Of a DNA stretch of 64,000 bases, positions 1 to 64,000 are shown piece after piece. Under the pieces are notes generated by a model. The model had not been told where the DNA came from and did no database searches. It worked only from the letters and a program-made list of their open reading frames with translations. Origin of the DNA: an uncultured Candidatus Saccharibacteria bacterium (GTDB lineage: Bacteria; Patescibacteriota; WWE3; 9FT-COMBO-53-11); contig CAYGCK010000002.1 of the NCBI GenBank assembly GCA_964348395.1, positions 12,729-76,728 on the forward strand, written 5' to 3'. Made by a program: the position numbers and the translations under genes. Positions within the stretch are counted from its first letter, which is position 1. Each line of letters begins with the position of its first letter.

Positions 1-498
1 GGTCTTAATGTCGATGCCGATTCTGATTTAATTAAAAATTTTGTTTTGGCTCGCCCACGCGACATTAACGTTAGTTGTGCTGTTGGAAAAGAGCATAAAA
101 AGCTCACTTTTTATGTTTTTAACGATCAAGCAATCAGTACTTTTGATAAGAGGTTAGCTGATGAACGCGCAAAGATCAAAGGTTACAACATCGTTGATCA
201 GCGAAAAATTCCCGTCCTCCCACTTAAGACGATATTAGGGGAATACATACCTGATCAGCAGGAAATAGATTTTATGAATGTAGATGTTGAAGGTAAGGAT
301 TTAGAAGTTCTGCAAACAAATGACTGGAGTAAATACAGACCCAGATTTTTGTTAGTGGAATGTCGGAAAGTAAATTTCTTAACTGATTTGAAAAAAGATC
401 CTATCGCTAGGCTTTTGAGTTCTCATAACTATGTCCCAGTTGCAAAATCTTATAACACTATCTTTTTTGCGGATAAAGATAACTATGAAAATAAATAA
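1..498 (+). CDS. FkbM-family SAM-dependent methyltransferase, C-terminal part (5' end lies outside window)
   Basis: Open frame runs from nt 1 with no stop. The C-terminal sequence (NFVLARPRDINVSCAVG...KLTFYVF...VDVEGKDLEVL) fits the FkbM methyltransferase pattern. Confidence 0.6.
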   Translation, partial: GLNVDADSDLIKNFVLARPRDINVSCAVGKEHKKLTFYVFNDQAISTFDKRLADERAKIKGYNIVDQRKIPVLPLKTILGEYIPDQQEIDFMNVDVEGKDLEVLQTNDWSKYRPRFLLVECRKVNFLTDLKKDPIARLLSSHNYVPVAKSYNTIFFADKDNYENK

Positions 499-1447
499 CT
501 CTGCTGTACCAGTAGTGCTTTTTGTGTATAATCGCTCTCACCAGCTTTTGAAAACATTGAGAGGACTTAAAGCTAACAATATCCCGCTACTCTACGTTTT
601 TGCTGATGGTCCGAAAAGCAAAGAAGATGCTGATGCGGTTGAAGAAGTCCGTCAAATTATAGACGCGATTCATTGGGTTAAAGTTGAAAAAATTTATCAC
701 GAAGTCAACAAAGGTTTGCGCCGTTCGGTGATTGAAGGACTCGATTTCATATTCAGTCGGTACAACCAAGCCGTCATCATAGAAGATGATGTTTATGTCA
801 CTCCGGGGTTTTATGATTACATGGTTAGATGTTTGGTTAAATACAAAGACGCTCCTGATATCGCTGGTGTGACTGGGCTCCGCTACCCGTTTGAAAGGAC
901 ACACCTTAGTGATGATAAATATGATGTATTTCTTAGTCCAAGAATTTCTTCGTGGGGTTGGGGTACGTGGAGAAGAGTATGGAAAAACATGAACTTTGAC
1001 CATCGTAAACTAGTTAAAGTTTGTAGTGATAAGAAACTCAATTTGGCTTACGGAGGTATAGATATGCTTGAGATGGTTGAACAATTTTGTGCGGATTATC
1101 TGACGACGTCGTGGGCGGTGATATTTTACATTAATATGCGCATCCATAACCAATATTTCATATGGCCAAAAAGGAATATGGTAGTTAACACTGGAGTGTT
1201 TGGAGGTACTCATCCTGGTAGTAAGGATAATGTACGGTGGCGACTCCGTTGGGAAATGGGACAAACTGAGCGGCCCGTATGGTCTTTACCTGATAAACCT
1301 ACTGTTAACCCTGATCTGTTGGATGATTTTCTTGCCTTTTTTGGATCGCAGCGATCTTACGAGGTTTCGCTTCAAAGAAAGATAAAACAAGCTGTAAGGG
1401 GGTTTACTGCTCGCATGAAAAGTTTCCCAAGGGATGTTTTCGGATGA
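485..1447 (+). CDS. GT-A fold glycosyltransferase (GnT-I/GT13-like, EDD motif)
   Basis: ATG at 485 (MKINNS). VVLFVYNR...LLYVFADG followed by VIIEDDVYVTPGFYDYM resembles the GnT-I-type DxD region. Confidence 0.55.
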   Translation: MKINNSAVPVVLFVYNRSHQLLKTLRGLKANNIPLLYVFADGPKSKEDADAVEEVRQIIDAIHWVKVEKIYHEVNKGLRRSVIEGLDFIFSRYNQAVIIEDDVYVTPGFYDYMVRCLVKYKDAPDIAGVTGLRYPFERTHLSDDKYDVFLSPRISSWGWGTWRRVWKNMNFDHRKLVKVCSDKKLNLAYGGIDMLEMVEQFCADYLTTSWAVIFYINMRIHNQYFIWPKRNMVVNTGVFGGTHPGSKDNVRWRLRWEMGQTERPVWSLPDKPTVNPDLLDDFLAFFGSQRSYEVSLQRKIKQAVRGFTARMKSFPRDVFG

Positions 1448-2192
1448 GGGGATAGTTGTGACTATACTCTGGGTTCTAAGCCAAAAGTTTAGAGTACTGC
1501 TCGCAAAGGCGAAATCTTACTATGCTAAGGTACTCCGACTATCCAATCGAGTGAGGGTTGATCCATATTTTGGGCTCACCCCGAAGGACTACTCTACCAC
1601 TTTTAACCCGATGGAAGTGCCTTGTCAAAAAGAAACCTACTATTTCGCACTCAACAATCTTGTAAAATCCAATTCTAAGGTTTTAGATGTGGGTTTTGGT
1701 CAAGGGTATGGAATGTCCATCCTATCGGTGTTAGCAAAAGAAGTTTATGGTGTTGAGGTCGACGAGAAAGCTTTGGATTTTTCAAGGAGGACGCTTCTTG
1801 GGAAGAATCCTAAAATTAGAGGTTTGTATCTTTACGATGGGTATCACCTACCTTTCCAGCGTGAGTTCTTTGATGTTGCGACATGCGTGGATGTTATAGA
1901 ACATGTTGAGGATTACGATAGATTTATCGACGAGTTGTTGCGGGTTTCCAGGTGCGTTTTGTTTTCCACGCCGAACCGCCGACCTGAATACACTAACCCG
2001 GATGGGACACCTAAGAACCGGTGGCACCTTCGGGAGTGGAGTTACGAGGAACTTGACGTAATACTGCGCAGGCATAATGCTAAATTAGAGTGGTATTTCA
2101 TTGATGGGCCATGGGACGGTCCGTTTAAAGTCGTAGATAAACTCTCCCGAAAGACGTTGGTGCTTATGCCAATACTCTTTAAGAGGAAGTAA
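1434..2192 (+). CDS. class I SAM-dependent methyltransferase
   Basis: Motif I VLDVGFGQGYG and post-I acidic residue (VEVDEKA); VDVIEHV motif. Start overlaps the upstream gene by 14 nt. Confidence 0.7.
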   Translation: MFSDEGIVVTILWVLSQKFRVLLAKAKSYYAKVLRLSNRVRVDPYFGLTPKDYSTTFNPMEVPCQKETYYFALNNLVKSNSKVLDVGFGQGYGMSILSVLAKEVYGVEVDEKALDFSRRTLLGKNPKIRGLYLYDGYHLPFQREFFDVATCVDVIEHVEDYDRFIDELLRVSRCVLFSTPNRRPEYTNPDGTPKNRWHLREWSYEELDVILRRHNAKLEWYFIDGPWDGPFKVVDKLSRKTLVLMPILFKRK

Positions 2193-2224
2193 ACCTAATG
2201 AAGTGTTTAGATTAAGGGGGGTTA

Positions 2225-2980
2225 ATGGTAAACAAAGTAGTTATCACAAACGTAAATAGGGCTAGATGGCTTGAAGCACAAAAGTTCTCTCTTGAATCTG
2301 CCTCGCGCAGCTACGAATCTGGTGACGATTGGAACCATTGGTGGAAGGAGAAGTTTGATGGTTACAGAGTGCTTGAGGGAAAAAAATTTGAAAACGTTTT
2401 AGAGGTGGGCTGTGGGCCCCATACCAACCTGCGGTTAATTCTTCCTCTTATAGAAGCAAAAAATCTGTATTTTGAGGATCCGTTGATTCGGGATTTTTTC
2501 GATTTTTTCGCTCCTGCGTCTGTGGGCTGGAAAAGACGCTGGTTCGGGTGGTTGAAACCTGCTAAACCCGGTCCCGAACATCACCTGAAGAAGATAGTTG
2601 AGGATCGTAGGTACCGGGTTGATCTTACTTCAGACCCGCTTGAGGAGCTTCCTTATAAAGACAAGTTGATGGATCTGATTGTTTGCAACAACGTTTTGGA
2701 TCACGTTATGGACGCAGGGAAATGCATGAAGGAAATGCATAGAGTACTCAAGAAAGGCGGTTTAGTAGTCCTCGGGCAGGATTTATCGGACGAGGAGGAC
2801 TATAGACGCAGTCCCGATTCTTGGAAGGATGTCGGTCATCCGATTAAACTAGACGAGAAAACCATAAACAAATATATGGTTGGATACGAGAGGATTTTTT
2901 ACAATGTTCTTCCCCGGGAAGAGGGTCGGAATCCTGCTGCCCACTACGGGACTTATCTGTTGATAGGCCGGAAAGGGTAA
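2225..2980 (+). CDS. class I SAM-dependent methyltransferase
   Basis: VLEVGCGPHTNL glycine-rich motif I; CNNVLDHV and VLKKGGLVVL motifs typical of Methyltransf_11/23. Confidence 0.7.
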   Translation: MVNKVVITNVNRARWLEAQKFSLESASRSYESGDDWNHWWKEKFDGYRVLEGKKFENVLEVGCGPHTNLRLILPLIEAKNLYFEDPLIRDFFDFFAPASVGWKRRWFGWLKPAKPGPEHHLKKIVEDRRYRVDLTSDPLEELPYKDKLMDLIVCNNVLDHVMDAGKCMKEMHRVLKKGGLVVLGQDLSDEEDYRRSPDSWKDVGHPIKLDEKTINKYMVGYERIFYNVLPREEGRNPAAHYGTYLLIGRKG

Positions 2981-2982
2981 TT

Positions 2983-4143
2983 ATGCTTCGGCAAGTGCTC
3001 CAACGGGTTTTGCGTAAAATAATAAATCCAGATACCGTAACACTTTTTCCCTCAGGCGATTTCAAAGGACGTGTTTTATTTAGTTATCTTGCCGAGCCTC
3101 TGCTTTGGAAAGATAGCGACCCTCGATTTGGGGGACACACAAATAAATGGAAGAGCTGGAAAATTGCCAAGATATTCCAAGGATTGGGATACGCGGTAGA
3201 CGCAATCGAATGGACCGACCACAAGTTTGAGCCGGAGAAGAGCTATGACGTTATATTTGATATTCATGCAAACCTGCAACGGTTGACTTCTTTTAATGCA
3301 AGAGCCAGAAAGATTTTGTATTTAACGGGAAGCTATGTCGATTACCAGAATTCAGCCGAACTCGAGAGGTTAAAGGAATTAAAAAAAAGGAAAGGTGTTC
3401 GTCTTGTTCCCCGTAGATTCATTAGGGACGCAGGCGACTATAAAAAATCCTTGGCGCTGGCCGATTACTGCCTCTTGGCCGGGAACGAAAACACTCACAA
3501 AACTTTCCCCAAGCGTTACCGGGGTAAAATCCATCCGATATCCAATCCCGGTTCCCACCTAGGCTGGAGGAAGTCCCGTGGTGCTTTTGTCCCGGTGCAG
3601 AGAGAATTTTTGTGGTTCTCGGGCGGCGGTGCCGTACATAAAGGTTTAGACCTTGTTTTGGAGGTGTTTTCTGCAAAGCCTTACCTGGTACTCAATGTAG
3701 TAGGGCCGGTGGATCATGAACAGGACTTCTTCGATGCCTACAGAGAAGAACTGACCCGAACGACTAACATCCGCTATCACGGTTTTTTGGATCCGTCTAG
3801 TGAGGAGTTCAGGGAAATAGTTTCTCGTGTTTTTTGCTTTGTTGCCCCCTCGTGTAGTGAAGGGGCCTCTAGCGCGGTACTGACTTGCTTGGAAATTGGT
3901 ATTTTTCCGATTCTAAGTCGCGATACGGGGGTATCTCTGCCCAGGGGTTCCGGCTTTTTTCTGCGCGATCTTTCAATTGGTGAGATTGGAAGTTTGGTAG
4001 ATAAGGCGTACCAAATACCTAAAGATGAATTGACCAAGAGAATCGATGTAGTTCAGAACTTTGTTTTGAAACAGCACTCAAAGGAAAAGTTCTCCGAAGA
4101 TATCAAGCAACATATCATACAAGCGTTAAAGATGAACGACTAG
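2983..4143 (+). CDS. GT-B fold glycosyltransferase (GT1/GT4-like)
   Basis: 386 aa. C-terminal half FLWFSGGGAVHKGLDLVLEVF...YHGFLD resembles the GT4 nucleotide-sugar-binding domain. Confidence 0.55.
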   Translation: MLRQVLQRVLRKIINPDTVTLFPSGDFKGRVLFSYLAEPLLWKDSDPRFGGHTNKWKSWKIAKIFQGLGYAVDAIEWTDHKFEPEKSYDVIFDIHANLQRLTSFNARARKILYLTGSYVDYQNSAELERLKELKKRKGVRLVPRRFIRDAGDYKKSLALADYCLLAGNENTHKTFPKRYRGKIHPISNPGSHLGWRKSRGAFVPVQREFLWFSGGGAVHKGLDLVLEVFSAKPYLVLNVVGPVDHEQDFFDAYREELTRTTNIRYHGFLDPSSEEFREIVSRVFCFVAPSCSEGASSAVLTCLEIGIFPILSRDTGVSLPRGSGFFLRDLSIGEIGSLVDKAYQIPKDELTKRIDVVQNFVLKQHSKEKFSEDIKQHIIQALKMND

Positions 4144-4147
4144 ATTT

Positions 4148-5134
4148 ATGGAACTAACAGCTTACTGTATGGATTGGCATATAACTCAAAGCGGTGCTTT
4201 TAAAAAGTTACTGGTGGAACCACTGAGTTCACGCGCAGAAATCAGGTTGACCCCTTGGGACGGATATCGCGTCCCCAAACCTCCTAGTCCTAAAAGGACT
4301 CTAGTTTTTTGTATGTTGCCCCCTGATCAGACATTACTTTCGCGCTCCGATATTAACCTAGTTTGGATACCGATGTGGGATCAAGCGCAGGGTTACGACG
4401 ATTCGTGGTGGAAAAATTTACCAAAAAGTTTGCGGGTAATTGCTTTTTCTGAAAGGGTATACGAAAAAGCAATATTTGCGGGTTTACAGGTGCTTCGTTT
4501 GCAATATTTCCTCGACCCAATGCTACAAAGTTCTGCTAAGTGGCACGATGGTCATACTCTTTTTTACTGGAATAGAGTTGGTTTAGTTGGCCCGAACTTT
4601 CTAAGAAAGCTGTGTGAATCTTTGGAAATTAGGAAATTTCTTTTTAAACCCGTTTTGGATCCAAGGATTTCAAGCGACAAGTACTATACACTACCACGAA
4701 AGCTAGGATCTACGGAAGTTGTAACTATTGGTAGCACAAAAACCCATCAGGAGTTTTTGAGATTAATTGAACCTGCTAACATTGTTCTTGCTCCGCGTTT
4801 AACTGAAGGTGTTGGGATGGTTTTCCTAGAATCCATGAGTCGTGGATGTGCTGTTATAGCTAACGACGGTTCTACAATGAACGAATATATTTCGAGTGGG
4901 AGAAATGGATTGCTCTTACGCGGTGGAGAATTTTCCTTACTTCGCCGAATAGCAAAACGCTTTATACCAAAGGCATCACCATTTCTGCTGTCTGATTCTC
5001 AACCGTGGAGAAAAATGGCAGAGATCGATTTTCAGATTCTGGGAAATAAAGCTAGGGAAGACCACCGAACAGGTTACAATAAATGGCAGAAGTCTCTGGA
5101 AGAGTATGCTGATTTTGTCTTGAATTGGGGATGA
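4148..5134 (+). CDS. glycosyltransferase family 4 (GT-B)
   Basis: LAPRLTEGVGMVFLESMSRGCAVIANDGSTMNEYI carries the E-x7-E-like GT4 C-terminal signature. Confidence 0.65.
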   Translation: MELTAYCMDWHITQSGAFKKLLVEPLSSRAEIRLTPWDGYRVPKPPSPKRTLVFCMLPPDQTLLSRSDINLVWIPMWDQAQGYDDSWWKNLPKSLRVIAFSERVYEKAIFAGLQVLRLQYFLDPMLQSSAKWHDGHTLFYWNRVGLVGPNFLRKLCESLEIRKFLFKPVLDPRISSDKYYTLPRKLGSTEVVTIGSTKTHQEFLRLIEPANIVLAPRLTEGVGMVFLESMSRGCAVIANDGSTMNEYISSGRNGLLLRGGEFSLLRRIAKRFIPKASPFLLSDSQPWRKMAEIDFQILGNKAREDHRTGYNKWQKSLEEYADFVLNWG

Positions 5135-5958
5135 TGGACAGTAAGATTAAAGTTTCAGTAGTAATAGGGTCGTATAATCGGCGGAGGTTTTTGGAACCCA
5201 CTATTGAAAGCGTCCGTTCTGAAATTGAGAATATACCTCACGAAATAATCGTTGTGGATGGAGGATCGGATGATGGGGCTTTAAGTTGGTTAGTTAAGCA
5301 GAAAGACATTGTTACCATCGTGCAGCACAACAGGGGTAGATGGAAAGGGAAACCTGTAGAGCGAAAATCGTGGGGATACTTTATGAACCTCGGTTTTAAA
5401 GCTGCAAAAGGGAAATATATCTGCATGCTAAGTGACGATTGTTTAGTGGTACCTGGAGCAATCAAAAACGAAATCAAAGTTTTTGAACGCGAACTTAAGA
5501 AAAAAAGGAAAATCGGAGCGGCTGCCTTCTATTGGCGCAATTGGCCTGAGCAAAAAGATTACTGGGTGGGTTTGACTTTCGGTAACACAGTTTTTGTGAA
5601 CCACGGTTTATATCTAAAGAAAGCTTTAGAGGAAATCGGTTACGCGGATGAAGATTCTTATCAGTTCTACCACGCCGATGGTGATATTTGTATGAGGATG
5701 CAAAAGGATGGTTACGCTTGTGTAGACTCGCCTGAATCTTTTATTGAACATTACTCTCATGCCAACCTGAAGGTAAGAAGGTCAAACTTGTCCGCTCAGA
5801 AGAAAGATTGGGAGGTTTATAAGGAGAGGTGGGGTAGGTTGGGCATTCCAAAGGAGGACTGGATTATTAGGAGGTTTGATGACCCAACAAAAACAGCCGA
5901 GAAATATTGGGGAGGATTAGGTTGGTCCCCCCGACTTAGGAGAGGATTAGGGAGATGA
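5125..5958 (+). CDS. glycosyltransferase family 2
   Basis: KVSVVIGSYNRRRFLEPTIESV...EIIVVDGGSDDG is the classic GT2 N-terminus. Start overlaps the upstream stop. Confidence 0.75.
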   Translation: MGMMDSKIKVSVVIGSYNRRRFLEPTIESVRSEIENIPHEIIVVDGGSDDGALSWLVKQKDIVTIVQHNRGRWKGKPVERKSWGYFMNLGFKAAKGKYICMLSDDCLVVPGAIKNEIKVFERELKKKRKIGAAAFYWRNWPEQKDYWVGLTFGNTVFVNHGLYLKKALEEIGYADEDSYQFYHADGDICMRMQKDGYACVDSPESFIEHYSHANLKVRRSNLSAQKKDWEVYKERWGRLGIPKEDWIIRRFDDPTKTAEKYWGGLGWSPRLRRGLGR

Positions 5959-6602
5959 AACTACATTTAGGTTGTGGGGAAATCTACTTGAAGAGTTACA
6001 CCAATATCGACTACCCACCCACAAAGCACACCGTGCAAACCAGGAGCATAGCGGACGAGTATCACGACATCACAAAGCTTCGCTATCCCAAAGAAAGTAT
6101 AGAGGAGGTAAGGCTGCACCACGTTTTCGAGCACTTTAACCGATCGGTGTATTTAGCACTTCTTGCTTCTTGGTGGAGCTGGTTAAAGGTGGGGGGAATT
6201 TTGCGTATAGAGGTTCCGGATTTCGATCGTACTGCCAAGGTTGTGCTTAGCCGTTTCTCCTCGGATAAAGCTAATAGGAAGGCGTTGCGGCATATTTTTG
6301 GGGCACAAGAGGCGCCGTGGGCGGTCCATTACGAGGGTTGGTCTGTGAAGCGTCTTTCCAGTTTGCTCTCGGAATTCGGGTTTAATGTAGATAAAGTCAG
6401 CAAAAACTCCTACAAGGGAACCTACAACGTCGAGGTTTTTGCAAGTAAGAAGAAAATCTCGATGGGGGAGAAGGATTTTGAGAGTGCCGCGAAGAGATTT
6501 CTTTCAGATTATTTAGTAGACGACTCATCAACCGAAAAACGTATGCTCGACACCTGGATCAAAACCTATCGTACGCAGATCAAAAAATCTTTTGCAAGAT
6601 GA
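5955..6602 (+). CDS. class I SAM-dependent methyltransferase
   Basis: MKLHLGCGEIYLKSYTNID is a Methyltransf_23-type N-terminus. ATGA overlap with the upstream gene. Confidence 0.65.
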   Translation: MKLHLGCGEIYLKSYTNIDYPPTKHTVQTRSIADEYHDITKLRYPKESIEEVRLHHVFEHFNRSVYLALLASWWSWLKVGGILRIEVPDFDRTAKVVLSRFSSDKANRKALRHIFGAQEAPWAVHYEGWSVKRLSSLLSEFGFNVDKVSKNSYKGTYNVEVFASKKKISMGEKDFESAAKRFLSDYLVDDSSTEKRMLDTWIKTYRTQIKKSFAR

Positions 6603-7498
6603 GAAAACAACCCTTAGTCTCGGTAATTATTCCGGCCTACAACGCCGCGCAATTTCTCCCGGAAACTATTGAAAGCGCGCTCAAGCAAACTTACAAAAAT
6701 ATTGAGGTTATCGTGGTCGACGACGGTTCAACCGATAACACCGAAGAGGTCGTGAAGAAATATCCAGTCAGGTATATCAAAATCGAACATTCTGGTGGCC
6801 CCGCAACTCCCCGAAACGAGGGGGTGCATAAAGCTAAGGGAGAACTAGTTGCGTTCCTCGACTCAGATGATGTCTGGTTATCCAAAAAGTTAGAGAAGCA
6901 AGTTGATTTTTTACGGAAAAGGGATTTTGACTTTGTATCTTGTGATGCCGTAATTATCGATGAGGATGGGAAGAAACTTCGCAAAAGCTATCTTGGTGGA
7001 AGGAAGATTCCAGAAGGAGAGGTTTTCTCTTCTCTCTACCAGGACAATTTCATTATCACTTCCGCTACCCTCGCAAGAAAGACCGTTCTTATAGATGCAG
7101 GTTTATTTGATTCGAGTGTGAATCTTGTCGGGGTTGAGGATTATGATCTCTGGCTCCGGGTCGCGGCAAAGTCTAGATTCGGTTTTCATCCAGGACAACT
7201 GGTTTTATATCGTGAGCGAAGCACAAGCCTTAGCGAAGTTGCTTCGACTGCCGACTTGGGAAAACTGCTTCGTGTTCTTCAGAAAAATTCCGGGTTGGCC
7301 AAACGACTGATGGGTCCGGCTTATAAAGCTAGGCTCTTTGAGTTATTCTGGCCACTTATGGTAGCGGGTGTGAGGGATAAGAGTTTACGGCGGGGTGTTA
7401 AGTACTTCCTGCTCTGTTTACGGTACTCGCCCGTTCTTACCGCAAATAGGATAATAAAGACAGTATCTAAAAGGTTTGTGGGTGAGAATAAGCAGTGA
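6599..7498 (+). CDS. glycosyltransferase family 2
   Basis: LVSVIIPAYNAAQFLPETIESALKQTYKNIEVIVVDDGSTDNT; DSDD (DxD) motif. Confidence 0.85.
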   Translation: MRKQPLVSVIIPAYNAAQFLPETIESALKQTYKNIEVIVVDDGSTDNTEEVVKKYPVRYIKIEHSGGPATPRNEGVHKAKGELVAFLDSDDVWLSKKLEKQVDFLRKRDFDFVSCDAVIIDEDGKKLRKSYLGGRKIPEGEVFSSLYQDNFIITSATLARKTVLIDAGLFDSSVNLVGVEDYDLWLRVAAKSRFGFHPGQLVLYRERSTSLSEVASTADLGKLLRVLQKNSGLAKRLMGPAYKARLFELFWPLMVAGVRDKSLRRGVKYFLLCLRYSPVLTANRIIKTVSKRFVGENKQ

Positions 7499-8682
7499 AA
7501 ATTTTACATACGGTTGAATTTTACGATCCTTCTGTTGGCGGAATGCAGGAGGTGGTCAAACAGCTTTCGGAGCGATTGGTAGAGCTGGGACACGACGTAA
7601 CAGTAGCTACCACAAAACTTCCGAACCGCAGATCCTCGGAGATTAACGGGGTCAAGATTGTCGAATTCGATATTTCTGGCAATTTGGTAAGGGGTCTTTC
7701 CGGCGAGATTGAAAAATATAAAAAGTTCTTGGTCGAGTCAAACTTTGGCGTAGTTGTAAACTTTGCCGCCCAGCAGTGGGCGACCGATATCGCTTTGGAT
7801 ATTCTTGGCGAGATTAAAGCAAAGAAGGTCTTCGTCCCCACGGGGTTTTCCGGCTTTTACCTTCCCGAATACCAAAGCTACTTTAGGAAGATGAAGGATC
7901 GGATTAAAAAGTACGATATGGACGTTTTCCTATCCAACGACTATCGCGATATCAATTTTGCCAGAGACGTTGGGGTGGACAGGAAGAAAATTACCATCAT
8001 TCCCAACGGAGCGAACGAAAAAGAGTTTTTGAGCAAGAGTAAGAGTAAGATTGACGTCCGGGAGCGGTTGGATACTCCAGAGGAGCACTTTCTCATCCTC
8101 CACGTCGGCTCCCACACCGGGGTAAAGGGTCACAAGGAGGCGATTGAAATCTTTTCCCGTGCCAAAATCAAAAACGCCACTTTTTTAATGGTCGGCAATA
8201 TTTTTGGTGGGGGCTGCAGCGTTTACTGTCCTGCCAAAGCCCTCCTTTTTAAATTTTCGCCCAGGCGCTTGCGTGACGGTAAACGTCTTGTGGTTACCCA
8301 GCTCAAGCGGGAGGAGACGGTCGCCGCTTACCAAGCCGCTGATCTTTTTCTGTTCCCTTCCAATATTGAGTGTTCGCCGATAGTTCTTTTTGAGGCGATG
8401 GCTTCCAAGACCCCTTTCCTAACCGCCGACGTGGGCAACTCGGCCGAGATTGTTGAATGGTCGGGCGGGGCCGGAATAGTTCTGCCAACCGACAAGAATA
8501 AAGAAGGTTTTGCCAGGGTGCGGATTCCCGAGTCGATAAAAATTCTAGAGGATATTTACCGTGACGAGAAGCGGTGGGAAAAGATGGCTAAGGATGGATT
8601 TTCCGCTTGGAAGAAGCGTTTTACGTGGGAAAAGATTGCGAAGGAGTATGAGAAGCTCTATGAGAGCTTGGCTAATAGTTAA
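7495..8682 (+). CDS. glycosyltransferase family 4
   Basis: MKILHTVEFYDPSVGGMQEVV N-terminus; C-terminal FPSNIECSPIVLFEAMASKTPFLTADVG is GT4-typical. Confidence 0.8.
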   Translation: MKILHTVEFYDPSVGGMQEVVKQLSERLVELGHDVTVATTKLPNRRSSEINGVKIVEFDISGNLVRGLSGEIEKYKKFLVESNFGVVVNFAAQQWATDIALDILGEIKAKKVFVPTGFSGFYLPEYQSYFRKMKDRIKKYDMDVFLSNDYRDINFARDVGVDRKKITIIPNGANEKEFLSKSKSKIDVRERLDTPEEHFLILHVGSHTGVKGHKEAIEIFSRAKIKNATFLMVGNIFGGGCSVYCPAKALLFKFSPRRLRDGKRLVVTQLKREETVAAYQAADLFLFPSNIECSPIVLFEAMASKTPFLTADVGNSAEIVEWSGGAGIVLPTDKNKEGFARVRIPESIKILEDIYRDEKRWEKMAKDGFSAWKKRFTWEKIAKEYEKLYESLANS

Positions 8683-8740
8683 TGGCAAATGACTAATGGT
8701 TAGGAGCCCTTCGACTACGCTCAGGGTAAACTAAAAACAA

Positions 8741-9613
8741 ATGATTACCGTAGATATTTTTGGAGGTTTAGGGAACCAGATGTTCCAGTATGCACTAGGG
8801 CGGCACCTCTCCCTGAAAAATAAAGACTCGTTGACCCTTAGATATATAGATGTGGGAGCGTTTTCTAAAAGACCGTACGCTCTTGCGTGTTTTAGACTTG
8901 CGCCGAACACAGTAGTGAGGTCAGAGGTTGGAGGTTTGAGGTCAGAGTTTAGGAAAGTTTTGGAGAAGACTATTCCTTTATCTTTATATAGAGGAGAGGC
9001 GCTAATTCGGGAAAGGAGCTTTCGGTTTGACCCGAAGATTTTGAAGCTTAAAAGAGATGTTCACCTGCACGGGTATTGGCAGAGCGAAAAATATTTCAGA
9101 GACATTCGGGAAACGATTTTAGAGGATTTTACTTTTACGCCCCCGCTGAACAGCCGCAACCAAAAAATTCTTGAAAAGATCAAGAAAACAAATTCGGTGA
9201 GTGTGCATGTGCGGCGTGGGGATTATGTTATGGATCCTAAAACCCACGAGTTCCACGGCGTCTGCGGTCCCGATTATTACCAGAAAGCGGTTAAGGTTGT
9301 CTCCAAGAAGGTCGAGAACCCGACCTTTTACTTTTTCTCGGACGACATCAGGTGGGTCGAAAAGAACTTAAAAACCAAGGTCGAGAATACTTATGTGGAC
9401 TGGAACACCGGCGAGAAAAGTTTTGTGGATATGCAACTAATGAGTAGTTGCAAACATCACATTCTCGCCAACAGCAGCTTTAGCTGGTGGGGGGCTTGGT
9501 TAAACCGAAACAAAGATAAAATGGTTGTTGCGCCTAAACAATGGTTCCAAGACCCGAGTATGGATACACGGGATTTAATCCCGGAAGGATGGTTAACGGT
9601 GGATAGTAAGTAA
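8741..9613 (+). CDS. alpha-1,2-fucosyltransferase (GT11 family)
   Basis: N-terminal MITVDIFGGLGNQMFQYALGRHLS is the GT11 (FutC/WbsJ-type) motif I; HVRRGDY motif present. Confidence 0.8.
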   Translation: MITVDIFGGLGNQMFQYALGRHLSLKNKDSLTLRYIDVGAFSKRPYALACFRLAPNTVVRSEVGGLRSEFRKVLEKTIPLSLYRGEALIRERSFRFDPKILKLKRDVHLHGYWQSEKYFRDIRETILEDFTFTPPLNSRNQKILEKIKKTNSVSVHVRRGDYVMDPKTHEFHGVCGPDYYQKAVKVVSKKVENPTFYFFSDDIRWVEKNLKTKVENTYVDWNTGEKSFVDMQLMSSCKHHILANSSFSWWGAWLNRNKDKMVVAPKQWFQDPSMDTRDLIPEGWLTVDSK

Positions 9614-9633
9614 GGCATAGGAATAGGAGGTAG

Positions 9634-11832
9634 TTGGTGGAGAAACGAAAACAAAAATCTAAATTACGAATTACGAATAACGAATTACGACGGAACCCAA
9701 AAGTTTCGGTTGTGATGGCCACCTATAACGCGCGCGAGTATTTGCGAGAAGCTATCGAAAGCGTTTTAAACCAAACCTTTAAGGATTTTGAGTTTGTGAT
9801 TATCGACGACGGCTCGACCGACGATACTCGTGAAATCATCAAAAGCTATGAGGATCCAAGAATACGGCTCTACAAAAAGGACCACCGGGGGCTTATCGCC
9901 TCGTTAAACGAAGGGATTAAGCTCTCGCGGGGCGAGTATGTCGCCAGAATGGACGCTGACGACATCTCCCACCCACGCCGTTTCGAACTGCAGATTAAGT
10001 TTCTGGATTCTCACCCCGATTACGCCATGGTAGGAACCACAACCGAGATTACCGATACCGAAGGACGAACCTTCAAAATCTCTGCCGAGCCCTTAAGTCA
10101 TGAGGATATATTGAGGGGACTTTTAGTGCGGAATGTCTTTGCGCACGGCTCGATGATGGCGCGACGAGAAGTGCTTTTGGAGTTTGATGGCTACAGCCCG
10201 GAGGCGCTGCACGCCGAGGATTACGACCTGTGGGCCAGAATTATCCGCCTCTACAAAGGAGCCAACCTTCCGCAAGCGCTTTTTAGATGGCGCTCGAACC
10301 CAAAAGGGGTTACCGCCACCAAATTCAGGAGACAACAACAAACAGTTGAGTGGATAACCTCGAGAGAGTGGGGGATAGCCACGAGGGGAGGCAAGTTTCC
10401 CGAAGTTAGTCTGCGAGAGGTCTGGAAAAGGCGTCGGCAGCGGGATCCGGACGACGCTTTTTGGCATCTAAGGAAAGATGCGCTTTCCGCCATTTATGCG
10501 CGGCTGGGGAGAAGCTTTCTGGTTCACGGTAAACGCTTGCGCGCTATAAAGAGTGGTTTGGCTTCGATAATTTTGAACCCGATAGCGCTTAGGAATTACT
10601 TCTACCTTTTAATGGCTTTACTGCCGACGGGGGCTCTCGTCCCGACCGAAAATTTTCTGCGCCCTTTAAAAAGCAGGCTATCAGGAACTTGGAGAAGGGT
10701 CAGACCTCTTAGTCTGATCGAAATTCCCGAAGGAGGAATTCTTTTTGTTCGCCGCGGTATTTACCCGGGGTTTGACTTCCCCGAAGCCCACCAGTTTGCC
10801 GAGGAGCTGGTGAGGCAAGGCAAGACCGTGGGGGTCGTGTGTCTTAGCGCGGGAGGTGAACCTTCTTATGAGGTCATAAACGGGGTCAAGGTTTTCCGCT
10901 TGGCTCCCAACGCCAAGTTTTACCGCTGGATATACCAGTTTTTGTTGGTTTTTAATCTGTGGGGGAGAAAGTATGACATCATCCATGTCTTTTGGGGGAA
11001 GGGATTCTCGTTCCTGCCTCTCTTGGCCCCCTGGTCGGCAAAAAAGTGGGTGCTGGACGTTCGCTCGGGCCATATCGAGGAATCCTGGACCGCCAAGCTC
11101 ATCAACTTTATGATTGTGGTAGATTCTTACCTCTTTGACCACGTGATAACGCTGGATGAGAGGTTGCTCGAGCAGGTTTGGGGGAACTTTCCGGAGCCCG
11201 ACGAGGTCAGTTTTGTCCCCATGGGGGTCAATACCAAACTCTTTCGCTACCGCTACGACAGCAAACTTGCCGAAAGCTTAGGTTTGCGGCGGGGTGACCC
11301 AATATTCGTTTACCAGGGGACCCTGGATCCGGCGAGAAAGTTGGACAAGTTTTTGCGCGGTTTTGCCCAAGCCAAGAAGAAAATTGCTCGTCTCAAGCTC
11401 CTGATGGTGGGGGATGGAGGTGGTAGGGGGGAACTGGAGCGACTCACGCGGTGGCTGGGAATCGAGGATTTGGTTATTTTTGTGGGCCGCGTGCCGTTTG
11501 AGGAGGTCCCGCGTTATATCTCTCTGGGGGATTTTGGGGTCTCTTACGTCCCTCAAACCCCCGCTTTTACGGGCCAGCAGGTGACCAAGACCTTGGAATA
11601 TCTCGCTTGCGGCCGGCCGGTTTTGGCTACAAACCTACCCTTTAACAAGGAGGTTTTGAACGGTAATTCTGGGGTTTTGACCGACGACGATCCCCAATCC
11701 GTCGCTCGCGGTATTGAGAAGATTATTCGGCTTTGGCGGGACAAGAAGCTCAGCGTTGACCCCGATATCGTCAAAAGCTCGTCTTGGTCGAGCATCGTAG
11801 AAGAAAAGCTTCTTCCAGTTTACGGATTTTAG
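9634..11832 (+). CDS. bifunctional glycosyltransferase (N-terminal GT2 domain + C-terminal GT4 domain)
   Basis: AGGAGG RBS at 9623-9628, TTG/GTG start at 9634/9637. GT2 signature VSVVMATYNAREYL...FEFVIIDDGSTDDT. C-terminal GT4 domain (VYQGTLDPARKLDKF...LLMVGDGGGRGELE). Confidence 0.8.
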   Translation: MVEKRKQKSKLRITNNELRRNPKVSVVMATYNAREYLREAIESVLNQTFKDFEFVIIDDGSTDDTREIIKSYEDPRIRLYKKDHRGLIASLNEGIKLSRGEYVARMDADDISHPRRFELQIKFLDSHPDYAMVGTTTEITDTEGRTFKISAEPLSHEDILRGLLVRNVFAHGSMMARREVLLEFDGYSPEALHAEDYDLWARIIRLYKGANLPQALFRWRSNPKGVTATKFRRQQQTVEWITSREWGIATRGGKFPEVSLREVWKRRRQRDPDDAFWHLRKDALSAIYARLGRSFLVHGKRLRAIKSGLASIILNPIALRNYFYLLMALLPTGALVPTENFLRPLKSRLSGTWRRVRPLSLIEIPEGGILFVRRGIYPGFDFPEAHQFAEELVRQGKTVGVVCLSAGGEPSYEVINGVKVFRLAPNAKFYRWIYQFLLVFNLWGRKYDIIHVFWGKGFSFLPLLAPWSAKKWVLDVRSGHIEESWTAKLINFMIVVDSYLFDHVITLDERLLEQVWGNFPEPDEVSFVPMGVNTKLFRYRYDSKLAESLGLRRGDPIFVYQGTLDPARKLDKFLRGFAQAKKKIARLKLLMVGDGGGRGELERLTRWLGIEDLVIFVGRVPFEEVPRYISLGDFGVSYVPQTPAFTGQQVTKTLEYLACGRPVLATNLPFNKEVLNGNSGVLTDDDPQSVARGIEKIIRLWRDKKLSVDPDIVKSSSWSSIVEEKLLPVYGF
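9662..9689. repeat. heptanucleotide tandem repeat (AATTACG)x4, in the 5' coding leader of the GT2-GT4 gene
   Basis: aattacg aattacg aataacg aattacg at codons 10-19. It lies between the start codon and the first GT2 beta-strand. Confidence 0.8.
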
Positions 11833-11851
11833 ATGCTTTAAAATAAGGGCG

Positions 11852-14509
11852 ATGACCAAGACACGGTTGGAAAAACTAGCGGTTTTCTTTTTCCTAATCT
11901 TTTTTATTCTCTCTCCCTTGACTTACAAGCTGCAGATTAGAGGTGGTGTTTATCAGGAGGGGATTTACGTGGAGCCGTTGATAATCTTCCTCCTCTTAAG
12001 CGTGGCGCTTTTTATCTGGGGGATTTGGAAAGGAGGAAGGAGAAAGTTTTGGGTACGTCTCAAAGAGTTTCTTATCCCGCATCCCGTCGCTTTCCTTTTT
12101 TACCTTCTGATAGCGGTTCTTTTGGCCTCCTACCTTTATGGCATCGCTCTTACAGGTTTAACCGCGTTGGGGGATTTCTTGCGCCTCGGCAAGTACGGTT
12201 TGTACTTTTTATCCTTTCCTCTAGCGGTAAAAACCATTCGGGTTTTGGGCGATGTGTGGATCAGAAGAATTTTGATGTTTTTGGTTTTGGCAGGGTTTGC
12301 GGTATCGGTGGTATCTCTCGGGCGCATCTATGGTTACGTTTCGGGAGGAGGGGTTATAGATTTTTGGACTTACTCTCCCTTATCAAGGAGCGTGGGGTTT
12401 TTAGGACAATATTTGGACTTGAGAGACTTTAGCGTAGGGCAAATCCAAAAAGCCGCTCACGCCACCTTTGGTCTTTATCTTTCGGTGGTTTTGGCGGTGG
12501 CTTTTGCCCTCTTTTCCCAAGCTCGGAGCTTCTCCAAGAAGTGGTTTGCCTACCTTTTGGGGGTCGGTACAATCTTCGCTGCGCTTTTGTATACCCTTTC
12601 CCGCGGGGCGGTCGTGACCGGCGACTTGGTGCTTTTGGCGGGGATTGTATGGCTTCTTTTGAAGAAGCGTTTTTGGGCGGTTTTGGTTTTGACAGTTTTT
12701 CTGTTCTTGGAATCGTCCGTTCTTTTACAGTTAAACCCCGAGATCTATCAAAAATTCGCCTCGACCTTCCCCGGCGCGCAAAAGGCGGCGGCGGCGCTCA
12801 TTAAGGTCTCGGCTCCTGTGGGACAGGGGATAATCGGCACGTTTGAGCGTGTTTTTGGTGTATACGAGCCGGATTCGAGAGTACCGACACCTCAGAATGT
12901 TGTGGAAGCCCCGGAAGTTACCGCGTACAGCAACCTTTCTGTGGATAAGTCGCTAAGCGATAGAGTGGTTACGTGGGGGGAGACGCTAAATCTTTTGACC
13001 TCCAAACCGCAGTTTTTCCTTTTTGGAGTGGGGTACAGCATAGATAATCTGCGTCACTTTACCGACGGGGCAGTGGTGTTCCCTCATAGTTTATTCCTGG
13101 ACCAATGGGTTCGCGGGGGACTTTTGGCCCTCGGGGTAGTTCTTGTTATTTGGTTAGTTCTTTTTGTAAAGACCATTCAATTTTGGTCCTCCAAAAACGA
13201 TCTTGTCCGCGCCGTTGGGGTCACCCTCTTTGCCTTTTTGGTGGGGTGGTTTTTGGATAACGCCTTCTCCGGCGAGCAATTTTTCTCGGATGCGCCGATG
13301 CTTGTGTTTTGGGGAACTTTAGGGCTCGTGACAGCGTTGTCAGAGATCAGAGGTCAGAGATCAGAGGTCAGGAAGGTGCTCATAGCGCTTACGAGCTCTA
13401 AGCTGGGAGGGGCGCCGCAGGTCGCTTATGACTTGCTCTCGCAAGTCAGTAAGAGAAAGAGTAAGAGTGGAGAGGGGAAATTTGAATTTATTGTCGCTGC
13501 ACCGAAGGGTGGGGTTTTCAATAAAAAGTTTAGGGAGTTGGGGTACAAGGTTTATCCGGTCCCGCTTAACCGGATTGGTATTGGAGGGTTTATCGGGCTT
13601 CTCAAGGTCGCCCTTAAGGAAAAGGTCGATCTAATAAACTCCCACGGCAAGGGCGCAGGTATCTACGCCCGAAAGGTTGGTGTGCTTTTGGGTATCCCTG
13701 TGGTTCAGACTTTCCACGGTCTGCACTACGATTACAAAAACCCTTTTGCGCGGTTTTTCTACCTCTGGCTGGAACGCTTCCTCACCCCCTTTATGAGATT
13801 TGTAATAAATGTTTCTCCCGGCCAGGAAAAGGAAGGTATCAGATTGAGGATTTTCCCCAAGAGTAAGTCGCGGTTGGTCGTAAACGGAATAGACGTGGGG
13901 AAGTTTGACAGGGTTAGGGTGAACAAGGACAGCCTTCGAAAGAAATTGGGACTCGCGCCGCGGGATTTCGCAGTCGCCGTAGTAGCGCGGTTTGATAGGG
14001 TTAAGGGCCATATACGCCTCATAAACCATATTCCCGACCTTATTAAAAGCATTCCGAACTTAAAAGTCGTTTTTGTCGGGGGTGGGGAAGAGCAAGTAAG
14101 AGCAAGAGCTAGAGCAAGAGAGTTAGGAGTTCAGGATTCAGTGGTTTTTTTGGGAGAGAGAAGTGACGTTCCCAAGATCCTCAAATCCGCAGACGCTCTG
14201 ATTTTGCCATCTTTTCATGAGGGGATGCCTCTTGCGGTGCTTGAGGCCTACGCGTGCGAGCTCCCCGTTATCGGTGCGGACGTGGTTGGAGTGGCGGATG
14301 TAGTCGAGGATGGAAGGACCGGATATTTGGTTTCTTTTGACGAGGGGTCAACGGAGCTCAAGCGCGCGCTCGGTAAGCTCTACAAGAGCAAGACGCTTAG
14401 GGAAAAGCTTGGCAAGGCGGGGAGACGCATGGTGGAGGAGAAGTTTTCCCTAGACCGGTTTGTTCGAGGTACACTTAAGGTGTACAAGGAGGCACTTCTT
14501 AGGTCATGA
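11852..14509 (+). CDS. fusion protein: O-antigen ligase/polymerase-like (Wzy_C) polytopic membrane domain + C-terminal GT4 glycosyltransferase
   Basis: About 10 predicted TM helices. Wzy_C-like LYTLSRGAVV and GVGYSIDNL...FPHSLFLDQWVRGGLLALG motifs. A GT4 domain follows from about KVLIALTSSKLGGAPQVAYDL, with the C-terminal ILPSFHEGMPLAVLEAYACELPVIGADVVG. Confidence 0.75.
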   Translation: MTKTRLEKLAVFFFLIFFILSPLTYKLQIRGGVYQEGIYVEPLIIFLLLSVALFIWGIWKGGRRKFWVRLKEFLIPHPVAFLFYLLIAVLLASYLYGIALTGLTALGDFLRLGKYGLYFLSFPLAVKTIRVLGDVWIRRILMFLVLAGFAVSVVSLGRIYGYVSGGGVIDFWTYSPLSRSVGFLGQYLDLRDFSVGQIQKAAHATFGLYLSVVLAVAFALFSQARSFSKKWFAYLLGVGTIFAALLYTLSRGAVVTGDLVLLAGIVWLLLKKRFWAVLVLTVFLFLESSVLLQLNPEIYQKFASTFPGAQKAAAALIKVSAPVGQGIIGTFERVFGVYEPDSRVPTPQNVVEAPEVTAYSNLSVDKSLSDRVVTWGETLNLLTSKPQFFLFGVGYSIDNLRHFTDGAVVFPHSLFLDQWVRGGLLALGVVLVIWLVLFVKTIQFWSSKNDLVRAVGVTLFAFLVGWFLDNAFSGEQFFSDAPMLVFWGTLGLVTALSEIRGQRSEVRKVLIALTSSKLGGAPQVAYDLLSQVSKRKSKSGEGKFEFIVAAPKGGVFNKKFRELGYKVYPVPLNRIGIGGFIGLLKVALKEKVDLINSHGKGAGIYARKVGVLLGIPVVQTFHGLHYDYKNPFARFFYLWLERFLTPFMRFVINVSPGQEKEGIRLRIFPKSKSRLVVNGIDVGKFDRVRVNKDSLRKKLGLAPRDFAVAVVARFDRVKGHIRLINHIPDLIKSIPNLKVVFVGGGEEQVRARARARELGVQDSVVFLGERSDVPKILKSADALILPSFHEGMPLAVLEAYACELPVIGADVVGVADVVEDGRTGYLVSFDEGSTELKRALGKLYKSKTLREKLGKAGRRMVEEKFSLDRFVRGTLKVYKEALLRS
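13341..13372. repeat. heptanucleotide tandem repeat (CAGAGAT/CAGAGGT)x4 at the Wzy_C/GT4 domain junction
   Basis: cagagat cagaggt cagagat cagaggt cagg, encoding SEIRGQRSEVR between the last TM region and the GT4 N-terminus. Confidence 0.8.
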
Positions 14510-15660
14510 AGAAAAGGAAACTCCGCATTGGAATAGACGCTCGGCTTTGGGGTCCCTACGGGCGGGGTGTGGGCCGCTATGTGGAGAATTTGGTCGAAAA
14601 CCTTGAGGAGGTGGATAAGAAAAACGAGTACGTCATTTTCCTGCGCGAGCAGAATTTCGACCTCTATAACCCCAGAGGTAAAAACTTTAGCAAGGTTTTG
14701 GCCGACGTTCCTTGGTACGGTGTTGCGGAACAGACGGCTCTGCCCAAAATATTCTTTGCCCAAAACCTCGATGTCCTGCACGTCCCACACTTTAACGTTC
14801 CGGTTTTCTATAGCGGGAATATGGTGGTAACCATTCACGATTTGACTATGCTTAGGTTCGGAGGGCGGGAGGCGACGACCCGCGCCTTGCCGCTCTATCT
14901 CTTGAAGCGTCTGGGGCTCTGGGCGGTTTTATCGACCGCCTTGAGGCGCGCGAGCGCGATTGTGACGCCCTCCCAGTTTGTCAAAGACGATGTGGTTCGG
15001 ACTTTTCGTATAACTCCTAAAAAAGTTTTCGCTACTTATGAGGCCGGGGTTTTGGGAGGGAAGGGGCGAACGCGCGAGGAGAGGGAGGTCGAGGACGTTT
15101 TGGGAAGGCACGAGATTACAAAACCTTATATCCTTTACGTCGGTGGGTTTTATCCTCACAAAAACATCGCCCGGCTCCTTGAGGCGGTAAAAATCTTAAA
15201 CGAAAAGTTGAAGCAAAAAACGCAACTCGTCTTGGTGGGGGCCGAGGACGTCTTCCGAGCTAGGGTGGCCAGGCAGGCCCTTGAGGTTGGGGCGCTAAAG
15301 TATATATCTTTTACCGGTTACGTGACGGATGATGACTTGGTGGACCTTTATAAAAACGCCGAAGCTTACGTTCAGCCGTCCTTATCGGAAGGGTTTGGTC
15401 TGCCCTCGCTTGAGGCAATGGCGCTCGGGGTGCCTGTTGTCGAGTCCAACTCCTCCTGCCTTCCGGAGATAGCCGGCGAGGCGGCTTTATATTTTGACCC
15501 ATATGACGCGGGAGATATAGCCGAGAAGCTGGGTAAGGTCTTAAGCAGCAAGTCGCTTAGGCAGAAGTTGGTTAAAAAAGGACTCAAGAGGTCGAAGGAG
15601 TTTTCCTGGGAAGAAATGGCGCGCGAGACCGTAGAAGTTTACAAGAAAGTAGGGAAATGA
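14506..15660 (+). CDS. glycosyltransferase family 4
   Basis: MKKRKLRIGIDARLWGPYGRGVGRYVENL (GT4 RfaB-like N-terminus); C-terminal SLSEGFGLPSLEAMALGVPVV. Confidence 0.85.
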   Translation: MKKRKLRIGIDARLWGPYGRGVGRYVENLVENLEEVDKKNEYVIFLREQNFDLYNPRGKNFSKVLADVPWYGVAEQTALPKIFFAQNLDVLHVPHFNVPVFYSGNMVVTIHDLTMLRFGGREATTRALPLYLLKRLGLWAVLSTALRRASAIVTPSQFVKDDVVRTFRITPKKVFATYEAGVLGGKGRTREEREVEDVLGRHEITKPYILYVGGFYPHKNIARLLEAVKILNEKLKQKTQLVLVGAEDVFRARVARQALEVGALKYISFTGYVTDDDLVDLYKNAEAYVQPSLSEGFGLPSLEAMALGVPVVESNSSCLPEIAGEAALYFDPYDAGDIAEKLGKVLSSKSLRQKLVKKGLKRSKEFSWEEMARETVEVYKKVGK

Positions 15661-16583
15661 AGGCGCTTGTAACGGGGGGAGCGGGATTTATAGGAAGCCA
15701 CTTGGTAGACGCGCTGTGTAAACGAGGAGATGAGGTTTTGGTGGTCGACGACCTTTCAAACGGCCGCGCCGAAAACGTCAACCCCAACGCAAAGCTTCTG
15801 ACCGAGGATATCGGCGAGGGTGTGGTCTCGAAACTTATCGACGAGGAGAAACCCGAGGTTATTTTCCACTTAGCCGCCCATATAGACGTTCGCCGCTCGG
15901 TCGAGGAGCCCTCCTTGGACGCCAAGGCCAATATCTTGGGGAGCCTAAACCTCATTAAAGCCGCGGCGGAGGCGGGGATTAAAAAATTCGTTTTCTCCTC
16001 AACCGGCGGGGCGATTTACGGAAACGCAACCGAGATCCCGACACCCGAGACCTACCCCCCTAAACCCCTTTCCCCGTATGGAATAGCCAAGCTCGCAGTC
16101 GAAGGGTACATCAAGCTTTGGGAGGGCCTTTTTGGGATCAAGTACACGGCTCTTCGCTACTCCAACGTCTTTGGGCCTAGGCAGGGGGAGGTGGGAGAGG
16201 CGGGGGTGACCGCGATTTTTGCCAGGAAGCTTCTCTCTGGAGGAAACGTTACGATATTTGGGGATGGCGAGCAGACCCGCGATTACGTCTACGTTTCGGA
16301 TGTGGTCGAGGCGAATCTTCTGGCCGCCGGCTCGGCGGATTCGGGGATTTTCAACATCTCAACCGGTATTGAGACGAGCGTAAACACCGTTTTTGATAAA
16401 CTGCTCAAGCTTTCCGGTAAAAAGGTTAAACACTCCTACCTTCCCTTAAACCGCGGGGAGGTCTTGCGAAGCGCTTTGGATTACTCGTTGGCCCGCGAAA
16501 AACTGGGTTGGGAGCCGAAAGTTCCTTTTGAAGAGGGGATTGAGAGGACATTCGATTATTTTCTAGCTCAGCAAAGACAGTAA
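15657..16583 (+). CDS. NAD-dependent epimerase/dehydratase (UDP-hexose 4-epimerase, GalE-like)
   Basis: MKALVTGGAGFIGSHLVDAL Rossmann motif; YxxxK (YGIAKLAVE); 308 aa. Confidence 0.85.
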   Translation: MKALVTGGAGFIGSHLVDALCKRGDEVLVVDDLSNGRAENVNPNAKLLTEDIGEGVVSKLIDEEKPEVIFHLAAHIDVRRSVEEPSLDAKANILGSLNLIKAAAEAGIKKFVFSSTGGAIYGNATEIPTPETYPPKPLSPYGIAKLAVEGYIKLWEGLFGIKYTALRYSNVFGPRQGEVGEAGVTAIFARKLLSGGNVTIFGDGEQTRDYVYVSDVVEANLLAAGSADSGIFNISTGIETSVNTVFDKLLKLSGKKVKHSYLPLNRGEVLRSALDYSLAREKLGWEPKVPFEEGIERTFDYFLAQQRQ

Positions 16584-16584
16584 A

Positions 16585-17706
16585 ATGAGTGTTGCTATAC
16601 CTAAAAACTTGAAGAATTTAAAAGTTGCTTTAGTCCACGAGGATTTGTCGGTTCCTCACGAAGGGGCGGCCAAGGTATTTCTGGCGATCGCCGAACTTTT
16701 CCCCGACGCTTCGATTTTTATCCCCATGGCAACCACGAGGTGGTTAAAACGACTTTCGGCGTGGAAGGTAACCACCTCTTTTATGCAGCGTTTTCCTGCT
16801 AAAAGGAGACTGCAGCGGGCCTTTACTCCTTTTTATCCTCTGGCTTTTGAGTCCTTTGATCTTTCTGATTACGATTTGGTAATCTCCTCCTCGTCCCGCT
16901 TCGCTCACGGCGTTGTTACAAAGCCCGAAACCAAGCACGTCTGCTACATGCACTCGCCGGGTCGTATGTTTTGGGAGCCTCACCAATATTTTGGGAAGGA
17001 TTCAAACCTCCGGAAACTTTTATCGCCGGCACTTTCTTACTTTCGCCTTTGGGACGGGGCTGCGTCGGCGCGCGTAGATCGTTTTGTAGCCAACTCTAAA
17101 AACACAGCACGAAGGATAAAAAAATATTATGGGCGGGAAGCATCCATTGTGCACCCATTCGCGGATCTGGAGCGGTTTGCTCCTAAACCAGAGAGCGGGG
17201 AGCAGAGAACGGAGAGTAGTTACTACCTTGTGGTGACAAGGCTGGCTCCTTGGAAGAGGGTGGATGTGGCTATTGAGGCGGCGAAAAAGGTTGGGGTGCG
17301 GGTGAAGATTGTGGGTTCCGGTCCCGACCGAAAGCGGCTTGAAGGGATAAAGGGAGCGAGCGCAAAGATTTTGGGGAGCGTGGGAGATGGGGAATTAGCG
17401 CGACTTTACCAAAACTGCCGAGCGTTCATTATGACCCAGGAGGAGGATTTTGGAATAACCGCACTTGAAGCCCAAGCCGCGGGCTGTCCGGTGGTGGCGT
17501 ATGGTGCGGGGGGAGCGCTTGAAACCATTAGCGAGGGGAAAACCGGGGAGTTTTTCTATCCTCAAACCGGTGTGGCGCTCGCTAAAGCTCTCAAAAGCTT
17601 CGATCCCAAAAAATACAAACTCGAAGATTGCCGAGCCAACGCCCAGCGCTTTAGCAAAAAGAGGTTTCAAGAAAACCTGCTGAAAGAAATAAGCAAGGAT
17701 TTTTAA
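16585..17706 (+). CDS. glycosyltransferase family 4
   Basis: C-terminal MTQEEDFGITALEAQAAGCPVVAYGAGGALE GT4 signature. Confidence 0.8.
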   Translation: MSVAIPKNLKNLKVALVHEDLSVPHEGAAKVFLAIAELFPDASIFIPMATTRWLKRLSAWKVTTSFMQRFPAKRRLQRAFTPFYPLAFESFDLSDYDLVISSSSRFAHGVVTKPETKHVCYMHSPGRMFWEPHQYFGKDSNLRKLLSPALSYFRLWDGAASARVDRFVANSKNTARRIKKYYGREASIVHPFADLERFAPKPESGEQRTESSYYLVVTRLAPWKRVDVAIEAAKKVGVRVKIVGSGPDRKRLEGIKGASAKILGSVGDGELARLYQNCRAFIMTQEEDFGITALEAQAAGCPVVAYGAGGALETISEGKTGEFFYPQTGVALAKALKSFDPKKYKLEDCRANAQRFSKKRFQENLLKEISKDF

Positions 17707-17746
17707 GTTGAAGGAAAGAACCTTTCCATATTCGGTATAATCTTAG

Positions 17747-18433
17747 TTGCCTGCCATGGATACGTCACTTATGAAAGATTTCATCTACGCCGCTTTAAAG
17801 CGGTTTCTTGATGTAGCTGGTTCGGTCGTCGGAATCTTCGTTTTTTCCATTCCCATGGTCGTTGTATATATCCTCAACAAGCGCGAAGCTCCGGGACCGG
17901 CGGTTTTTGTGCAAACGCGGGTGGGGTTGGGAGGCAAAAATTTTAAGATGTATAAATTTGCCTCTATGATCACTCGCACGGAAGAGCAGGAGCGGAAGTT
18001 TTTGAAAGAACTAGCCCGAGAAAGGCCAAAACTTTGGGAGCGCTACAAGAAAAACAATTTCAAGACCTTGGAGGACGACCCCCGCTTGACCGCATTTGGC
18101 AAGTTCTTGAGGAAATCGTCGCTCGATGAGCTGCCTCAATTTTTTAACGTTTTTAAAGGCGAGATGTCCATCGTCGGTCCGCGCGCCTACAAACCAGACG
18201 AGCTTAAAAGTTACGCCGCCGAACATCCAGAATTTAAGGAAGATATAGAGAACTTGCTCACGGTTAAGCCGGGAATAACGGGTCCGTGGCAGGTTTCCGG
18301 CCGTTCCAACCTCCCATTATCAGAGCGCCTGAAGTTAGACTCCTCCTACGCCGAAAGAAAATCTTTCCTCGACGATATGAAAATAATTTTCAAGACCCCC
18401 GTGGCCGTTTTGCGAAGAGACGGCGCCTATTAG
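17747..18433 (+). CDS. monotopic phosphoglycosyl transferase (PglC/WbaP C-domain type; Bac_transf family), priming enzyme
   Basis: KRFLDVAGSVVGIFVFSIP re-entrant helix. PGPAVFVQTRVGLGGKNFKMYKFASM and DPRLTAFGKFLRKSSLDELPQFFNVFKGEMSIVGPRA are Bac_transf hallmarks. Confidence 0.85.
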   Translation: MPAMDTSLMKDFIYAALKRFLDVAGSVVGIFVFSIPMVVVYILNKREAPGPAVFVQTRVGLGGKNFKMYKFASMITRTEEQERKFLKELARERPKLWERYKKNNFKTLEDDPRLTAFGKFLRKSSLDELPQFFNVFKGEMSIVGPRAYKPDELKSYAAEHPEFKEDIENLLTVKPGITGPWQVSGRSNLPLSERLKLDSSYAERKSFLDDMKIIFKTPVAVLRRDGAY

Positions 18434-18472
18434 TTAAGAGTCCAATTTTCTGTATTCTTATATTGTTATCCG

Positions 18473-20515
18473 ATGGTTGAATTTTTGCGTCCGGAACACA
18501 CAAGTGATCAGAGAACAGAAGGTACAGAACAGCCCGCGGTGGGTGGAGAGGTTAAGAAGCAGAGTAGAATCCGAAGAATCCTCCGGTTCCCACTAAAATC
18601 CAAAATTACCGATTTCATAGGTAGAAGTCGCCGGCGTAAGGTTTTGTTTCTGTCCCTTTTGGCTATGCCTTTTGTACTTCTTTTGCTTGTAGTCGTTATA
18701 CCGGCCGCTACTGTCTACTCCCAAGTCAGATCTTTACCGGCGCAGGTGGGGGTTATCAGGGGTTCGGTAGAGGAGAGGGATTTGGATAAAGCCGAGGCTG
18801 CTTTGGGGGAATTGGACTCCTCGCTGTCCCGGTTTTCCAGAACCTACAACTATCTTTCCTACCTTAAATTCATTCCGTTTTTGGGTAGATACTACTCTGA
18901 TGGGGTCCATCTCTTAAACGCCGCACGCCTGGCGGTTGATTCCGGGGAGATGGTGGTGGCATCTCTCAAGCCGTACCAGGAGATTTTGGGGTTGAAGGAA
19001 GGTTTTGGGGACCAGATTACCGTGGAGCAGCGTCTCACGAATCTGTTGGGAACACTGCCGAGCTTAAGTGGGAGTTTGGATGAGGTTTGGGGGAATCTCC
19101 TTCTTATCGAGGCGGAGCTTGAGGAGGTCGATCCCACCCGCTACCCGGAGGAGATCAGGGGAGTGAAGGTTAGATTTTGGATTGAGGAGGCGCGGAGCAT
19201 TTTGGCAGAGACGGGGCCGCTGCTTGAGGAGGGGAGGACGATTTTGGAGCTCGCGCCACAGCTTTTGGGCTCACCCACCCCTCGTACCTATCTGGTTCTT
19301 TTCCAAAACGACGCCGAGATTCGAGCAACCGGTGGGTTTATTACCGGGCTTTCTATGATAACTCTTGAAGGAGGCAAGGTTGTGGAGAACGAGTTTAAAA
19401 GCGGGGCCTACGTCGCCAGAACCACGCCTTACATCCCGCCCCCGGCGCCTTTGGGGAAGTACTTGCGAGTCGGTACTTGGCATTTCCAGGACGCAAACTA
19501 CTACCCAGATTTTCCCGCCTCGGCCCGCGAGGTTCTTAGGGTTTGGGAGCTTTCGCGCCTGCCCGCCCCCGCCGGGGTGGTATCCATTAACACCCAGGTG
19601 GCCTCTAACATTCTTGAGATCACGGGACCCATACACATCCCGGGCTATGACTTGGACTTATCAAAACTATCTTTCTTGCCCGAGTCCTGCCAGGCCGGCG
19701 GACGAGAGTTCACCACAGAAAACTTGGTTTGCCGCTTGGAGTATTATGTGGAGCGCAATCCCCAGGAGGGGACGGCTACGGAGGAGCGCAAACTCATCCT
19801 GGGTAAGCTCTCCGACGCGGTCATTCAGAAAATCACCTCGGCTACTTCGGAGATATGGCCGCGGCTTGTGGATATGGTTTTTGAGAGCTTGGAGCAGAAG
19901 AATATCATGATTTATGCTCTCGAGGCGCGCGAGCAGGAACTTATTAAGTCTTTGGGTTGGGCGGGGGAGATGCGGGATTTTGAGGGCGACTACCTTCACA
20001 TCTCCGACAGCAACTTTGGCGGCAAAAAAACCGATCTCTTCTTGGAAGAAGAGGTGGAGCAGATTCTAGAGCGCAGGGAGGACGGGGTTTGGCAAAAAAC
20101 GGTCAAAATCAGCTACTTCAACCCCCAACCCCTCGACAACTGGCTATCCTCGGTCTACAAAGATTTTGTTCGGCTTTACGTCCCGTCTGGCTCTCGATTG
20201 TTGTCGGTCGAGGGCGGGGCTCAAATCTGGACAGCACCCGATAAGTGGGCCACCGGTATAGAAAATCCCGCGGGTTGGCAGGAGTTTGGGAAGACCGTTT
20301 TTGGCGCTTACTTCACTCTTTGGCCCCAACAAGAGCACGCGATAACCTTCGTCTATGAGCTGCCCCAGGGCGCGGTTGGGGGTGAGACGTATCGGCTCTT
20401 GATGCAGAAGCAATCCGGTACAAATATAGGTCTTGTAGAAGTAAAAATCGGTGGTAATATAGAGGCGTTCGAGTTAAAAACCGATTTCGAAGTTTCGTCA
20501 ACCGTTGAACAATGA
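18473..20515 (+). CDS. hypothetical membrane-anchored extracytoplasmic protein (N-terminal basic tail + single TM; possibly DUF4012-like)
   Basis: 680 aa. Basic N-terminus, a TM helix (VLFLSLLAMPFVLLLLVVVI), then a large non-repetitive ectodomain. The family assignment is an unverified recollection. Confidence 0.5.
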   Translation: MVEFLRPEHTSDQRTEGTEQPAVGGEVKKQSRIRRILRFPLKSKITDFIGRSRRRKVLFLSLLAMPFVLLLLVVVIPAATVYSQVRSLPAQVGVIRGSVEERDLDKAEAALGELDSSLSRFSRTYNYLSYLKFIPFLGRYYSDGVHLLNAARLAVDSGEMVVASLKPYQEILGLKEGFGDQITVEQRLTNLLGTLPSLSGSLDEVWGNLLLIEAELEEVDPTRYPEEIRGVKVRFWIEEARSILAETGPLLEEGRTILELAPQLLGSPTPRTYLVLFQNDAEIRATGGFITGLSMITLEGGKVVENEFKSGAYVARTTPYIPPPAPLGKYLRVGTWHFQDANYYPDFPASAREVLRVWELSRLPAPAGVVSINTQVASNILEITGPIHIPGYDLDLSKLSFLPESCQAGGREFTTENLVCRLEYYVERNPQEGTATEERKLILGKLSDAVIQKITSATSEIWPRLVDMVFESLEQKNIMIYALEAREQELIKSLGWAGEMRDFEGDYLHISDSNFGGKKTDLFLEEEVEQILERREDGVWQKTVKISYFNPQPLDNWLSSVYKDFVRLYVPSGSRLLSVEGGAQIWTAPDKWATGIENPAGWQEFGKTVFGAYFTLWPQQEHAITFVYELPQGAVGGETYRLLMQKQSGTNIGLVEVKIGGNIEAFELKTDFEVSSTVEQ

Positions 20516-20532
20516 CCACTCAACCTGCCTAA

Positions 20533-21282
20533 ATGCCTGCATTTAGGGAAGAAGGAATAGTAATAAGAAAGAAAGATTTCGGCGAAGCCGATAAGATTTT
20601 AACCATTTACACCAGAGACCACGGACGAATTACCGCTTTTGCACCCGGGGCCCGCAAGGTAACCTCCAGAAAAACCTCCGCCACCGAACTCTTCACCCAC
20701 GGAATATATTTTTTGTCCCAAGGTAGGAGTATGGACGTCGTCACCGAGTGGGAAGTCTTAAACTCGTTCTACCAGATAAGAGACGACTTGAACAAAGCCG
20801 CCTTGTCTTTTTATTTGGCCGAGGTTCTAAACTCCTTTTTGGTCGATGGACAGCCAAACTACCCGATGTACCGCCTTTTTCTGGAATCGCTTTCGCTTCT
20901 GTCGCGCGCGAAGCAAAACCATGAGCTTTGGGTGAGAGCGTTTGAGATCAAATCTCTGACCCAACTCGGCTTTGGCCCCGAACTTTACCAGTGCGCCTCC
21001 TGTGCTGCGCCTTTGACCTCCGATAAGTACTTTCAAGTGGAGCAGGGGGGAACGGTTTGTCGGGAGTGTGTGGAGGACGGGCTCCTTTTAAGTGACGAGC
21101 AGCTCGCGTTTCTTCGTGATATCGCGAGTTTAAACTGGAACGAACTCTCGCGGTTGAGGTACGAGGACCATAGTCTCGATGAGGCGGAGAAGATTTTGTC
21201 CTACTACCTCCGAGGGATTCTGGAGAAGGAGCTTTCAACCTCTGATTTTGTGAAACAAGCAAGGCAGGAACTCGCCGTTTAA
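20533..21282 (+). CDS. recO: DNA repair protein RecO
   Basis: MPAFREEGIVIRKKDFGEADKILTIYTRDHGRITAFAPGARK OB-fold N-terminus; C4 zinc motif CASCAAPL...CRECV. Confidence 0.85.
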   Translation: MPAFREEGIVIRKKDFGEADKILTIYTRDHGRITAFAPGARKVTSRKTSATELFTHGIYFLSQGRSMDVVTEWEVLNSFYQIRDDLNKAALSFYLAEVLNSFLVDGQPNYPMYRLFLESLSLLSRAKQNHELWVRAFEIKSLTQLGFGPELYQCASCAAPLTSDKYFQVEQGGTVCRECVEDGLLLSDEQLAFLRDIASLNWNELSRLRYEDHSLDEAEKILSYYLRGILEKELSTSDFVKQARQELAV

Positions 21283-21323
21283 CCGATTGCCTTTCTGTCG
21301 CTTGTGCTGTTAATCTATAACCT

Positions 21324-22616
21324 GTGATGGCTTCTGATACGTTCGAAAAGGTCGTGGCACTTTGTAAGCGCCGCGGTTTTGTCTATCCTGGATCCGACAT
21401 TTACGGCGGTTTAAAGGGATTTTGGGATTATGGTCCTTTGGGGGTTGAGCTCAAAAACAACATAAAGCGCGCCTGGTGGCAGGATACAGTTTACGCGCGC
21501 GATGATGTGATTGGGGTAGACGCGGCGATTATTATGAATCCCAAAGTGTGGAAGGCTTCTGGACATACCGAAGCCTTCACCGACCCTCTGGTTGAGTGCA
21601 AAAAGTGTCATAAAAGATTTAGAGCCGATCAGAAAGAGGAGATAAACGGGCATGAAAGGAAGGAACACGGGGGGAAAGGGGACTGGACCGAGCCTAAACG
21701 CTTTAATCTCTTGACCGAGGTTTATCTTGGAACGACCGAGCCCAAACAGAAAGCTTATCTTAGAGGTGAGGTCACCCAGGGTGTCTTTGTGAACTTTCAA
21801 AACATCGTTTCCTCTGCACGTGTAAAAATCCCTTTTGGGGTCGCTCAAATTGGGAAGGCTTTCAGAAACGAAATAACCCCCGGTAACTTTACCTACCGAA
21901 GTCGCGAGTTTGAGCAAATGGAGCTTGAATTTTTCATAAATCCCGATAAAAAGGAGGCCGAGCGCATTTTTAAGTACTGGAAGAAGGAAAGGTTTGATTG
22001 GTACGTTGGTTTGGGTATGGATAAGGCCAAGCTTCGGTTTAGAGAGCATGGCGATGACGAACGGGCGCACTACGCCCGAGCGGCTGAGGATATAGAGTAC
22101 AAAGCGCCGTTTGGTTGGAGTGAGTTTGAGGGGATTCACGATAGGGGAGATTGGGATCTCTCGCGTCATAATCTAACCTATAAAGATCCAGACGGCGATG
22201 AAGAATACATCCCCTGGGTTATCGAAACCTCAGGGGGAGTCGACAGGTCGGCTTTCTTCTTCCTCCTTGACGGTTACCACGAGGACAGGGACAGAGTAGT
22301 TCTCAAACTCCACCCCCGTCTAGCGCCCTACAAGGTAGCAGTTTTTCCGCTGGTGGCTAATAAGCCGGAACTGGTAAAGAAGGCCCGGGAGATTTACGAT
22401 TCGTTGAAAGGGTCGTTTCCGATAACTTGGGACGAGCGCGGCAATATCGGAAAGCGCTATTTCGCTCAAGATGAGACAGGAACACCTTGGTGTGTAACTA
22501 CCGATTATCAGACTTTGGAAGATAACACTGTGACAGTTAGAGATAGAGATACAACGAAACAGAAGCGCGTGAAGTTGGAGGAATTGGCCGATTACTTTCG
22601 AGATAATCTTTCCTAA
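21324..22616 (+). CDS. glyQS: glycine--tRNA ligase (dimeric alpha2 type)
   Basis: YPGSDIYGGLKGFWDYGPLGVELKNNIKRAWW class II aaRS motifs; C-terminal anticodon-binding domain. Confidence 0.9.
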   Translation: MMASDTFEKVVALCKRRGFVYPGSDIYGGLKGFWDYGPLGVELKNNIKRAWWQDTVYARDDVIGVDAAIIMNPKVWKASGHTEAFTDPLVECKKCHKRFRADQKEEINGHERKEHGGKGDWTEPKRFNLLTEVYLGTTEPKQKAYLRGEVTQGVFVNFQNIVSSARVKIPFGVAQIGKAFRNEITPGNFTYRSREFEQMELEFFINPDKKEAERIFKYWKKERFDWYVGLGMDKAKLRFREHGDDERAHYARAAEDIEYKAPFGWSEFEGIHDRGDWDLSRHNLTYKDPDGDEEYIPWVIETSGGVDRSAFFFLLDGYHEDRDRVVLKLHPRLAPYKVAVFPLVANKPELVKKAREIYDSLKGSFPITWDERGNIGKRYFAQDETGTPWCVTTDYQTLEDNTVTVRDRDTTKQKRVKLEELADYFRDNLS

Positions 22617-22627
22617 GCGAAACTAGC

Positions 22628-22810
22628 GATCGGTAAGATCACGTCCTATTCCCAAGACGAGATCGGGACCCCCTGGTGTGTGACGGTGGACTACCAAACC
22701 ATGGAGGAGGGGACCATAACCGTCCGCGACCGCGACACCACCAAGCAAGATAGACTAGAGATACAGGACTTACCCTCTTATTTTCTAGGGAAATTATCAC
22801 ACCTCTAGTG
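22628..22810 (+). pseudogene. displaced duplicate of the glyS 3' end (about 60 codons of the anticodon-binding domain), in frame directly after the glyS stop
   Basis: Translation [52 protein letters not shown] aligns to glyS residues about 375-425 ([51 protein letters not shown]). The nucleotides are diverged and GC-richer than the in-place 3' end. Confidence 0.7.
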
Positions 22811-22860
22811 CCACGACTCCCCCGCTAGGGGAGAGTGTTTGGCGACCTGTGTTTGCACTC

Positions 22861-22926
22861 TTGACTTAGAGATCTATTTTTGTCTAAAGTGGTGATAAGT
22901 GGCAGCAAGTACCACAAAGTGGGTAC
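22861..22926 (+). promoter_or_regulatory. mraZ promoter region with MraZ-box-like direct repeats (AAGTGG x3-4 at 10-bp spacing)
   Basis: TTGACT -35-like hexamer at 22861-22866. aagtggtgat aagtggcagc aagtaccaca aagtgggtac at 22887-22926 gives phased GTGG(G) repeats like known MraZ operators. Confidence 0.5.
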
Positions 22927-22977
22927 GTTAGCCACGCGGTTCCTGCCCAGGGACCTGCCCTTTAATAACGAAAGATC

Positions 22978-23397
22978 ATGCTGATTGGTGAGTATCGGAT
23001 CCGTGTTGGAGCTAAGAATCGCCTATCGTTGCCTAAGAAACTTCGCGAAGACTTGGGCGAGGAGGCGGTGGTGATGCGTGGTTATGAGGGTGCGGTTCTT
23101 GTGGTGTCAAAGAAGAACTGGTCCTCACTGGTTGAGGAGGTTTTGAGCGGTCCGTTGACCGATTCCCAAGTTCGGGATACGGCTCGGTTCTTGATGGGAG
23201 GGGCACACGAAGTGGAGCTGGACTCGCAAGGGCGCTTTGTTCTCCCTCAACCTTTGGTTAGCTTTAGCGGTATAGCCCCCAAAGATGTGGTTGTCTTTGT
23301 GGGTTTGGGACGCTGGGTTGAGATTTGGTCGAGCGAGCGCTGGAGTGAGCGTTTAGCGAATTTGGGCGAGCGCGCTGCAGGAAACCTCAAATTATAA
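22978..23397 (+). CDS. mraZ: transcriptional regulator MraZ
   Basis: 139 aa. Two tandem MraZ/SpoVT-AbrB-like halves (NRLSLPKKLRE / QGRFVLPQPL). First gene of the dcw cluster. Confidence 0.8.
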   Translation: MLIGEYRIRVGAKNRLSLPKKLREDLGEEAVVMRGYEGAVLVVSKKNWSSLVEEVLSGPLTDSQVRDTARFLMGGAHEVELDSQGRFVLPQPLVSFSGIAPKDVVVFVGLGRWVEIWSSERWSERLANLGERAAGNLKL

Positions 23398-23399
23398 GT

Positions 23400-24266
23400 A
23401 TGGCAATTCACAAACCGGTACTTCCTACCGAGGTACTTAAGTTATTACAAGTTAAGGAAGGCGGTCGCTACATTGACGCGACCTTGGGGGAAGGCGGACA
23501 CGCCTTGGAGGTTGCGAATCGCGGGGGTCTGGTTCTGGGAATAGAGAAAGACCCGGAGATTCTTGAGGAAGCCAGGCAGAGGCTGGAGGGCAAGGTAAAG
23601 GTTGTTCGCGGAAACTTTGCCGATATCGATCAAATCGCCAAGACGCGCAAATTTGACGGAGCGGACGGGATACTTTTCGACTTAGGTGTGTCCTCATGGC
23701 AACTGGAGCGTTCTGGCCGAGGGTTCTCTTTCCAAAAGGACGAACCCTTAGACATGAGGGCGGACCCAAGTCTGAAAGTTACTGCAGCTGATCTTTTGAA
23801 CGGATTAACAAAACATGAACTGGAAAAACTTCTTCAAAATCTTGGTGAGGAGGAGCGAGCTAGGGAGCTTGCTCGAGCTATTGTTCGCGCCCGTACCTTA
23901 AAACCTTTTGAGACCACCGAAGACCTGGTTCTGGTGGTCGAGGAAGTCAAGGGCGGGAAAGGTAAAAAAAGAATACATCCGGCGACAAAGGTCTTTCAAG
24001 CGCTCCGGATCGCTGTGAACGATGAAATAAACGCACTGCGGTCCGCACTGCCCCGAGCGTTTGGGGTCCTCAAGACCGGCGGAAGGCTCGCAGTCGTAGC
24101 CTTCCATTCGCTTGAGGATAGGGAAGTCAAAGGATTTTTTAGTGAAGCTCAAGCGCGGGAGCTGGGTCGGGTCGTGACAAAAAAGCCCGTGAGGCCCACC
24201 CCCCAGGAGTTAAAAGAGAATCCCCGTTCGCGCTCGGCAAAGTTAAGGGTTTTAGAAAGAATTTGA
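23400..24266 (+). CDS. rsmH: 16S rRNA (cytosine1402-N4)-methyltransferase RsmH (MraW)
   Basis: HKPVLPTEVL...YIDATLGEGGHA, FDLGVSSWQLE and RIAVNDE motifs. Confidence 0.9.
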   Translation: MAIHKPVLPTEVLKLLQVKEGGRYIDATLGEGGHALEVANRGGLVLGIEKDPEILEEARQRLEGKVKVVRGNFADIDQIAKTRKFDGADGILFDLGVSSWQLERSGRGFSFQKDEPLDMRADPSLKVTAADLLNGLTKHELEKLLQNLGEEERARELARAIVRARTLKPFETTEDLVLVVEEVKGGKGKKRIHPATKVFQALRIAVNDEINALRSALPRAFGVLKTGGRLAVVAFHSLEDREVKGFFSEAQARELGRVVTKKPVRPTPQELKENPRSRSAKLRVLERI

Positions 24267-24267
24267 A

Positions 24268-24531
24268 ATGACAAGAAAAATCTTTGCCGTACTTTTCTTC
24301 TTGAGCGTGGCTGCCCAAGTCGTCGTGGCTAACTCTTTGGTTTCCAAGGGGAGGCGAATGGATGAGCTCGTGCTCGAGCGCAAGCGCCTTGAGTCACAAC
24401 TTCTAGATTTGGAAAACAAAATTGCTCAGGCCTCATCGCTTTCTGCTATAAAGGAAAAAGCAGAGAGTCTCGGGATGAAGCCCGGCAGTTTGCAGTATCT
24501 CCCACCAGCGCCGGTGGCGCTTAACCGCTGA
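24268..24531 (+). CDS. ftsL: cell division protein FtsL/DivIC-like (septum formation initiator)
   Basis: 87 aa, N-terminal TM plus coiled coil (LERKRLESQLLDLENKIAQ). Position between rsmH and ftsI. Confidence 0.65.
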   Translation: MTRKIFAVLFFLSVAAQVVVANSLVSKGRRMDELVLERKRLESQLLDLENKIAQASSLSAIKEKAESLGMKPGSLQYLPPAPVALNR

Positions 24532-26300
24532 TGCGCCTTAAGGTTGTTTTTGTATTCTTCGCGTTGGTTTTGGTCTTTATTTCGCTGCGCCTTTTTAAAA
24601 TTCAAGTTATTGATCATGAGCAGTACCTGATTTTAGCCGAGGGTCAGCGGGTACGTTCCTATGAAATCCCGGCTGAGCGGGGGCGTATCTTCTCCTCCGG
24701 AGGAATCTTGGCTACCAACGAGGAGGCGTATAGGTTATTTGCCGATTTAAACGCGGTTGAGGACCCTGAATCTTTAGCGCAGGAGTTGGTGCCTATTCTT
24801 CTTGAGGATCATCGTTTTTTTACCTATAATCCTATGCCCTCTGAGCTTGTCTCGAAAGTGGGGGATTCGAGCGACCCTAGGGAAACTTTGACCGCTCGCC
24901 TCGTCGAGCTTTTAACCAAGGAGGACAGACAGTGGGTTTCGTTGGCAAGAAAAGTTTCGCTTTCAGTCGCCGAAAAAGTAAGGGAGAAAGAGTTTGCCGG
25001 TTTAACCTTTGAACCAGATCCCCGAAGATTTTACCCTGAAGGGACGCTTGGCGCGGGTGTCTTGGGTTTTGTCGCCTCGGACGAGGAGGGAAGCGATCGC
25101 GGTTATAACGGGTTGGAGGGGTATTATGACGGGGACCTTCGTGGCAAGGCGGGGTGGTCCGCGAGTGAGTACTCCCCGACGCGCCAATCGATACTTATTG
25201 GTACCTCCTCCGCGGTCGAAGCCCAAAACGGGGCGGATCTTTATTTGACGGTCAATCGCGGGGTACAAACCATTTTGGAGGAGAAGATTAAGGAGGGAGT
25301 GGAGCGATACGGAGCCAAAAGCGGCTCTTTTGTCGCTATTGAGCCAAAGACCGGCAAGATCCTGGCTATGGGTAACTATCCAAGCTTTGATCCGGGGAAC
25401 TTTAGCCCGCTCGAGGAAGGAGGAGACTCGGATTACGGGCGGGAGTTTAGAAATCTCTCGATTGCGACGACCTATGAGCCAGGCTCTATTATGAAGCCGG
25501 TTACCCTCTCCTCGGCTTTGGACTCCGGTAAAATTGGCACCGATTGGACTTTCGTCGACAGCGGACCGCTCAAGATTGGGGAGTCGACCATAAATACCTG
25601 GGACGGAAAGCACTGGGGCAAGCAAACTTTGAGCGAACTTTTGCAGAAGTCCAACAACGTAGGAGCGGCGCAGGTGGCACTTGAGGTAGGAGCCGAAACC
25701 TTAAGGAGTTATTTCCTTAACTTTGGCTTTGGTTCGAGTTTGGGAGTGGATTTGGAGGGGGAGGAGGCCGGCCTGGTTAAGGATCTGAAGAATTGGCGTC
25801 GGGTGGATCTGGCGACCGCCGGTTTTGGCCAGGGCGTTGCGGTGACTCCTCTTCAGATGACCGCGGCTTACGCGGCGATTGCCAACGGAGGGGTTCTGAT
25901 GAAGCCTTATGTGGTTGAGAAGATTATCGATAGAGCTGGTCGCGAGATCGATTTTTCTCCTACTCCTATAAGGCGAGTAATCTCGCCCCAAACCGCCGAC
26001 GTTGTGACCGAGCTTCTGCGCTCCGCCACCTCCGGTGGCGAGTCGGTCGCGCTTAGGAACGCACGCTACGTGATAGCCGGCAAAACCGGGACCGCACAGA
26101 TTCCGGTCGGCGGTCGCTACGACCCCAACAAAAGCAATACGACGTTTGTCGGTTTTCCCTTTAAAGATAAAGAGTTTGTGATGCTCATCCGCCTTGAGGA
26201 ACCGACGACCTCTACGTTTTCGGCGACGACCGTAGTTCCTTTGTGGCTCGAGGCGTTTGAGAAGGTTGCGCCCCTTTTTGGAATCCTTCCTGATAGGTAA
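24531..26300 (+). CDS. ftsI: peptidoglycan D,D-transpeptidase FtsI (class B PBP)
   Basis: N-terminal TM and PBP dimerisation domain. Transpeptidase motifs SNNVG (SxN) and KTGTA (KTG). Confidence 0.85.
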   Translation: MRLKVVFVFFALVLVFISLRLFKIQVIDHEQYLILAEGQRVRSYEIPAERGRIFSSGGILATNEEAYRLFADLNAVEDPESLAQELVPILLEDHRFFTYNPMPSELVSKVGDSSDPRETLTARLVELLTKEDRQWVSLARKVSLSVAEKVREKEFAGLTFEPDPRRFYPEGTLGAGVLGFVASDEEGSDRGYNGLEGYYDGDLRGKAGWSASEYSPTRQSILIGTSSAVEAQNGADLYLTVNRGVQTILEEKIKEGVERYGAKSGSFVAIEPKTGKILAMGNYPSFDPGNFSPLEEGGDSDYGREFRNLSIATTYEPGSIMKPVTLSSALDSGKIGTDWTFVDSGPLKIGESTINTWDGKHWGKQTLSELLQKSNNVGAAQVALEVGAETLRSYFLNFGFGSSLGVDLEGEEAGLVKDLKNWRRVDLATAGFGQGVAVTPLQMTAAYAAIANGGVLMKPYVVEKIIDRAGREIDFSPTPIRRVISPQTADVVTELLRSATSGGESVALRNARYVIAGKTGTAQIPVGGRYDPNKSNTTFVGFPFKDKEFVMLIRLEEPTTSTFSATTVVPLWLEAFEKVAPLFGILPDR

Positions 26301-26301
26301 T

Positions 26302-26856
26302 TCAATCCTGTTCCATCTCGCGTCGTAGTTTTTGAATAGTTCGATAGAGAATCGTTCCCACATTAGTCTCCGAAAGCCCCATCACCTTGGCTATCGCTCG
26401 GTTGGTCAACCCCTCGTAGAACTTGAGGTAGATTATCTCGCGTTCCCGCTCCTCTATCTTAAAAAGTGCTCGTCCGAGCCACTCCTTTTCCTCCTCCTCT
26501 TGAAGTTCCTCAAGCTGAGCCGGGAGGTCACCTTTGAGAGGAGGTCTCTCCTCTACGCTAACCTTGCGTTTACCCCCTTCCTTTCGCAGGTGGTCGAAGA
26601 ATGTGTTTCTTGCTATTGTGAAAAGCCACGCGGAGAAAGGAATCCCCTGCCATTGAAAGCTGCCTAAACCGCCTAAAGCTTTTTCGAATGTTTCGGAGGT
26701 TAAATCTTCGGCGAGATCCGTATCTGCCAGCCTTGAGGTAAAGTAACCTCTGACTTTCGGTGCGTAGTGCTCCCACAGCACACCAAAGGGGCGGTTGGGG
26801 CCGCTTTTGATCTTTTTGGCGGCTTCGACAAGCCTTTCCTCCTCTTTTATGTCCAT
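26302..26856 (-). CDS. RNA polymerase sigma factor, ECF (sigma-24) subfamily
   Basis: Region 2 (LAEDLTSETFEKA...FSAWLFTIARN) and region 4 HTH (LTNRAIAKVMGLSETNVGTILYRTIQKLR). Confidence 0.85.
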   Translation of the reverse strand: MDIKEEERLVEAAKKIKSGPNRPFGVLWEHYAPKVRGYFTSRLADTDLAEDLTSETFEKALGGLGSFQWQGIPFSAWLFTIARNTFFDHLRKEGGKRKVSVEERPPLKGDLPAQLEELQEEEEKEWLGRALFKIEEREREIIYLKFYEGLTNRAIAKVMGLSETNVGTILYRTIQKLRREMEQD

Positions 26857-27665
26857 AACCTATCGGAGAGTTCAAGAAGTACAGGCCACAGTTTTTTAGA
26901 TGGTCCTATGAGAACGACGACTTCACCCGCCTTGACGCGCCTTGGGGCTTTAGCGATACTCTTTTCTGAAACGACGATTTTTTTTCCGGCAAAATTTTCT
27001 AGAACCTCGTCGAGCGCTTCTTTTTTTGGTGGGAGATACTCGTGGGTCGCGTCGATTATGATCCCTCCCTCCTTTGCGGGTAGGATTCTTATACGCGCCT
27101 TGGGGAGCGTGAAATTGGCGAGTGCGTCTTTTGCGGCTTTGGGAGGAATCCCAAAAAGCTTTCCTACTCTTACTGCTGCGTCGAAATAACCCCTAAGGCC
27201 CTTCGCCTCCTTAACCCTCACAGTTTTTGGGGCTTTATACTCTTTTGAGAGATACGGGGCATCCCCACAGACAACCGCGACCTGCGGTTGGGTAATCTTC
27301 CAAAAATAATCGAAAGTTTCCGCTCTCGTGTAGCCTATCTCAAGGACCAGAAAATTTTTGTGCTTGGGCAAAATTAGAAGTTGGGTGGCGCTTTTCAAGA
27401 GAATGAGCAACCACTCGGCATACGTTTTGGGGTACGAGCGAGTTCCTAGAACCGTAAGCGGTAGGACGAACTCTGCGTCTGGCGTCTCCAAATTTCGACG
27501 GGTTGGGAAGTGGTGCTTTAGGACATGATAGGTTGCTTCTCTGGCTGTCGCCGTCTGTCCATTTCCCAAAATAGCGATAACCGTAGGTTCGTGTTTTCTA
27601 ATCACCCACCTGGAGAGAAGGAGGAGTGCGAAGCGCAAAGTACGGCGCAAGAGCTTCTTTAGCAT
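26847..27665 (-). CDS. Mur ligase family-like protein (central + partial C-terminal domain) with degenerate P-loop
   Basis: PTVIAILGNGQTATAREATYHVL aligns to the Mur ligase GxxGKT(T/S) loop but with Lys->Gln and one residue deleted. NLETPDAEFVLPLTVLG, LVLEIGYTRAE (EMG-like) and IIIDATHEYLPPKKEALDEVL (DDSYNANP-like) are present. There is no N-terminal domain. Overlaps the ECF sigma start by 10 nt. Confidence 0.55.
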   Translation of the reverse strand: MLKKLLRRTLRFALLLLSRWVIRKHEPTVIAILGNGQTATAREATYHVLKHHFPTRRNLETPDAEFVLPLTVLGTRSYPKTYAEWLLILLKSATQLLILPKHKNFLVLEIGYTRAETFDYFWKITQPQVAVVCGDAPYLSKEYKAPKTVRVKEAKGLRGYFDAAVRVGKLFGIPPKAAKDALANFTLPKARIRILPAKEGGIIIDATHEYLPPKKEALDEVLENFAGKKIVVSEKSIAKAPRRVKAGEVVVLIGPSKKLWPVLLELSDRLWT

Positions 27666-27802
27666 AATTTGATTATAACCCCAACAGCTGTGACGGCGTT
27701 CTTCTTGTCCCGTTTTTCTTTTTGATGAGACACTGCCGCGCGCCGCCCTTCCTATAAGATTGTATTGCCGAGCCTCCGGTTGCTAGTATTGAAACGGAAA
27801 TT

Positions 27803-28894
27803 ATGCAGGAATTTACAGTGAAGGCCTTAGGATATCTTCTTCTATCGACGGTCGCGACGGGCGCGCTCTATCCGGTTTTTATTAATTTTTTGTACAAATT
27901 TCAGCTCAGGGAGCCTATTAACCCTGACGTTCCGAGAACCCACTTTGCAAAGCAAGGTACGCCGACCGCCGGCGGGTTCCTGCCCGTCTTGGTCTTTCTT
28001 CTCTTGAACCTTATCTTTAACCTAAGCCCCGAGGTCGCGGCTCTGGCGGCGGTTGTGGGGGCTTTGTCCGTTTTGGGAGTGTTAGAGGATCTTTTTAAGA
28101 TCTATCGTCGCTCAAGGTTGCAAAAGACTATTAGGGAGAAAATCGTTCCCATCGTTACCCTCTCCGATTTAACGTGGGACGTCTACAAGCTAGTCCTTTT
28201 CCCGTGGCGCGCTTTTAAAGAAGTTTTTAGAGCGCTCGGTTCGCAGAACGTGGGCGGAGTCGCCCCTTATCAGAAAGTGCTCTTTCAAACCGCCGCCGGC
28301 GCGGCCTTTGCCCTTTGGCATTCTATAGCGAGAGGGACGGAGGTTTGGCTCCCTCTCTTGGGGGTCGTGGATCTAGGATTTTTTTATATTCCTTTGGTTC
28401 TCTTGCTCTTTCTGTTCTTTGTCAACGCCATCTCGGTTACTGACGGTTTGGACGGTTTGGTGGGAGGGCTTTTGGCCTTGGGGTTGACCGCTTTTCTAGC
28501 GATAGCTTTGATTAACGGTCGAGGTGATTTGGCGATCGCGGCGGCTATACTGGTTGGGACGCTCTTCCCTTTTATGTACTTCAATATTTTTCCTGCGCGT
28601 ATTTTTGCCGGCAACGTCGGCGCTTTGGGTTGGGCGGGGGCTTTTATTACCTTGGGCCTTCTTCTTGATCGCTCTATCCTTCTTTTTATAGTTGGAGGGG
28701 TGTTCGTTCTTGAGGGATTGTCTGTTCTAATCCAGGTTGCGGCGGTGAAGTTGAAGAAAGGAAGAGTTTTTTTGATGGCTCCCATCCACCATCACTTTGA
28801 GATGAAGGGGTGGGCGGAGGCCAAAGTCACGATGCGCTTCTGGTTGGCAGGAGCTTTCCTCGCCTTTTTGGGGCTTTTTGTAGCCCTCCTTTAA
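27803..28894 (+). CDS. mraY: phospho-N-acetylmuramoyl-pentapeptide transferase MraY
   Basis: DGLDGLVGG, NVGALG and PIHHHFEMKGW motifs; 10 TM helices. Confidence 0.9.
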   Translation: MQEFTVKALGYLLLSTVATGALYPVFINFLYKFQLREPINPDVPRTHFAKQGTPTAGGFLPVLVFLLLNLIFNLSPEVAALAAVVGALSVLGVLEDLFKIYRRSRLQKTIREKIVPIVTLSDLTWDVYKLVLFPWRAFKEVFRALGSQNVGGVAPYQKVLFQTAAGAAFALWHSIARGTEVWLPLLGVVDLGFFYIPLVLLLFLFFVNAISVTDGLDGLVGGLLALGLTAFLAIALINGRGDLAIAAAILVGTLFPFMYFNIFPARIFAGNVGALGWAGAFITLGLLLDRSILLFIVGGVFVLEGLSVLIQVAAVKLKKGRVFLMAPIHHHFEMKGWAEAKVTMRFWLAGAFLAFLGLFVALL

Positions 28895-28896
28895 TT

Positions 28897-30063
28897 ATGA
28901 TTGCAAAGAGAACGAAGGTTAAACTCTCCTCGCACCATCGACCAGACGTCCCTTTTATAATTGGGGCTTTGGCACTCTTGGCGTTTGGGGTTTTGATGGT
29001 TTATGATTCCTCGGCCGTTTCCGCGGTTGGACTTTTAGGGGGGCAGTACCACTACCTTATACTTCAACTTATATGGGTGGGACTGGGTGTGGCGGGGGCT
29101 TTATTTTTCTACTTCTTGGATTATCACAAGCTCAAAAAAGTCGCCTTTCCTCTTTTTTTGGTGACCGTCGTTCTTCTTGTTCTGGTTCTTCTTCCGACCT
29201 CGATCTCCTACGTTATAAGGGGTTCCCGCAGTTGGCTGGTCTTGCCGCTTCGACTCCCTCTTATTGAAGGGTTTTCTATCCAACCCTCTGAGCTTTCCAA
29301 ACTCGCTCTTATTTTGTATCTGGCGGCTCTTTTTACCAATCAAGGCAGGGGTAGATCTAAAGAAAAGGAAGGCGGCCCAAAGTTTCTTTTTTTTGCCGTG
29401 CCCACTGCGTTAATAGCTGCCCTTATCCTTCTTGAGCCCGATCTTGGAACGGCTGCGATTATAGTCGCTTTGGGATTTGCCGCCTTTTTCTTTGCGGAAG
29501 GAGCGCTTTGGAAGATACTGCTGACTCTACCCGCGGTTTTGGCGGCGGGTGTGGGATTTATCCTTTTGAATCCCAGTCGGCTGGGGAGAATAAGGGCGTT
29601 TCTTGATCCGTCCTCGGATCCTCTAGGCGTGGCCTACCACGTTAACCAAATTCTGATCGCTCTGGGGTCTGGAGGTCTTTTGGGTTTGGGAATCGGGGAG
29701 TCCCGACAGAAGTACGGTTATATACCGGACGTTTCGACAGACGCGATTTTTGCGGTCGTTGGAGAAGAGTTTGGGTTTTTAGGTACTTTTTTCGTGGTCG
29801 CTCTTTTAGGTTTTATTCTTTATCGGGGATTTCTTATCGCCAAACACGCTCCTGACGGGTTTGGACGGGTTCTTGCGGCCAGTATCTCCTCCTGGGTTGG
29901 GCTTCAAGCGTTAGTCAATTTAGGAGCGGTGACCAATATCCTACCCCTCACAGGTGTTCCTCTACCCCTAATATCTTACGGCGGTTCGTCGTTGGTGGTT
30001 TTGCTTTCATCTTTTGGAATACTTTTGAACATAAGTCGGCAAACAGTAAGAAGTAGAAAGTGA
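28897..30063 (+). CDS. ftsW: SEDS-family peptidoglycan glycosyltransferase FtsW
   Basis: ATG at 28897 immediately after the mraY stop. Polytopic; the long ORF from 28810 overlaps mraY and is not used. Confidence 0.8.
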   Translation: MIAKRTKVKLSSHHRPDVPFIIGALALLAFGVLMVYDSSAVSAVGLLGGQYHYLILQLIWVGLGVAGALFFYFLDYHKLKKVAFPLFLVTVVLLVLVLLPTSISYVIRGSRSWLVLPLRLPLIEGFSIQPSELSKLALILYLAALFTNQGRGRSKEKEGGPKFLFFAVPTALIAALILLEPDLGTAAIIVALGFAAFFFAEGALWKILLTLPAVLAAGVGFILLNPSRLGRIRAFLDPSSDPLGVAYHVNQILIALGSGGLLGLGIGESRQKYGYIPDVSTDAIFAVVGEEFGFLGTFFVVALLGFILYRGFLIAKHAPDGFGRVLAASISSWVGLQALVNLGAVTNILPLTGVPLPLISYGGSSLVVLLSSFGILLNISRQTVRSRK

Positions 30064-31184
30064 CTCAAGAGAAAAAACTACCAATTCGTGCGGTCATAAC
30101 GGGAGGTCATCAAGACCCGGCTATCGCCGTTTTGCAGGAGCTGGAGAAGGAGGGTCGATTCGAGTTTCATTGGGTGGGGCAAAAAAATGAGGGGGGACAG
30201 GACGGTCCGTCTTTGGAATTTAGAACCGTAAGAAAGCTTGGCATTCCCTTTTATGACTTAAAAACCGGCAAGCTCTATAAGAGCTCAATTCTGGAGTGGG
30301 TGAAGATACCGTTTGGGTTTTTCCACGCTTTGTATCTGCTTTTTAGGATTAGGCCGCGAGTCGTCATATCCTTCGGCGGCTATATTGCGGCGCCCGTTGT
30401 TTTGGCGGCCTATACCTTAGGGATACCGTCGGTTACTCACGAGCAGACCGTAGTTTTGGGGTGGGCCAACCGCTTCATTTCGCTTTTCGCCAAAAAAATC
30501 TTCGTCTCTTGGGAAGAGTCATTAAAACACTTTCCTAAAGGTAAGACCGTCTTGACCGGTAATCCTGTTCGCCGGGCGGTGTTTGAGAAAAAAGTCAGAA
30601 GATTTGAGTTTAAAAACGACCTCCCAACGGTATACGTAACCGGAGGGAAGCGAGGAGCACACGTTATAAACGAGACGATAAGGGGAGCTTTGTCCACTTT
30701 TCTGGAGCGCTTCAACATCATTCATCAAACCGGCGCGTCTGAGGTTTTTCAGGATTATCAAAAACTACAACTTCTTAAAACCCAGCTCCCCAAAAAATTA
30801 CGGTCGCACTATATTGTTCAGGAGTTTTTTGGCTTGGACGAGATCGGCGCTGTTTTTGCCGCTTGTGACCTCATCGTCGGTCGCGCCGGTGCCAATACCG
30901 TAACCGAGCTAGCCGCTTTAGCAAAACCAGCCGTTCTTATCCCAATTCCTTGGGCTTCTCACAATGAACAGTATTTAAACGCCAAGCTTTTGTCCGCGCG
31001 GGGCGCAGTTTTAATACTCCCCGAGAGCGAGCTCTCCACGACCAATTTTTTGGAGGCGGTTTCTACGATAGTTTCCGATCTAGGTCGTTTCAGAAAGAGT
31101 GCTCGTAGCGCTAAAGGTCTTGTTAAACCCGACGCTGCAAGTCTTATAGCTCGCGGGATTAGGGAGCTGGTAGACTTAAGCTGA
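30060..31184 (+). CDS. murG: undecaprenyldiphospho-muramoylpentapeptide beta-N-acetylglucosaminyltransferase MurG
   Basis: VITGGHQDPAIAV..., GGYIAAPVVLAA and VTGGKRGAHVINE motifs (GT28). Confidence 0.85.
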   Translation: MTQEKKLPIRAVITGGHQDPAIAVLQELEKEGRFEFHWVGQKNEGGQDGPSLEFRTVRKLGIPFYDLKTGKLYKSSILEWVKIPFGFFHALYLLFRIRPRVVISFGGYIAAPVVLAAYTLGIPSVTHEQTVVLGWANRFISLFAKKIFVSWEESLKHFPKGKTVLTGNPVRRAVFEKKVRRFEFKNDLPTVYVTGGKRGAHVINETIRGALSTFLERFNIIHQTGASEVFQDYQKLQLLKTQLPKKLRSHYIVQEFFGLDEIGAVFAACDLIVGRAGANTVTELAALAKPAVLIPIPWASHNEQYLNAKLLSARGAVLILPESELSTTNFLEAVSTIVSDLGRFRKSARSAKGLVKPDAASLIARGIRELVDLS

Positions 31185-31966
31185 TGCGGCTTTTCCCATC
31201 AAGAAGAAGGCTGAAAACGCTTAGACGTTCTCCGAGGTTTTTCATTTCTGCCCCCACAGGTCGCCAAATTGTTGTGCCGTTTCGCCCCGTCTCGACCGTT
31301 TTGATTGTTGTTCTGGCTCTTCTTAGTGTCTTTCTCGCTCTTCGCTCGGATATCTTTCAGGTTAAGGCGCTTGAGTTTGAGCTTGAGGAGATTGCCGATG
31401 AAACCCTTGTGAGACAGCGGGTTATGGAAGAAGTCATGGGCCGAAGTATCTTTTTCTTAAACACCTCAAAAGTCGAGAACTCCATTAAGGGAGATTTCCC
31501 AACCATCAAAGAGGTTATTTTGGAGAAGAAACTTCCCGATGGACTCTACATTGCGGTAAACGTTCGGGTTCCGCTGGCCGTCGTTGAGGATAAGGATGGG
31601 GATAAATTCTTGGTGGATCAGGAGGGTTTTCTTTTTGAAGAAGGTGCCGGAGAGAATCTTCCGGTTATCAAGTTAGGGGGCGATTTTGACGGCGCGGTTG
31701 GTCTTTCTGTAAGTGATAAAGGAGTCCGCTCTTATCTGGAGACGCTCGAGCTTGCTGCGCAGAAAGGTTTTGTGGTTCGTGCTATTTATCTCAACTCTAC
31801 AACGATCGAACTTCGTCTTGAAGGGACGGTGGTTTGGCTTAGCGCTGAGGGAAAAATTTCCTCACAACTTGAGCTTCTGACGAACCTTCTCCAGCGCTAC
31901 AAACTAGGCGGAACGACCCCAAAATCGGTAGACCTTCGCTTCGCACGTCCTGTGGTTAGACTTTAG
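31184..31966 (+). CDS. ftsQ: cell division protein FtsQ/DivIB (POTRA)
   Basis: N-terminal TM then POTRA-like domain. Position between murG and ftsA. Confidence 0.7.
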   Translation: MRLFPSRRRLKTLRRSPRFFISAPTGRQIVVPFRPVSTVLIVVLALLSVFLALRSDIFQVKALEFELEEIADETLVRQRVMEEVMGRSIFFLNTSKVENSIKGDFPTIKEVILEKKLPDGLYIAVNVRVPLAVVEDKDGDKFLVDQEGFLFEEGAGENLPVIKLGGDFDGAVGLSVSDKGVRSYLETLELAAQKGFVVRAIYLNSTTIELRLEGTVVWLSAEGKISSQLELLTNLLQRYKLGGTTPKSVDLRFARPVVRL

Positions 31967-31998
31967 CCCGTACTCCTGCTGCTTATGATATTATTCGC

Positions 31999-33264
31999 TT
32001 GAGAAGTAAATCACGCGCCATGCCCAAAGAAAACATTGTTACAGGGATAGACGTCGGCTCTACCAAAATCTCAACCGTTATCTCCTCCTTATCACCCGAG
32101 AATAAAATCTCTGTAGTAGGGGTCTCAACTGTTCCTTCAAGAGGAATAAAAAAAGGCGTCGTTGTCGATATCGACGAGGCGGTCGAGGCTATAGCCGAGA
32201 GTTTGGAGCAAGCGGAACGTATGGCCGGGTATTCGGTTTCCTCGGCTTTTGTTGCGGTCGACGGGAAGCACATCTCCTCCCTCAACTCCCACGGCGTCGT
32301 CGCGGTTGGCGGTGAGGGGGCAGAGATAGCGGAAACAGATGTAGAGCGGGTGACGGAGGCGGCGCGTGCCGTATCGCTTCCTTCCTCTCGCGAGATCATC
32401 CATGTTTTGCCGCGGGGTTTCACCGTTGATTCCCAAGATGGGATAAAAGATCCGGTCGGAATGAGCGGAGTTCGCATGGAGGTAGAGACAAATATTATCT
32501 CCGGATCAACGACCGTGATGAGAAACTTGGTGAAGTGTATTCAGCACGTGGGGGTTGACGTCGAGGACTTGGTTTTTTGCGGTTTGGCCTCCTCCGAAGC
32601 GGTTCTTTCGGAGACGGAGAAAGAGCTTGGTTGTGCACTGGTTGATATAGGTGGGGAGACCACCCAAATTTTAATTTTTACCAACGGAAGTCCGGTTTAC
32701 GCCGCGGTTGTACCCTATGGAGGACAAAGTATCACCAATGATCTGGCGGTTGGACTTAGGGTATCGCTTGAGGATGCGGAGAGGATAAAACAGAAGCTTT
32801 CGAGCGAATCTTTGGCTAAGCAGGAGGAGAAGAAAGACGAAGTTGATATTTCAGAGTTGGGACTAGAGACTAAATCCATACCTCTTTCATTTGTTGAAAA
32901 CATAATTGAAGCTCGACTTTCCGAGGTCGTAAATATGATAGGGCTTGAGGTTAAAAACTCCGGACAGCAAGGTAACCTTCCCGCAGGTTTGATCATAACC
33001 GGTGGGGCGGTTGAAACCTTAAAACTCAAAGACACGGTTAAAAAACACCTTCGCCTCCCCTTGAGGATAGGGCGTCCCAAAGGGGTTTCCGGATTGATCG
33101 AAGAGGTATCAACCCCCGCCCACTCAACTTCCATAGGTCTTGTTCTTTACGGTTCATACGCAGGTCCTAAGGAGGGGCGCGTCGGATTACCGTCGGTGGA
33201 CCTGCGGCGGGTTTCCCAGGCATTTGGGAGGGTGATAGAATGGGGAAAGAGTTTCCTGCCCTAG
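31999..33264 (+). CDS. ftsA: cell division protein FtsA
   Basis: IVTGIDVGSTKISTVIS actin-fold phosphate-1 motif; VDIGGETT phosphate-2. Confidence 0.9.
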   Translation: MRSKSRAMPKENIVTGIDVGSTKISTVISSLSPENKISVVGVSTVPSRGIKKGVVVDIDEAVEAIAESLEQAERMAGYSVSSAFVAVDGKHISSLNSHGVVAVGGEGAEIAETDVERVTEAARAVSLPSSREIIHVLPRGFTVDSQDGIKDPVGMSGVRMEVETNIISGSTTVMRNLVKCIQHVGVDVEDLVFCGLASSEAVLSETEKELGCALVDIGGETTQILIFTNGSPVYAAVVPYGGQSITNDLAVGLRVSLEDAERIKQKLSSESLAKQEEKKDEVDISELGLETKSIPLSFVENIIEARLSEVVNMIGLEVKNSGQQGNLPAGLIITGGAVETLKLKDTVKKHLRLPLRIGRPKGVSGLIEEVSTPAHSTSIGLVLYGSYAGPKEGRVGLPSVDLRRVSQAFGRVIEWGKSFLP

Positions 33265-33306
33265 TGTATAAAATCCAAGCGTCGTATACTGTCCAAAAGT
33301 ATTCTC

Positions 33307-34362
33307 ATGCGCGTTAAACCACAAATAGAAAAAGCTGCGAACATAAAGGTCGTTGGTATGGGGGGTGCCGGCGGTAACGCCATAAACTCTATGATTAGAA
33401 ACCAGAAGATTCAGGGTGTTGAGTTTGTAGCGATTAATACGGACTCTCAGGCGCTCGCCTCCTCCGATGCCCCAGCTAAGATCCAAATTGGGGAGAAGAT
33501 CACCCGAGGCTTGGGTTCGGGGGGAAACCCGGAGGTTGGTCGCAAGGCCGCAGAGGAGTCCACCGAGATGTTAAAGGATAGAATGGATGGCGCGGATATG
33601 GTTTTTATAACGGCCGGTATGGGCGGAGGAACCGGGACGGGAGGGGGCCCTATTGTTGCGGAACTAGCGAAATCGCTTGGTGCTTTGACCGTCGGTGTCG
33701 TTACCAAACCTTTTGGATTTGAGGGCTCGCGTCGTATGGAAAACGCGGTTAAGGGTATCGAAGAATTGAGGGAAAAGGTAGACGCGCTGATTGTTATTCC
33801 CAACCAAAAACTTTTGGAAATTGTCGAGCGTAACATGTCTATTTTAGACGCATTTCGCCTGGCCGATTCGATTTTGGGACGGGCGGTTCAGGGTATTTCG
33901 GATCTTATTGTTATCCCGGGTTTGGTGAACGTTGATTTTGCTGATGTGCGCTCCATTATGACCAACGCAGGAAGTGCTCTTATGGGGATAGGGGAGGGGA
34001 GTGGAGAGGACAAGGCGGCCACAGCAGCGCGAGCGGCTGTTACTTCGCCTCTACTTGAAGTTTCGGTTGACGGTGCGATGGGAATTCTTCTGAATATTGT
34101 CGGAGGGGGCGACCTTGCTATGCATGAAGTCGATGAGGCCGCCCGACTTATTTCGGAGTCGGCCGACCCCAATGCGGATATCATTTTCGGGGCTTCGATT
34201 GACGAGGAGATGAAGGATGAGATCAAAATCACGGTGATAGCAACGGGGTTTACTCTCGGATCGTCTGAGGGTGGGAGCCCGAAGAAAGAAGAAAGAAAGG
34301 AGGAGTCGGAGGAATCCGACGAGTTCGAGGCTCCGGCTTTCTTGCGCCGAGGTAAACGTTAG
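33307..34362 (+). CDS. ftsZ: cell division GTPase FtsZ
   Basis: GGGTGTGGGPIVAELAK tubulin signature; NTDSQAL; acidic C-terminal tail. Confidence 0.95.
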   Translation: MRVKPQIEKAANIKVVGMGGAGGNAINSMIRNQKIQGVEFVAINTDSQALASSDAPAKIQIGEKITRGLGSGGNPEVGRKAAEESTEMLKDRMDGADMVFITAGMGGGTGTGGGPIVAELAKSLGALTVGVVTKPFGFEGSRRMENAVKGIEELREKVDALIVIPNQKLLEIVERNMSILDAFRLADSILGRAVQGISDLIVIPGLVNVDFADVRSIMTNAGSALMGIGEGSGEDKAATAARAAVTSPLLEVSVDGAMGILLNIVGGGDLAMHEVDEAARLISESADPNADIIFGASIDEEMKDEIKITVIATGFTLGSSEGGSPKKEERKEESEESDEFEAPAFLRRGKR

Positions 34363-34497
34363 CCAAGCTTGTCAAGTTTGTTCCGATATTTCTGGAGAGA
34401 ACGGATCTTGTATAGCGCTTTTTATTTATGGTAAGAGGTTAAAGATACGCTTATGACATAGCGCTATCCCCACTGCCCGTTTTTTGTTGCTCTTGAT

Positions 34498-36927
34498 ATG
34501 CCAAAACGAAAAAATCTGGATCTTAAAAGTGCTATTGAGATTGCCGAGGGGAAGTTTAACATGTCTGCCAACGCGGCCGAGGTTTTTGTCCGCCGTTATG
34601 TTCGAAGGGGTAAGGACGGGATGCCAGCCGAAACCCCCCAGCAAACATTTCGGCGAGTAGCTCGTGCGATAGCTGATCCCGATAAAAAATACGGAAAGGA
34701 CCCCAAAGTTGCGGAAAAAGAGTTCTATAAAACTCTAGCCGAATTTCGTTTTGTGCCCAACTCTCCGACCTGGACGGGGGCGGGGACTCCTTTGGGGCAG
34801 CTCGCGGCGTGTTTTGTTTTACCTATTAAGGACGATCTTGGACGTGATTCTCGGGGAATATTCTCTACGCTTCGGGTCGCGGCTTTGATTCAACAAACCG
34901 GCGGTGGAAACGGATTTGCTTTCTCCGATCTTAGACCGCGGGGGGACTTTGTGAGTCGTTCCGGCGGGCGCTCTAGCGGGCCAGTCGGTTTTTTGAGTGC
35001 CTACGACGCGGCCTTTGGGGTGATCGCACAAGGTGGGGTGCGTCGAGGCGCCAATATGGCGGTTTTAAAAGTCAGCCACCCTGATGTTCGGACTTTTATC
35101 CACTGCAAAGAAAAAGAGGGGGAGATTTCAAATTTCAATATCTCGATCGGAGCGACCGATGAGTTTATGCGTGCCGTCGAAAAAGAGGGAAAGTTCAAAC
35201 TGATCAACCCTAGAGACGGTAAGGCGTGGGATAAAGTAGACGCCAAGGCGCTCTTTGACGAGATTGTTACCGCCGCCCACAGAAACGGTGAACCCGGGAT
35301 TCTCTTTATCGACGCCGCCAATCGTGAGAATCCCGTTCCCCAGCTTTATGAGCTCAAGGCAACGAACCCCTGCGGTGAGCAGTGGCTCGGTCCTTATGAG
35401 AACTGTTGTCTTGGTTCGGTAAACCTGGCCCAGCACACTACGGTAAGGGGAGAGGTGGATTGGAAAAAGCTCGGCGAGACAGTCCGCTTGTCTACCTGCT
35501 TCCTGGATAACGTCGTGGATGCGAACGCCTATGTTCCCGAGGTTCCCGAACTTGAGGAGGCGGCGCTTAACGTCCGTCGCATCGGTTTGGGAATTATGGG
35601 GCTGGCCGATATGATGTACAGGGTTGGGGTTTCCTACGCCGAAGAGGACGGGGTGGAACTGGCGTCTCAGATTATGGAGTTTGTTCGTTACCATACCATG
35701 GCGGCCTCCATTGAGAGAGCGCGCGAGCGGGGAGCTTTCCCGGCAATCAAAGGCTCCCTTTACGACCCCAAGCGTCTTAAGTGGAAACCGCCGACGCCTC
35801 TTCATCCTCACAAGCGCGATTTTGGCCGTCCTAAGCTTGATTGGAGGAAAATTGCGTCCGGAATCAAAAAGCACGGTATAAGAAACGGCGCTCAACAAAC
35901 CATCGCTCCAACTGGTACCATCTCAACCGTCGCGGGTATTGAGGGGTATGGGTGCGAACCGGTTTTTGCGCTCTCCTACATCCGCCGTCTATTCCAGGCG
36001 GCGGGGGAGGACTCGGAACGTCGTGAATTGATTTACACGAGTCCCGCTTTTGAGAAGGCGCTTGAAGAGGTGGGCTTGAGTGAGGGTGAGCGGGAGAACG
36101 TCTATGCGACGGTTAGGGAGACCGGTACAGTCCAGGGCGTTAAGGGGGTGCCCAAGGAGGTTCAGCGGATTTTTGTGGTCTCCCAGGATATAACTCCGCG
36201 CCAGCATATCGGGATGCAGGCGGCGTTGCAGCGGTTTGTCGACAACTCAATTTCCAAAACTTGCAATTTCCCACCGGACGCCACGGTCGAGGATGTCAAA
36301 GAAGCATATATGGAGGCCTGGCGTTTGGGTTGCAAGGGCTTGACGGTCTACGTTACCGGGACAAGACGGGAGGTGGTTCTGGAAACCGAGGAGACGAGGA
36401 AGAAGAGGGAGGTAGACGATCTATCCATAAAGCCCCGCCCGGTTAAAACCATCGGCTCGACATACCGCATCGGTACCCCTGTCGGGTCGGCTTTTGTGAC
36501 CGTCAATGAAAATGGAGACGGAAACCCTCTTGAGGTTTTTATAAACGTAGGGAAAGCGGGCAGCGACATAGCCGCCGACGCCGAGGCGATAGGACGTCTT
36601 TCCTCTCTTGTTCTGAGGGTGGACCCGACCATGAGTCCTAAGGACCGTCTTACCGCGATAATCGACCAGCTCGTCGGGATTGGTGGATCTCGCGTCGTGG
36701 GTTTTGGTGCAGAACGGGTTCGTAGTCTCGCCGATGGAGTTTCGAAGGTTTTGAGTCAATACTTAGGTTGGAAGAAGGAGGAGCAAAAGATTAAGGAGGG
36801 TCAGCCTCAGCTTCCGGTTGGAAGATTAGAGAAAATTGGAGATCTTTGCCCGACCTGCGGCCAAGCTACCTTGGTTTACGAGGAAGGCTGCCGCAAGTGT
36901 TACTCTTGTGGTTATTCTGAGTGTTAG
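34498..36927 (+). CDS. nrdJ: ribonucleoside-diphosphate/triphosphate reductase, class II (adenosylcobalamin-dependent)
   Basis: 809 aa. NPCGEQWL active-site cysteine region. C-terminal CPTCG...CRKCYSCG redox pair typical of NrdJ. Confidence 0.85.
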   Translation: MPKRKNLDLKSAIEIAEGKFNMSANAAEVFVRRYVRRGKDGMPAETPQQTFRRVARAIADPDKKYGKDPKVAEKEFYKTLAEFRFVPNSPTWTGAGTPLGQLAACFVLPIKDDLGRDSRGIFSTLRVAALIQQTGGGNGFAFSDLRPRGDFVSRSGGRSSGPVGFLSAYDAAFGVIAQGGVRRGANMAVLKVSHPDVRTFIHCKEKEGEISNFNISIGATDEFMRAVEKEGKFKLINPRDGKAWDKVDAKALFDEIVTAAHRNGEPGILFIDAANRENPVPQLYELKATNPCGEQWLGPYENCCLGSVNLAQHTTVRGEVDWKKLGETVRLSTCFLDNVVDANAYVPEVPELEEAALNVRRIGLGIMGLADMMYRVGVSYAEEDGVELASQIMEFVRYHTMAASIERARERGAFPAIKGSLYDPKRLKWKPPTPLHPHKRDFGRPKLDWRKIASGIKKHGIRNGAQQTIAPTGTISTVAGIEGYGCEPVFALSYIRRLFQAAGEDSERRELIYTSPAFEKALEEVGLSEGERENVYATVRETGTVQGVKGVPKEVQRIFVVSQDITPRQHIGMQAALQRFVDNSISKTCNFPPDATVEDVKEAYMEAWRLGCKGLTVYVTGTRREVVLETEETRKKREVDDLSIKPRPVKTIGSTYRIGTPVGSAFVTVNENGDGNPLEVFINVGKAGSDIAADAEAIGRLSSLVLRVDPTMSPKDRLTAIIDQLVGIGGSRVVGFGAERVRSLADGVSKVLSQYLGWKKEEQKIKEGQPQLPVGRLEKIGDLCPTCGQATLVYEEGCRKCYSCGYSEC

Positions 36928-37029
36928 CCACAAGAGCTAGAGTTTCAGCGAAGCGAACTCGTCCTCCTGCGGATATTCAGAATGTTAATCCACCCCAAAG
37001 AAAAAAGGCCAAGCTTCTTCGCTTGACCT

Positions 37030-37683
37030 TTAGAACTCGAACTCCTCCGGATTATCCAATTCGCTTTGGAAGATCATGAGCTCATCGGCTTCAAACTGCG
37101 CCGGCGGTTGAAACCGCTTAAGCTGCCTCTTGTAAAGCGCAAGCCACGTGGGTTTTTCGCCTCGCTTCTCAAGCTGTGCGTCCAAACCCAGACATCTTTG
37201 GATTAGAACCTCTCTATCGCACAGAACCCAAACGATCGCGGTCTTGTAACCGTATTTGCGAGGTACGCGAAGCCGTCTTTCCCGTTCCACTCGAATTTGG
37301 TTACCCGAGTCGGAGACCATAGCGATACCCCATTTGCAGACCTCTTTGAAAATTTCCTCTCTAAGGTAACGCGTTAGCGCCTGGCGCGGCCAATACCCTT
37401 GCCCGTCGACCGTCTTATCATCGTCAAGAAGCGGGAATCGGGAGTTTAGGAGGTCGTGGATGCGCCGAGTCGAGACCTGAAAGAAGCGCGAAAGCTCGCC
37501 GTGGTGCTCAACGAACCAAGTCTTGCCCGAAAGCGAACGCCCCACCATCATCACGAAAATCCTGCGACGGGGGGCGTTTGACGCCTCCCAAAGGATATCT
37601 TTGGCTATATCCTCGAGCTTCTCCCGCGTCGGAGGATAAATTCGGTAAAGCCCGCCGACCACGAATCCCCACAACTTTCCCAT
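37030..37683 (-). CDS. P-loop NTPase / predicted small-molecule or nucleotide kinase (function unknown)
   Basis: Walker A VGRSLSGKT; acidic LLDDD segment; 217 aa with no other recognisable domain. Confidence 0.5.
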   Translation of the reverse strand: MGKLWGFVVGGLYRIYPPTREKLEDIAKDILWEASNAPRRRIFVMMVGRSLSGKTWFVEHHGELSRFFQVSTRRIHDLLNSRFPLLDDDKTVDGQGYWPRQALTRYLREEIFKEVCKWGIAMVSDSGNQIRVERERRLRVPRKYGYKTAIVWVLCDREVLIQRCLGLDAQLEKRGEKPTWLALYKRQLKRFQPPAQFEADELMIFQSELDNPEEFEF

Positions 37684-37767
37684 ATTCTCGTCTCCTTTCG
37701 TTTGGTTTTATGTTTTTATGCTATCACGCGCTTGTGCGGGTTTGGGGTTATTGTAAACTTACGGGGT

Positions 37768-38292
37768 ATGCCAGAGAAGGGTTCGATTTTAGTTTTTACC
37801 GGAGGTGGAAAAGGTAAGACCACGGCCGCCGTGGGGCAAGCGGTTCGCGCCCGAGGTCGAGATTGGCGTGTCCTGATGATTCAATTTATTAAGAAATGGG
37901 TATCTGGCGAGGTTACACCTCTTAAGAATTTAGGGGTTGAGGTCCACCCTATGGGTTTAGGTTTTGTAGGTATCATGGGGGACAGGCGACCGAGGAGCGA
38001 GCACGAGGAGGCTGCGCGAGACGCTCTTGAACTCGCTCGTAAGAAAATAGACGAGGAGATTTACGATCTTCTAATTTTGGATGAAGTGAATGTGGCGATT
38101 TCCTTAGGACTTCTCGGGACGAGCGAAGTTTTGGAGTTTTTGGAAAATAAACCGAGGAACTTGAGCGTTATTTTAACCGGTCGCGGTGCCCCTAGTGAGT
38201 TTGTCGAAATCGCTGATCTAGTTTCGGAGGTTAAGGAGGTGAAGCATCCCTTTCAGAAAGGCGCGCGAGCCAAAAAAGGGGTGGAGCTTTAA
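37768..38292 (+). CDS. cobO: cob(I)yrinic acid a,c-diamide (corrinoid) adenosyltransferase, CobO/BtuR type
   Basis: MPEKGSILVFTGGGKGKTTAAVGQAVRARG...VLMIQFIK matches the CobA/CobO P-loop family. ATG at 37768 is preferred over the longer frame from 37702. Confidence 0.8.
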   Translation: MPEKGSILVFTGGGKGKTTAAVGQAVRARGRDWRVLMIQFIKKWVSGEVTPLKNLGVEVHPMGLGFVGIMGDRRPRSEHEEAARDALELARKKIDEEIYDLLILDEVNVAISLGLLGTSEVLEFLENKPRNLSVILTGRGAPSEFVEIADLVSEVKEVKHPFQKGARAKKGVEL

Positions 38293-38295
38293 GCA

Positions 38296-38318
38296 AAGAA
38301 AAAGCCCGCGGCTTTAGC
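38296..38318 (-). terminator. rho-independent terminator (bidirectional hairpin) after the sigma-70 gene
   Basis: AAAGCC-cgc-GGCTTT hairpin. On the minus strand it is followed by TTTTCTTTG. Confidence 0.5.
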
Positions 38319-39207
38319 CATGGGCTTTATGTGTGTTGATTTGGGCTGAGAGCTTCTTGCGGGCCTCAGCTTCAATCTGCCGAACTCTCTCTTTGGTTAC
38401 CCCCTCTTTCCTGCCTATCTCCTCAAGCGTCGCGGGGGTAAGGACCCTAAGCTCAAGTATATTTCTCTCCCTGTCGGTCAAGACTTGAGTCATAGCCACG
38501 AGACATTGGATAAGGAGTATCCGGGCCATCGCTTGGCTCTCCACGGTTGTGGGATCGGGGATGACGCTGTAGAAATCGCTATTGCGCTCCTCGGAATCCA
38601 AATACTCGTCGAGCGAAACGGTCGTGGGGAACGCTCTTACAAGCTCGACCTCTTCCGTCGTGACCCTCGCTTCCTCGGCAATTGTCTCCAGTGTAACCGG
38701 TCTGCCGAGTTTCTCCAGCTTCGACTGGGCTTTGAGAACCCGTCTTGCGAGTTGACGCTTCTCGACCGGAACCCTTATCGTTTTGGCGTATCCGTCGCCT
38801 AGCTGACCAATCTCACGCCGTACCCAGTGGATGGCGTAGTTGGCGAAGCTGCCTCGATTCGGATCAAACTTCTCAACCGCGCGCAGCAAGCCAACGTTTC
38901 CCGCTTGAATGAGGTCCACGACGCCGATTCCTCGGAATCCCCACGTCCAAGATCGGGCGGTTTTGAAGGCCTCGGAGATAGCGAGTCGGAGGTTGCAGCA
39001 GATGAGTCTCTCGCGCGCTTCTTTACCGCGAAGCATTGCGGACTCAAGCTTCTCCTTCTCTTGTAAGGGGAGTTTGCCATCGGTCCTCTCAAGCATCGTT
39101 TGAGCTTCCCGACCTTCCCGGTAGAGATTGGCTAAGTCTCTTTCCTCGTGTCTCGTTAATAAGTTATACCTGCCGACATCTTTAAGATATAGCCTGAAGA
39201 CGTCCAT
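38314..39207 (-). CDS. RNA polymerase sigma factor, sigma-70 family (compact RpoD-like, lacks region 1.1)
   Basis: Region 2.4 DLIQAGNVGLLRAVEKFD, region 3 and region 4.2 HTH (TLEEIGRKEGVTKERVRQIE); 297 aa. Confidence 0.8.
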   Translation of the reverse strand: MDVFRLYLKDVGRYNLLTRHEERDLANLYREGREAQTMLERTDGKLPLQEKEKLESAMLRGKEARERLICCNLRLAISEAFKTARSWTWGFRGIGVVDLIQAGNVGLLRAVEKFDPNRGSFANYAIHWVRREIGQLGDGYAKTIRVPVEKRQLARRVLKAQSKLEKLGRPVTLETIAEEARVTTEEVELVRAFPTTVSLDEYLDSEERNSDFYSVIPDPTTVESQAMARILLIQCLVAMTQVLTDRERNILELRVLTPATLEEIGRKEGVTKERVRQIEAEARKKLSAQINTHKAHG

Positions 39208-39319
39208 CGTCCCTCCTTCCTATAGTTATTGTCAAGATGCCCTTATACTACTATGAGTCTTTTGTTCCGTCAACTTTGCTCAGGGAATATCACTCTGATA
39301 AACTCTTCATAAAGATAAG

Positions 39320-42307
39320 ATGCCGACCAGTTTCAAAAAAGTTGATGCGGTTGTCGACTTCCCCAAGCTCGAGAGGGAGATTTTGAAGTGGTGGTATTCC
39401 TCTTCGCTGGCTAAGAAGTATCTTGAGAAAAACGATAAATCCGAAAAGAGATTCCGCTTTCTAGATGGTCCAATAACAGCCAACAACCCTATGGGTGTTC
39501 ATCACGCCTGGGGGCGAAGCTATAAAGACCTTTTCCAGCGCTATAAAAATATGCGTGGCTTCAAACAACGCTTCCAGAACGGTTTTGACGCCCAAGGGCT
39601 TTGGGTTGAGGTGGAGGTCGAGCGCGAGCTTGGGTTTAGCTCCAAACGCGATATAGAGCGCTATGGCATAGACCGGTTTGTCGAGCGGTGTAAAAAACGC
39701 GTCTTCAAATACGCCAAAATCCAAACCGAACAATCAAAGCGCTTGGGTTATTTTATGGACTGGGATGACGATTCTTTTTTTCGCGAGGTGCCGAAAAAAA
39801 CAAGGTTCTCGAGCGGAGCGGGAGGTTCTTACTATACTTTATCCGATGAAAACAACTACGCAATCTGGCATTTTCTTAAGACGTGTCACCAAAAGGGTTG
39901 GATTTATGAGGGACGGGATGTGGTGCCTTGGTGCACCCGCTGCGGGACGGCTCTTTCGGAGCACGAGATAGTTACGGAAGGTTATAAAGAGCTGGCCCAC
40001 CCAGGACTTTTTGTTAAGTTTCCCGTGACGGGAAAACGCGACACTTTTCTTCTCGCTTGGACAACCACCCCCTGGACGTTACCGGCAAATACCGCTTTAG
40101 CGGTTGGCGAGGATATAAAGTACGTTTTTCTTAAGGCTAAGGACGGGATCTATATTCTAGCTCGGGAACGATTAAAGGAGAGCGGAGTCGAGGGGAAGGT
40201 GGTTCGCGAGGTTTTGGGGAAAAATTTGGTGGGGTTGAGTTATGGATCGCTCTTCCCGGAGTTTTTTGCCCAGGGCGGCGTTAAGCATCGGGTGGTTGGA
40301 GCCGACTTTGTCACTTTGGAAGAGGGGACGGGTATAGTCCATATCGCTCCGGCAAGCGGAAGGGAGGATTATCAGCTTGCACGCGAGAAAAACCTTTCGG
40401 TTGTTGAATATCTTGATGAAGGCGGGATGTTCCTGGAAGGTTTTGGAAGCTACTCTGGCAAGAGTGCTTTTGAGGTCGGTCCTCAGGTTATCGAGGATCT
40501 CAAAAAGAAGGGACGCATCCTGAAGGTCGAGAGCTATTCTCACCGGTATCCGGTTTGCTGGCGCTGTGGAACGGAATTGATATTTAGGCTTGTCGACGAG
40601 TGGTATATTGCGATGGATGAGCTAAGAGGTCCCATGGCTCAGGTCGTTAGATCCATAAATTGGATTCCTGGTTTTGGAAAAGAGCGAGAGTTGGATTGGC
40701 TTCGCAATATGAGCGACTGGCTCATATCGAAAAAGCGTTATTGGGGTTTAGCGCTTCCTTTTTATAAGTGTCAGAGGTGCGGCCATCTTGAGGTTGTGGG
40801 TAGTAAAAAAGAGCTTAAGGAGAAAGCGGCCGCCGGTTGGGAGGAGTTCAAAGACCACTCTCCTCATCGTCCCTGGATTGACGAGGTGAAAATTCGCTGC
40901 CCAAACTGTGGGGAGGCGGTCTCTCGCATTAAGGACGTGGGGAACCCCTGGCTCGACGCGGGGATAGTTTCTTTCTCCACCTTGGTCGACCCGAAGACCG
41001 AGAACGTAAGTTATACCACCGACAAGAAATACTGGCGTAAATGGTTTCCCTTTGACTTTATCACGGAGTCCTTCCCCGGACAGTTTAGAAATTGGTTTTA
41101 TTCACTCCTTGCTATGTCAACCGTATTGGAGGATACTGCTCCTTTCAAAAACGTTTTGGGGCACGCACTGGTGCGGGACGAGCGCGGGCGTGAGATGCAT
41201 AAATCTTGGGGCAACGCGATTGAGTTCAACGAGGGCGCGGAACGCATGGGGGTTGACATTATGCGGTGGCTTTATCTCTCGCACGATCCTGCAACCAACG
41301 TTAACTTTGGTTACGGTCCCGCCGAGGTCGTAAGACGGAGATTTTTCCTGATTTTCTGGAACGTTTATAGATTCTTTATTGAAAATGCGTTGGTAGACGG
41401 GTGGAAACCTAGCAAAAAGCTTCAAGTTGCAGGCAACAAGTTGCAGGTTTTGGATCGTTGGGTTTTATCCCGTCTTAACTCGACAATAGAGCTCGCCACC
41501 CAAGCCTTAGATAAGTATGACCCAAAAACCGCGGCCGAGGCGATTGAGCGTTTTGTGGTTGACGATGTCTCTCAATGGTGGCTTCGCCGTTCGAGACCCC
41601 GCGTTGGTCCGACTGCTCAGAGGGAAGACGACAAGGAAGTTTTCTATCAAGTTGCTCATCTTGTCCTGACAACCTCTGTGCGACTTCTGGCTCCCTTTAT
41701 TCCTTTTGTGACAGAAGGGATGTACCAGAACCTTATGCGCCCTCTCGGGACCTCGCGGGCAGTTTATACGACCTCGCGCTCTGTACATCTTGCCGATTGG
41801 CCAGAACCCAAAAAAACGTTTTTAGACCCTCGTCTTGAGCGACAGATGCTAAAGCTTCGCGAGATCGTAACCTTGGGACACTCGTTTCGAAAGACAAAAG
41901 GTATCCCGCTTCGTCAGCCGCTTTCCAAACTAACCGTTACAGGATTTTCTGGATTTTCTGGAAAGGAACTAACCGATCTTTTGGCCGAGGAGCTGAACGT
42001 TAAGGGTGTCGAGTTTAAGAAAGGTAGTGAACTTAAAGTGCGCTTTAGTACTCGCTTGACGGACGAGCTGAGGGCCGAGCGCTTTGCGCGGGAGCTTATT
42101 CGAGCGGTGCAGGATATTCGAAAGGAAAAGGGACTTCGACTTGACGATAAAATTGTAGTCACCTATCCACAAACCGTCGAAAACAAATTGGCCGTCGCCG
42201 CTTTTTCGGACCTGATTCGCCGACAAACGCTTGCTTCCAAGCTTAAACCCGGGGGGAAGCTGTCTTTGAGTGTGGAGAGGAAGAATTCCAAACGCCGCGC
42301 GCCGTGA
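39320..42307 (+). CDS. ileS: isoleucine--tRNA ligase
   Basis: HxGH-type motif PMGVHHAWG, WTTTPWTLPANTAL, KMHKSWGN (KMSKS); 995 aa. Confidence 0.9.
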   Translation: MPTSFKKVDAVVDFPKLEREILKWWYSSSLAKKYLEKNDKSEKRFRFLDGPITANNPMGVHHAWGRSYKDLFQRYKNMRGFKQRFQNGFDAQGLWVEVEVERELGFSSKRDIERYGIDRFVERCKKRVFKYAKIQTEQSKRLGYFMDWDDDSFFREVPKKTRFSSGAGGSYYTLSDENNYAIWHFLKTCHQKGWIYEGRDVVPWCTRCGTALSEHEIVTEGYKELAHPGLFVKFPVTGKRDTFLLAWTTTPWTLPANTALAVGEDIKYVFLKAKDGIYILARERLKESGVEGKVVREVLGKNLVGLSYGSLFPEFFAQGGVKHRVVGADFVTLEEGTGIVHIAPASGREDYQLAREKNLSVVEYLDEGGMFLEGFGSYSGKSAFEVGPQVIEDLKKKGRILKVESYSHRYPVCWRCGTELIFRLVDEWYIAMDELRGPMAQVVRSINWIPGFGKERELDWLRNMSDWLISKKRYWGLALPFYKCQRCGHLEVVGSKKELKEKAAAGWEEFKDHSPHRPWIDEVKIRCPNCGEAVSRIKDVGNPWLDAGIVSFSTLVDPKTENVSYTTDKKYWRKWFPFDFITESFPGQFRNWFYSLLAMSTVLEDTAPFKNVLGHALVRDERGREMHKSWGNAIEFNEGAERMGVDIMRWLYLSHDPATNVNFGYGPAEVVRRRFFLIFWNVYRFFIENALVDGWKPSKKLQVAGNKLQVLDRWVLSRLNSTIELATQALDKYDPKTAAEAIERFVVDDVSQWWLRRSRPRVGPTAQREDDKEVFYQVAHLVLTTSVRLLAPFIPFVTEGMYQNLMRPLGTSRAVYTTSRSVHLADWPEPKKTFLDPRLERQMLKLREIVTLGHSFRKTKGIPLRQPLSKLTVTGFSGFSGKELTDLLAEELNVKGVEFKKGSELKVRFSTRLTDELRAERFARELIRAVQDIRKEKGLRLDDKIVVTYPQTVENKLAVAAFSDLIRRQTLASKLKPGGKLSLSVERKNSKRRAP

Positions 42308-42332
42308 TAGAATTACTCGCTTTCCCTTGATC

Positions 42333-42671
42333 ATGGAAAAAAAGAAAACACGGAGTTCAAAATCCAAAAGTACCAAGACAAAAGAGGAAAAATTAGCCGT
42401 TTTAGGGTTGGGTGGCGGGCAACACCTGGTTCGTGAGGGTGCCGAGCTTGAGGTGAACCGCTTACCGTTCAAGAAGGGCGAGAAAAAAGAAGAGGAAGCA
42501 CTGGTCCTCAAGCCCAGAATCGCCAAAGGTAAGGTTATCTACAAGGTCTCAGAGCACACCAAAGGGCCCAAACTCACCGTCCAGACCTACAAGGCTAAGT
42601 CGCGTTACAGGAGGAAAAAGGGGTTTCGGGCGAGTTTGACGAAAATTGTGATCGAAACTATAAAAATTTGA
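42333..42671 (+). CDS. rplU: 50S ribosomal protein L21
   Basis: ATG at 42333 (MEKKK). Core [24 protein letters not shown]...KVIYKVSEH...[16 protein letters not shown] matches L21, with a Lys-rich N-terminal extension. Confidence 0.8.
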
Positions 42672-42672
42672 C

Positions 42673-42921
42673 ATGGCTAAGAAAAAAGCGGGAGGTGCAA
42701 AGGCAAGACAAGCGTCGCGCGTCGCGGGCAAGCGACTCGGGCTAAAAGTTGCAGGTGGGCAGGGAGTTGTGGCTGGTAATATTATTGCTCGCCAGCGCGG
42801 TATGACGGTGGCGCCCGGGCAAGGAGTGGGTATGGGACGTGATTTCACCTTATACGCACTTAAGGACGGGCGGGTGGAGTTTTTTGAGAGGCAGGGTAAA
42901 AAGTACGTTAGCGTCGTCTAA
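42673..42921 (+). CDS. rpmA: 50S ribosomal protein L27
   Basis: [26 protein letters not shown]...GNIIARQRG. Confidence 0.9.
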
Positions 42922-42926
42922 AGCGT

Positions 42927-43511
42927 TTAGTAGGTCGGCGGTTTAATGAGGGCGAGGGCCTCGGGTGGCCAGTACCGCAGCCAAACCCGACCGATTATAT
43001 CCTCACGATTTACGGCGCCCCATTCCCGAGAGTCCGAGGAACGTTCTCTGTTATCGCCCATGACTACGTAGCCGTCCTCGGTTGAGAAGACCTCTCCTTC
43101 TCTTATCGTTCTGCGGCTGTAGGTTCCGGTTCCTCCCTCAAGATAGGGTTCGTTCAGAAGAAATCCTTCAGGATGCTCGCTGTTTATGATGAAAACATCG
43201 CCGTTTTGGATTTTAACCTTTTCTCCAGGCAAAGCGACTATTCTTTTTATAAAATCCAGGTTCGGCTGCTCCGGCGAGCGAAAGACGATGACCTCCCCTC
43301 GCTCTGGGGGGTGCTTGAGGAGGTTATAGGTGACCATTTCGGTAAGAAGATATTCGCCGTCGTGGAAATTGGGGAGCATTGAGTCTCCTCTTATTTGGTG
43401 TGGGCGGACCAGAAAAAGGTAGAGGGCTAGGAAAATAAGAAGCGCCAGAGCGGCGGTCTCCGCAATTTCGAGTAAAAATGTAATTACGGTCTTGATGAAT
43501 TTAAGAACCAC
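42927..43511 (-). CDS. lepB: signal peptidase I
   Basis: N-terminal TM, GDSMLPNF (Ser box) and VMGDNRERSSDSREWG (box E). Confidence 0.85.
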   Translation of the reverse strand: MVLKFIKTVITFLLEIAETAALALLIFLALYLFLVRPHQIRGDSMLPNFHDGEYLLTEMVTYNLLKHPPERGEVIVFRSPEQPNLDFIKRIVALPGEKVKIQNGDVFIINSEHPEGFLLNEPYLEGGTGTYSRRTIREGEVFSTEDGYVVMGDNRERSSDSREWGAVNREDIIGRVWLRYWPPEALALIKPPTY

Positions 43512-43688
43512 GGGGGTATTATAAAATAGTTAAGCGGCGGTAGTTAAGGATGAGAGTTAGCCCGATAGCGAAAAAGGAGGATCGCTATCGCTCTCGCCTT
43601 GGGCGAGAGACAATGGGACGCGATGTTTAAAAACATCGCTGCCTTTTTGCGGGGGCGAAAAGGAGAACACCTCTTCGAATCCTGCTGA

Positions 43689-43764
43689 TGGGCTCGTAGC
43701 TCAGTGGCCAGAGCGCTCGGTTCACATCCGAGAGGTCATCCGTTCAAATCGGATCGAGCCCACC
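43689..43764 (+). tRNA. tRNA-Val (anticodon CAC), CCA encoded
   Basis: Acceptor GGGCTCG/CGAGCCC; anticodon arm CTCGG-TTCACAT-CCGAG; T-arm CATCC-GTTCAAAT-CGGAT(G); ACCA 3' end. Confidence 0.85.
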
Positions 43765-43772
43765 AGCACGAT

Positions 43773-43790
43773 TAAAGCCTGTAAGGCTTT
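43773..43790 (+). terminator. terminator-like hairpin unit 1 (AAAGCC-tgtaa-GGCTTT + TTTTCATC)
   Basis: 6-bp stem, 5-nt loop, followed by a T-run. It is the first of two covarying copies. Confidence 0.55.
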
Positions 43791-43794
43791 TCAT

Positions 43795-43831
43795 CGAGGG
43801 AGTCGCAGGTTCGAATCCTGTACTCTCCACC
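43795..43831 (+). other. orphan tRNA 3'-half fragment (T-arm GCAGG-TTCGAAT-CCTGT + acceptor 3' strand ACTCTCC-A-CCA), no matching 5' half
   Basis: Canonical T-loop and CCACCA end. No GGAGAGT 5' acceptor strand upstream. An 11-mer TTCGAATCCTG also occurs at 43674-43684. Confidence 0.55.
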
Positions 43832-43836
43832 ACGGT

Positions 43837-43855
43837 TAAATCCCGTGAGGGATTT
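43837..43855 (+). terminator. terminator-like hairpin unit 2 (AAATCCC-gtga-GGGATTT + TTTCATCC)
   Basis: Same architecture and flanks (CCA-ACG-TTAAA...TTTTCATC) as unit 1, with compensatory stem changes. Confidence 0.55.
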
Positions 43856-44109
43856 TCATCCGAAAGGCTGCTGAATCCGCCTCGAGCGGATAATCGCCTA
43901 AGGCGACGGCTCAAATCCAGTAGCACCCACCATTGCTGTTGGAGTCCCGTTTTCATTTCCCCCTTCCGTTTTAGTTATAGTGTTAGTGAGTGGACGGATT
44001 CCGCCCAGGGCGGAAACCTAGCATTTGCTCGCTAACGCTCACAAATGGACGATCGCCTTCGGCGATCTAGCATTAGAGTTACAATTTTCGTAGCTCATCA
44101 TAACGTCTA

Positions 44110-45345
44110 ATGTGGAGAAAGATTGGCACCAACACCGTTTACCAGCTAATTGGCAAAGGCGTAAGCGTTATATCAAGCGTCATCATTGTCTCACTTTTGA
44201 CTCGCTCTTTGGGAGGCGAAAACTACGGCGAATATGTACTTGTGACCTCGGTTCCCGCCTTTCTTTATCTTTTTGTTGATTTCGGTCTAAACGCCATTTT
44301 TCTGAGGGAAATCTCCTCGGCCGGCAGACACAGCAAGAGATTCGGGAGTTTTTTTGCCCTGCGCGCTATTCTTTCGATGATCGCTTTTTTGACGGGTTTG
44401 GCCTTTGCCTTCATCTACACCTCAGAACCTCTGATTCGAACGGGAATGGCAATCGCCCTGACGACCGTTTTTACACAGGGTGCCTTTACCAGTTTCAACG
44501 CTCTTTTTCAGCATTCCTTGCGTTATAACCTCTCGGCCCTAGCCGCCGTGGTCTCTTACGCTTTTGCGGTTTCTGCTGTATTTGTTGGATTTTTATCGCG
44601 AGCTAACTTTCTTTATTTTGTGGGCGTTTGGACGTTGGCGTCTGTTGTTTTGGCGGGGGCCTCTCTTATTTTTGCCCAAAAACTTTCTGAGAAACCCATA
44701 TTCTCTTGGGACAAGGCGTGGGTTAAAAGCATCTTTAAAGCTTCTTTACCCATAGGTTTGATGCTGGTGTTTGCCCAAATTAACGCCCGAGCCGACGTCT
44801 TTCTTCTTCGCGCGCTTGATTCGGCTGAAGCCGTGGGTATATATCGCTTGGCATACAGTGTTTTTGAAAATATTCTTCCCATACCGATATTTTTTGTCAA
44901 CGCTCTTTATCCGGTGATGCTCCGAGATCGCAAACTAGGAATCGCTGCCCTGTTTGGGCGGCTTAAAAAAAGCCTTTCTATACTGGTCTTGGCTTCTATT
45001 GCTTTGGGTGCCGTGATCTTTGTTTTTGCTCCTTGGGTAATCTATATCCTAGGCGGGGAGGAGTTTGCCCCCTCGTTTCTGGTTTTAAGATTATTGGCCG
45101 TTTCGTTTCCTTTGTTTTTCGTGACCGCGCCGTTGCAGTGGACGCTTATTACTGTGGGTAAGGAGCGCGTGTTGCCCGTGATATACGCCGTCGCCGCCGT
45201 GGTCAACGTTTTGGTCAACGTAGTTTTCATTCCTTACTTCTCCTATCTAGCCTCGGTTGCCGCCACAATACTATCCGAATTGCTGATACTCGCCGGCCTC
45301 GTTTATGCTATATCGAGATTCAGAAGCAAATCCGGTGGGGGTTAG
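44110..45345 (+). CDS. polysaccharide biosynthesis/export protein, MOP-superfamily flippase (Wzx-like)
   Basis: 411 aa with about 12 TM helices. N-terminal VYQLIGKGVSVISSVIIVSLLTRSLGGENYGEYVL is typical of Wzx/RfbX. Confidence 0.7.
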   Translation: MWRKIGTNTVYQLIGKGVSVISSVIIVSLLTRSLGGENYGEYVLVTSVPAFLYLFVDFGLNAIFLREISSAGRHSKRFGSFFALRAILSMIAFLTGLAFAFIYTSEPLIRTGMAIALTTVFTQGAFTSFNALFQHSLRYNLSALAAVVSYAFAVSAVFVGFLSRANFLYFVGVWTLASVVLAGASLIFAQKLSEKPIFSWDKAWVKSIFKASLPIGLMLVFAQINARADVFLLRALDSAEAVGIYRLAYSVFENILPIPIFFVNALYPVMLRDRKLGIAALFGRLKKSLSILVLASIALGAVIFVFAPWVIYILGGEEFAPSFLVLRLLAVSFPLFFVTAPLQWTLITVGKERVLPVIYAVAAVVNVLVNVVFIPYFSYLASVAATILSELLILAGLVYAISRFRSKSGGG

Positions 45346-45349
45346 GTGC

Positions 45350-46108
45350 CTAACTCTCGTAGGTTACGGTTAACTCAACCTTCTCTTCATTTCCGGCCTT
45401 GTCGGTAGCGACGATTGTGATTTTTATTTCGCCCGGTTTTGAAGCATTTATCGTCCCTTCGAACGTTCCGTCAGCCAGAACGGTGGCTTGGTACGAATTT
45501 ATCCTCACGGTCGCCCCGGCCTCTGTTTTACCGGCTATTTGGATAGTTTTATCCTCACCATTAAAGGTTTGGTTGTTTTGCGGTTTGGAGACCTCAAGTG
45601 TGGGGGGCTCGGTATCTAAAGTTATAATTAACTCTGCTGATTTTTGGCTTTGGTTTCCCGCTTTATCCGTCGCGGTGGCTACCAGAGTGTTTTTTCCTTC
45701 CGAAAGAGTGACGTCTGCGAAACTAAACGTCCCCCCAGCCTCGGCTATTATCTTGCCAACCTCACTGTCGTTTAAGAGCAGGGTTACCTCAGATCCGGGC
45801 TCGGCGTATCCACTCACCTCCACCTTTTGCTCCTTTGTATAGGGGGATGCGGGCGCGAAGGTCGGAGGCGGTGGGGCAACGGTATCACCCTTTGTCGACG
45901 TTTTTTCCCCGGTGAATATCGCCCAAAAATCCGATATGTGGGTCAGCCCGCTTACCCCTAAAAAATAGATGGCCGAGATGATGACGGCGGTGACGACAAG
46001 TATTTGAAGAAGACCTGTCAATTCACTTTTGTCCTCTCGACTTAAAGCGCGCCAACCTTTCTTGAGGCTCCGCTTTCTTTTGACAAAATAACGTCTCGAT
46101 TTCCTCAT
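45350..46108 (-). CDS. membrane-anchored surface protein with bacterial Ig-like domain repeats
   Basis: Basic N-terminus plus TM. Two about 80-aa beta-rich repeats (…GEDKTIQIAGKTEAGATVRINSYQATVLADGTFEGTIN… / …SEVGKIIAEAGGTFSFADVTL…ATATDKAGN). Confidence 0.55.
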   Translation of the reverse strand: MRKSRRYFVKRKRSLKKGWRALSREDKSELTGLLQILVVTAVIISAIYFLGVSGLTHISDFWAIFTGEKTSTKGDTVAPPPPTFAPASPYTKEQKVEVSGYAEPGSEVTLLLNDSEVGKIIAEAGGTFSFADVTLSEGKNTLVATATDKAGNQSQKSAELIITLDTEPPTLEVSKPQNNQTFNGEDKTIQIAGKTEAGATVRINSYQATVLADGTFEGTINASKPGEIKITIVATDKAGNEEKVELTVTYES

Positions 46109-46112
46109 GTTC

Positions 46113-46187
46113 TGGAGCCGAGGGCGGGATTTGAACCCGCAACCCCTCCCTTACGAAGGGAGTGCTCTGCCGTTGAGCTACCTCGGC
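46113..46187 (-). tRNA. tRNA-Thr (anticodon CGT)
   Basis: Reverse complement GCCGAGGTAGCTCAACGGCAGAGCACTCCCTTCGTAAGGGAGGGGGTTGCGGGTTCAAATCCCGCCCTCGGCTCCA. Anticodon loop TTCGTAA. Confidence 0.85.
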
Positions 46188-46227
46188 ACAAATCGCGTCC
46201 GAAGGGAGTGCTGACCGTCTTGTCGGC

Positions 46228-46249
46228 CTCCGCCCTAGGCGGAGTTTTT
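46228..46249 (+). terminator. plus-strand hairpin + T5 (CTCCGCC-cta-GGCGGAG TTTTT) with no annotated plus-strand gene upstream
   Basis: 7-bp GC-rich stem followed by TTTTT. It lies between tRNA-Thr (minus) and the ROK kinase (minus). Confidence 0.4.
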
Positions 46250-46275
46250 CACTGTTTATTTTATCAGCTGCGGCC

Positions 46276-47118
46276 TTAGGAAGTTTGAAGTTTGGCAATA
46301 AGCGCTGCGCCGGTTGCACCCGCGGCTTGTCCCAACGAGGATTTTAAGATTGGGATGTTCTTACTTTCGGGGTTGGCTATGTGTTCTGCGGCAGATTTTT
46401 TTGCCTCCTTTATGAAAAGCTCATACGCGTCCCCTATACCACCCCCGACAATTACCGCTTGGGGGTCGAGGATATTAACGACGTTGGCGATGATGTGCCC
46501 GAGGTTGGTCCCAAATTCCGCCCAGAGCTTTTGCGCTTCCTTATCGCCCTTTTGTGCGCCTTGGCGGGTTTCGACCGGGTCTTTCCCTAATTTTCTGAAA
46601 AACTTCGCAGAGGCGAGATCCTCTGCTTCCTCATCCCCTCGGAGGTTTAATACCGTGTGTCCAATTTCCGCCCCTCCTCGCCCAACGTAGAGTTTGCCGT
46701 TTATCACCAACCCTCCCCCGAGACCGCTGCCCAGCGTGAGGCCCACGACGTTCTCGAACCCTAAAGCCGCGCCGAGCGCCACCTCTGCATAGGTGAAGGC
46801 GTTAGCGTCGTTGTGGAGAACGACCGAGGCGTTAAAAATCTTTTCCACTTCCTGGGCTAGCGGATAACCCACGAGCTCCGGGAAGTTGGGAGCGTAGTTT
46901 AGAGTCCCGTCTTTTGGCAGCCCCGGTACGCCGACACCTACCTTCTCAACCGCCACCCCCTTCTTTTGAAGGTCCGTTTTTATTTGACCGCATACCTCAA
47001 GAATTTTTCCGGTATTTTGGGGAGTAAGGTCGTAGCGCCCTTCGGCAACTGAGTCGCTGCCTTCCAAAGCTACAAAGTAGGCCTTGCTTGCTCCTATATC
47101 GATTCCTAAGTAAGCCAT
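46276..47118 (-). CDS. ROK/BadF-type sugar kinase (putative glucokinase)
   Basis: MAYLGIDIGASKAYFVAL (phosphate-1), VGLTLGSGLGGGLVINGKLY (phosphate-2), VIVGGGIG (adenosine motif). Confidence 0.75.
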   Translation of the reverse strand: MAYLGIDIGASKAYFVALEGSDSVAEGRYDLTPQNTGKILEVCGQIKTDLQKKGVAVEKVGVGVPGLPKDGTLNYAPNFPELVGYPLAQEVEKIFNASVVLHNDANAFTYAEVALGAALGFENVVGLTLGSGLGGGLVINGKLYVGRGGAEIGHTVLNLRGDEEAEDLASAKFFRKLGKDPVETRQGAQKGDKEAQKLWAEFGTNLGHIIANVVNILDPQAVIVGGGIGDAYELFIKEAKKSAAEHIANPESKNIPILKSSLGQAAGATGAALIAKLQTS

Positions 47119-47258
47119 CTTTATGAAGATGTTACCAGGTTTTCACGGATCCGTTCCTCTGTTAAAATTGAGTGGGCCCCGCGGTGAGAGACGATCGTTT
47201 ACAAATTTTTGATGGTCTTAATCCGTCTTCGACGGATCGTGGTGGAGATGAATCATCT

Positions 47259-47337
47259 GGTCCCGTGGTGTAGTCTGGTCTAACACGCCTGATTGTCAAT
47301 CAGGAGATCGCCGGTTCAAATCCGGTCGGGACCGCCA
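47259..47337 (+). tRNA. tRNA-Asp (anticodon GTC)
   Basis: Acceptor GGTCCCG/CGGGACC; anticodon arm CCTGA-TTGTCAA-TCAGG; T-loop TTCAAAT; CCA encoded; long (11-nt) D-loop. Confidence 0.8.
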
Positions 47338-47338
47338 G

Positions 47339-47412
47339 GCGGGTATAGTTGAGTGGCTCAATGCCACCTTCCCAAGGTGGAGACACGGGTTCAATTCCCG
47401 TTACCCGCTCCA
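47339..47412 (+). tRNA. tRNA-Gly (anticodon CCC)
   Basis: Acceptor GCGGGTA/TACCCGC; anticodon arm CCACC-TTCCCAA-GGTGG; T-loop TTCAATT; CCA encoded. Starts 1 nt after tRNA-Asp. Confidence 0.85.
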
Positions 47413-47435
47413 AATTATTTCCTGTTACTATTTCA

Positions 47436-49214
47436 TTGGTGGAAGGTATCAAATTCTCAAATATCTCGATCGCAAAAGCGCTTAGTGAGGTCGCAGCGGC
47501 CTACGAGGTTAAGGGGGAGAACCGCTTTAAGATTAGAGCCTATAATACCGCGGCAGATTCTGTGGAGCACGCGACGAGCGAGGTTAAAGATCTTTGGGAG
47601 GAGGGCAAGCTCGACGAGTTACCAGGGATAGGGGAGAGCATTTCCTCTCACCTCGACGAATACTTTCGCACCGGGCGGGTGAAGCATTTTGAGGAAGTTA
47701 AAGAGGATCTCCCGGCCGGTATGTTTGAGATTTTCGGTCTTGAGGGGGTGGGTCCGAAGCGCGCTTTCCGTTTGTCCGAGGAACTCGGGGTAAAAAGCGT
47801 GGAGGGCTTATACAAAGCGGCGCAGGAGGGTAAGATAGCAGACCTTGAGGGGTTTGGAGAAAAGAGTCAGGAGCAGATAGTTAAGGCTATAGAGCGAAAA
47901 AGCAGAGAGCAGATGAGAACCCCACTGCCCATAGCGTTTTCTTTGGCGGAACGTCTTCTTGAGAAGATTCTAAAATTCCCCAGAGTTTCCCGTGCGGACC
48001 CTTTGGGATCCTTGAGAAGGATGGTCGCAACCGTCGGCGACGTCGATATCGGCGTTGCCACGACAAAGCCTGAGGAGACAATCGAACGTTTCGTCAAACT
48101 TCCCGAGGTGGGGAGGGTTCTGGCCGCTGGAGGTGCTAAGGCTTCGGTACTTCTCAAGACCGGCCAACAAGTCGATGTAAGAGCTCACGACCCAGAAAGC
48201 TACGGAGCGCTCTTGCAGTATTTCACCGGCTCCAAACAGCACAATATCCACCTTAGAAAAATTGCCAACGCCAAAGGATACACGCTTTCCGAATACGGCA
48301 TCGCCAAGTTCGCCAAAGGTAAAAAAGTAGGTGAGCCGCTGCCGGTTGATAGCGAAGAAGAGTTTTACCGCTTACTTGGTATGCCTTGGATTGCGCCTGA
48401 GCTTCGCGAGGATCAGGGTGAAATAGAGGCGGCTCAACGACAAGCTCAGGGTAAACCCGACAGGTTGCCGGAGCTTGTTGAGCTTAAGGATATTAAAGGT
48501 GAGGTACACGTCCACACCGACAACTCCCCGGATGGTGAGATTCCTGCCGAGGAGCTCGTCAAAAGGGCCGTGGGTCTAGGGTACGAGTTTATCGGTATCG
48601 CCGACCACTCTCCGTCGGTCCACACCCGCGGAAGGGAAGGTGCAAGGCGTGAGATATTAAAACGAAAAAAAGAGGTTGAAAGGTTGCGAAAGAAATTCAA
48701 AAGAAGGATCGAAATTTTTTTCGGAGCGGAAACCAATATAGACGCCACGGGAAAAATGGCGCTCCCCAACGAGCTTCTAAAGCTACATGAGTTTATAGTT
48801 GCCTCGATTCATACCTCCTTCGATCAACCCCGGAGCGAGATTACGCAGCGGCTGGTCTCGGCGCTCAGGAACCCGTACGTCAATATGATCGGCCACCCAA
48901 CTGGAAGACTCTTGACCATGCGCGAAGCTTACGAGGCCGACTGGGATAGGGTTTTCAAAATTACCAAGGAGGAGGGTAAGATTATGGAGATAAACGCTTA
49001 TCCGCTTCGATTAGATTTGCCTGACAGGATAGTAAAAACGGCAAAGGATATGGGTATTCCAATTGTTATAAGTACGGACGCGCATAGGGTGGAACACCTG
49101 GAGAATTTGAGATTCGGAGTGTCTGTCGCAAGGCGGGGATGGTGTGAGAAAAAGGATATTTTGACAACCCGCGGCGCTTCGGAATTTGCTAAACTTTTTA
49201 GGATAAGGAGGTGA
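47436..49214 (+). CDS. DNA polymerase X family protein with C-terminal PHP 3'-5' exonuclease/phosphoesterase domain (PolX)
   Basis: TTG/GTG start at 47436/47439, after tRNA-Gly. PolX helix-hairpin-helix N-terminus IAKALSEVAAAYEVKGENRFKIRAYNTAADSV. PHP motifs VHVHTDNSPDG...HTSF...STDAH. The long ATG frame from 47349 overlaps the tRNA. Confidence 0.8.
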   Translation: MVEGIKFSNISIAKALSEVAAAYEVKGENRFKIRAYNTAADSVEHATSEVKDLWEEGKLDELPGIGESISSHLDEYFRTGRVKHFEEVKEDLPAGMFEIFGLEGVGPKRAFRLSEELGVKSVEGLYKAAQEGKIADLEGFGEKSQEQIVKAIERKSREQMRTPLPIAFSLAERLLEKILKFPRVSRADPLGSLRRMVATVGDVDIGVATTKPEETIERFVKLPEVGRVLAAGGAKASVLLKTGQQVDVRAHDPESYGALLQYFTGSKQHNIHLRKIANAKGYTLSEYGIAKFAKGKKVGEPLPVDSEEEFYRLLGMPWIAPELREDQGEIEAAQRQAQGKPDRLPELVELKDIKGEVHVHTDNSPDGEIPAEELVKRAVGLGYEFIGIADHSPSVHTRGREGARREILKRKKEVERLRKKFKRRIEIFFGAETNIDATGKMALPNELLKLHEFIVASIHTSFDQPRSEITQRLVSALRNPYVNMIGHPTGRLLTMREAYEADWDRVFKITKEEGKIMEINAYPLRLDLPDRIVKTAKDMGIPIVISTDAHRVEHLENLRFGVSVARRGWCEKKDILTTRGASEFAKLFRIRR

Positions 49215-49220
49215 TATTTT

Positions 49221-49772
49221 TTGAATTGGATTTATATTGTTTTGGGAATCGTTGGCGCGCTAGGGATTTTTCTTTTTTGGCTCTATAACACCCTTGTTCG
49301 TTCCCGTACTCGGGTTGAAGAAGCCTGGAGCCATATCGACGTCCAGCTAAAGCGACGTGCGGATCTCATACCAAATTTGGTCGAGACGGTCAAGGGATAC
49401 GCCAAACACGAGAAGGGGGTTTTTGAGAATGTTACCAAAGCCCGTTCCGCCATACTTTCGGCCAAGACCGTTAAAGAGTCGGAGGATGCGGATAACATGC
49501 TAACCGGTGCCCTCAAAACACTTTTCGCGGTGGCTGAGAATTATCCCGAACTTAAGGCCTCAGAGAATTTCAAGGAGCTTCAGGATGAGCTTTCCGATAC
49601 GGAAAACAAGATCGCCTACGCCCGACAGTTCTACAACGGTAACGTTCGCGACTTTAACATTCTGATTAAGAGTTTTCCGAACGTGCTTCTCTCATCCGCG
49701 CTGGGATTCAAACCGGCTGAGTTCTTCGAAGCCGAGGCCGGTGAGCGGGAAAAGCCGGAGGTGAAGTTTTAG
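49221..49772 (+). CDS. lemA: LemA family protein
   Basis: N-terminal TM plus [44 protein letters not shown]. Confidence 0.85.
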
Positions 49773-49805
49773 GGTATAGCGACTAGGGTTTAGGGTATAG
49801 GAATG
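49770..49805. repeat. intergenic spacer made entirely of heptanucleotide repeats (TAGGGTA-like x5) from the lemA stop to the htpX start
   Basis: tagggta tagcgac tagggtt tagggta taggaATG. Each unit starts with TAG, so a stop is present in all three frames. Confidence 0.75.
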
Positions 49806-50678
49806 ACGCTTTACTCGCAAATCGCCGCCAATCGCCGCAGGACGTTCTTCTTGTTCTTTTTTACATTTCTGATAATTGTCGCGTTAGGCTATATTTTTGG
49901 GATTTATTTTGAAGACCCTTACTTTGGGGCTCTGGCGGCTTTTGTCTTCACTATTTTCTATTCTCTCTTTTCTTATTATTTCTCCTCCAGCATAGTTCTG
50001 GCGATTTCCGGCGCCAGACCAATTGATAAAAAGGATAATCCTTATCTTTATCGAATGGTCGAAAATTTGTGTATCGGTGCGGGATTGCCCAGACCTAAGA
50101 TCTACATCATTGAGGAGCAAGCGATGAACGCTTTCGCCACCGGTAGAGGTCCCAAAAATTCCGCTGTAGCGGTGACTAGAGGGTTACTCGAGAATTTAGA
50201 GAATGAGGAACTCGAGGGTGTTTTAGCCCACGAGCTTTCCCACATTCAAAATTATGACATTCGGATAATGACGCTGGCGGCCGTTATGGCCGGGGCGGTA
50301 GTGATGTTGGCGGATGTATTTTTGCGAAGCACCAGGTTTGGGAGCTCGCGAAGCCGTCGAGGGGCAGGGGGGGTTCTTATTCTTGTGGGGTTTCTCTTGG
50401 CGCTTCTTTCGCCGATTTTCGCCCAGCTAATCAAGCTGGCGATCTCCCGTCAGCGGGAGTTTTTGGCCGACTCCTCTGGTGCTCTTTTGACCCGCTATCC
50501 TGAAGGATTGGCTCGGGCGCTCGAGAAGATATCGGCCGATAAGACGCCTCTCAAGCACGTTTCGGAGGCGACGGCCCATCTTTATATCAAAAACCCATTA
50601 GGTAGGGGTTTTTGGTCAGGGCTTTTTGCCACCCATCCTCCGGTTGGGGAGAGAATAAGACGGCTTCGTGCGGTGTGA
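49803..50678 (+). CDS. htpX: M48-family zinc metalloprotease HtpX homologue
   Basis: Two N-terminal TM helices. HELSHIQNYD (HExxH) and the downstream E of the M48 motif. The LemA-HtpX pair is a common operon. Confidence 0.85.
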   Translation: MTLYSQIAANRRRTFFLFFFTFLIIVALGYIFGIYFEDPYFGALAAFVFTIFYSLFSYYFSSSIVLAISGARPIDKKDNPYLYRMVENLCIGAGLPRPKIYIIEEQAMNAFATGRGPKNSAVAVTRGLLENLENEELEGVLAHELSHIQNYDIRIMTLAAVMAGAVVMLADVFLRSTRFGSSRSRRGAGGVLILVGFLLALLSPIFAQLIKLAISRQREFLADSSGALLTRYPEGLARALEKISADKTPLKHVSEATAHLYIKNPLGRGFWSGLFATHPPVGERIRRLRAV

Positions 50679-50709
50679 CGGACCCTATGAGTTATGATAG
50701 TTTAAGAAG

Positions 50710-51003
50710 ATGCCGAAGTCTCCCAAACTCGATGTCAATTACGTTGCCCATCTTGCGCGTTTGCACCTAACACCTTCCGAAAAGAAGAGGTTCTCAAAGC
50801 AGCTCGAGGATGTTTTAGCTCACATAGAGCAGCTCTCCAAACTCGATTTATCCAAAGTTCCCCCGACCTTCCAGACCACCGGAGCAGGTGACGTGTTTCG
50901 CGACGACGAGGTTGACAAGAGGCGGACCCTGACGTCCCGTGCGGCTCTTTCTAACGCGGCGGCAAAGAAGGGTTCGTTTTTCCGTATTCCAAAAATCCTA
51001 TGA
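50710..51003 (+). CDS. gatC: Asp-tRNA(Asn)/Glu-tRNA(Gln) amidotransferase subunit C
   Basis: VNYVAHLARLHLTPSEKKRFSKQLEDVLAHIEQLSKLDLSKVPPT. Confidence 0.85.
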   Translation: MPKSPKLDVNYVAHLARLHLTPSEKKRFSKQLEDVLAHIEQLSKLDLSKVPPTFQTTGAGDVFRDDEVDKRRTLTSRAALSNAAAKKGSFFRIPKIL

Positions 51004-52406
51004 GCGATATCTTGAATCTCACTCTTAAAGAGCTTTCATCCGGGGTAAGAGAGGGACGATTTAGTGCTAGTGAAGTTTTGGAGGAGTTTGCTCGTGAGAT
51101 CGAAAGGAAGGAAAGCAAACTCCACGCTTTCATAAGTATTTTTCTTGAGGAGGCAAAGAAGCGCACAAGGGAAACGAAACGTGGGGGTCGGGGAAAGCTC
51201 TTGGGCGTACCACTCGCCGTAAAGGATAATATCGTAACCCGCGGACTCCGCACGACGGCGGGTTCAAAGATTATAGAAAATTTTATCCCTCAGTACGACG
51301 CAACCGTGGTCTCTAAGCTGCTGGGTGAGGGTGCGATTATTTTGGGTAAAACCAACATGGACGAGTTCGCTATGGGCTCCTCCACCGAAAACTCTGCCTT
51401 TGGGCCGACAAGAAATCCTTACGACCCCAAGCGTGTTCCTGGCGGCTCCTCTGGAGGGTCTGCAGCGGCCGTAGCTTCCCGTATGGTGCCCGCCGCGTTG
51501 GGTACTGATACTGGTGGATCTATCAAGCAGCCGGCGGCGTTTTGTGGGGTAGTGGGGCTGCGACCCACCTACGGGGCGGTGTCGCGTTATGGCGTTATTG
51601 CTTTGACCTCTTCTCTTGACCAGGTGGGGCCTTTGGCTCGCACCGTGGAGGATGTACGCTATCTTTTTTCGGTTATAAGAGGTAGGGATCTTTATGACGC
51701 TACTTCCTGGGAAAACCCAAACCCGACCGAGGGGGTCGAGATTAAAAACCTCCGGGTCGGGCTGCCTAAGGAGTATTTTACGAGCGGCGTTGAAAAGGGG
51801 ATTACCGACCGTATTGGGCAAGTAGCGAAATTTCTTGAAGGCCAGGGCGTTAAGGTTGAGGAAGTTTCTCTTCCGCATACCGAGTATGGAATAGCGGTTT
51901 ACTATATCATCACACCTTCTGAAGTGTCGACGAATTTATCGCGGTTTGACGGCATTCGGTTTGGGTTGCAGGTTCGGCAGAAAGATGTTATTTCTTTGGT
52001 TTCAAAATCCCGAGGGACTGGATTTGGGGAGGAGCCCAAAAGGAGAATTATTCTGGGTACCTTTGCCCTTTCCTCGGGTTACGCCGATAAGTACTACCTT
52101 CGCGCGGCCCGCGCCAGAACGTTAGTGGCGCGCGATTTTGAGCAGGTTTTTAAGAAGGTGGACGCCCTTTTGACACCTACCGCCCCAACAACCGCCTTTA
52201 AAATTGGGGAAAAGAAGGATCCCCTCTCGATGTATATGTCTGATATCTTCACCATTCCGGCGAACTTGGCTGGTTTGCCGGGCTTGTCTGTACCGGTGGG
52301 GGACGTCGGGGGGCTACCGGTTGGTGCGCAGCTTCTGGGACCGAAGTTTTCAGAAAACACGTTGTTTTCTCTCGGCGAGATTGTGGAGGGCGGAACATGG
52401 TCTTAG
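51000..52406 (+). CDS. gatA: Glu-tRNA(Gln)/Asp-tRNA(Asn) amidotransferase subunit A (amidase)
   Basis: Amidase signature GGSSGGSAAAVASRMVPAALGTDTGGSIKQPAAFCG. Confidence 0.9.
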   Translation: MSDILNLTLKELSSGVREGRFSASEVLEEFAREIERKESKLHAFISIFLEEAKKRTRETKRGGRGKLLGVPLAVKDNIVTRGLRTTAGSKIIENFIPQYDATVVSKLLGEGAIILGKTNMDEFAMGSSTENSAFGPTRNPYDPKRVPGGSSGGSAAAVASRMVPAALGTDTGGSIKQPAAFCGVVGLRPTYGAVSRYGVIALTSSLDQVGPLARTVEDVRYLFSVIRGRDLYDATSWENPNPTEGVEIKNLRVGLPKEYFTSGVEKGITDRIGQVAKFLEGQGVKVEEVSLPHTEYGIAVYYIITPSEVSTNLSRFDGIRFGLQVRQKDVISLVSKSRGTGFGEEPKRRIILGTFALSSGYADKYYLRAARARTLVARDFEQVFKKVDALLTPTAPTTAFKIGEKKDPLSMYMSDIFTIPANLAGLPGLSVPVGDVGGLPVGAQLLGPKFSENTLFSLGEIVEGGTWS

Positions 52407-52798
52407 ACTTTCTTTTCGGGAGAAAAGAAAAGAAGGTAGTAAGGACGACCGTGGGGGTGCTCAAGCCCTACGATAGGGATTATATAAAGGGGGAATGGAC
52501 CAGGGTCGAGGAGTTGGTTTCGACCGCCCGTCCTAGCGCTTTTAAGGAAGCGGTTATCTTGGCAGATAAACTTTTAGATTACGCGCTTGCACAAATTTCC
52601 TCGGGCGAGACCATGGGGGAGAGGTTAAAAAACGCCGCACCCGCTTTTTCTCGGGATATTTACCAAGGACTTTGGGACGCCCATAAGGCGCGAAACGCTC
52701 TGGTTCATGAGGCGCAATTTGATTTAACGACCGCTCTGGCAAAGGATGTTCTGGCTAAATTTAAGAAAGGCTTTATGGAGCTGGGGGTCAGAATATGA
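52397..52798 (+). CDS. hypothetical 133-aa protein inserted between gatA and gatB; C-terminal Rx4HE motif (HEPN-like?)
   Basis: GGAGGG RBS 7 nt upstream; overlaps the gatA stop and the gatB start (ATGA). Helical C-terminal half contains KARNALVHEAQF (R-x4-H-E). No confident family assignment. Confidence 0.55.
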   Translation: MVLDFLFGRKEKKVVRTTVGVLKPYDRDYIKGEWTRVEELVSTARPSAFKEAVILADKLLDYALAQISSGETMGERLKNAAPAFSRDIYQGLWDAHKARNALVHEAQFDLTTALAKDVLAKFKKGFMELGVRI

Positions 52799-54135
52799 GA
52801 AAACCGGAAACTGGAAACCGGAAACTGGAAACTGATTACCGACCCGTCATCGGACTGGAGGTCCACGTGCAGGCTAAGACCCGCTCGAAGATGTTTTGCG
52901 GGTGTCCTGCCGATACTTTTGGAAAAAAGCCCAACTCGGTCGTGTGTCCCGTTTGTCTGGGTTTGCCGGGGGCGATACCCGTTCCCAACAGGGCGGCTAT
53001 TGAGAAGACAATTGCTCTGGCCAAAGCTTTGGGGTGTCGGATAACCAAGTTCTCTCAATTCGAGCGCAAAAACTACTTTTATCCTGATTTGCCCAAGGGG
53101 TTTCAGATCAGCCAGTACGAACACCCTATCGGGGTTGAGGGTAAACTTCTAGGATTTGCGGTGAGCCGCGTCCATTTAGAGGAAGACACCGGCAAGCTTC
53201 TTCACGAGGGCGGGCAAACGTTTATTGACTTCAACCGTTCCGGCGTTCCGCTGGTTGAAATAGTGACCGAACCCGAATTCGAAGATCCGGCCCGGGTGTC
53301 CGAGTTTCTAAAGGAACTTCGACTTCTGGTCGTAAACGCCGACATCTCTGACGCCGATATGGAAAAAGGTTCTATGCGGCTTGAGGCCAACGTTTCGCTA
53401 AAGAAATCGGGGTCGAAAAAACTACCGGGCTACAAGGTCGAGCTCAAAAATATCAATTCCTTTGCTTTCCTTAAGAAAGCTCTCGAGGTTGAAATAGAAC
53501 GACAAGGTAAGCTTCTAAAAAGCGGGAAACAACCTCACCAGGAAACCCGCGGGTTTGACCCCAAGCGCGGAGTGACGGTAGCGCAGCGCACTAAAGAGGA
53601 GGCGTTTGACTACCGGTATTTCCCCGAACCGGACATCCCGCCGTTGGAGAAAATCTTAGTTCAAAAAGTTACGCGGACAAAGACAATTACTGCAGATGCC
53701 ATACTTGTGGAATCGCCAGAAAAGATTCGCGAGAAGTATCGCTCTCAAGGCCTCTCGGCTCAATACACCGAGGTCTTAGTTGGAAATCCTAAGTTGGCGA
53801 GGATTTTTGAGGAGGTGAGTGCCAAAATTCCGGCGGATGAGGCGGCAAACATCATAGTAAACAGGCGGTTTGGTGATCCTCTTCGACTCGGCGTCAAAAA
53901 ACTCATAGCGGCTTATGAGAAGGAGAGGAAAAAAGAAGTTTTATCCGGGGATAAACTTTTACCCACCGCCAAACGCGTAGTCGCCGACAACCCGCGTGCG
54001 GTTTCCGACTACAGACAAGGGAAAACCGCCGCTTTAAAGTTTCTTTTGGGACAGCTTATGAGGGAAACCGACGGTAAAATGGATCCTAAGGTGGGAGAGT
54101 TGATACTCAAGAAACTTTGCGATGCCAGAACTTAA
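52795..54135 (+). CDS. gatB: Asp-tRNA(Asn)/Glu-tRNA(Gln) amidotransferase subunit B
   Basis: YRPVIGLEVHVQ...MFCGC N-terminal core; GatB/YqeY C-terminal domain. There is a 13-aa N-terminal extension encoded by heptad repeats. Confidence 0.9.
   Translation: MRKPETGNRKLETDYRPVIGLEVHVQAKTRSKMFCGCPADTFGKKPNSVVCPVCLGLPGAIPVPNRAAIEKTIALAKALGCRITKFSQFERKNYFYPDLPKGFQISQYEHPIGVEGKLLGFAVSRVHLEEDTGKLLHEGGQTFIDFNRSGVPLVEIVTEPEFEDPARVSEFLKELRLLVVNADISDADMEKGSMRLEANVSLKKSGSKKLPGYKVELKNINSFAFLKKALEVEIERQGKLLKSGKQPHQETRGFDPKRGVTVAQRTKEEAFDYRYFPEPDIPPLEKILVQKVTRTKTITADAILVESPEKIREKYRSQGLSAQYTEVLVGNPKLARIFEEVSAKIPADEAANIIVNRRFGDPLRLGVKKLIAAYEKERKKEVLSGDKLLPTAKRVVADNPRAVSDYRQGKTAALKFLLGQLMRETDGKMDPKVGELILKKLCDART
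52801..52835. repeat. heptanucleotide tandem repeat (AAACCGG/AAACTGG)x5 in the gatB 5' coding leader
   Basis: aaaccgg aaactgg aaaccgg aaactgg aaactga immediately after the ATG, encoding KPETGNRKLETD. Confidence 0.8.
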
Positions 54136-55912
54136 ACTCCTTGAGGAGAAAACTAGCTACGAGCTAATAGAAAGCCGGGACAGGATGGGAGAGGTTGTTA
54201 CCGAGCTGAAAAAAATCCCCACCTTGGCTGTGGATTTGGAGGGAACGAGTCTAGACCCTCATAAAGCAAATCTCCTGCTTTTCCAGGTAGCTACTCCAGG
54301 GAAAGCTTATATTTTTGACGCGCGAAGGGTCGATCTGACACCTTTGGCCGATATCCTATCTAGTAAAAAAATATTGAAAATAGCTCAAAACGCAAAGTTC
54401 GATTACGGTATGCTTATGGCTCAAACCGGTATGGAGCTTGCAAACATATTCGATACGTTTTTGGCGGAACGAGTTCTTACTACTGGGATCTCCAGGGAAA
54501 ACTCACTTGAAGCTATTGCGCAAAAGTATCTGGGGGTGCAGCTTGAAAAACAGGTTCGCGAAACCTTTATGAAACACACACGAGAGTTTTCCAAGAAACA
54601 ACTGGAGTACGCGGCGGCTGACGTTTTGGTTCTCTTTCCAATTTATGAGGTACAGAAGAAATCACTTAAGAAAGAAGGACTCGAGGATATTGCTAAGGTC
54701 GAGTTCGATCTGGTCCCTACGGTTGCTGAGATGGAGCTTAGAGGCTTTATGGTTGACGTTAAAAAATGGCGAGAGGTGATCGAAGATTACAAGAAAAAAG
54801 CCGTGGAGATTGATCAAAAGATACAAAATGACTTGAGACCGCACTTTGCGCATAGTCAGAAGGATCTCTTTGGAAACCACGCGGACGTCGTCAACCTAAA
54901 CTCGCCCGCCCAAATCCTCAACGCTTTTCGGAAGGTGGGGCTCGACCTTCCTTCAACGGGGGAAGGGATACTTTCCCAGTACGACCATCCTTTGGCGAAG
55001 CTACTTCTTGAATACCGCAAATACGAGAAAATCATAACCGCGTTTGGGGAGAATTTGCTCTCCAAAATCGATAAAAAAACCGGGCGGGTACACCCCGATT
55101 ACATGCAAATTGGGGCGGATACTGGGAGGTTTGCCTGCTCTAACCCAAACCTTCAGCAGATTCCTGCCGACTCGCTTTTTCGCGGTTGTTTCATCGCGCC
55201 TAAGGGCTATAAACTCGTCGTCGCGGACTACTCCCAAATTGAGCTTCGCATTCTAGCCGAGTTGTCGCGCGATTCGGTTTTCGTTGAGGCTTTTAAGAAG
55301 GATCAGGACCTTCATACCCTAACCGCCTCGCAAATGTTTGGAGTTCCGATTGAAAAAGTCGATAAGGGAAAGAGATTTCAGGCCAAATCGATAAACTTCG
55401 GTTTGATGTACGGACGAGGCGCGCACTCGTTAGCCGTACAGCTTGGGGTTTCGGATGATGAAGCGAGGAAACTCCTAGATCGCTACTTTAAAAAATACAG
55501 TAGAGTTAGGAGCTGGCTTGACAGGGTAGCAAAAGAGGCGGTTCGTCTGGGGTATAGCAAAACCATAGGCGGTCGCAAGAGATACTATCAGCGGATTAAC
55601 CCAGGGGATCCCGGATATGAAAGACAGGTTGCTTATATTGAACGGCAAGGCAAGAACACGCCGATTCAAGGGACGTCGGCCGATATGACCAAGGTGGCCT
55701 TGGTTTACGTACGCGATAGAATAAAAAAGGAAGGTTTGGATTCCACACCTATACATACCGTGCACGACGAGATTGTAGTTGAGGCAAAAGAAGGACAGGC
55801 AAAGAAAACTGCTAAGATTTTATCTGAGGAGATGATGCGAGCAGGGAAGAAATTCTTAAAAGTAGTTCCGGTAAAGGTAGACGTGGTTGTTTCTGATATT
55901 TGGGAGCATTAG
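54122..55912 (+). CDS. polA: DNA polymerase I-like (family A) with 3'-5' exonuclease domain, no 5'-3' nuclease domain
   Basis: 596 aa. Exo motif LAVDLEG / YAAADV. Pol motifs A-C (…RFQAKSINFGLMYG…, VHDEIVVE). Confidence 0.8.
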   Translation: MPELKLLEEKTSYELIESRDRMGEVVTELKKIPTLAVDLEGTSLDPHKANLLLFQVATPGKAYIFDARRVDLTPLADILSSKKILKIAQNAKFDYGMLMAQTGMELANIFDTFLAERVLTTGISRENSLEAIAQKYLGVQLEKQVRETFMKHTREFSKKQLEYAAADVLVLFPIYEVQKKSLKKEGLEDIAKVEFDLVPTVAEMELRGFMVDVKKWREVIEDYKKKAVEIDQKIQNDLRPHFAHSQKDLFGNHADVVNLNSPAQILNAFRKVGLDLPSTGEGILSQYDHPLAKLLLEYRKYEKIITAFGENLLSKIDKKTGRVHPDYMQIGADTGRFACSNPNLQQIPADSLFRGCFIAPKGYKLVVADYSQIELRILAELSRDSVFVEAFKKDQDLHTLTASQMFGVPIEKVDKGKRFQAKSINFGLMYGRGAHSLAVQLGVSDDEARKLLDRYFKKYSRVRSWLDRVAKEAVRLGYSKTIGGRKRYYQRINPGDPGYERQVAYIERQGKNTPIQGTSADMTKVALVYVRDRIKKEGLDSTPIHTVHDEIVVEAKEGQAKKTAKILSEEMMRAGKKFLKVVPVKVDVVVSDIWEH

Positions 55913-55960
55913 CAGAGGAGCTTTGACTTTGCTAAGGTGTTCAACTAAAATTCTAAAGGA

Positions 55961-58027
55961 ATGATTTGCCAAAATTGTGGAAAAAGACAAGCGGTTTTTC
56001 AGACCCACCATCTCGTTGATGGTCGGCCCACCATAATTTATCTTTGTGAGGTATGTGCCGAAGAGGTTCGCTCTGGAGGTCGGCGGACCTCGACGCTAGA
56101 TCGTTACGGACGAAACATCTCCGCCTTGGCAGAGAAGGGTAAGCTCGATCCGGTGATTGGGAGGGGGGAGGAGATTAATCGTGTAATCCATGTTCTCTCC
56201 AGAAGAACCAAGAACAACCCCGTTTTGATAGGGGACCCAGGAGTCGGCAAGACCGCAATTGTGGAGGGGTTAGCGCAAAGAATTATTGAAGGCAACGTCC
56301 CAGAACCTTTGCTTGGGAAGAGAATAGTAGCCCTCGATCTTGCTCTTATGCTTGCCGGCGCATCCCACCGCGGGGAATTTGAGGAGCGTATGAAGAAAGC
56401 AATTGAGGAGGTTACCGCTGCCCGTGGTGAGATAGTTCTTTTTATAGACGAGCTTCATACGGTAGTTGGGGCGGGTGCGGCGCAAGGTGCAATCGACGCC
56501 TCCAATATGCTTAAACCCCCGCTTGCCCGAGGTGAGCTCCAGTGTATTGGCGCAACCACACTTGACGAGTATCGACGGTATATCGAAAAAGATGGTGCCT
56601 TGGAACGGCGTTTCCAGCCGGTCATGGTCACGGAACCGACGCAGGGGGAGACCCTCGATATTTTGCGCGGTCTTAGGCCAAATTACGAGGACCATCATAG
56701 GGTGCGTTTAACCGATGGTGCGCTAGGTGCTGCGGTTGAACTTTCCGACCGCTACATTACCGACCGTTTTCTTCCCGATAAGGCCATCGACCTTTTGGAT
56801 GAAACCTCCGCCAAAAAGCGTTTGGAATCCGTCGGTTACACATCTAATAATAAGGCGGATAAAATCTCCGAAGAGCTTACGCGGTTAAAGGGTAAATCAC
56901 GCAAGACCTTGGCCGAAATGGAGCGTATCGAAGAGTTAACCGCACTAAAAGGTGGACAAGTAGATGAGCAGGAGCTTGCGCTTGAGAATATTCCCGAGGT
57001 TACCGCCCAAGACGTTGCTAAAACTGTGTCTAAGATTACCGGGATTCACGTTGAGGATATATCAACCGACGAGAGGAAACGCCTCATGGATCTTGAGAAG
57101 AAACTCCACGAACGGATCGTTGGGCAGGATGAGGCCGTGAAGGCCGTCTCATCTGCCATCAGACGCGCACGCGCAGGGCTTAAGGATCCAAACCGACCGG
57201 TTGGTTCGTTTATCTTTCTTGGTCCAACCGGGGTTGGAAAAACGGAACTTGCTAAGGCTCTTGCCGAAGCGCTTTACGGAGATGAGGATTCGATGGTCAG
57301 GTTGGATATGTCAGAATACGCGGAGCGCCATACCGTCTCTCGGATGATCGGTTCTCCTCCTGGGTATGTGGGGTACGAGGACGCCGGACAACTTACGGAG
57401 GCTGTTCGCCGGAAACCCTTCTCGGTTGTACTTTTTGATGAAATCGAAAAAGCGCATCCCGAGGTCTTTAACATTCTCCTCCAAATTCTGGAGGATGGGC
57501 GTTTGACCGACGCTCACGGACGGACGGTCGATTTCAAAAATACGGTTTTAATCATGACTTCAAATGTTGGAACTAGCGCGATATCTGCTAAGGCGGTTGG
57601 GTTCGGCGAGGGCGCTAAAAAGAAGGATTACGAGGAGCTTAAAGAAGGGCTTCTAGGGGATCTCCAAAAGAGCTTTAGACCAGAATTCTTAAACAGAATA
57701 GACGAGATAATTGTCTTTCACCCTCTAAGTGAGAAGCATGTTAGGAAGATCGCAGACATTCTCATCGAAAGGAGCAAAAAACTTCTGGAATCCCAAGGAA
57801 TAAGCTTGGACGTAACAAAAAGAGCGCGAAACTTTCTTGCCGAGCGCGGTTTTGATCCAGAGCTAGGAGCCCGTCCTCTAAAGCGCTTGATCCAAAAAGA
57901 GATAGAAAACCCAATTTCAAACGGAATAGTTTCGGGTGACTACAGGAAAGGGGACACGGTTGGATTTGACTTTACGGGTGGTAAAACAACCTTTCAGATC
58001 AAAAAGCGCGTCCCCGTAAAGGTTTAG
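55961..58027 (+). CDS. clpC: Clp/Hsp100 double-AAA+ unfoldase (ClpC/ClpA-like) with N-terminal ClpX-type C4 zinc ribbon in place of Clp_N repeats
   Basis: N-terminus [11 protein letters not shown]...[11 protein letters not shown]1 Walker [17 protein letters not shown]2 Walker [23 protein letters not shown] loop. 688 aa. Confidence 0.8.
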
Positions 58028-58030
58028 AGG

Positions 58031-58375
58031 ATGGAAAAAAAGCCCAAAGCCAAAAAGAAAAAAGAAGTTAAAAAGCCCAAAGTCCAAGAACCCGGGGAGG
58101 GATACAGGCCGGGGGACGTTGTGCGAGTTAGTTTCAAGGTGAGGGAGGAGGGAAAGGAAAGGGTCCAACCCTTTGAGGGTATCTTGATTGCAAAACGCGG
58201 CGAGGGACCCTCCAAGACAATTACCGTCAGAAAGATGGGGACTGCGGGGGTGGGTGTGGAGCGTATTTTTCCTGTTAATTCCCCCAAGGTTGAAAAGATT
58301 GAGGTGGTCAAGAAAGGTAAAACACGCCGCGCTAAATTATATTTCGTTCGAGAAAAACCAACACTTAAGGTTTAG
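58031..58375 (+). CDS. rplS: 50S ribosomal protein L19
   Basis: [61 protein letters not shown], with a Lys-rich N-terminal extension. Confidence 0.9.
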
Positions 58376-58379
58376 TAAA

Positions 58380-59006
58380 GTGGGTCCAAGGATTCCCAAC
58401 TTTTCCTTTGAAAAGAAATTATGGAATAGGGGGTTGCAGCGTGTGGCCGGGGTTGATGAGGCAGGACGCGGCGCTTTGGCCGGATCTCTTTTTGCCTCAG
58501 CGGTTGTCTTTCCGCCAAACGTGCGTCTTAAGATAAAACCTCGCGATTCAAAAAGACTTTCCCCCAAGAAGCGCATTGAACTTGCGGGTTTCGTAAAGGA
58601 TAAAGCTTACTTTTGGTCGGTTTCCTCGGTTGGGGTTGGCTTTATCGATAAGTTCGGGATGGCCAAAGCCGGTCGGGAGGCGATGAAGAAGGCGCTCGAA
58701 GATCTCTCCGGCGTACCTGAGTTTGTGTTGGTGGACTACTACAAACTTCCTTTTTGGCCAAAAGAGAATCAGCTTTCTATCAAATTTGGCGACAACACTT
58801 CTTCCTCTATTGCTGCGGCTTCCATCCTGGCCAAGGTGGCGAGGGATGAGATGATGGTTGACCTGGCCGAAAAATATCCGCAGTATGGTTTTGACCTCCA
58901 CAAGGGTTACGGGACCGCTCGGCACCGGGAAGCGCTGTTGGAGTACGGTCCTTGCGAAATCCACAGGAAAAGTTTTATCGGGTCAATAGTTACCGCCGAG
59001 CGCTAG
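58380..59006 (+). CDS. rnhB: ribonuclease HII
   Basis: GTG at 58380 just after the rplS stop. VAGVDEAGRGALAGSLFASAVVF motif. The longer ORF from 58188 overlaps rplS. Confidence 0.85.
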   Translation: MGPRIPNFSFEKKLWNRGLQRVAGVDEAGRGALAGSLFASAVVFPPNVRLKIKPRDSKRLSPKKRIELAGFVKDKAYFWSVSSVGVGFIDKFGMAKAGREAMKKALEDLSGVPEFVLVDYYKLPFWPKENQLSIKFGDNTSSSIAAASILAKVARDEMMVDLAEKYPQYGFDLHKGYGTARHREALLEYGPCEIHRKSFIGSIVTAER

Positions 59007-59072
59007 AACCTAGGTAACTATTGGGCGAGGAGGGAGAAGTTCAGATTGAACATTTTCCCAGTATTACCTAAT

Positions 59073-59147
59073 TGGTGGCCCCAAGGGGAATCGAACCCCT
59101 GTTTCCGCCTTGAAGGGGCGGTGTCCTATCCGTTAGACGATGGGGCC
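59073..59147 (-). tRNA. tRNA-Glu (anticodon TTC)
   Basis: Reverse complement GGCCCCATCGTCTAACGGATAGGACACCGCCCCTTCAAGGCGGAAACAGGGGTTCGATTCCCCTTGGGGCCACCA. Confidence 0.85.
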
Positions 59148-59148
59148 A

Positions 59149-59223
59149 TGGTAGGTCCGGAGGGAATCGAACCCTCGACACCCGGCTTAAAAGGCCGGTG
59201 CTCTACCACTGAGCTACGGACCT
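59149..59223 (-). tRNA. tRNA-Lys (anticodon TTT)
   Basis: Reverse complement AGGTCCGTAGCTCAGTGGTAGAGCACCGGCCTTTTAAGCCGGGTGTCGAGGGTTCGATTCCCTCCGGACCTACCA. Confidence 0.85.
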
Positions 59224-59366
59224 CCGACGCTACTCAATTTTATCAGACAATTTCACAGTATATCAGGAAAGCACTGGATTTTATGTTTTTTCTCTTCGCT
59301 TTTTGCTAAACTCTTTTCGACTGGTTGATTTGTAAACCGCCAGGCCTTGAGAGGCGGTGAGAATGT

Positions 59367-59624
59367 TTGAATAAAAAACTTTACGTTGGAAACCTTCCCT
59401 ATAGTACGACTGACGATCAGCTGAAAGAGCTTTTTTCCGAGGCAGGAACCGTCGAAAGTGCTGTCGTTATAACCGATAAGCAATCTGGACGCTCCAAAGG
59501 ATTTGGATTTGTTGAGATGTCAACAGAGGATGAGGCGAAAAAGGCTGTGGAGTCTCTTGACGGGCGCGAGGTTGAAGGGCGAAATCTCAAAGTCGCCGAA
59601 GCCCGCCCGCCCCGGGAAGCTTAG
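59367..59624 (+). CDS. RNA-binding protein with single RRM domain
   Basis: TTG start. RNP2 LYVGNL and RNP1 KGFGFVEM. Confidence 0.85.
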   Translation: MNKKLYVGNLPYSTTDDQLKELFSEAGTVESAVVITDKQSGRSKGFGFVEMSTEDEAKKAVESLDGREVEGRNLKVAEARPPREA

Positions 59625-59656
59625 CGCCATTTGTTAAAAATGGTTTAATTAGTTAA

Positions 59657-59941
59657 ATGGGGGAGAAACAGAGCATTTCACGAGCCCGTCTCAAAATCTA
59701 CGGCCGGGTTCAGGGGGTGGGCTTTCGCTTTTATGTTCACCGCAAAGCCTCGGCAGTTGGTCTTGGGGGATGGGTTCGAAATGCAAACGGGTTTGTAGAG
59801 GTCGTTCTGGAGGGTCCCCCGGAAAAAGTGAAGGTGTGTATTGAGGATTGCCGTAAGGGTCCCATGTTTTCCAAAGTCGATCATATCGAAACGAATGAGG
59901 AGAAACCAACCGGAGAATTTGCGCGTTTTGAGATAAGATAA
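59657..59941 (+). CDS. acyP: acylphosphatase
   Basis: IYGRVQGVGFRFYV and GWVRNANGFVEVVLEG signatures; 94 aa. Confidence 0.85.
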   Translation: MGEKQSISRARLKIYGRVQGVGFRFYVHRKASAVGLGGWVRNANGFVEVVLEGPPEKVKVCIEDCRKGPMFSKVDHIETNEEKPTGEFARFEIR

Positions 59942-60041
59942 TCTCTTGCTCCTCGCAGGCGCGACTTACCCAACGGAAGTGTTATCATAGTTTCGACAGT
60001 AATTCATACGACCGAATCGTATACTTATTCACAAAGCAAAC

Positions 60042-61466
60042 ATGGCTGAATCTCAGACGTACGTATTTCGAAAAGAGGAACTCAAACTCAACCCTTACAT
60101 CTTCCGAACCAACGACATAAGAGGGATTTACGAGAAAGATTTTGACGACGATGACTCTCGAGCTATTGGCCAAGCCTACGGAACTTGGCTCCAGGAGAAA
60201 GGAAAAGACAGTGTGGCCTTGGGTATGGATAATAGGATAACCTCCCCTAAAATCCACGCCACGGTTTTGGAAGGACTCATGAAAACCGGTATCAAAGTTT
60301 ACGATCTCGGGCTCGTAACCACCCCAATGAGCTATGCTGCTCCCGTTCTTGTTCCGTGCGGTGGGGCTATGATGGTCACCGCCTCCCACCTTTCATCGGA
60401 GTGGAACGGTATCAAGCTGTCCATAGAGGATCGAACCATTTTTGGGGATGAGATCCAGGAGGTTAGGAAAATCGCCGAGCGAAAAAACTTTAAGGAGGGA
60501 AAGGGATCCTCGGAGAAATTTGAATTTGCCGCCATGTATGAGGCGGCGCTTCAGAAAAGTATTGAGGAGCTAGCGCAGATCTCAAAAGAACCCAAAAAGC
60601 GCACGCTTAAGGTGGTAGTTGACTCGGGTAACGGAACTGCGGGGCTTTATGCCCCCAAACTTCTGCGCGACATCGGGTGTGAGGTAATAGAGATGCACTC
60701 GAGGCTGGACGGTACCTTTCCAAACCACGGTCCCGATCCAACGTTGGGGCCCAACATGCTTGAGGCGATAAACCGCGTAAAAAAAGAGAAGGCGGATTTG
60801 GGGATGGTTTTTGATCCTGACGCCGATCGCGTCAACATCTGTGACGAAGAAGGCTTTGTTCTTTGGGGGGACGGCATTCTTCTTCTTTTTGCTAGAGACA
60901 TTCTGTCTCGCCACCCCCGAACCGAGATTCTTTATAACACCCAGTGTTCGCCCGCGGTCGAGGAGGACATAGTTGCCCACGGCGGAATACCTGTGATGGT
61001 GCCAACGGGACACTCGCTCGTTTTAAACGAGCTGAGGTTTTACGGGGGTGTTTTTGCGGGGGAGTACAAGTGTCACTTTTACTTCTATGACCACTACTAC
61101 GGTTTTGACGATGCCCTCTACGCCGCGCTCAGGCTCGTTAAAATTCTGGAAAAAACCGATAGACCTCTTTCGCAGATTATGTCAGACGTTCCTTTTTACC
61201 ACGCTTCCGGGGAAGTGGAGATTCCCGTTCCTGACGAGAGAAAAATGATGGTTCAAGAGAAAGTAAAAAACGAGCTTAGGAAGCGTTATTTTGTTAACGA
61301 GATGGACGGGGCGCGAGTTAAGTTCCGGGATATGCCAAACACCTGGGGACTTATGCGGGCTTCCGGAACTTTTCCTAAAGTTGAGGTTTTTTCGTGGGCA
61401 AAGGAAAGACAGCACATGGAAAAAGCCAAGGAGATTCTTCTTGGCGAGGTGCAAAAGCACCTCTGA
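60042..61466 (+). CDS. alpha-D-phosphohexomutase (phosphoglucomutase/phosphomannomutase)
   Basis: Active-site Ser loop VTASHLSSEWNGIKL; metal-binding MVFDPDADR; sugar-binding loop. Confidence 0.8.
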   Translation: MAESQTYVFRKEELKLNPYIFRTNDIRGIYEKDFDDDDSRAIGQAYGTWLQEKGKDSVALGMDNRITSPKIHATVLEGLMKTGIKVYDLGLVTTPMSYAAPVLVPCGGAMMVTASHLSSEWNGIKLSIEDRTIFGDEIQEVRKIAERKNFKEGKGSSEKFEFAAMYEAALQKSIEELAQISKEPKKRTLKVVVDSGNGTAGLYAPKLLRDIGCEVIEMHSRLDGTFPNHGPDPTLGPNMLEAINRVKKEKADLGMVFDPDADRVNICDEEGFVLWGDGILLLFARDILSRHPRTEILYNTQCSPAVEEDIVAHGGIPVMVPTGHSLVLNELRFYGGVFAGEYKCHFYFYDHYYGFDDALYAALRLVKILEKTDRPLSQIMSDVPFYHASGEVEIPVPDERKMMVQEKVKNELRKRYFVNEMDGARVKFRDMPNTWGLMRASGTFPKVEVFSWAKERQHMEKAKEILLGEVQKHL

Positions 61467-61489
61467 AGGTGATAAATAGTAACTTAAGT

Positions 61490-62008
61490 ATGGCACACAT
61501 AACCGTCCGAAAAATTGAAGAAATGAAAGAGGTCTGTTTGGAACCTAAGGCAATAGAGTTGAAAGACTCCGACGAAGCCTACTGGGTTATACGGGAGCCC
61601 GGTCGCAATCTAACCATCTTCGCCCCTTACAGACTCGGTCGAGAATTTCCAAAAACATATGGACACTTTCACGTACCTCCTTACGAGGAAACCTACAAGG
61701 TCCTGTATGGCAAGGCGGCTTTTCTTATTCAAAAAATGGAAGGAGAGAAGGTTTCGGAGGTTCAATTCAAGGTCTTGGAGGAAGGTGAAAGCTTTACCGT
61801 CCCATTGGGCTTTGGCCATACCATGCTTAATTTAGGCGACGACTATGTAATTACTATGGACGACCATGATCCCAAACACTTTGAAAACGATTACTCCTTG
61901 ATTAAGAAACTGCGAGGATTTGCTTACTACATAGTTGAAAAGGATGGGGGGTGGGAATCCATACCCAACGAGAACTACAAAAACCTCCCACCGCTTAAAA
62001 GCGACTGA
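61490..62008 (+). CDS. cupin-type (archaeal-type) glucose-6-phosphate isomerase
   Basis: TYGHFHVPPYEETY aligns with the Pyrococcus cPGI metal site TKGHFH...E; second His in PLGFGHTMLNLGDD; about 172 aa. Confidence 0.75.
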   Translation: MAHITVRKIEEMKEVCLEPKAIELKDSDEAYWVIREPGRNLTIFAPYRLGREFPKTYGHFHVPPYEETYKVLYGKAAFLIQKMEGEKVSEVQFKVLEEGESFTVPLGFGHTMLNLGDDYVITMDDHDPKHFENDYSLIKKLRGFAYYIVEKDGGWESIPNENYKNLPPLKSD

Positions 62009-62009
62009 T

Positions 62010-62204
62010 ATGGCAGGTAACGAGTTTCAGGAATACTCTCCGAAAGAGGAGGAGCGCGTCAAACGACGCGAAAAAAAGCGCAAACCTTCAATGGGGGTAT
62101 CCGGGCGGAGTGTCCTAGAGCTTGCGAGACTTATAAAACTGCGGGGTGAAGAGGGGACAAAGAGAAAAAAATCGAAGCGCAAAAAGAAAAGGAAGAAGAA
62201 ATGA
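62010..62204 (+). CDS. small highly basic protein (64 aa; C-terminal KRKKSKRKKKRKKK)
   Basis: Starts 2 nt after the cPGI stop and overlaps the next gene start (ATGA). Function unknown. Confidence 0.4.
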   Translation: MAGNEFQEYSPKEEERVKRREKKRKPSMGVSGRSVLELARLIKLRGEEGTKRKKSKRKKKRKKK

Positions 62205-63634
62205 GAACGCTTATATTTCTTGACGAAATTGGTTTTTCGGACTCTATAGCCTTTGGTGAAGAAGCGGTCCTTTTGGGGAACCTCACCAAAGCTGCAGTTC
62301 CCGTTTCTCCGGCGTTTCTTCTGCCAACCCAGGCTTACGGTGAATACGTCTCCGCGGCTGCCGTAAAGGACGTTCTGGACCGCGGCGGTTTGCGAGGTGA
62401 AGAGGAGGTTCGTCAAACTCTCCTCGCCTCTGCTATCCCCAGGCGTCTCGGGGAGGAGATAAAAAGTTTCTACCGTAGTCTTTCTGGGCCGCGTAACGTT
62501 CACGTTTCGGTTCGTTCTCCATCCCGTGAGGTCAGGGCGGATGGCCCCGAGTCTCTTGTTTCCTCCATCAGGCAAATTTGGGTTGATCACATACTCTCGG
62601 TTCTCGGTCGCGACGGAAATGTTTTTAAGGAATCACTGCCGATTATTGTTCAGCAGATAACGGACTCGAGTTTGTTTGGCACGCTTTACACCTCTGATCC
62701 GCACCTTGGTAGTCTGGATCTTTGCCTGGTTGAGGTTGTCCACAAAGATGGTGTGGAGAAGATTGTTTTTGAAAAAGGAACCGGCAAGCTTGTTAGGAGA
62801 AATGTCTTTGGAAGTGCGGAGGAAGCAACCGGGGTTGGAGGGTTTGAGGCCTTGGCTTCGTGGGCGAGGAAGATCGAGCAAATACTCGGTGGTGCGTACC
62901 GCGTAGGGTGGAATATTTACCAAGGGGAAGTAGCTTTTGAGAAGGTGGGGCGGATGTATATTCCGCAGGCTCGTGCGTCGACGCTTGAACTTTGGCTCGA
63001 CGCGGAGTCGGGCGATCTAAATAAGTCGAAGGGGGTTTCAGGATTTGTTGCAAGAGACGGCGCGCTCGCTACTCGCTTGGCGCGGGATTTTCCCGGGCAC
63101 CGAGTACTTCTACTTCTTGACTCCGCGCATACCGAGCAGCTTGAGCACTTTAGGCAAGGGAGACACAAGCTAAACCTTAAAAACCTTCATGTGGTTCTGC
63201 CGCCGATAAGAACCGTCGATGGACTTCGGGAGATAAAGCGTTACCTTTCGGGAGAGCGGGTTCAGCGGGGGCCAAACCTTGAGTTCTTTTTCAGAGCGCA
63301 TTACCCCTCAAACATCGTTCTTCTTGAGCGCTTCGTAGAGATTGGAGTCGACGGTGTTTTGTTCGATGAGGGCGGTCTGTCTAGGGGGTTTTTGGGCGTT
63401 GATGAGGATGTCGAGCCCGATGAGTCTATAACCTGGGCTATTGGCGAAGCGGGAAAGAAATGTCAAAGAGCAGAGGTTGATATGCTTTACCTTAGCGAGC
63501 AAGCAAGACCTTGGGTGCTTTTAGAACTTGCCAAGGGGGGTGCAAAGGGAGTCGTAGTTCCCCAGAAACTTAAAAGCCAATTCGTGGAAACGCTTCAGGA
63601 GGCGGATCGCGAAAGATTGACTTCCGGTGATTGA
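62201..63634 (+). CDS. PEP-synthase/PPDK-like protein: N-terminal ATP-grasp (PPDK_N) + C-terminal PEP-utilizers-like segment, lacking the central phosphohistidine domain
   Basis: N-terminal ...AVLLGNLTKAAVPVSPAFLLPTQAY resembles the PpsA nucleotide-binding domain. C-terminal GVDGVLFDEGGLSRGFLGVDED resembles the PEP-utilizers TIM-barrel motif. 477 aa versus about 790 for PpsA. Confidence 0.5.
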   Translation: MRTLIFLDEIGFSDSIAFGEEAVLLGNLTKAAVPVSPAFLLPTQAYGEYVSAAAVKDVLDRGGLRGEEEVRQTLLASAIPRRLGEEIKSFYRSLSGPRNVHVSVRSPSREVRADGPESLVSSIRQIWVDHILSVLGRDGNVFKESLPIIVQQITDSSLFGTLYTSDPHLGSLDLCLVEVVHKDGVEKIVFEKGTGKLVRRNVFGSAEEATGVGGFEALASWARKIEQILGGAYRVGWNIYQGEVAFEKVGRMYIPQARASTLELWLDAESGDLNKSKGVSGFVARDGALATRLARDFPGHRVLLLLDSAHTEQLEHFRQGRHKLNLKNLHVVLPPIRTVDGLREIKRYLSGERVQRGPNLEFFFRAHYPSNIVLLERFVEIGVDGVLFDEGGLSRGFLGVDEDVEPDESITWAIGEAGKKCQRAEVDMLYLSEQARPWVLLELAKGGAKGVVVPQKLKSQFVETLQEADRERLTSGD

Positions 63635-64000
63635 ATTTATCGATTCCCTTACTATCTTCGCAAGAGACGTCGGTTTATCGCTCGGCTATCCCGGGGTTGC
63701 GCTCGCCGCTTTCCTGGAAAATTTCTTTCCTCCCATACCTTCTGAGGTGGTATTTCCGTTCTTTGGGTTTGTTTCGGCGGGCGGTGGGTTGAATCTCTTC
63801 CTCGTTGTCGCCTCCGGTAGTTTAGGAGCTCTGGCGGGAGCTTTGTTTTGGTACGGATTGGGATCTGTATTGGGTCGTGCCAACTTAAAAATTTATATCG
63901 AGCGTTTCGGTAAATATCTCCGTCTTGGCTACGAGGATATCGAACGCGCCGAGCGGTGGTTTGAACGATACGAGGCGCCAGCTGTATTTTTTGGTCGACT
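63627..64000 (+). CDS. DedA/SNARE-associated family membrane protein (3' end beyond window)
   Basis: GTG at 63627 overlapping the upstream stop. GYPGVALAAFLENFFPPIPSEVVFPFFGF is the DedA signature. Confidence 0.7.
   Translation, partial: MIEFIDSLTIFARDVGLSLGYPGVALAAFLENFFPPIPSEVVFPFFGFVSAGGGLNLFLVVASGSLGALAGALFWYGLGSVLGRANLKIYIERFGKYLRLGYEDIERAERWFERYEAPAVFFGR

Follow-up and report, generated by a model that had tools for sequence, protein, structure and literature searches.

A short, partly decayed heptamer array in the leader of a patescibacterial GT2-GT4 glycosyltransferase gene, probably not a high-frequency phase switch

In the window, as we call the whole 64,000-nucleotide stretch of DNA analyzed here, the gene for a fusion glycosyltransferase opens with a leader that contains a 7-nt tandem repeat. 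We consider it probable, at about 60%, that this is a short and partly decayed tandem array within the coding sequence, belonging to a slowly evolving, dispensable leader and not to a high-frequency ON/OFF switch. The array would encode a basic, poorly conserved N-terminal extension ahead of the GT2 domain that the enzyme can do without, and it would be old, with an A-rich heptamer periodicity that keeps one register relative to a conserved proline codon in 4 of 6 orthologues at ~60% protein identity. We infer that occasional replication slippage or unit turnover homogenized the array of each lineage, because units resemble those of their own lineage more than those of other lineages. Net length did not change, and all copies are in frame. 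An uninterrupted run of 2.4 units should seldom slip, and therefore the tract would be at most a weak frameshift hot-spot.

The glycosyltransferase gene and its neighborhood

The features discussed are collected in Table 1. The open reading frame is 100% identical to the 731-aa protein NIT04311.1 (P0001), which starts at GTG 9637. The initial annotation had described an enzyme of 732 aa, which holds for the reading frame opened by the alternative start TTG 9634; the NCBI record uses the GTG, and in an exact look-up the 731-aa product was on record and the 732-aa TTG-start product was absent from the records. A good AGGAGG does lie ahead of the start as had been claimed, 6 nt from GTG 9637 and 3 nt from TTG 9634.

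Table 1. Features of the glycosyltransferase locus, its orthologues and the other short arrays, with positions in the window.
Feature	Position	Strand	Sequence or description	Basis
GT11 (alpha-1,2-fucosyltransferase family) gene	8741..9613	+	directly 5′ of the GT2-GT4 gene	PF01531, E = 3.4e-39
Shine-Dalgarno-like motif	9625..9630	+	AGGAGG	read from sequence
GT2 + GT4 fusion glycosyltransferase gene	9637..11832	+	GTG start; NCBI NIT04311.1, 731 aa	Pfam
N-terminal leader	9637..9696	+	20 codons (MEKRKQKSKLRITNNELRRN); precedes conserved PKVSVVM	
Degenerate fifth unit	9655..9661	+	AAATCTA; in register, 5′ of the array	heptamers anchored on conserved Pro codon
Heptamer array	9662..9689	+	AATTACG AATTACG AATAACG AATTACG; codons 9-18	read from sequence
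TGATG	9713..9717	+	in the frame of the allele with one unit fewer, stop TGA 9713-9715 overlaps in-frame ATG 9715	simulated variants
Units, window			AAATCTA AATTACG AATTACG AATAACG AATTACG	anchored on Pro codon
Units, L162			AAACCCC GAGCAAA AATTGCT AATTACG AGTTACT	anchored on Pro codon
Units, L166			AAACTCA AATCTCA AACCTCC AACTTCA AACCTAG	anchored on Pro codon
Units, L167			AATCTAA AATCTAA AATCCCC AATCTAA GATCGAA	anchored on Pro codon
Heptamer-based array, next gene	13339..13371	+	GTCAGAGATCAGAG x2.4	TRF score 66
Heptamer-based array, lemA-htpX spacer	49768..49802	+	TTTAGGG TATAGCG ACTAGGG TTTAGGG TATAGGA	TRF score 55
gatB leader array	52801..52834	+	AAACCGG AAACTGG AAACCGG AAACTGG AAACTG	TRF score 54-64

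Profile matches were significant over the regions expected of a GT2 domain fused to a GT4-type GT-B domain and place the protein in these families. PF00535 (GT2) matched residues 25-181 of the 732-aa reading frame (E = 1.4e-38), and GT4-type domains occupied residues 385-701 (PF13439 at 386-535, PF00534/PF13692 at 546-701). We take the PKVSVVM that follows the leader to form the first strand of GT2. As GT2 begins at residue 25, an array in codons 9-18 indeed sits between the start codon and the catalytic domain, where it had been placed. The leader holds 8 K/R residues and is 33% GC and 50% A, as against 52% GC and 23% A in the remaining gene.

The upstream neighbor belongs to GT11 at the family level by its profile match (PF01531, 135 bits; cut-off, 23.9), which confirms the reported position of the GT2-GT4 gene directly downstream of it. 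This neighbor was kept at all orthologous loci. The GT2-GT4 gene sits within a glycan gene cluster and is probably co-transcribed with the GT11 gene. Scanning of positions 8500-10200 gave no promoter-like site and two terminator-like matches, both inside upstream genes and about as many as expected from shuffles. An Rfam scan of the window matched tRNAs alone.

The array and the consequences of unit change

The initial annotation had reported (AATTACG)x4 at 9662-9689. The coordinates were correct, but the 28 nt do not form four identical 7-nt units, the third being the imperfect AATAACG. These positions encode KLRITNNELR, part of the N-terminal leader. TRF placed the tract at 9662-9690 (period 7, 4.1 copies, 90% matches, score 51) and, with relaxed settings, at 9643-9684 (period 7, 6.2 copies). 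Perfect period-7 sequence runs longest at 9662-9678 (17 nt, 2.4 units); the next such stretch, of 11 nt, is 9680-9690.

That the array is a chance low-complexity match, arisen without any duplication, is exceedingly unlikely. An A-rich low-complexity leader makes short repeats likelier, but arrays with a TRF score of at least 50 were found at 4 loci in the window and at a mean of only 0.13 per shuffled window in 100 dinucleotide-preserving shuffles of the whole window. At the 9662 array, 22 of 28 lag-7 positions matched, a value not reached in any of 20000 shuffles that kept the composition of the segment, and four orthologues show the array in one register. The chance-match reading is effectively refuted by the shuffles, the lag-7 test and the shared register together. 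An assembly artefact was likewise rejected; the 28-nt array is shorter than a read, and the contig around it is 154 kb long and covered 724.8x.

The array is a tandem repeat within a reading frame with a unit not divisible by 3 (7 nt, codons 9-18), which is one property of a contingency locus. The claim that a one-unit change would frameshift the enzyme was borne out by simulated variants, since 7 is not a multiple of 3 and the product is truncated: gain of one unit led to a stop after 17 codons and loss of one unit to a stop after 24 codons. In the latter frame reinitiation might be possible at ATG 9715, yielding a product without PKVSVV. The products that a gene caller would report from an out-of-frame allele were computed as 706, 705 or 696 aa; none of these was found among the homologues, but the species is sampled as one genome.

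The array among orthologues

The array occurs in one register in the window and at the orthologous loci L162, L166 and L167, ending in each 7 nt 5′ of the Pro codon of PKVSVVM, and is absent from orthologues L165 and L168. The window, L166 and L167 each show five clear units, and L162 about three that can still be recognized. Lag-7 periodicity had p < 5e-5 in three of the array loci and p = 0.015 in L162. Across the four loci, A stands at heptamer phase 1 in 18 of 20 units and at phase 2 in 19 of 20. This 'AA' across lineages could reflect selection on nucleic acid and is a counterpoint to the coding-leader view. Mean unit identity was 0.64 inside arrays (0.71 in the window) and, between lineages, 0.51 for units at the same position and 0.48 for units at different positions. 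As a further counterpoint, 3 of the 4 window units are identical, which is more homogeneous than expected of an old, point-mutating array, and slippage would therefore have been fairly recent in the window lineage.

None of the six orthologues was truncated or out of frame. Leader length among them ranges over 9-20 residues, and one has just 9 residues ahead of PKVSVVM, in agreement with the view that the leader is dispensable. The peptide is partly common with that of P0003 (ITNNELRRNPK versus IANYELLRKPK). Comparison of copy number among relatives spoke against switching: across the array-bearing orthologues, all in frame, net length and register were stable.

No other protein with more than 62% identity was found in a database of 5.8 billion clusters, and the 731-aa product itself forms a one-member protein cluster and comes from one contig common to two samples. 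Genome contigs were searched with an alignment of the six orthologues and metagenome contigs with the protein; the matches listed were generic GT2 domains at 32-48% identity, with no same-species locus among them. The mutation rate is thus judged here from deep orthologues and one genome of the species, which limits the coding-leader view.

The leader resembles ordinary low-complexity N-terminal extensions and slippage-evolved coding repeats in being short, biased in composition and poorly conserved, with a length that varies over 9-20 residues among orthologues ahead of a conserved catalytic domain. It differs from them in its register, which is kept across deep lineages, and in a repeat that is visible in DNA and not as a peptide repeat because the period of 7 is not a multiple of 3.

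In L162 and L166, the A-rich sequence stays heptamer-periodic throughout the 160-nt spacer 5′ of the start, where about 7-10 degenerate units and also inverted copies occur. Together with an array ancestral to four lineages, such a spacer would fit a hypermutable ancestral switch at the GT11/GT2 junction that has since contracted and become interrupted in all present lineages. Simple sequence repeats usually become stable through interruptions of the AATAACG kind. Even so, we regard a decayed remnant of this kind as very unlikely, for none of the six available orthologues has a long perfect tract, and the similar number of units in the coding part of four lineages would need parallel contraction to one length. 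We also considered the A-rich AAATTCTAAA-type motif of the two spacers as a dispersed element and rejected it; the window holds one unremarkable copy (55948).

Comparison with known phase-variable loci

The initial annotation had proposed a slipped-strand phase switch. As a true contingency locus, the array would undergo slipped-strand mispairing often enough to be useful in switching the GT2-GT4 enzyme between ON and OFF, and a fucosylated surface glycan would vary as a result, for instance as a defence against phages or in host-cell contacts, as with neuO. In E. coli K1, neuO encodes the polysialic acid O-acetyltransferase of the CUS-3 prophage and carries a 5′ AAGACTC heptanucleotide tract (PMC13001214). 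That tract has 3-53 perfect units among strains, most commonly 20; 65.6% of genomes are out of frame, and cells with 20, 21 and 22 units occur in single cultures (PMC13001214). The locus described here has the same design, with a heptanucleotide repeat early in the reading frame of a surface-glycan enzyme, a dispensable peptide and a frame that depends on unit number. Unlike neuO, it has 4 units that are interrupted and not known to vary in number, all of its orthologues are in frame, and it is seen in one genome of an uncultured sediment bacterium. A glycan glycosyltransferase beside a GT11 gene, with the array at its 5′ end, is just how neuO and other proven contingency loci are arranged, and this too is a counterpoint to the coding-leader view.

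Haemophilus influenzae offers a second comparison, also with non-triplet repeats at surface-structure genes. Its contingency loci are defined by an uninterrupted tract above a threshold, in a reading frame or promoter, and the unit numbers of its heptanucleotide tracts are 13-38 in the hmw promoters (hmw1A/hmw2A) and 14 inside hmw1A; the most permissive cut-off for heptamers in that study was at least 3 uninterrupted units (PMC2651432). PhasomeIt requires at least 5 repeats for tetra- and pentanucleotides, and tracts near the cut-offs may mutate too slowly (PMC6321876). The window tract, with 17 nt and 2.4 uninterrupted units against a minimum of 3 and a published range of 13-38, stays below the threshold for hypermutation.

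A contingency locus at this site, one of low rate included, is in our judgment unlikely. It would account for a unit not divisible by 3 within the first 18 codons, with early stops on a one-unit change, for a dispensable leader in a glycan cluster with GT11, for a design shared with neuO (PMC13001214), and for the persistence of the array in four lineages, where homogenization within each lineage requires recurrent slippage. Against it stand the 2.4 uninterrupted units, short of the permissive cut-off (PMC2651432), when proven heptanucleotide switches carry about 13-53; an array length that is stable across four deep lineages, with all six orthologues ON; equivalent arrays in the gatB leader; and the lack of any variant protein above 62% identity in the 5.8-billion-cluster database.

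The phase-switch inference is hence not supported, because the tract is short, interrupted and below the most permissive cut-off, because 4 of 6 orthologues keep the register of the array and a stable length, because all six are in frame, and because the gatB leader, the htpX 5′ UTR and the Wzy/GT4 linker hold similar arrays. The source weighs in the same direction: the genome is that of a member of Patescibacteria assembled from deep marine sediment (PMC8319310), not of a known host-associated pathogen, and we found no basis for framing the locus as immune evasion by a host-associated organism. More generally, phase variation should not be called from nothing more than a non-triplet repeat early in a glycan gene, since in this genome gatB too carries such an array in its leader. 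If the array were a true switch, contingency-locus biology would extend to an uncultured, ultra-small sediment bacterium, and diversification of surface glycans, against phages or in host-cell contacts, would seem to operate in that group.

Other short arrays in the window

Three further arrays (Table 1) stand at different kinds of sites. One lies in the gene that follows (11852-14509), in the linker between a Wzy-like membrane part and a GT4 part; in L168 these parts are separate genes, and the position of the array corresponds to their junction. Another fills the spacer between the stop codon of lemA and the ATG (49803) of an htpX-like gene (Pfam LemA and Peptidase_M48). The third spans 4.9 heptamer units in codons 3-13 of gatB (52795-54135), ahead of a GatB_N domain that begins at residue 18 (E = 7e-102), and GatB orthologues of WWE3 have 8-nt arrays at the same site. 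Under the coding-leader reading, short non-triplet arrays would persist, both in this genome and in WWE3-like relatives, only at sites that can absorb insertions, that is, in N-terminal leaders, including that of the housekeeping gene gatB, in an interdomain linker and in a 5′ UTR.

Arrays with a TRF score of at least 40 had a period of 7, 14 or 21 in 6 of 9 cases in the window and in 21 of 122 cases in 912 kb of unrelated loci (Fisher p = 0.0025). A start codon is no more than 35 nt away from three of the four strongest window arrays, and 4 of 14 arrays were start-proximal as against 8.6% expected (p = 0.027). The units of the three gene-start arrays differ (AATTACG, TWTAGGG and AAACYGG).

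Both position statistics would be expected if the A-rich stretch of 7-nt period worked at the nucleic-acid level as part of the translation-initiation region and were selected on the mRNA and not on the peptide, either as an unstructured, A-rich stretch or as a row of sites, ~7 nt per unit, bound by S1, a cold-shock protein or another single-strand-binding protein. We think this unlikely. The 'AA' does follow heptamer phases 1-2 and not codon phases (18-19 of 20 units, four lineages), and the leader is set apart from the rest of the gene by its A content and low GC (50% A and 33% GC against 23% and 52%). The units, however, are wholly different in the three genes of the window, gatB orthologues have a period of 8, there is no common binding motif, and L165 and L168 do without the array. 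The predicted fold of 9600-9720 was like that of shuffles (MFE -19.7 kcal/mol, z = -0.82) and supported no structured element, and survivorship at insertion-tolerant sites accounts equally well for the position bias.

A precedent for an mRNA element, of unproven function, is the TAACTGA heptamer of marine Beggiatoaceae, which forms direct repeats by start codons there and in some Cyanobacteria and Bacteroidetes (MacGregor 2015, PMC4679880). These repeats have 2-6 copies, are found also at presumably essential genes and show 7-nt indels between close strains (PMC4679880). The window is similar in that three of its genes, gatB among them, have a heptamer array at the start. Whereas TAACTGA is a single unit, mostly intergenic and immediately 5′ of the start, that replaces the RBS, the units here are gene-specific and coding sequence contains two of the three arrays; at the glycosyltransferase gene the unit is AATTACG, lies inside the coding sequence and has an AGGAGG before it, so the resemblance is a general one of gene-start position and does not extend to membership of the TAACTGA type. 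The STRR heptamer repeats of Cyanobacteria are a related case to TAACTGA.

It is conceivable, if doubtful, that WWE3-like Patescibacteria maintain short lineage-homogenized arrays of 7-8 nt units right behind or just ahead of the start codons of unrelated genes, with a register that is stable over very long times. Those of the glycosyltransferase, gatB and htpX may then represent either a lineage-specific translation-initiation (mRNA) element or a peculiar slippage process. Were this so, the glycan-gene array could double as a low-rate phase switch, the first in the candidate phyla radiation. As a side observation, register-conserved and lineage-homogenized arrays at the starts of WWE3-like genes may merit a survey.

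Structure and coding context of the array

Direct reading of the heptamer array gave four units with a T>A change in the third (AATAACG), and Tandem Repeats Finder (TRF) assigned it a period of 7, 4.1 copies, 90% matches and a score of 51. The initial annotation had described the tract as (AATTACG)x4; four units do lie at that place, but the repetition is not perfect. Because of the substitution, the longest perfect period-7 tract spans only 17 nt, or 2.4 units (9662-9678), followed by one of 11 nt (9680-9690). The array is nevertheless no product of chance, a reading to which we give almost no weight: arrays scoring at least 50 arose 0.13 times per dinucleotide-preserving shuffle of the window, versus 4 loci observed, and the 22 of 28 lag-7 matches in the 35-nt segment were reached in none of 20,000 shuffles of that segment.

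The array makes up codons 9-18 of a 731-aa ORF (732 aa with the alternative start), in which Pfam matches span residues 25-181 for the GT2 domain and 385-701 for the GT4-type domains. Sequence and Pfam matches bore out the anatomy first described, with an AGGAGG ribosome binding site, GT11 upstream and the array between the start and the GT2 domain. Other genes around it encode more glycosyltransferases and a Wzy-like/GT4 fusion. GT11 was immediately 5' of the glycosyltransferase gene in all five orthologous loci, and the order GT4 - GT11 - GT2/GT4 - Wzy/GT4 was kept in four. An ATAGGA ATAGGA(GG) motif at 9603-9630, before the glycosyltransferase start, is similar to the array in the htpX spacer.

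The expectation that a one-unit change would shift the frame of the ORF proved correct. With one unit more, translation stops after 17 codons at a TAA that the imperfect unit supplies; with one unit fewer, it stops after 24 codons, where a TGA overlaps the in-frame ATG at 9715. At this TGATG, termination-reinitiation could allow the minus-one-unit allele to make a protein truncated at its N terminus; such a product would lack the conserved PKVSVV, which we interpret as the first strand of the GT2 domain, and would probably be inactive.

We consider it unlikely that the array serves as an mRNA-level element of the initiation region; there was no sign of structured RNA near it (z = -0.82) and no Rfam family at the array. 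Nor was there any sign of an internal promoter or terminator at the glycosyltransferase locus.

Features of the heptamer array, its orthologues and similar arrays (window coordinates unless a locus is named)
Feature	Position	Sequence or remark
GT11 gene	8741-9613	upstream of the glycosyltransferase gene; Pfam match
AGGAGG	9625-9630	ribosome binding site motif
Alternative start TTG	9634	only 3 nt from AGGAGG
GT2+GT4 glycosyltransferase (NIT04311.1, P0001)	9637	start GTG in NCBI record; 6 nt 3' of AGGAGG
Degenerate fifth unit	9655-9661	AAATCTA; 5' of array
Heptamer array	9662-9689	AATTACG AATTACG AATAACG AATTACG
TGATG	9713-9717	stop of minus-one-unit frame overlaps in-frame ATG
Window 7-mers		AAATCTA AATTACG AATTACG AATAACG AATTACG; five clear units
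L162 7-mers		AAACCCC GAGCAAA AATTGCT AATTACG AGTTACT; about the last three units recognizable
L166 7-mers		AAACTCA AATCTCA AACCTCC AACTTCA AACCTAG; five clear units
L167 7-mers		AATCTAA AATCTAA AATCCCC AATCTAA GATCGAA; five clear units
GT11|GT2 spacer, L162	2839-2995	
GT11|GT2 spacer, L166	2847-3012	
14-mer array	13339-13371	perfect GTCAGAGATCAGAG x2.4; linker of Wzy-like membrane part and GT4 part, gene 11852-14509
htpX spacer array	49768-49802	TTTAGGG TATAGCG ACTAGGG TTTAGGG TATAGGA; lemA stop to M48 (HtpX-like) peptidase ATG
gatB array	52801-52834	AAACCGG AAACTGG AAACCGG AAACTGG AAACTG; 4.9 units; codons 3-13 of gatB (52795-54135)
gatB array, L171	301-348	CAATTAAC CAATTAAC TAGTCAAC CAACTAAC
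gatB array, L172	301-351	CYAAYCMG...: CTAATCCG CCAATCAG CCAACCAG CCCATCAG
Octamer array, L165	7808-7842	ATAAGGCA x4.2 (88% matches); near Wzy/GT4 gene 3' end, before next start

Register and length of the array in orthologues

The species is represented by one sequence in the collections: the enzyme's cluster has one member, the next match is 62% identical, and the matches listed in two large contig scans were overwhelmingly generic GT2 domains. The comparison set comprised five orthologues at 60-62% identity (P0002-P0006) for which DNA was retrieved, making six loci with the window. All five were full length and in frame. Ahead of the invariant P(K/R)VSVVM, all had a basic leader, of 9-18 residues in the orthologues versus 20 in the window, so that the leader, earlier called dispensable, is indeed dispensable in length.

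Splitting the DNA into 7-mers, counting backwards from the conserved Pro codon, revealed heptamer arrays at four of the six loci (the window, L162, L166 and L167), all in one register and all stopping 7 nt short of that codon. A occupied phase 1 in 18 of the 20 units and phase 2 in 19, and lag-7 periodicity was significant in all four arrays. Since one common register in four lineages has a chance of about (1/7)^3, the array is ancestral to them, and the shared register is a further point against a chance origin. Comparison of copy number with relatives, suggested earlier as a check on switching, gave constant length and register, with about three units recognizable in L162. Judging by these alignments, array length has remained unchanged over very deep divergence, the opposite of a hypermutable tract, and we find it very doubtful that the array is the decayed remnant of a former switch.

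Units of one array were on average 0.64 identical (0.71 for the window array), whereas units of different lineages averaged 0.51 when position was matched and 0.48 when it was not. That units are more alike within a lineage than their positional counterparts are between lineages argues for occasional turnover by slippage or conversion. Over evolutionary time the tract is dynamic; we saw no indication of dynamics on a population scale.

At the GT11|GT2 junction, L162 and L166 have a 160-nt spacer of degenerate A-rich heptamers (aaattct, aaattac, aaatccc), whose reverse complements (gtttagaattt) follow beside the start codon, and the two together make an imperfect inverted repeat. The two genes abut or overlap in the remaining loci.

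Comparison with known repeat tracts

Among known systems, the design comes closest to E. coli K1 neuO, whose tract of the heptanucleotide AAGACTC lies at the 5' end and can be read through solely at permissive unit numbers (PMC13001214). The window array is alike in layout, which favors the working phase switch proposed in the initial annotation. However, neuO varies from 3 to 53 units among genomes of one species, with most genomes OFF and mixed lengths in single cultures (PMC13001214), whereas the length of the window array is constant across deep orthologues. The heptanucleotide tracts of H. influenzae hmw1A/hmw2A have 13-38 units, and even the loosest threshold applied in that species asks for three uninterrupted units (PMC2651432), more than the 2.4 in the window. 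The PhasomeIt threshold is at least five units for tetra- and pentanucleotides, with a warning that tracts close to its limits may mutate too slowly to switch (PMC6321876). With a tract this short, its length stable in orthologues and a similar array in gatB, a working switch is improbable. A second partial analogue is the TAACTGA heptamer repeats beside start codons in Beggiatoaceae and cyanobacteria, found also at presumably essential genes (PMC4679880), whereas units in the window vary from gene to gene.

Similar arrays at other junctions

The four strongest tandem arrays that TRF found in the window all repeat every 7 nt or a multiple of 7 nt. Periods of 7, 14 or 21 accounted for 6 of the 9 window arrays scoring at least 40, a higher share than the 21 of 122 counted across 912 kb from unrelated loci (Fisher p = 0.0025). 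Total array density was ordinary, at 14.9 (window) versus 13.4 per 100 kb.

The gatB array encodes a 16-residue extension, MRKPETGNRKLETDYR, ahead of the conserved PVIGLEVH; the GatB_N domain begins at residue 18, and the gatB start codon and the stop of the gene before it overlap as ATGA. An ON/OFF role is implausible for this housekeeping gene. Among WWE3 relatives, GatB leaders are 3 to about 22 residues long, and two of the three relatives viewed as DNA (L171 and L172) have 8-nt arrays right after the gatB start; non-triplet arrays therefore recur there, in an essential gene, across the clade, with differing periods. Before the htpX-like gene, a heptamer-based array with several SD-like AGG motifs occupies the whole of the 30-nt spacer. 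The window's Wzy/GT4 linker and those of the orthologues in L162 and L165 are equally long. In L168, Wzy_C (492 aa) and GT4 (376 aa) are two genes with their boundary at the position of the linker array, which therefore marks a gene-fusion junction. The octamer array of L165, another orthologous locus, is one more non-triplet array where two genes meet.

Non-triplet micro-arrays at insertion-tolerant junctions are a trait of this genome and its relatives, and do not single out this glycan gene. The array in the glycosyltransferase gene is real, imperfect, coding, ancestral and length-stable among orthologues, with counterparts in gatB and at other junctions. We favor, with a probability of roughly 60%, a slowly evolving coding micro-array that is at most a weak frameshift hot-spot. 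Replication slippage would have given rise to it and would occasionally homogenize it, the array may persist because the basic leader tolerates change, and at 2.4 perfect units slippage would be too infrequent to make the tract useful as a switch. The finding itself is an ordinary short simple sequence repeat; a survey might pay off for the 7-8 nt arrays that, in this clade, keep their register at gene starts.

Source organism

The glycosyltransferase contig is WVZC01000267.1 of GCA_011772635.1. The MAG, 'Candidatus Saccharibacteria / Patescibacteria bacterium CS3-C112' (1.07 Mb, 48.2% GC, 724.8x coverage), derives from deep marine sediment collected in the Gulfs of the Kathiawar Peninsula (PMC8319310). 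Because nothing ties the organism to an animal host, the host-associated immune evasion first invoked is an analogy only. For the glycosyltransferase and for GatB alike, the closest homologues belong to candidate division WWE3, and the label 'Candidatus Saccharibacteria bacterium' on GCA_011772635.1 is probably imprecise as to phylum. The WWE3 name came from the UniRef name of P0004 and from several named GatB matches at 60-62% identity.

Follow-up and report, generated by a model that had tools for sequence, protein, structure and literature searches.

A WaaL-fold membrane domain fused to a GT4 glycosyltransferase in a conserved glycan module of CPR bacteria, and its proposed role in glycan ligation

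We analyzed a 64-kb stretch of DNA (hereafter, the window, meaning all 64,000 nt of it) from a contig of a CPR/Patescibacteria MAG that carries the NCBI label Candidatus Saccharibacteria. One of its genes encodes an 885-residue protein, P0001, in which a Wzy_C/WaaL-fold membrane domain is followed by a GT4 glycosyltransferase; the NCBI name of this protein is 'glycosyltransferase [Candidatus Saccharibacteria bacterium]'. The fusion gene belongs to a conserved module made up of the fusion, GT4b, an epimerase, GT4c, a Bac_transf gene, and a DUF4012 gene, and the module adjoins a cell-division cluster (Table 1). GT4b is 57-70% identical in most related loci and 43% identical in L015, and Bac_transf is the sole initiating enzyme that we found in the locus. 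The DUF4012 family has been linked to CPS/EPS clusters and is enriched in CPR and Gram-positives (PMC6744442). We rejected the DUF4012 protein as an obvious glycosylation acceptor, given that it has no Ser/Thr-rich segment. A scan of the cluster for promoters and terminators gave counts at chance level.

Table 1. Positions of the fusion gene, its internal features, and the surrounding glycan genes, counted from the first nucleotide of the window.
Feature	Position	Strand	Remarks
Variable part of the glycan cluster: FkbM and SAM methyltransferases, GT2 and GT4 genes	46..8682	+	
GT11 (fucosyltransferase family) gene	8741..9613	+	
GT2+GT4 two-domain glycosyltransferase, 732 aa, upstream neighbor	9634..11832	+	Beside the fusion also in L003, L006, L007, L018
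Whole fusion ORF, Wzy_C/WaaL-fold membrane domain + GT4	11852..14509	+	ATG-to-stop, 885 aa
N-terminal domain, residues 1-505, ~12 TM helices, WaaL/PglL (GT-C_B) fold	11852..13366	+	
S250-R251 'SR' motif, end of TM7; candidate pyrophosphate-binding Arg	12599..12604	+	In 29/30 of the wide-family alignment
Large extracytoplasmic loop, residues 293-414, TM9-TM10	12728..13093	+	Invariant columns: D365, S367, R371, W375, GVGY 392-395, H412
Lineage-specific loop insertion, ~45 aa, residues ~316-364, predicted disordered	12797..12943	+	Gap in most homologues; pLDDT < 50
R371, Arg in loop helix (R-x3-W)	12962..12964	+	Present in 30/30 in A3
H412, candidate catalytic His (PHSLFLD motif)	13085..13087	+	Invariant in the fusion family
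SGEQFFSDAPM family signature motif, TM11-TM12, predicted outside	13268..13300	+	Invariant; served as search pattern
Heptanucleotide tandem repeat, GTCAGAGATCAGAG x2.4 = 7-nt unit x4.6	13339..13371	+	Codes SEIRGQRSEVR, TM12-GT4 linker
GT4 (GT-B, retaining) domain, residues 506-885, cytoplasmic	13367..14506	+	Pfam, NCBIfam, Foldseek, phmmer
EX7E motif (E790...E798)	14219..14245	+	E790, G791, P793, E798 invariant
GT4b, conserved module	14506..15660	+	Start overlaps the stop of the fusion gene
NAD-dependent epimerase/dehydratase	15657..16583	+	
GT4c, conserved module	16585..17706	+	
Bac_transf phosphoglycosyl transferase	17747..18433	+	PF02397 E 1.1e-57; conserved in related loci
DUF4012 protein, single N-terminal TM helix, large domain outside	18473..20515	+	End of conserved module

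The variable part of the cluster runs on upstream of the window, where we read Wzm (ABC2_membrane), Wzt (ABC_tran+Wzt_C), and GDP-sugar enzymes from L001; the methyltransferases belong to the same cluster. There is no MOP flippase in the cluster, counting the genes of the window and of the upstream region, and no cluster gene matches the Wzz/PCP family; the lone MOP-family gene of the window (44110-45345) lies 30 kb away. Export varies between loci: Wzt is found upstream of the fusion here (window and L001) and in L005, L007 (= L019), and L018, and a Wzx-like protein (~490-550 aa, with 9-12 predicted TM segments) is found upstream in L015, L020, L024, L030, L031, and L033. The locus behaves like an O-antigen locus, with a constant attachment core and a swappable variable part of the ABC type or the Wzx type. 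The initial annotation had supposed a setting free of LPS, and what we found is consistent with this: there is no lipid A gene among the ORFs of the 64-kb window (the readable sequence being the window and ~8 kb upstream of it), and the literature describes CPR cells as S-layer-bearing monoderms (PMC6146748).

Several observations could be taken to mean that the fusion is an artefact of assembly or gene calling, or a decaying gene, such that the halves are really separate or the protein is non-functional. The halves are separate genes in three relatives, the junction holds a slippage-prone 7-nt repeat, and a near-identical contig (L017) carries a 5-nt duplication and a 75-nt deletion within the gene; this contig, however, is short and contains N-gaps. 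Against this reading, an identical 885-aa protein is encoded on three contigs (50-200 kb) from two samples, and the same Wzy_C+GT4 fusion recurs in 12 or more distinct CPR loci related to this one. With the exception of three split lineages, the junction is read through in frame in all 20 of the metagenome loci that reach it and in the five genome loci. About 150 positions are invariant in the alignment of the fusion family, including the catalytic-type motifs of both halves. The ORF and the fusion are not artefacts, and decay or a loss of function is extremely improbable. The architecture itself, a Wzy_C-type membrane domain joined to a cytoplasmic GT4, is borne out by profiles, fold, topology, and the unbroken frame. 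Whether homologues also occur as two genes, a question raised by the initial annotation, has an informative answer: the halves are split in L003/L004, L015, and L016, where they are always adjacent and their order is unchanged.

The membership of the N-terminal domain in the Wzy_C/O-antigen ligase superfamily is real, but weaker than had been implied when the domain was first named. In a Pfam profile scan at E <= 0.01, the full-length protein draws no PF04932 match; on residues 1-520 alone PF04932 scores 27.4 bits (E 3.3e-6), below the curated gathering cut-off of 31.7. The match stretches 144 profile positions over 191 residues (239-429), and we attribute the low score to the lineage-specific insertion in the outside loop. 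NCBIfam yielded no meaningful match to this domain. Taken to the letter, the sub-threshold score goes half of the way to the refutation that the initial annotation had set out, a failure to match Wzy_C on a profile search. What rescues the assignment is the homologues and the fold. Of the other 24 full-length homologues (P0002-P0025; 42-55% identical), 20 have a precomputed PF04932 match, and relatives score above the cut-off, including P0045 (48.6 bits), P0043 (44.7), and two stand-alone proteins that lack the fusion, P0029 (59) and P0034 (46.6). The ligase half of this member escapes detection by Pfam, and the gene is annotated merely as 'glycosyltransferase'.

Because a fold search with the full-length protein was swamped by GT4 matches, a separate N-terminal model was needed; with this model the closest solved fold is WaaL. 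WaaL was also the sole solved Wzy_C-family structure to turn up in the two structure libraries searched, so the fold match cannot tell a ligase from a polymerase. Neither the single sequence nor either profile gave a sequence match between the N-terminal domain and WaaL (7TPG/7TPJ) at E <= 10. When solved structures were searched, nothing useful came back for the single sequence or for A2, the profile of the fusion family. A broadened profile of the wider family, A3 (30 sequences), reaches one solved protein that A2 misses, 9rmk_A, 'Oligosaccharyltransferase', with a weak score (E 1.1e-4, 24.3 bits). In this alignment S250-R251 falls on NSR, R371 on PRQIEW, and H412 on the His of THSHN. Our literature search found no description of 9RMK.

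Hydropathy, the positive-inside rule, and the AlphaFold helices describe a polytopic domain of ~12 TM helices with a large extracytoplasmic loop ahead of the last three. The N-terminus and the GT4 domain are placed inside and loop 293-414 outside by hydropathy, the positive-inside rule, and the model. The outward loop with an R...H motif that had been anticipated is present; R371 and H412 both map to the interior or the end of this 122-aa loop. R251, R371, and H412 are all invariant within the fusion family, and among the 30 sequences of the wider family position 412 is His in 13 and Glu in 17. Equivalent Arg residues in PglS, PglL, and WaaL have been proposed to bind Und-PP and the His to be catalytic; the H324A mutant of PglS is inactive (PMC12800693). 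In MAGs that bear the labels Saccharibacteria, Parcubacteria, WWE3, or Sungbacteria, the membrane domain is 38-59% identical and retains a long invariant motif, and the upstream genes turn over.

The C-terminal half is confirmed as a retaining GT-B glycosyltransferase of CAZy family GT4. PF00534 (130.9 bits, residues 692-859) and PF13439 (52.5 bits, residues 544-682) both score above their cut-offs, and the domain contains the EX7E motif that is a hallmark of retaining GT4 enzymes. The model has a GT-B fold, with Foldseek TM-scores of 0.80-0.85 to HepE, PglA, and BshA (0.80 for PglA); PimA and PimB' are also among the fold matches. In phmmer searches against solved proteins, the matches include BshA (1e-20) and PglA (1e-18), the latter being the longest (residues 40-375). 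Since BshA, GlgM, PimB', and WaaG score similarly, the similarity is non-specific. NCBIfam models for alpha-monoglucosyl-DAG synthase (1.7e-12) and GlcN-phosphatidylglycerol synthase (1.5e-14) match as well.

The junction between the halves had been described as built from heptad repeats. This description holds for the DNA, where a 7-nt repeat codes for a linker of ~10 residues, but not for the protein. The repeat unit is 7 nt rather than 7 residues, and in the model the TM12 helix (480-503) runs directly into GT4 strand beta-1 (506-513), ruling out a coiled coil. Period-7 arrays were absent from 100 shuffles of the 64-kb window. We also considered the repeat as a phase-variation switch of the glycan genes; this idea is unsupported, given that the near-identical contig L017 has an equal copy number and that arrays of the same kind lie inside the essential gatB gene. 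We found no copy-number variants of the repeat.

We propose that the fusion serves the surface-glycan pathway of a monoderm CPR bacterium as a bifunctional enzyme of the inner membrane, with a ligase or O-oligosaccharyltransferase as its N-terminal half and a GT4 that builds the reducing end of the glycan; we put the probability of this reading at about one in two. As an en-bloc transferase on the outer side of the membrane, the N-terminal domain would most likely move the finished, undecaprenyl-diphosphate-linked surface glycan to its final acceptor. For this acceptor a surface protein (an S-layer protein or a pilin, for instance) is most likely, and a lipid or polymer of the envelope might also serve. 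In this scheme the diphosphate would be bound by R251 and R371, and H412 would be the residue that activates the acceptor. The GT4 domain, tethered right under the membrane through a predicted ~2-residue connection to TM12, probably works in the cytoplasm with Bac_transf, GT4b, and GT4c to build the conserved reducing-end primer or adaptor of the same lipid-linked glycan. Enzymes of the variable region would then lengthen and methylate the chain, which would be exported by Wzm/Wzt in this genome and by the Wzx-like flippase in relatives.

Between an en-bloc ligase or O-oligosaccharyltransferase and a Wzy polymerase, the context favors the former. As set out for the S-layer glycan of Geobacillus stearothermophilus, the ABC-dependent pathway requires a ligase and does not require a polymerase (PMC2943079). 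The same orthologue occurs with both export modes, and because ligation alone is common to both, a ligase is the better fit. The two halves are fused in most loci and otherwise adjacent in the same order, which points to functional coupling. The GT4 domain sits in the conserved module beside the sole initiating transferase and matches PglA, an enzyme that glycosylates Und-PP-monosaccharide; this synteny, together with the non-specific similarity, suggests a role in synthesis of a primer or adaptor. Other observations speak against a ligase. In the Wzx-type loci the fusion is the sole polytopic protein besides Wzx, such that it could equally be the Wzy polymerase there, and the MOP-family gene of the window would allow a Wzx-dependent route in this genome. 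The Pfam score lies under the cut-off, the match to 9rmk_A is weak and needs the broadened profile, and Glu stands at position 412 in 17/30 sequences.

If the N-terminal domain were instead a Wzy-type polymerase fused to a repeat-unit glycosyltransferase, flipped Und-PP-linked repeat units would be joined at the outer face and another enzyme would carry out the final attachment. Wzy polymerases do belong to the Wzy_C family, and roughly half of the related loci encode a Wzx-like flippase a few genes upstream, with no other polytopic candidate for a polymerase. A distant Wzy_C+GT4 fusion, P0175, lies in a classical Wzx-type cluster; the MOP-family gene at 44110 would fit a polymerase, and DUF4012, single-pass with a large outside domain, could serve as co-polymerase. 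In the cluster studied here, however, as in L005, L007, and L018, Wzm/Wzt takes the place of Wzx. That pathway has no use for a polymerase, and yet all the invariant residues are kept, which counts against this reading. Wzy polymerases are also typically very divergent and sited in the variable region, whereas this domain is conserved across phylum-level CPR lineages and sits in the conserved module; a Wzz/PCP partner is missing from the cluster genes. We regard a polymerase as unlikely. The initial annotation had offered a glycan polymerase or a protein O-glycosylation enzyme; Wzm/Wzt export, the presence of both export types, and the conservation argue for a ligase or O-oligosaccharyltransferase rather than the polymerase.

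The fusion could also be a self-contained maker of an 'LPS-like' lipoglycan, in which the GT4 would glycosylate a membrane lipid on the inside to give a glycolipid anchor; once flipped, this anchor would receive the Und-PP-linked glycan from the ligase domain, as lipid A-core does from WaaL. A glycolipid is the natural acceptor of WaaL, the closest solved fold, and GT4 enzymes include glycolipid synthases, as seen in the PimA and PimB' fold matches and the NCBIfam matches to DAG and phosphatidylglycerol synthases. Fusing acceptor synthesis to ligation would also explain why the GT4 is fused or adjacent in every junction-spanning locus. These similarities are generic, however, and weaker than those to BshA and PglA, and synthesis of the donor fits at least equally well for a GT4 in a module with an Und-P-dependent initiator. 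No flippase for such a glycolipid is evident, and at the sequence level the membrane domain connects to just one solved protein, a protein oligosaccharyltransferase rather than WaaL. This makes a lipoglycan quite improbable. A broader scheme, rather unlikely in our view, sees a serotype-variable, O-antigen-like glycan locus of CPR, next to the cell-division cluster, in which the core ligase is fused to a GT4 that makes either the conserved adaptor or the lipid acceptor. A single polypeptide would thereby link the first committed steps of the undecaprenyl-phosphate cycle with its last step; with a glycolipid as acceptor, the outcome would be a monoderm cell that carries an LPS-like lipoglycan. 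The linker of the fusion, like other linkers in these genomes, would have been built and resized by an unexplained heptanucleotide slippage.

The ligase reading can be set beside known systems. Like WaaL of Cupriavidus metallidurans, the N-terminal domain is a polytopic bundle (~12 TM helices here) that has a large loop on the outside and shares conserved Arg and His residues, and an enzyme of this kind is expected to take Und-PP-linked glycans from either export route. The two are just 14-15% identical, without a sequence-level match; WaaL lacks the ~380-aa cytoplasmic GT4, and the SGEQFFSDAPM motif is specific to the fusion family. Given that this organism is a CPR bacterium, of a group described as monoderm, and shows no sign of lipid A-core in the readable sequence, the acceptor would have to differ from that of WaaL. 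PglA of Campylobacter and the adaptor mannosyltransferases WbdB/WbdC share the GT-B fold and the EX7E motif with the GT4 half, whose gene likewise lies beside an initiating transferase; PglA, however, is ~21% identical and a peripheral membrane protein, whereas this GT4 is covalently tethered to a proposed membrane ligase.

The Wzy_C O-oligosaccharyltransferases (PglL, PilO/TfpO, PglS, and the predicted WsaB and WsfB) have the Wzy_C domain in common with the fusion, and the SR, R-x3-W, and His motifs align with those of the solved oligosaccharyltransferase 9rmk_A in the weak match that the widened profile gives. The similarity is remote, and the fusion has a GT4 in place of a TPR or Wzy_C_2 C-terminal domain. 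None of these enzymes is known to be fused to a glycosyltransferase. The slg cluster of G. stearothermophilus, also a monoderm, offers a parallel in gene content, with Wzm/Wzt, a WbaP-like initiator, methyltransferases, and a Wzy_C transferase; its glycan has a methyl cap, and its Wzy_C protein, WsaB, is a predicted and not yet demonstrated O-OTase (PMC2943079). Wzy polymerases of O-antigen and capsule belong to the same Pfam family, presumably with the same fold, and some members of the fusion family adjoin a Wzx-like flippase; in contrast to them, the fusion lies in the constant part of the locus, is retained by distant lineages, and is paired here with an ABC exporter, with no Wzz-type partner found. 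Other metagenomic Wzy_C+GT4 fusions, P0043 (894 aa) and P0086/P0175 (800-886 aa), resemble ours in domain order and size but are distant (E 3.6e-19 and 5e-6 to the N-terminal profile), and the Wzx-type cluster of P0175 (L013) contains a PMT-family GT-C and a pyruvyl transferase. They probably arose from independent fusions; a homologue search with P0086 returned one relative. Our literature search found no description of a natural Wzy_C-glycosyltransferase fusion or of an O-antigen ligase in Patescibacteria.

CPR/Patescibacteria make up a large and mostly uncultured share of bacterial diversity. Because these cells live attached to a host, host recognition and sensitivity to phages probably hinge on the chemistry of their surface; as far as we are aware, almost nothing is known of how their envelopes are decorated. 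Both halves of the fusion come from well-known enzyme classes, and it overturns no concept; it is an unusual form of familiar machinery. As a compact enzyme with two proposed activities, the fusion is testable in glyco-engineering hosts. The fusion gene marks a conserved glycan-attachment module in several CPR lineages, and the combination of a constant core with a swappable variable part provides a concrete handle for predicting the diversity of surface glycans in CPR.

The fusion gene, an 885-codon ORF with an ATG start at 11852..14509 (+), has exact boundaries and is closely flanked by genes of the same orientation; at 14506 the next gene already starts, ahead of the fusion gene's stop. The NCBI entry P0001, named "glycosyltransferase [Candidatus Saccharibacteria bacterium]", is identical to the window protein, and gene calls on three contigs (50-200 kb, two samples) give this same protein; the record of the locus that we call L001 is contig WVZC01000267.1 (154 kb, GCA_011772635.1). 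In every locus that covers the junction, five from species-representative genomes and 20 from JGI metagenomes, one frame runs across it. The analysis confirms the initial annotation of a Wzy_C membrane domain fused to a GT4 glycosyltransferase but corrects it on two points: the Pfam score falls below threshold, and the repeats at the junction lie in the DNA and not in the protein. That the fusion is an artefact or a pseudogene is very improbable. Compared with the window, the near-identical contig L017, from another assembly, has CGTTT duplicated in tandem in the Wzy_C part (5 nt), lacks 75 nt in frame, with loss of the conserved HGKGAG...HG region of GT4, and contains an N-gap; it represents a disrupted variant in the population or else a poorly assembled sequence.

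A search for homologues encoded as two separate genes, proposed with the initial annotation, found them in three lineages (related loci L003/L004, L015 and L016), where the genes are always adjacent and in the same order. The differing modes of splitting suggest independent fission events, or homopolymer sequencing errors in L015. Because the downstream gene of L003 is 55% identical to window residues 502-880 versus only 27% identical to the window's next GT4, it is the true orthologue of the fused GT4. Wzy_C and GT4 activities are linked both by fusion and by conserved adjacency. There are further, more distant fusions of the two domains (proteins P0043 and P0086/P0175), and the combination seems to have arisen more than once. 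P0175 (886 aa) is an unrelated-looking fusion in a Wzx-type cluster, with a PMT-family GT-C protein directly 3' and a pyruvyl transferase upstream. Among 1.84 billion cluster representatives, an N-terminal profile matched 175 proteins at E <= 1e-3 and 23 at E <= 1e-10. Six loci were confirmed when one genome from each of 185,579 species was scanned for a sequence pattern, and all six belong to MAGs that bear the label Saccharibacteria, Parcubacteria group, WWE3, Sungbacteria or Patescibacteria.

The Wzy_C family, PF04932, is absent from the Pfam matches of the full-length fusion protein, and when residues 1-520 are scanned alone it scores 27.4 bits (E 3.3e-6), short of the 31.7-bit cut-off. 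This shortfall is due to a ~45-residue insertion in the large loop, seen in an alignment of 24 full-length homologues; the stretch 316-364 is predicted to be disordered (pLDDT < 50). Of the other 24 full-length homologues, 20 have a PF04932 match, and the scores of stand-alone relatives range from 45 to 59 bits. On the profile search that the initial annotation had set as its own test, the window protein itself scores below threshold, while its homologues and its fold support the Wzy_C assignment. The model of residues 1-505 (pLDDT 78.7, pTM 0.81) retrieved the WaaL structure 7tpg_B with Foldseek at E 2.2e-6, a match that cannot separate ligase from polymerase because WaaL is the sole solved Wzy_C-family structure turning up in the libraries searched.

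Hydropathy and charge bias predict about 12 TM helices with both termini inside. They also place outside the 122-residue loop 293-414, in agreement with the outward loop bearing R...H residues that the initial annotation had envisaged. With the C-terminus predicted inside, GT4 would lie in the cytoplasm, the site of nucleotide sugars. Invariant within the fusion family are R251 (in LSRGA); D365, S367, R371 and W375 in a loop helix; GVGY 392-395; H412-S-x-F-L-D417; R421-G-G; and the signature D469-N-x2-SGEQFFSDAPM-x2-FWG. When the alignment is widened to 30 relatives, with identity down to 17%, R371 remains invariant and S250-R251, W375, N470 and G474 nearly invariant; at position 412, 13 sequences have His and 17 have Glu. 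Among solved proteins, a link by sequence exists only to 9rmk_A (610 aa; deposition name "Oligosaccharyltransferase"), which the wider profile reaches at E 1.1e-4; S250-R251, R371 and H412 align on its motifs NSR, PRQIEW and THSHN. WaaL was not reached by single-sequence or profile searches of solved structures. For PglS, PglL and WaaL, it has been proposed that the equivalent Arg residues bind the diphosphate of undecaprenyl diphosphate (Und-PP) and that the His is catalytic; PglS H324A is inactive (PMC12800693).

The GT4 identity of residues ~506-885 is unambiguous: the fusion protein matches PF00534 at 130.9 bits and PF13439 at 52.5 bits, the predicted model has a GT-B fold with TM-scores of 0.80-0.85 against HepE, PglA and BshA, and the EX7E motif E790...E798 does not vary across the family alignment. 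The best solved relatives by sequence are BshA (1e-20) and GlgM; PglA, the transferase that acts on Und-PP-diNAcBac, matches at 1e-18 with the greatest matched length among solved proteins.

The "heptad repeats" first described at the domain junction proved to be a DNA feature with a 7-nt unit rather than protein heptads. The model shows no coiled coil: helix TM12 (480-503) is followed by the first GT4 strand from 506, leaving essentially no linker. The repeat, GTCAGAG-ATCAGAG-GTCAGAG-ATCAGAG-GTCAG, encodes SEIRGQRSEVR and can be read as 4.6 copies of a 7-nt unit or 2.4 copies of a perfect 14-mer. It exceeds chance: shuffling the window 100 times gave, counting all periods, a mean of one array per shuffle, and never an array of period 7.

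Such arrays are not peculiar to the fusion gene. TRF found 51 short arrays in 368 kb, comprising the window and non-redundant related loci, with 12 of period 7 and 13 of period 14; triplet-shuffled controls gave 0 and 1.2 per replicate, respectively. The arrays often consist of two alternating heptamers, ~30-34 nt overall, and are strongly enriched within coding regions, at tolerant places such as linkers, variable loops and N-terminal tails. The same protein positions carry arrays in different lineages, with differing repeat units. The 14-mer AAACCGGAAACTGG of the gatB array recurs in the fused-GT4 loop of L009, a locus in a Parcubacteria MAG, and both arrays encode ...ETGNRKL...; chance could account for this, as could a small insertion or a motif at which slippage is favoured. 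Since one array lies in an essential gene and the copy number of the junction array is unchanged in a near-identical contig, we do not read the arrays as phase-variation switches.

Coordinates of features in the window and at related loci (window positions unless a locus is named)
Feature	Position	Loci or details
Array, Wzy_C/GT4 junction	13339-13371	also L010, L020, L022
Array, variable loop ~30 residues into GT4		L012, L033, L020, L022
Array, inter-domain linker of GT4c	17189-17216	also L005, L022
Array, 5' end of GT2+GT4 gene	9662-9690	AATTACG x4.1, codons ~10-19
Array, gatB	52801-52834	codons 3-13
Array matching that of gatB	L009 2044-2081	
Array	49939-49973	
7-nt-period arrays besides the window		L005, L007, L009, L010, L012, L015, L020, L022, L033
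Split, L003/L004	L003 5740-5748	...KERN-TGA-TTT-ATG-IEKKN..., in frame
Split, L015	7385-7410	26-nt overlap, other frame, across A7/A6 runs
Split, L016	2312-2319	8-nt overlap
L017 (JABAOC010007224.1)	~11060-15850 equivalent	
Deletion in L017	13649-13725	
P0175 fusion	L013 10001-14159	
GT2+GT4 gene	9634-11832	732 aa
Glycan module beside dcw	17747-24266	module and position kept in L005, L006, L007, L020, L022, L032, L037
Cluster genes just upstream of position 1	L001 162-1730, 4798-5622, 5619-6860	WVZC01000267.1
Wzt-type ABC exporter upstream		window/L001, L005, L007 (= L019), L018
Wzx-like MOP protein upstream (~490-550 aa, 9-12 predicted TM)		L015, L020, L024, L030, L031, L033
MOP-family (Polysacc_synt) flippase gene	44110-45345 (+)	
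Ig-like/Glucodextran_B protein	45350-46108 (-)	251 aa
tRNA-Gly	47339-47412	
PolX-like ORF	47349-49214	same strand as tRNA-Gly

On its 3' side, the fusion gene is followed by a constant module of GT4b, an epimerase, GT4c, a Bac_transf phosphoglycosyl transferase (the locus of the window genome has one initiating transferase only) and a DUF4012 protein. The DUF4012 family is enriched in CPR and Gram-positives and tied to CPS/EPS clusters (PMC6744442). Beyond the module lie recO, a class II aminoacyl-tRNA synthetase and the dcw cluster (mraW, PBP, mraY, ftsW, murG, ftsQAZ); in the window and seven related loci the glycan module always abuts recO, the aminoacyl-tRNA synthetase and mraZ-mraW-PBP.

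The region 5' of the fusion gene differs between relatives. In the window it holds a two-domain GT2+GT4 gene, GT11, more GT2/GT4 genes, and FkbM-type and SAM methyltransferases; the GT2+GT4 gene is the immediate neighbour and is kept beside the Wzy_C gene in several relatives. The cluster extends past the window's left edge, with an ABC2_membrane (Wzm-like) gene, an ABC_tran gene for a Wzt-like ATPase with a glycan-binding Wzt_C domain, and two GDP-sugar dehydratase/epimerase genes. From the GT11, GDP-sugar and methyltransferase genes, the predicted glycan chains are rich in deoxyhexose and methylated. Past the left edge, too, is a 522-aa membrane protein with a weak sulfatase-fold match (LtaS/EptA-like?). 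Some relatives have a Wzt-type exporter upstream and others a Wzx-like protein; in the Wzx-type loci, no further polytopic protein lies between Wzx and the fusion gene. By analogy, this is the pattern of an O-antigen locus, in which a core that stays the same, putatively for attachment, is joined to a serotype-like part that can be exchanged. A gene for a possible surface protein with bacterial Ig-like and Glucodextran_B domains lies back to back with a lone MOP-family flippase gene, 30 kb from the cluster. Further along, a PolX-like gene with HHH, DNA_pol_B_thumb and PHP domains has a mechanically listed TTG start that overlaps tRNA-Gly; its true start must be further downstream.

We give a probability of about 0.5 to the reading in which the N-terminal domain is a WaaL/PglL-type transferase that, at the outer face of the membrane, would transfer the glycan en bloc, while the fused GT4 would be one of the conserved cytoplasmic enzymes building a primer or adaptor at the reducing end on Und-PP. 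The ABC-dependent pathway has no polymerase step, and the ABC and Wzx pathways both need a final transfer step. The initial annotation had proposed a polymerase or a protein O-glycosylation enzyme; only part of this holds up, as the ABC-type loci and the domain's conservation favour an en-bloc transferase over a Wzy polymerase. The polymerase is an unlikely reading, though relatives with Wzx-type loci speak for it and the lone MOP gene formally keeps a Wzx route open. More doubtful still is an LPS-like lipoglycan system in which GT4 makes a lipid acceptor.

For the en-bloc transferase, a surface protein is the leading candidate acceptor. Among described systems, the one that comes closest is the synthesis of the S-layer glycan in Geobacillus stearothermophilus, which has Wzm/Wzt, the WbaP-like WsaP, a 2-O-methyl cap and WsaB, a Wzy_C protein predicted to be an O-oligosaccharyltransferase (PMC2943079). 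For CPR cells, a monoderm envelope with an S-layer is reported (PMC6146748).

This is a rare, CPR-restricted fusion of a putative ligase with GT4, under-annotated in databases, within an O-antigen-like locus. Several CPR lineages keep a surface-glycan locus at the same chromosomal site, with the module beside dcw. The fusion would gain in interest with proof of a lipid acceptor, or if it were shown to couple the start and the end of the lipid-carrier cycle.

Follow-up and report, generated by a model that had tools for sequence, protein, structure and literature searches.

Why does the glycyl-tRNA synthetase gene of a candidate-phyla-radiation bacterium carry two 3' ends, and which of them belongs to it? 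The window, i.e. the entire 64-kb stretch of DNA analysed, contains a glyS gene whose product is identical to a protein recorded as 'glycine--tRNA ligase' (P0001) and comprises the Pfam domains tRNA-synt_2b (aa 140-307) and HGTP_anticodon (aa 336-426). Behind its stop codon, and in the same frame, lies a homologue of the C-terminal half of the GlyRS anticodon-binding domain. The features of the locus are listed below.

21327..22616, + strand: glyS (class II alpha2-type glycine--tRNA ligase), 429 aa, stop codon TAA at 22614-22616; from the ORF list
22446..22616, + strand: copy 1, the in-place glyS 3' end (IGKRYFAQDETGTPWCVTTDYQT...ADYFRDNLS, then stop); second half of the anticodon-binding domain
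22617..22652, + strand: junction; 12-nt spacer GCGAAACTAGCG, then ATCGGTAAG, then ATCACGTCC, then TAT
22653..22808, + strand: copy 2, the displaced glyS 3' end; in frame and intact, with its own TAG stop at 22806-22808
22817..22833, + strand: hairpin CTCCCC-CGCTA-GGGGAG with a 6-bp GC-rich stem, 9 nt past the stop of copy 2; from folding
22861..22925, + strand: promoter-like site ahead of mraZ (TTGACT-N18-TAAAGT), with four AAGTGG-type boxes at intervals of about 10 nt; from a promoter scan
22978..23397, + strand: mraZ, which opens the dcw cluster (mraZ-rsmH-ftsL-PBP); Pfam MraZ

The two ends are homologous beyond doubt. Their BLOSUM62 local alignment score is 191, compared with a mean of 24 (sd 4.9) and a maximum of 56 in 2000 shuffles, which places it approximately 34 sd above the shuffled scores, and theirs is the top internal similarity of the entire window. 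Local tblastn between copy 1 and copy 2 yielded E values of 5e-20 and 2e-19, and translated copy 2 alone matches positions 48-91 of the 94 positions of Pfam HGTP_anticodon (E = 4e-12). An earlier, sequence-only reading had placed two tandem glyS 3' ends here, and the chance-level similarity of the downstream copy that would have overturned it was not found. The location that it gave for copy 2 is correct, but its endpoint of 22810 is not, as the TAG codon closes the copy at 22808. After the 12-nt spacer, copy 2 extends over 22629-22808, with firm homology only from 22653. Amino acid identity is 61% (35/57) in the local alignment, agreeing with the approximately 60% of that reading, and 65% (32/49) from QDE on; nucleotide identity over the 49 codons from QDE on is 60%, below the approximately 65% that it had proposed. 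In the NCBI annotation, 22629-22808 is a 59-aa hypothetical protein (L001 7303-7482; P0121), which is, judged by its sequence, a pseudogene fragment; the annotation is thereby corrected.

The differences between the copies fall at first, second, and third codon positions in the ratio 15/6/38, i.e. 38 of 59 at third positions. Among the 32 codons that specify the same amino acid in both, 27 are synonymous variants and five are identical, a shared-codon fraction below that of 99.6% of glyS pairs compared between species at a similar GC3 gap. Copy 2 has at least 51 codons without a stop or frameshift and only three rare conservative substitutions, and the frame remains open across 63 codons although 40% of the nucleotides differ. 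The third-position and synonymous pattern indicates that each end has a history as a functional GlyRS end, shaped by purifying selection in separate lineages, and the preservation of copy 2, with so few substitutions, suggests that the event that brought them together was recent.

The GC contents of copy 1, copy 2, the gene body, and the window are 42.1, 51.6, 49.3, and 49.5%, respectively. The hand counts of the sequence-only reading (43 and 53% for the two copies) were thus nearly right, and their use as a pointer to origin held up less well: bulk GC is weak evidence, since at such resolution GC in this region normally fluctuates enough locally to include the 42% of copy 1. Bulk GC and codon-usage likelihood proved uninformative as judges of the native end because both ends are host-compatible, the likelihoods fitting the weak codon bias of the host at the 55th and 83rd percentiles. 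The informative signal is the GC3 of the conserved 30-codon core, which is 0.27 in copy 1 (0.39 over its whole length), 0.87 in copy 2, and 0.54 in the body, so that the copies are GC3 outliers in opposite directions. The core value of copy 1 is in the lowest 0.6% of 17,625 host 30-codon windows and is typical for lower-GC relatives. That of copy 2 is the maximum among the same windows and, relative to the body, lies above the range of core values in 117 other glyS genes; GC3-rich cores like it (0.70 and 0.83) are found in two of the three nearest mid-GC relatives. The low-GC3 patch begins almost exactly at the duplication boundary.

At this boundary, the gene body joins copy 1 in the undisrupted consensus ...WDERGNIGKRYFAQDE... 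with a seamless reading frame, and the left limit of copy 1 is not resolvable from the sequence. The right-side junction (22617-22652) is non-homologous or scrambled, a structure compatible with an illegitimate join. The spacer GCGAAACTAGCG is without homology, and the junction stretch was unmatched by blastn-short in the fetched loci and in the rest of the window. It is followed by the IGK codons ATCGGTAAG (22629-22637), which are identical at eight of nine positions to 22446-22454; ATCGGAAAG and ATCGGTAAG could represent a core, although the second then runs into non-consensus codons. These are contained in ATCACGTCC, which specifies a scrambled I-T-S where the near-invariant R-Y is expected, with one codon extra, and firm homology resumes only about 20 nt further right. 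Homology of copy 2 to other glyS genes begins at approximately 22643-22653, and the Pfam match begins from Q (22653), leaving a gap of 12-35 nt between the two glyS ends.

The recO-glyS-mraZ synteny is common to the relatives, which have a short spacer and no extra copy; the distance from the glyS stop to the mraZ start is 361 nt here versus 107 nt in L099. Directly 3' of copy 2 lies the native mraZ promoter/operator region, conserved with the closest relatives L099 and L103, and the operator block CTCTAAAGTGGTGAT.AGTGGC..CAAGT.CCA..AAGTGGG is near-identical in the window and in both of them. The hairpin at 22817-22833 may be terminator-like, a point of low weight: its T tract is weak, a consensus scan gave another, overlapping stem (22823-22844), and it is not conserved in L099. 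Genes called within 6 kb on either side encode glycosyltransferases, DUF4012, RecO, MraZ, RsmH, FtsL, PBP, a sigma factor, and MraY, and no tRNA gene lies within 20 kb of the locus. A structured RNA or riboswitch as the cause of the GC-rich copy 2 was rejected, as Rfam gave no match over 21000-24000 even at E values up to 1 and tRNAs only in the window.

Which end is native is indicated mainly by the variable tail and the flank. Copy 2 has the YSQDE and DLPS.F tail motif in common with L099 and L103, and its variable tail matches those of the relatives with the closest bodies (P0040/L099) at 10 of 17 positions, joint-best among 260 tails. Copy 1 matches the closest relatives at 7 of 17 positions, has FA instead of YS, and carries Thr at QDE-T-GTP and at CVT-T-D, residues found in none of 324 other GlyRS tails. 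Its best full-length nucleotide match is L126 (74% over 181 nt), which represents another organism in the metagenome of L002. Tail phylogeny was rejected as a polarity test because its signal is too weak: both copies deviate by no more than about 1 sd from the tail identity that body divergence predicts, tail and body identity correlate with a Spearman rho of only 0.21 and 0.18, and copy 1 has, if anything, a slight edge in tail identity to relatives. A sliding-window 'bootscan' along glyS gave no clear breakpoint. Copy 2 is probably the ancestral end, now displaced and untranslated, because it is continuous with the conserved mraZ promoter/operator and its variable tail best matches the closest relatives, and copy 1 is probably an imported (xenologous) segment because of its low GC3 and its two unusual Thr residues. 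The central proposal of the sequence-only reading, a 3'-end replacement by a divergent donor with the ancestral end orphaned downstream, is supported by the third-position pattern and the flanking synteny, and its polarity agrees with the operator and tail evidence. Of the alignment to relatives that it suggested, the variable tail and operator favour copy 2, and the phylogeny does not discriminate.

We prefer, with a probability of roughly 0.6, a mechanism in which homology-facilitated or illegitimate recombination inserted foreign glyS 3' DNA in one step. Approximately 170-205 nt of glyS 3' sequence from another Patescibacteria lineage with low GC3 would have entered the native gene at about codon 374-380 and replaced its last 55 or so codons, bringing along a stop codon and 12-35 nt of flank in addition to the second half of the anticodon-binding domain. 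This may have been a single recombination event with taken-up DNA (of the HFIR or microhomology-mediated type), in which the left side was joined via the conserved GNIGKRY/QDE-coding stretch and the right side was joined illegitimately back to the native gene near the same position. The foreign DNA would have been inserted rather than swapped because donor and recipient are too dissimilar for a second homologous crossover, and the same dissimilarity (the longest identical run is 8 nt) would have kept the tandem from recombinational collapse. We infer that glyS (21327-22616) is a functional, chimeric gene: GlyRS would now be made from the native body and the imported end, terminating at the TAA codon (22614-22616), with the original end (22629/22653-22808) presumably transcribed behind it, untranslated, and still intact since the event is young. 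If so, the 3' flank of the donor glyS should read GCGAAACTAGCGATCGG....

Several observations weigh against this explanation. The core GC3 of copy 2 (0.87) is so extreme that a native copy 2 needs luck or a lineage trend, the scrambled I-T-S codons of the junction are left without an account, and RecA-type anchoring at approximately 60-70% identity is very inefficient. The start of low GC3 at the duplication boundary is more easily explained by a site-specific or doubly illegitimate insertion than by a homologous crossover farther upstream. Among genome contigs, metagenome contigs, and proteins, no pre-insertion allele and no close donor was found, the best relatives of either copy sharing 74-82% nucleotide identity; the best fragment-protein relatives of either copy share 75-81% identity, and short protein queries returned short fragments only.

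The main rival, which we regard as unlikely, is the scar of a gutted integrative element of the icd/e14 type, in which a surrogate glyS 3' end borne on attP integrated at the IGK/RY codons and the interior was later deleted almost completely. Copy 1 would then be the surrogate end, a few nucleotides would be all that is left of the element, and copy 2 would be the native end on the attR side. As in that system, the two 3' ends are in direct orientation and the upstream one completes the gene; a surrogate end in place with the native end displaced is exactly the icd/e14/icdC architecture (PMC13626634). A compositional switch at the duplication boundary is what a core-site crossover would leave. 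In addition, ATCGGNAAG is present at the start of each copy, and the left boundary has a perfect 9-nt inverted repeat. The two residues of copy 1 unseen in other tails might evolve in a weakly constrained surrogate, and in the viral contig L090 phage portal and probable terminase genes abut a glyS 3' fragment, the sole phage/glyS-fragment junction seen, from a non-CPR host. The sequence-only reading had invoked an element that integrated and later excised, which is impossible in the literal sense because precise excision restores the integration site; an internal deletion is needed, and it must have reached within a few nucleotides of both ends, as 12-35 nt and no mobile element separate the copies. 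Neither an integrase nor an element was found among the genes called within 6 kb on each side, no clear att core was seen, and the putative core is imperfect and followed by scrambled codons.

Searches of other genomes gave the element no further support. The second glyS end occurs in 0 of approximately 180 related loci (80 genome loci and 80 metagenome loci searched), and no intact element was found at the same site in relatives or viral contigs (loci with 5-6 kb flanks). No integrase is among the 25 most frequent of 46 families formed by 111 downstream ORFs of 85 CPR-type glyS loci, although a single integrase might belong to one of the less frequent families. IMG/VR matches are mostly full-length glyS genes, and no CPR-type fragment was found there or in phage records; two of the four GenBank 'phage' matches were checked, and both are full-length glyS genes in unverified records. 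Other orphan GlyRS C-terminal ORFs on long contigs were dismissed as contig ends, frameshifted or fragmented genes, or scaffold N-runs, and candidate terminal inverted repeats around copy 1 (TTTCGCT/AGCGAAA) were rejected as consistent with chance. A self-similarity survey for tandem gene-end scars in 1.47 Mb of related loci gave output too noisy to be of use.

It is quite unlikely that the two ends are specially recoded against each other, beyond what two chance lineage versions would show, and that the locus reflects a small site-specific element (or its surrogate end) that targets the conserved GNIGKRY-QDEIGTP-coding stretch of Patescibacteria glyS and has been selected to be recombination-proof against the host copy. 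In the conserved core, nearly all codons end in A/T in one copy and in G/C in the other, and each GC3 value is outside the range of 117 other glyS genes. Such an element would be the first protein-gene attachment site with a surrogate-end element described in the candidate phyla radiation.

The reverse polarity, with copy 1 native and copy 2 (with or without the mraZ leader) derived from another lineage and joined just past the native stop, is improbable. It would accommodate the exceptional core GC3 of copy 2 and the slightly higher tail identity of copy 1 to relatives. Against it, L099/L103 are the relatives nearest to the body, to copy 2, and to the operator alike, and copy 1 is the odd one in its tail; a donor so near the host should not differ by 40% in nucleotides from the host end. 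In addition, the ordinary GC3 of mraZ (0.57) means that the foreign patch must end inside the 167-nt intergenic region, and the core of copy 1 is a GC3 outlier too.

An assembly chimera joining the glyS ends of two co-occurring species is very improbable. The source is metagenome-assembled, and the Patescibacteria glyS L126 co-occurs in the metagenome of L002, but L126 is merely 74% identical to copy 1 and both flanks are syntenic with relatives. An artefact was rejected because two separate assemblies, GCA_011772635.1 and GCA_012975005.1, have the junction in base-identical form; they agree at 100% over 8.5 kb there and differ upstream by indels and SNPs. A tandem duplication of the native 3' end in situ, with later decay of the downstream copy, is suggested by the tandem, same-strand, in-frame layout but is effectively refuted by differences concentrated at third positions (64%) rather than spread evenly, by the synonymous replacement of 27 of 32 conserved residues' codons, and by the lack of a stop or frameshift despite 40% divergence; the GC3 values of the copies also depart in opposite directions, and neutral decay cannot account for such a combination. 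Finally, neither a diversity-generating system or similar cassette nor read-through into a functional extension is credible, although the repeat at the gene end resembles a VR/TR layout and copy 2 is in frame. A diversity-generating retroelement is refuted by mismatches that are not adenine-specific (in copy 2 they affect 23 C, 15 G, 14 A, and 7 T positions); identity is only 60%, and no reverse transcriptase is present among the neighbouring genes. Read-through would append half a domain, and the frame would agree by chance in 1/3 of cases.

The tandem glyS end is thus a real and fairly ordinary recombination scar, not a new kind of system. Candidate-phyla-radiation bacteria are uncultured, their genomes are reduced, and their mechanisms of gene exchange are mostly inferred; this locus offers direct sequence-level evidence that an essential translation gene of such a bacterium was rebuilt with DNA of a distant relative. 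With the 'before' and 'after' ends side by side, it represents a natural domain-swap experiment, in which half an anticodon-binding domain was exchanged at 65% identity, and it provides a dated marker for strain tracking.

Among known systems, icd of Escherichia coli K-12 offers the closest architecture. According to PMC13626634 (citing Hill, Gray & Brody 1989, PMC210168), DNA incoming with e14 (also phage 21) replaces the last 50 or so codons of icd. Both cases involve an essential or central housekeeping gene kept working by a replacement end, and in both the original 3' end persists downstream in direct orientation as a C-terminal pseudogene (icdC), with largely synonymous differences. The icd ends in E. 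coli are nearly identical and are separated by a 15-kb prophage with its integrase, whereas the glyS ends are 60% identical in nucleotides and 12-35 nt apart, with no detectable element or integrase. In work by K.P. Williams, duplicated 3' fragments of tRNA and tmRNA genes at island borders are reportedly direct repeats that mark past integration, and degraded islands are said to leave such fragments behind; the glyS case differs in its protein-coding target, its highly divergent repeats, and the lack of a tRNA gene. A further likeness is found in polymorphic toxin loci (orphan C-termini of Rhs/CdiA; effector displacement with orphan immunity genes in T6SS), where a new 3' module arrives via a conserved upstream region and the old module is displaced downstream as an orphan, and for which HFIR has also been invoked (PMC5361080). 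In those loci, selection is diversifying and immunity genes are present, whereas the aminoacyl-tRNA synthetase gene glyS is single-copy and gives no hint of an array or a diversifying function. In HFIR, foreign DNA is joined through homologous crossover on one side and through microhomology on the other, which produces insertions at a homologous locus in naturally competent bacteria; the experiments used high-identity anchors (PMC3240628), whereas the glyS anchor would be only about 60-75% identical. As this process predicts, the presumed foreign segment is seamless with the recipient gene on one side, and HFIR following natural transformation or conjugation would explain a one-step glyS insertion without a mobile element.

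The frame of glyS is kept past its stop codon for 63 protein letters, up to a TAG at 22806-22808, and in it the C-terminal half of the anticodon-binding domain is encoded a second time (match to positions 48-91 of the 94-position Pfam profile, E = 4e-12). The relevant features are as follows.

21327-22616, + strand: glyS, encoding a 429-aa class II GlyRS; stop codon TAA at 22614-22616
GlyRS aa 140-307: tRNA-synt_2b core (Pfam)
GlyRS aa 336-426: HGTP_anticodon domain (Pfam)
22446-22616: in-place glyS 3' end (copy 1)
22476-22478 and 22500-22502: two Thr codons of copy 1, GlyRS residues 384 and 392
22653-22808: firm homology of the displaced end (copy 2)

The similarity score of copy 2 against the in-place end (22446-22613) is 191, compared with 24 +/- 4.9 for shuffled sequences, and the pair is the top internal similarity of the 64-kb window, with identities of 61-65% for amino acids and 60% for nucleotides. 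The tandem arrangement noticed in the sequence-only reading is confirmed by this score and by the Pfam match, and its hand counts of GC content are borne out by measurement (42.1% in copy 1 vs 51.6% in copy 2; 49.3% in the glyS body).

In the 49 codons that align without gaps, the two copies differ 15, 6, and 38 times at codon positions 1, 2, and 3, respectively. Where both encode the same amino acid (32 positions), a different synonymous codon is used at 27 and the identical codon at 5, and copy 2 contains neither a stop codon nor a frameshift. The third-position and synonymous pattern and the intact frame indicate that the ends diverged in separate lineages, each serving there as the functional terminus of GlyRS, and came together afterwards. 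In distance, the copies resemble GlyRS tails from two separate Patescibacteria families; either copy shows 57-78% identity with tails from other lineages.

The wobble compositions of the two ends are opposite. In the conserved 30-codon core, GC3 is 0.27 in copy 1 and 0.87 in copy 2 (glyS body, 0.54); of 17,625 host 30-codon windows from the ORFs of the window, 0.6% have a value of 0.267 or less, and the highest value is 0.867. The core-minus-body differences, -0.27 and +0.33, both lie beyond the range in 117 other glyS genes (-0.20 to +0.29; mean +0.025, sd 0.096). Of inter-species glyS pairs whose GC3 gap is comparable, 99.6% have a larger share of identical codons than the two copies (5/32), whose longest identical base run is 8 nt. 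We infer a survivorship filter: a similar donor would undergo a second homologous crossover, giving clean replacement and no tandem, and a similar tandem would collapse early by recombination, so that only very dissimilar pairs would be visible. The opposite extremes may also reflect something more specific.

The same region is present in a second assembly (GCA_012975005.1, JABAOC010004719.1), with both copies inside an 8,469-nt stretch of 100% identity; farther upstream there are two indels and three mismatches, and the same population has therefore been assembled independently. These differences fall in a DUF4012 gene two genes 5' of glyS (window 18473-20515; second assembly 1482-3230), the called product being 680 aa in one assembly and 582 aa in the other; as everything from 20148 onward is identical, they are strain-level variation or an assembly difference. 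A second copy of the glyS end was found in none of 80 loci of species-representative genomes (within the flanks fetched) and in none of 80 metagenome loci picked for similarity to copy 2. Further orphan-end candidates, i.e. short HGTP_anticodon ORFs, proved to be contig ends, fragmented genes, or scaffold N-runs. ORFs of 64-66 aa recur on many ENA scaffolds (e.g. L182 ~3870-3900 and L184 ~3925-3940), where N-runs interrupt glyS at about the same codons, and are a trap for surveys of such fragments.

Neither bulk composition nor the phylogeny of the tails settles which end is original: the weak codon bias of the host is compatible with both ends, both have, to within about 1 sd, the tail identity that relatives with a 74-80% identical GlyRS body would predict, and no breakpoint was seen in a sliding comparison. 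Genomic context settles the polarity moderately well. The closest relatives by GlyRS body (P0040/L099; about 74-77% identity by two measures) share the gene order recO-glyS-mraZ-rsmH-ftsL-PBP with the window, and 3' of their glyS stop they carry a promoter-like TTGACT and then the block CTCTAAAGTGGTGAT.AGTGGC..CAAGT.CCA..AAGTGGG, nearly base-identical to window 22861-22925. In the window it is copy 2, and not the in-place end, that this block follows. YSQDE and the uncommon tail motif DLPS.F are likewise common to copy 2 and the closest relatives (9 of 260 tails contain LPS[FYL]F); copy 2 matches them at 10 of 17 variable C-terminal residues (joint-best of 260; copy 1, 7/17), and resembles two of the three nearest mid-GC relatives in its GC3-rich core (0.70 and 0.83). 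The best full-length nucleotide match of copy 1 (74% over 181 nt) is L126, a different organism from the metagenome of the second assembly. From this context we conclude, with a probability of roughly 0.8, that copy 2 is ancestral and that copy 1 was imported.

The conserved stretch comprises a promoter-like TTGACT-N18-TAAAGT 5' of mraZ, followed by four AAGTGG/AAGTAC boxes at ~10-nt spacing (window 22861-22925; L099 ~3927-4000; relative L103, 3' of glyS). It is kept almost base-for-base in these two relatives though GlyRS identity is only about 62-77%, and is the likely MraZ operator for the dcw cluster. The source MAG (GCA_011772635.1, contig WVZC01000267.1; Patescibacteria) is labelled 'Candidatus Saccharibacteria'; the named GlyRS relatives are Woesebacteria, Microgenomates, or Gottesmanbacteria, glyS-mraZ linkage also occurs on a Microgenomates contig (L087), and the label may be wrong.

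The three rare residues of copy 2 (M, E, and I, each in 0.6-1.9% of 324 tails) are conservative, and its reading frame is undisrupted, a state consistent with neutral drift of a few per cent after the end was displaced. In copy 1, which is the functional end, QDE-T-GTP and CVT-T-D each carry a Thr that 0 of 324 distinct GlyRS tails have at these sites; the usual residues are Ile (94%) at the first site and Val or Ile (94%) at the second. Copy 2 (22629-22808; positions 7303-7482 of the GCA_011772635.1 locus) is annotated by NCBI as 'hypothetical protein GTO10_05375' (P0121, 59 aa), whose called start lacks ATG, GTG, or TTG; it is a pseudogene fragment, and the entry should be treated as such.

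The junction between the glyS body and copy 1 is seamless (...WDERGNIGKRYFAQDE...). Between the copies, 12 nt without homology (GCGAAACTAGCG) precede ATCGGTAAG, which codes for IGK and is 8/9 identical to 22446-22454, and then ATCACGTCC (I-T-S) with one extra codon, where every relative has R-Y; clean copy 2 homology starts at TAT TCC CAA. This 27-nt junction stretch had no match in any fetched sequence. A perfect 9-nt inverted repeat, TTTCCGATA ... TATCGGAAA (22416-22424/22445-22453, 20-nt loop), has its right arm over the IGK codons at the start of the duplicated segment in copy 1; about 0.1 such repeats are expected by chance in this 600-nt region (estimate).

The simplest account is a single insertion event by homology-facilitated or microhomology-mediated illegitimate recombination, a process that inserts and does not replace (PMC3240628). 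Imported glyS 3' DNA would have joined on the left within the conserved GNIGKRY/QDE-coding stretch and, illegitimately, on the right 12-35 nt past the imported stop, to the native gene at about the same place. In the main rival, an element carrying a surrogate 3' end integrated in the icd/e14 manner (PMC13626634; Hill et al. 1989) and its interior was later deleted. The coincidence of the compositional switch with the duplication boundary and the two residues of copy 1 never seen elsewhere would suit such a scar; however, no element DNA, integrase, or clear core is left at the locus, and no counterpart turned up in about 180 glyS loci, downstream in 85 CPR-type loci (25 most frequent of 46 families), or in viral collections. 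In-situ duplication followed by decay is ruled out by the 15/6/38 pattern, the synonymous variants, and the intact displaced frame, and a DGR-like system is excluded.

On a viral contig (L090 7540-7950, IMGVR_UViG_3300008755_000136; non-CPR host), genes for a phage portal (phrog_213) and, probably, a terminase directly adjoin a partial glyS limited to residues about 283-428. The arrangement may be a junction between phage and host DNA or, alternatively, a surrogate end carried by a phage inside glyS.

The interpretation advanced from the sequence-only reading, a 3'-end replacement that orphaned the old end, is supported in its main claim, and the glyS feature is a new instance of this known kind of scar, set apart by the direct abutment of the two ends and by their maximal dissimilarity at synonymous sites.
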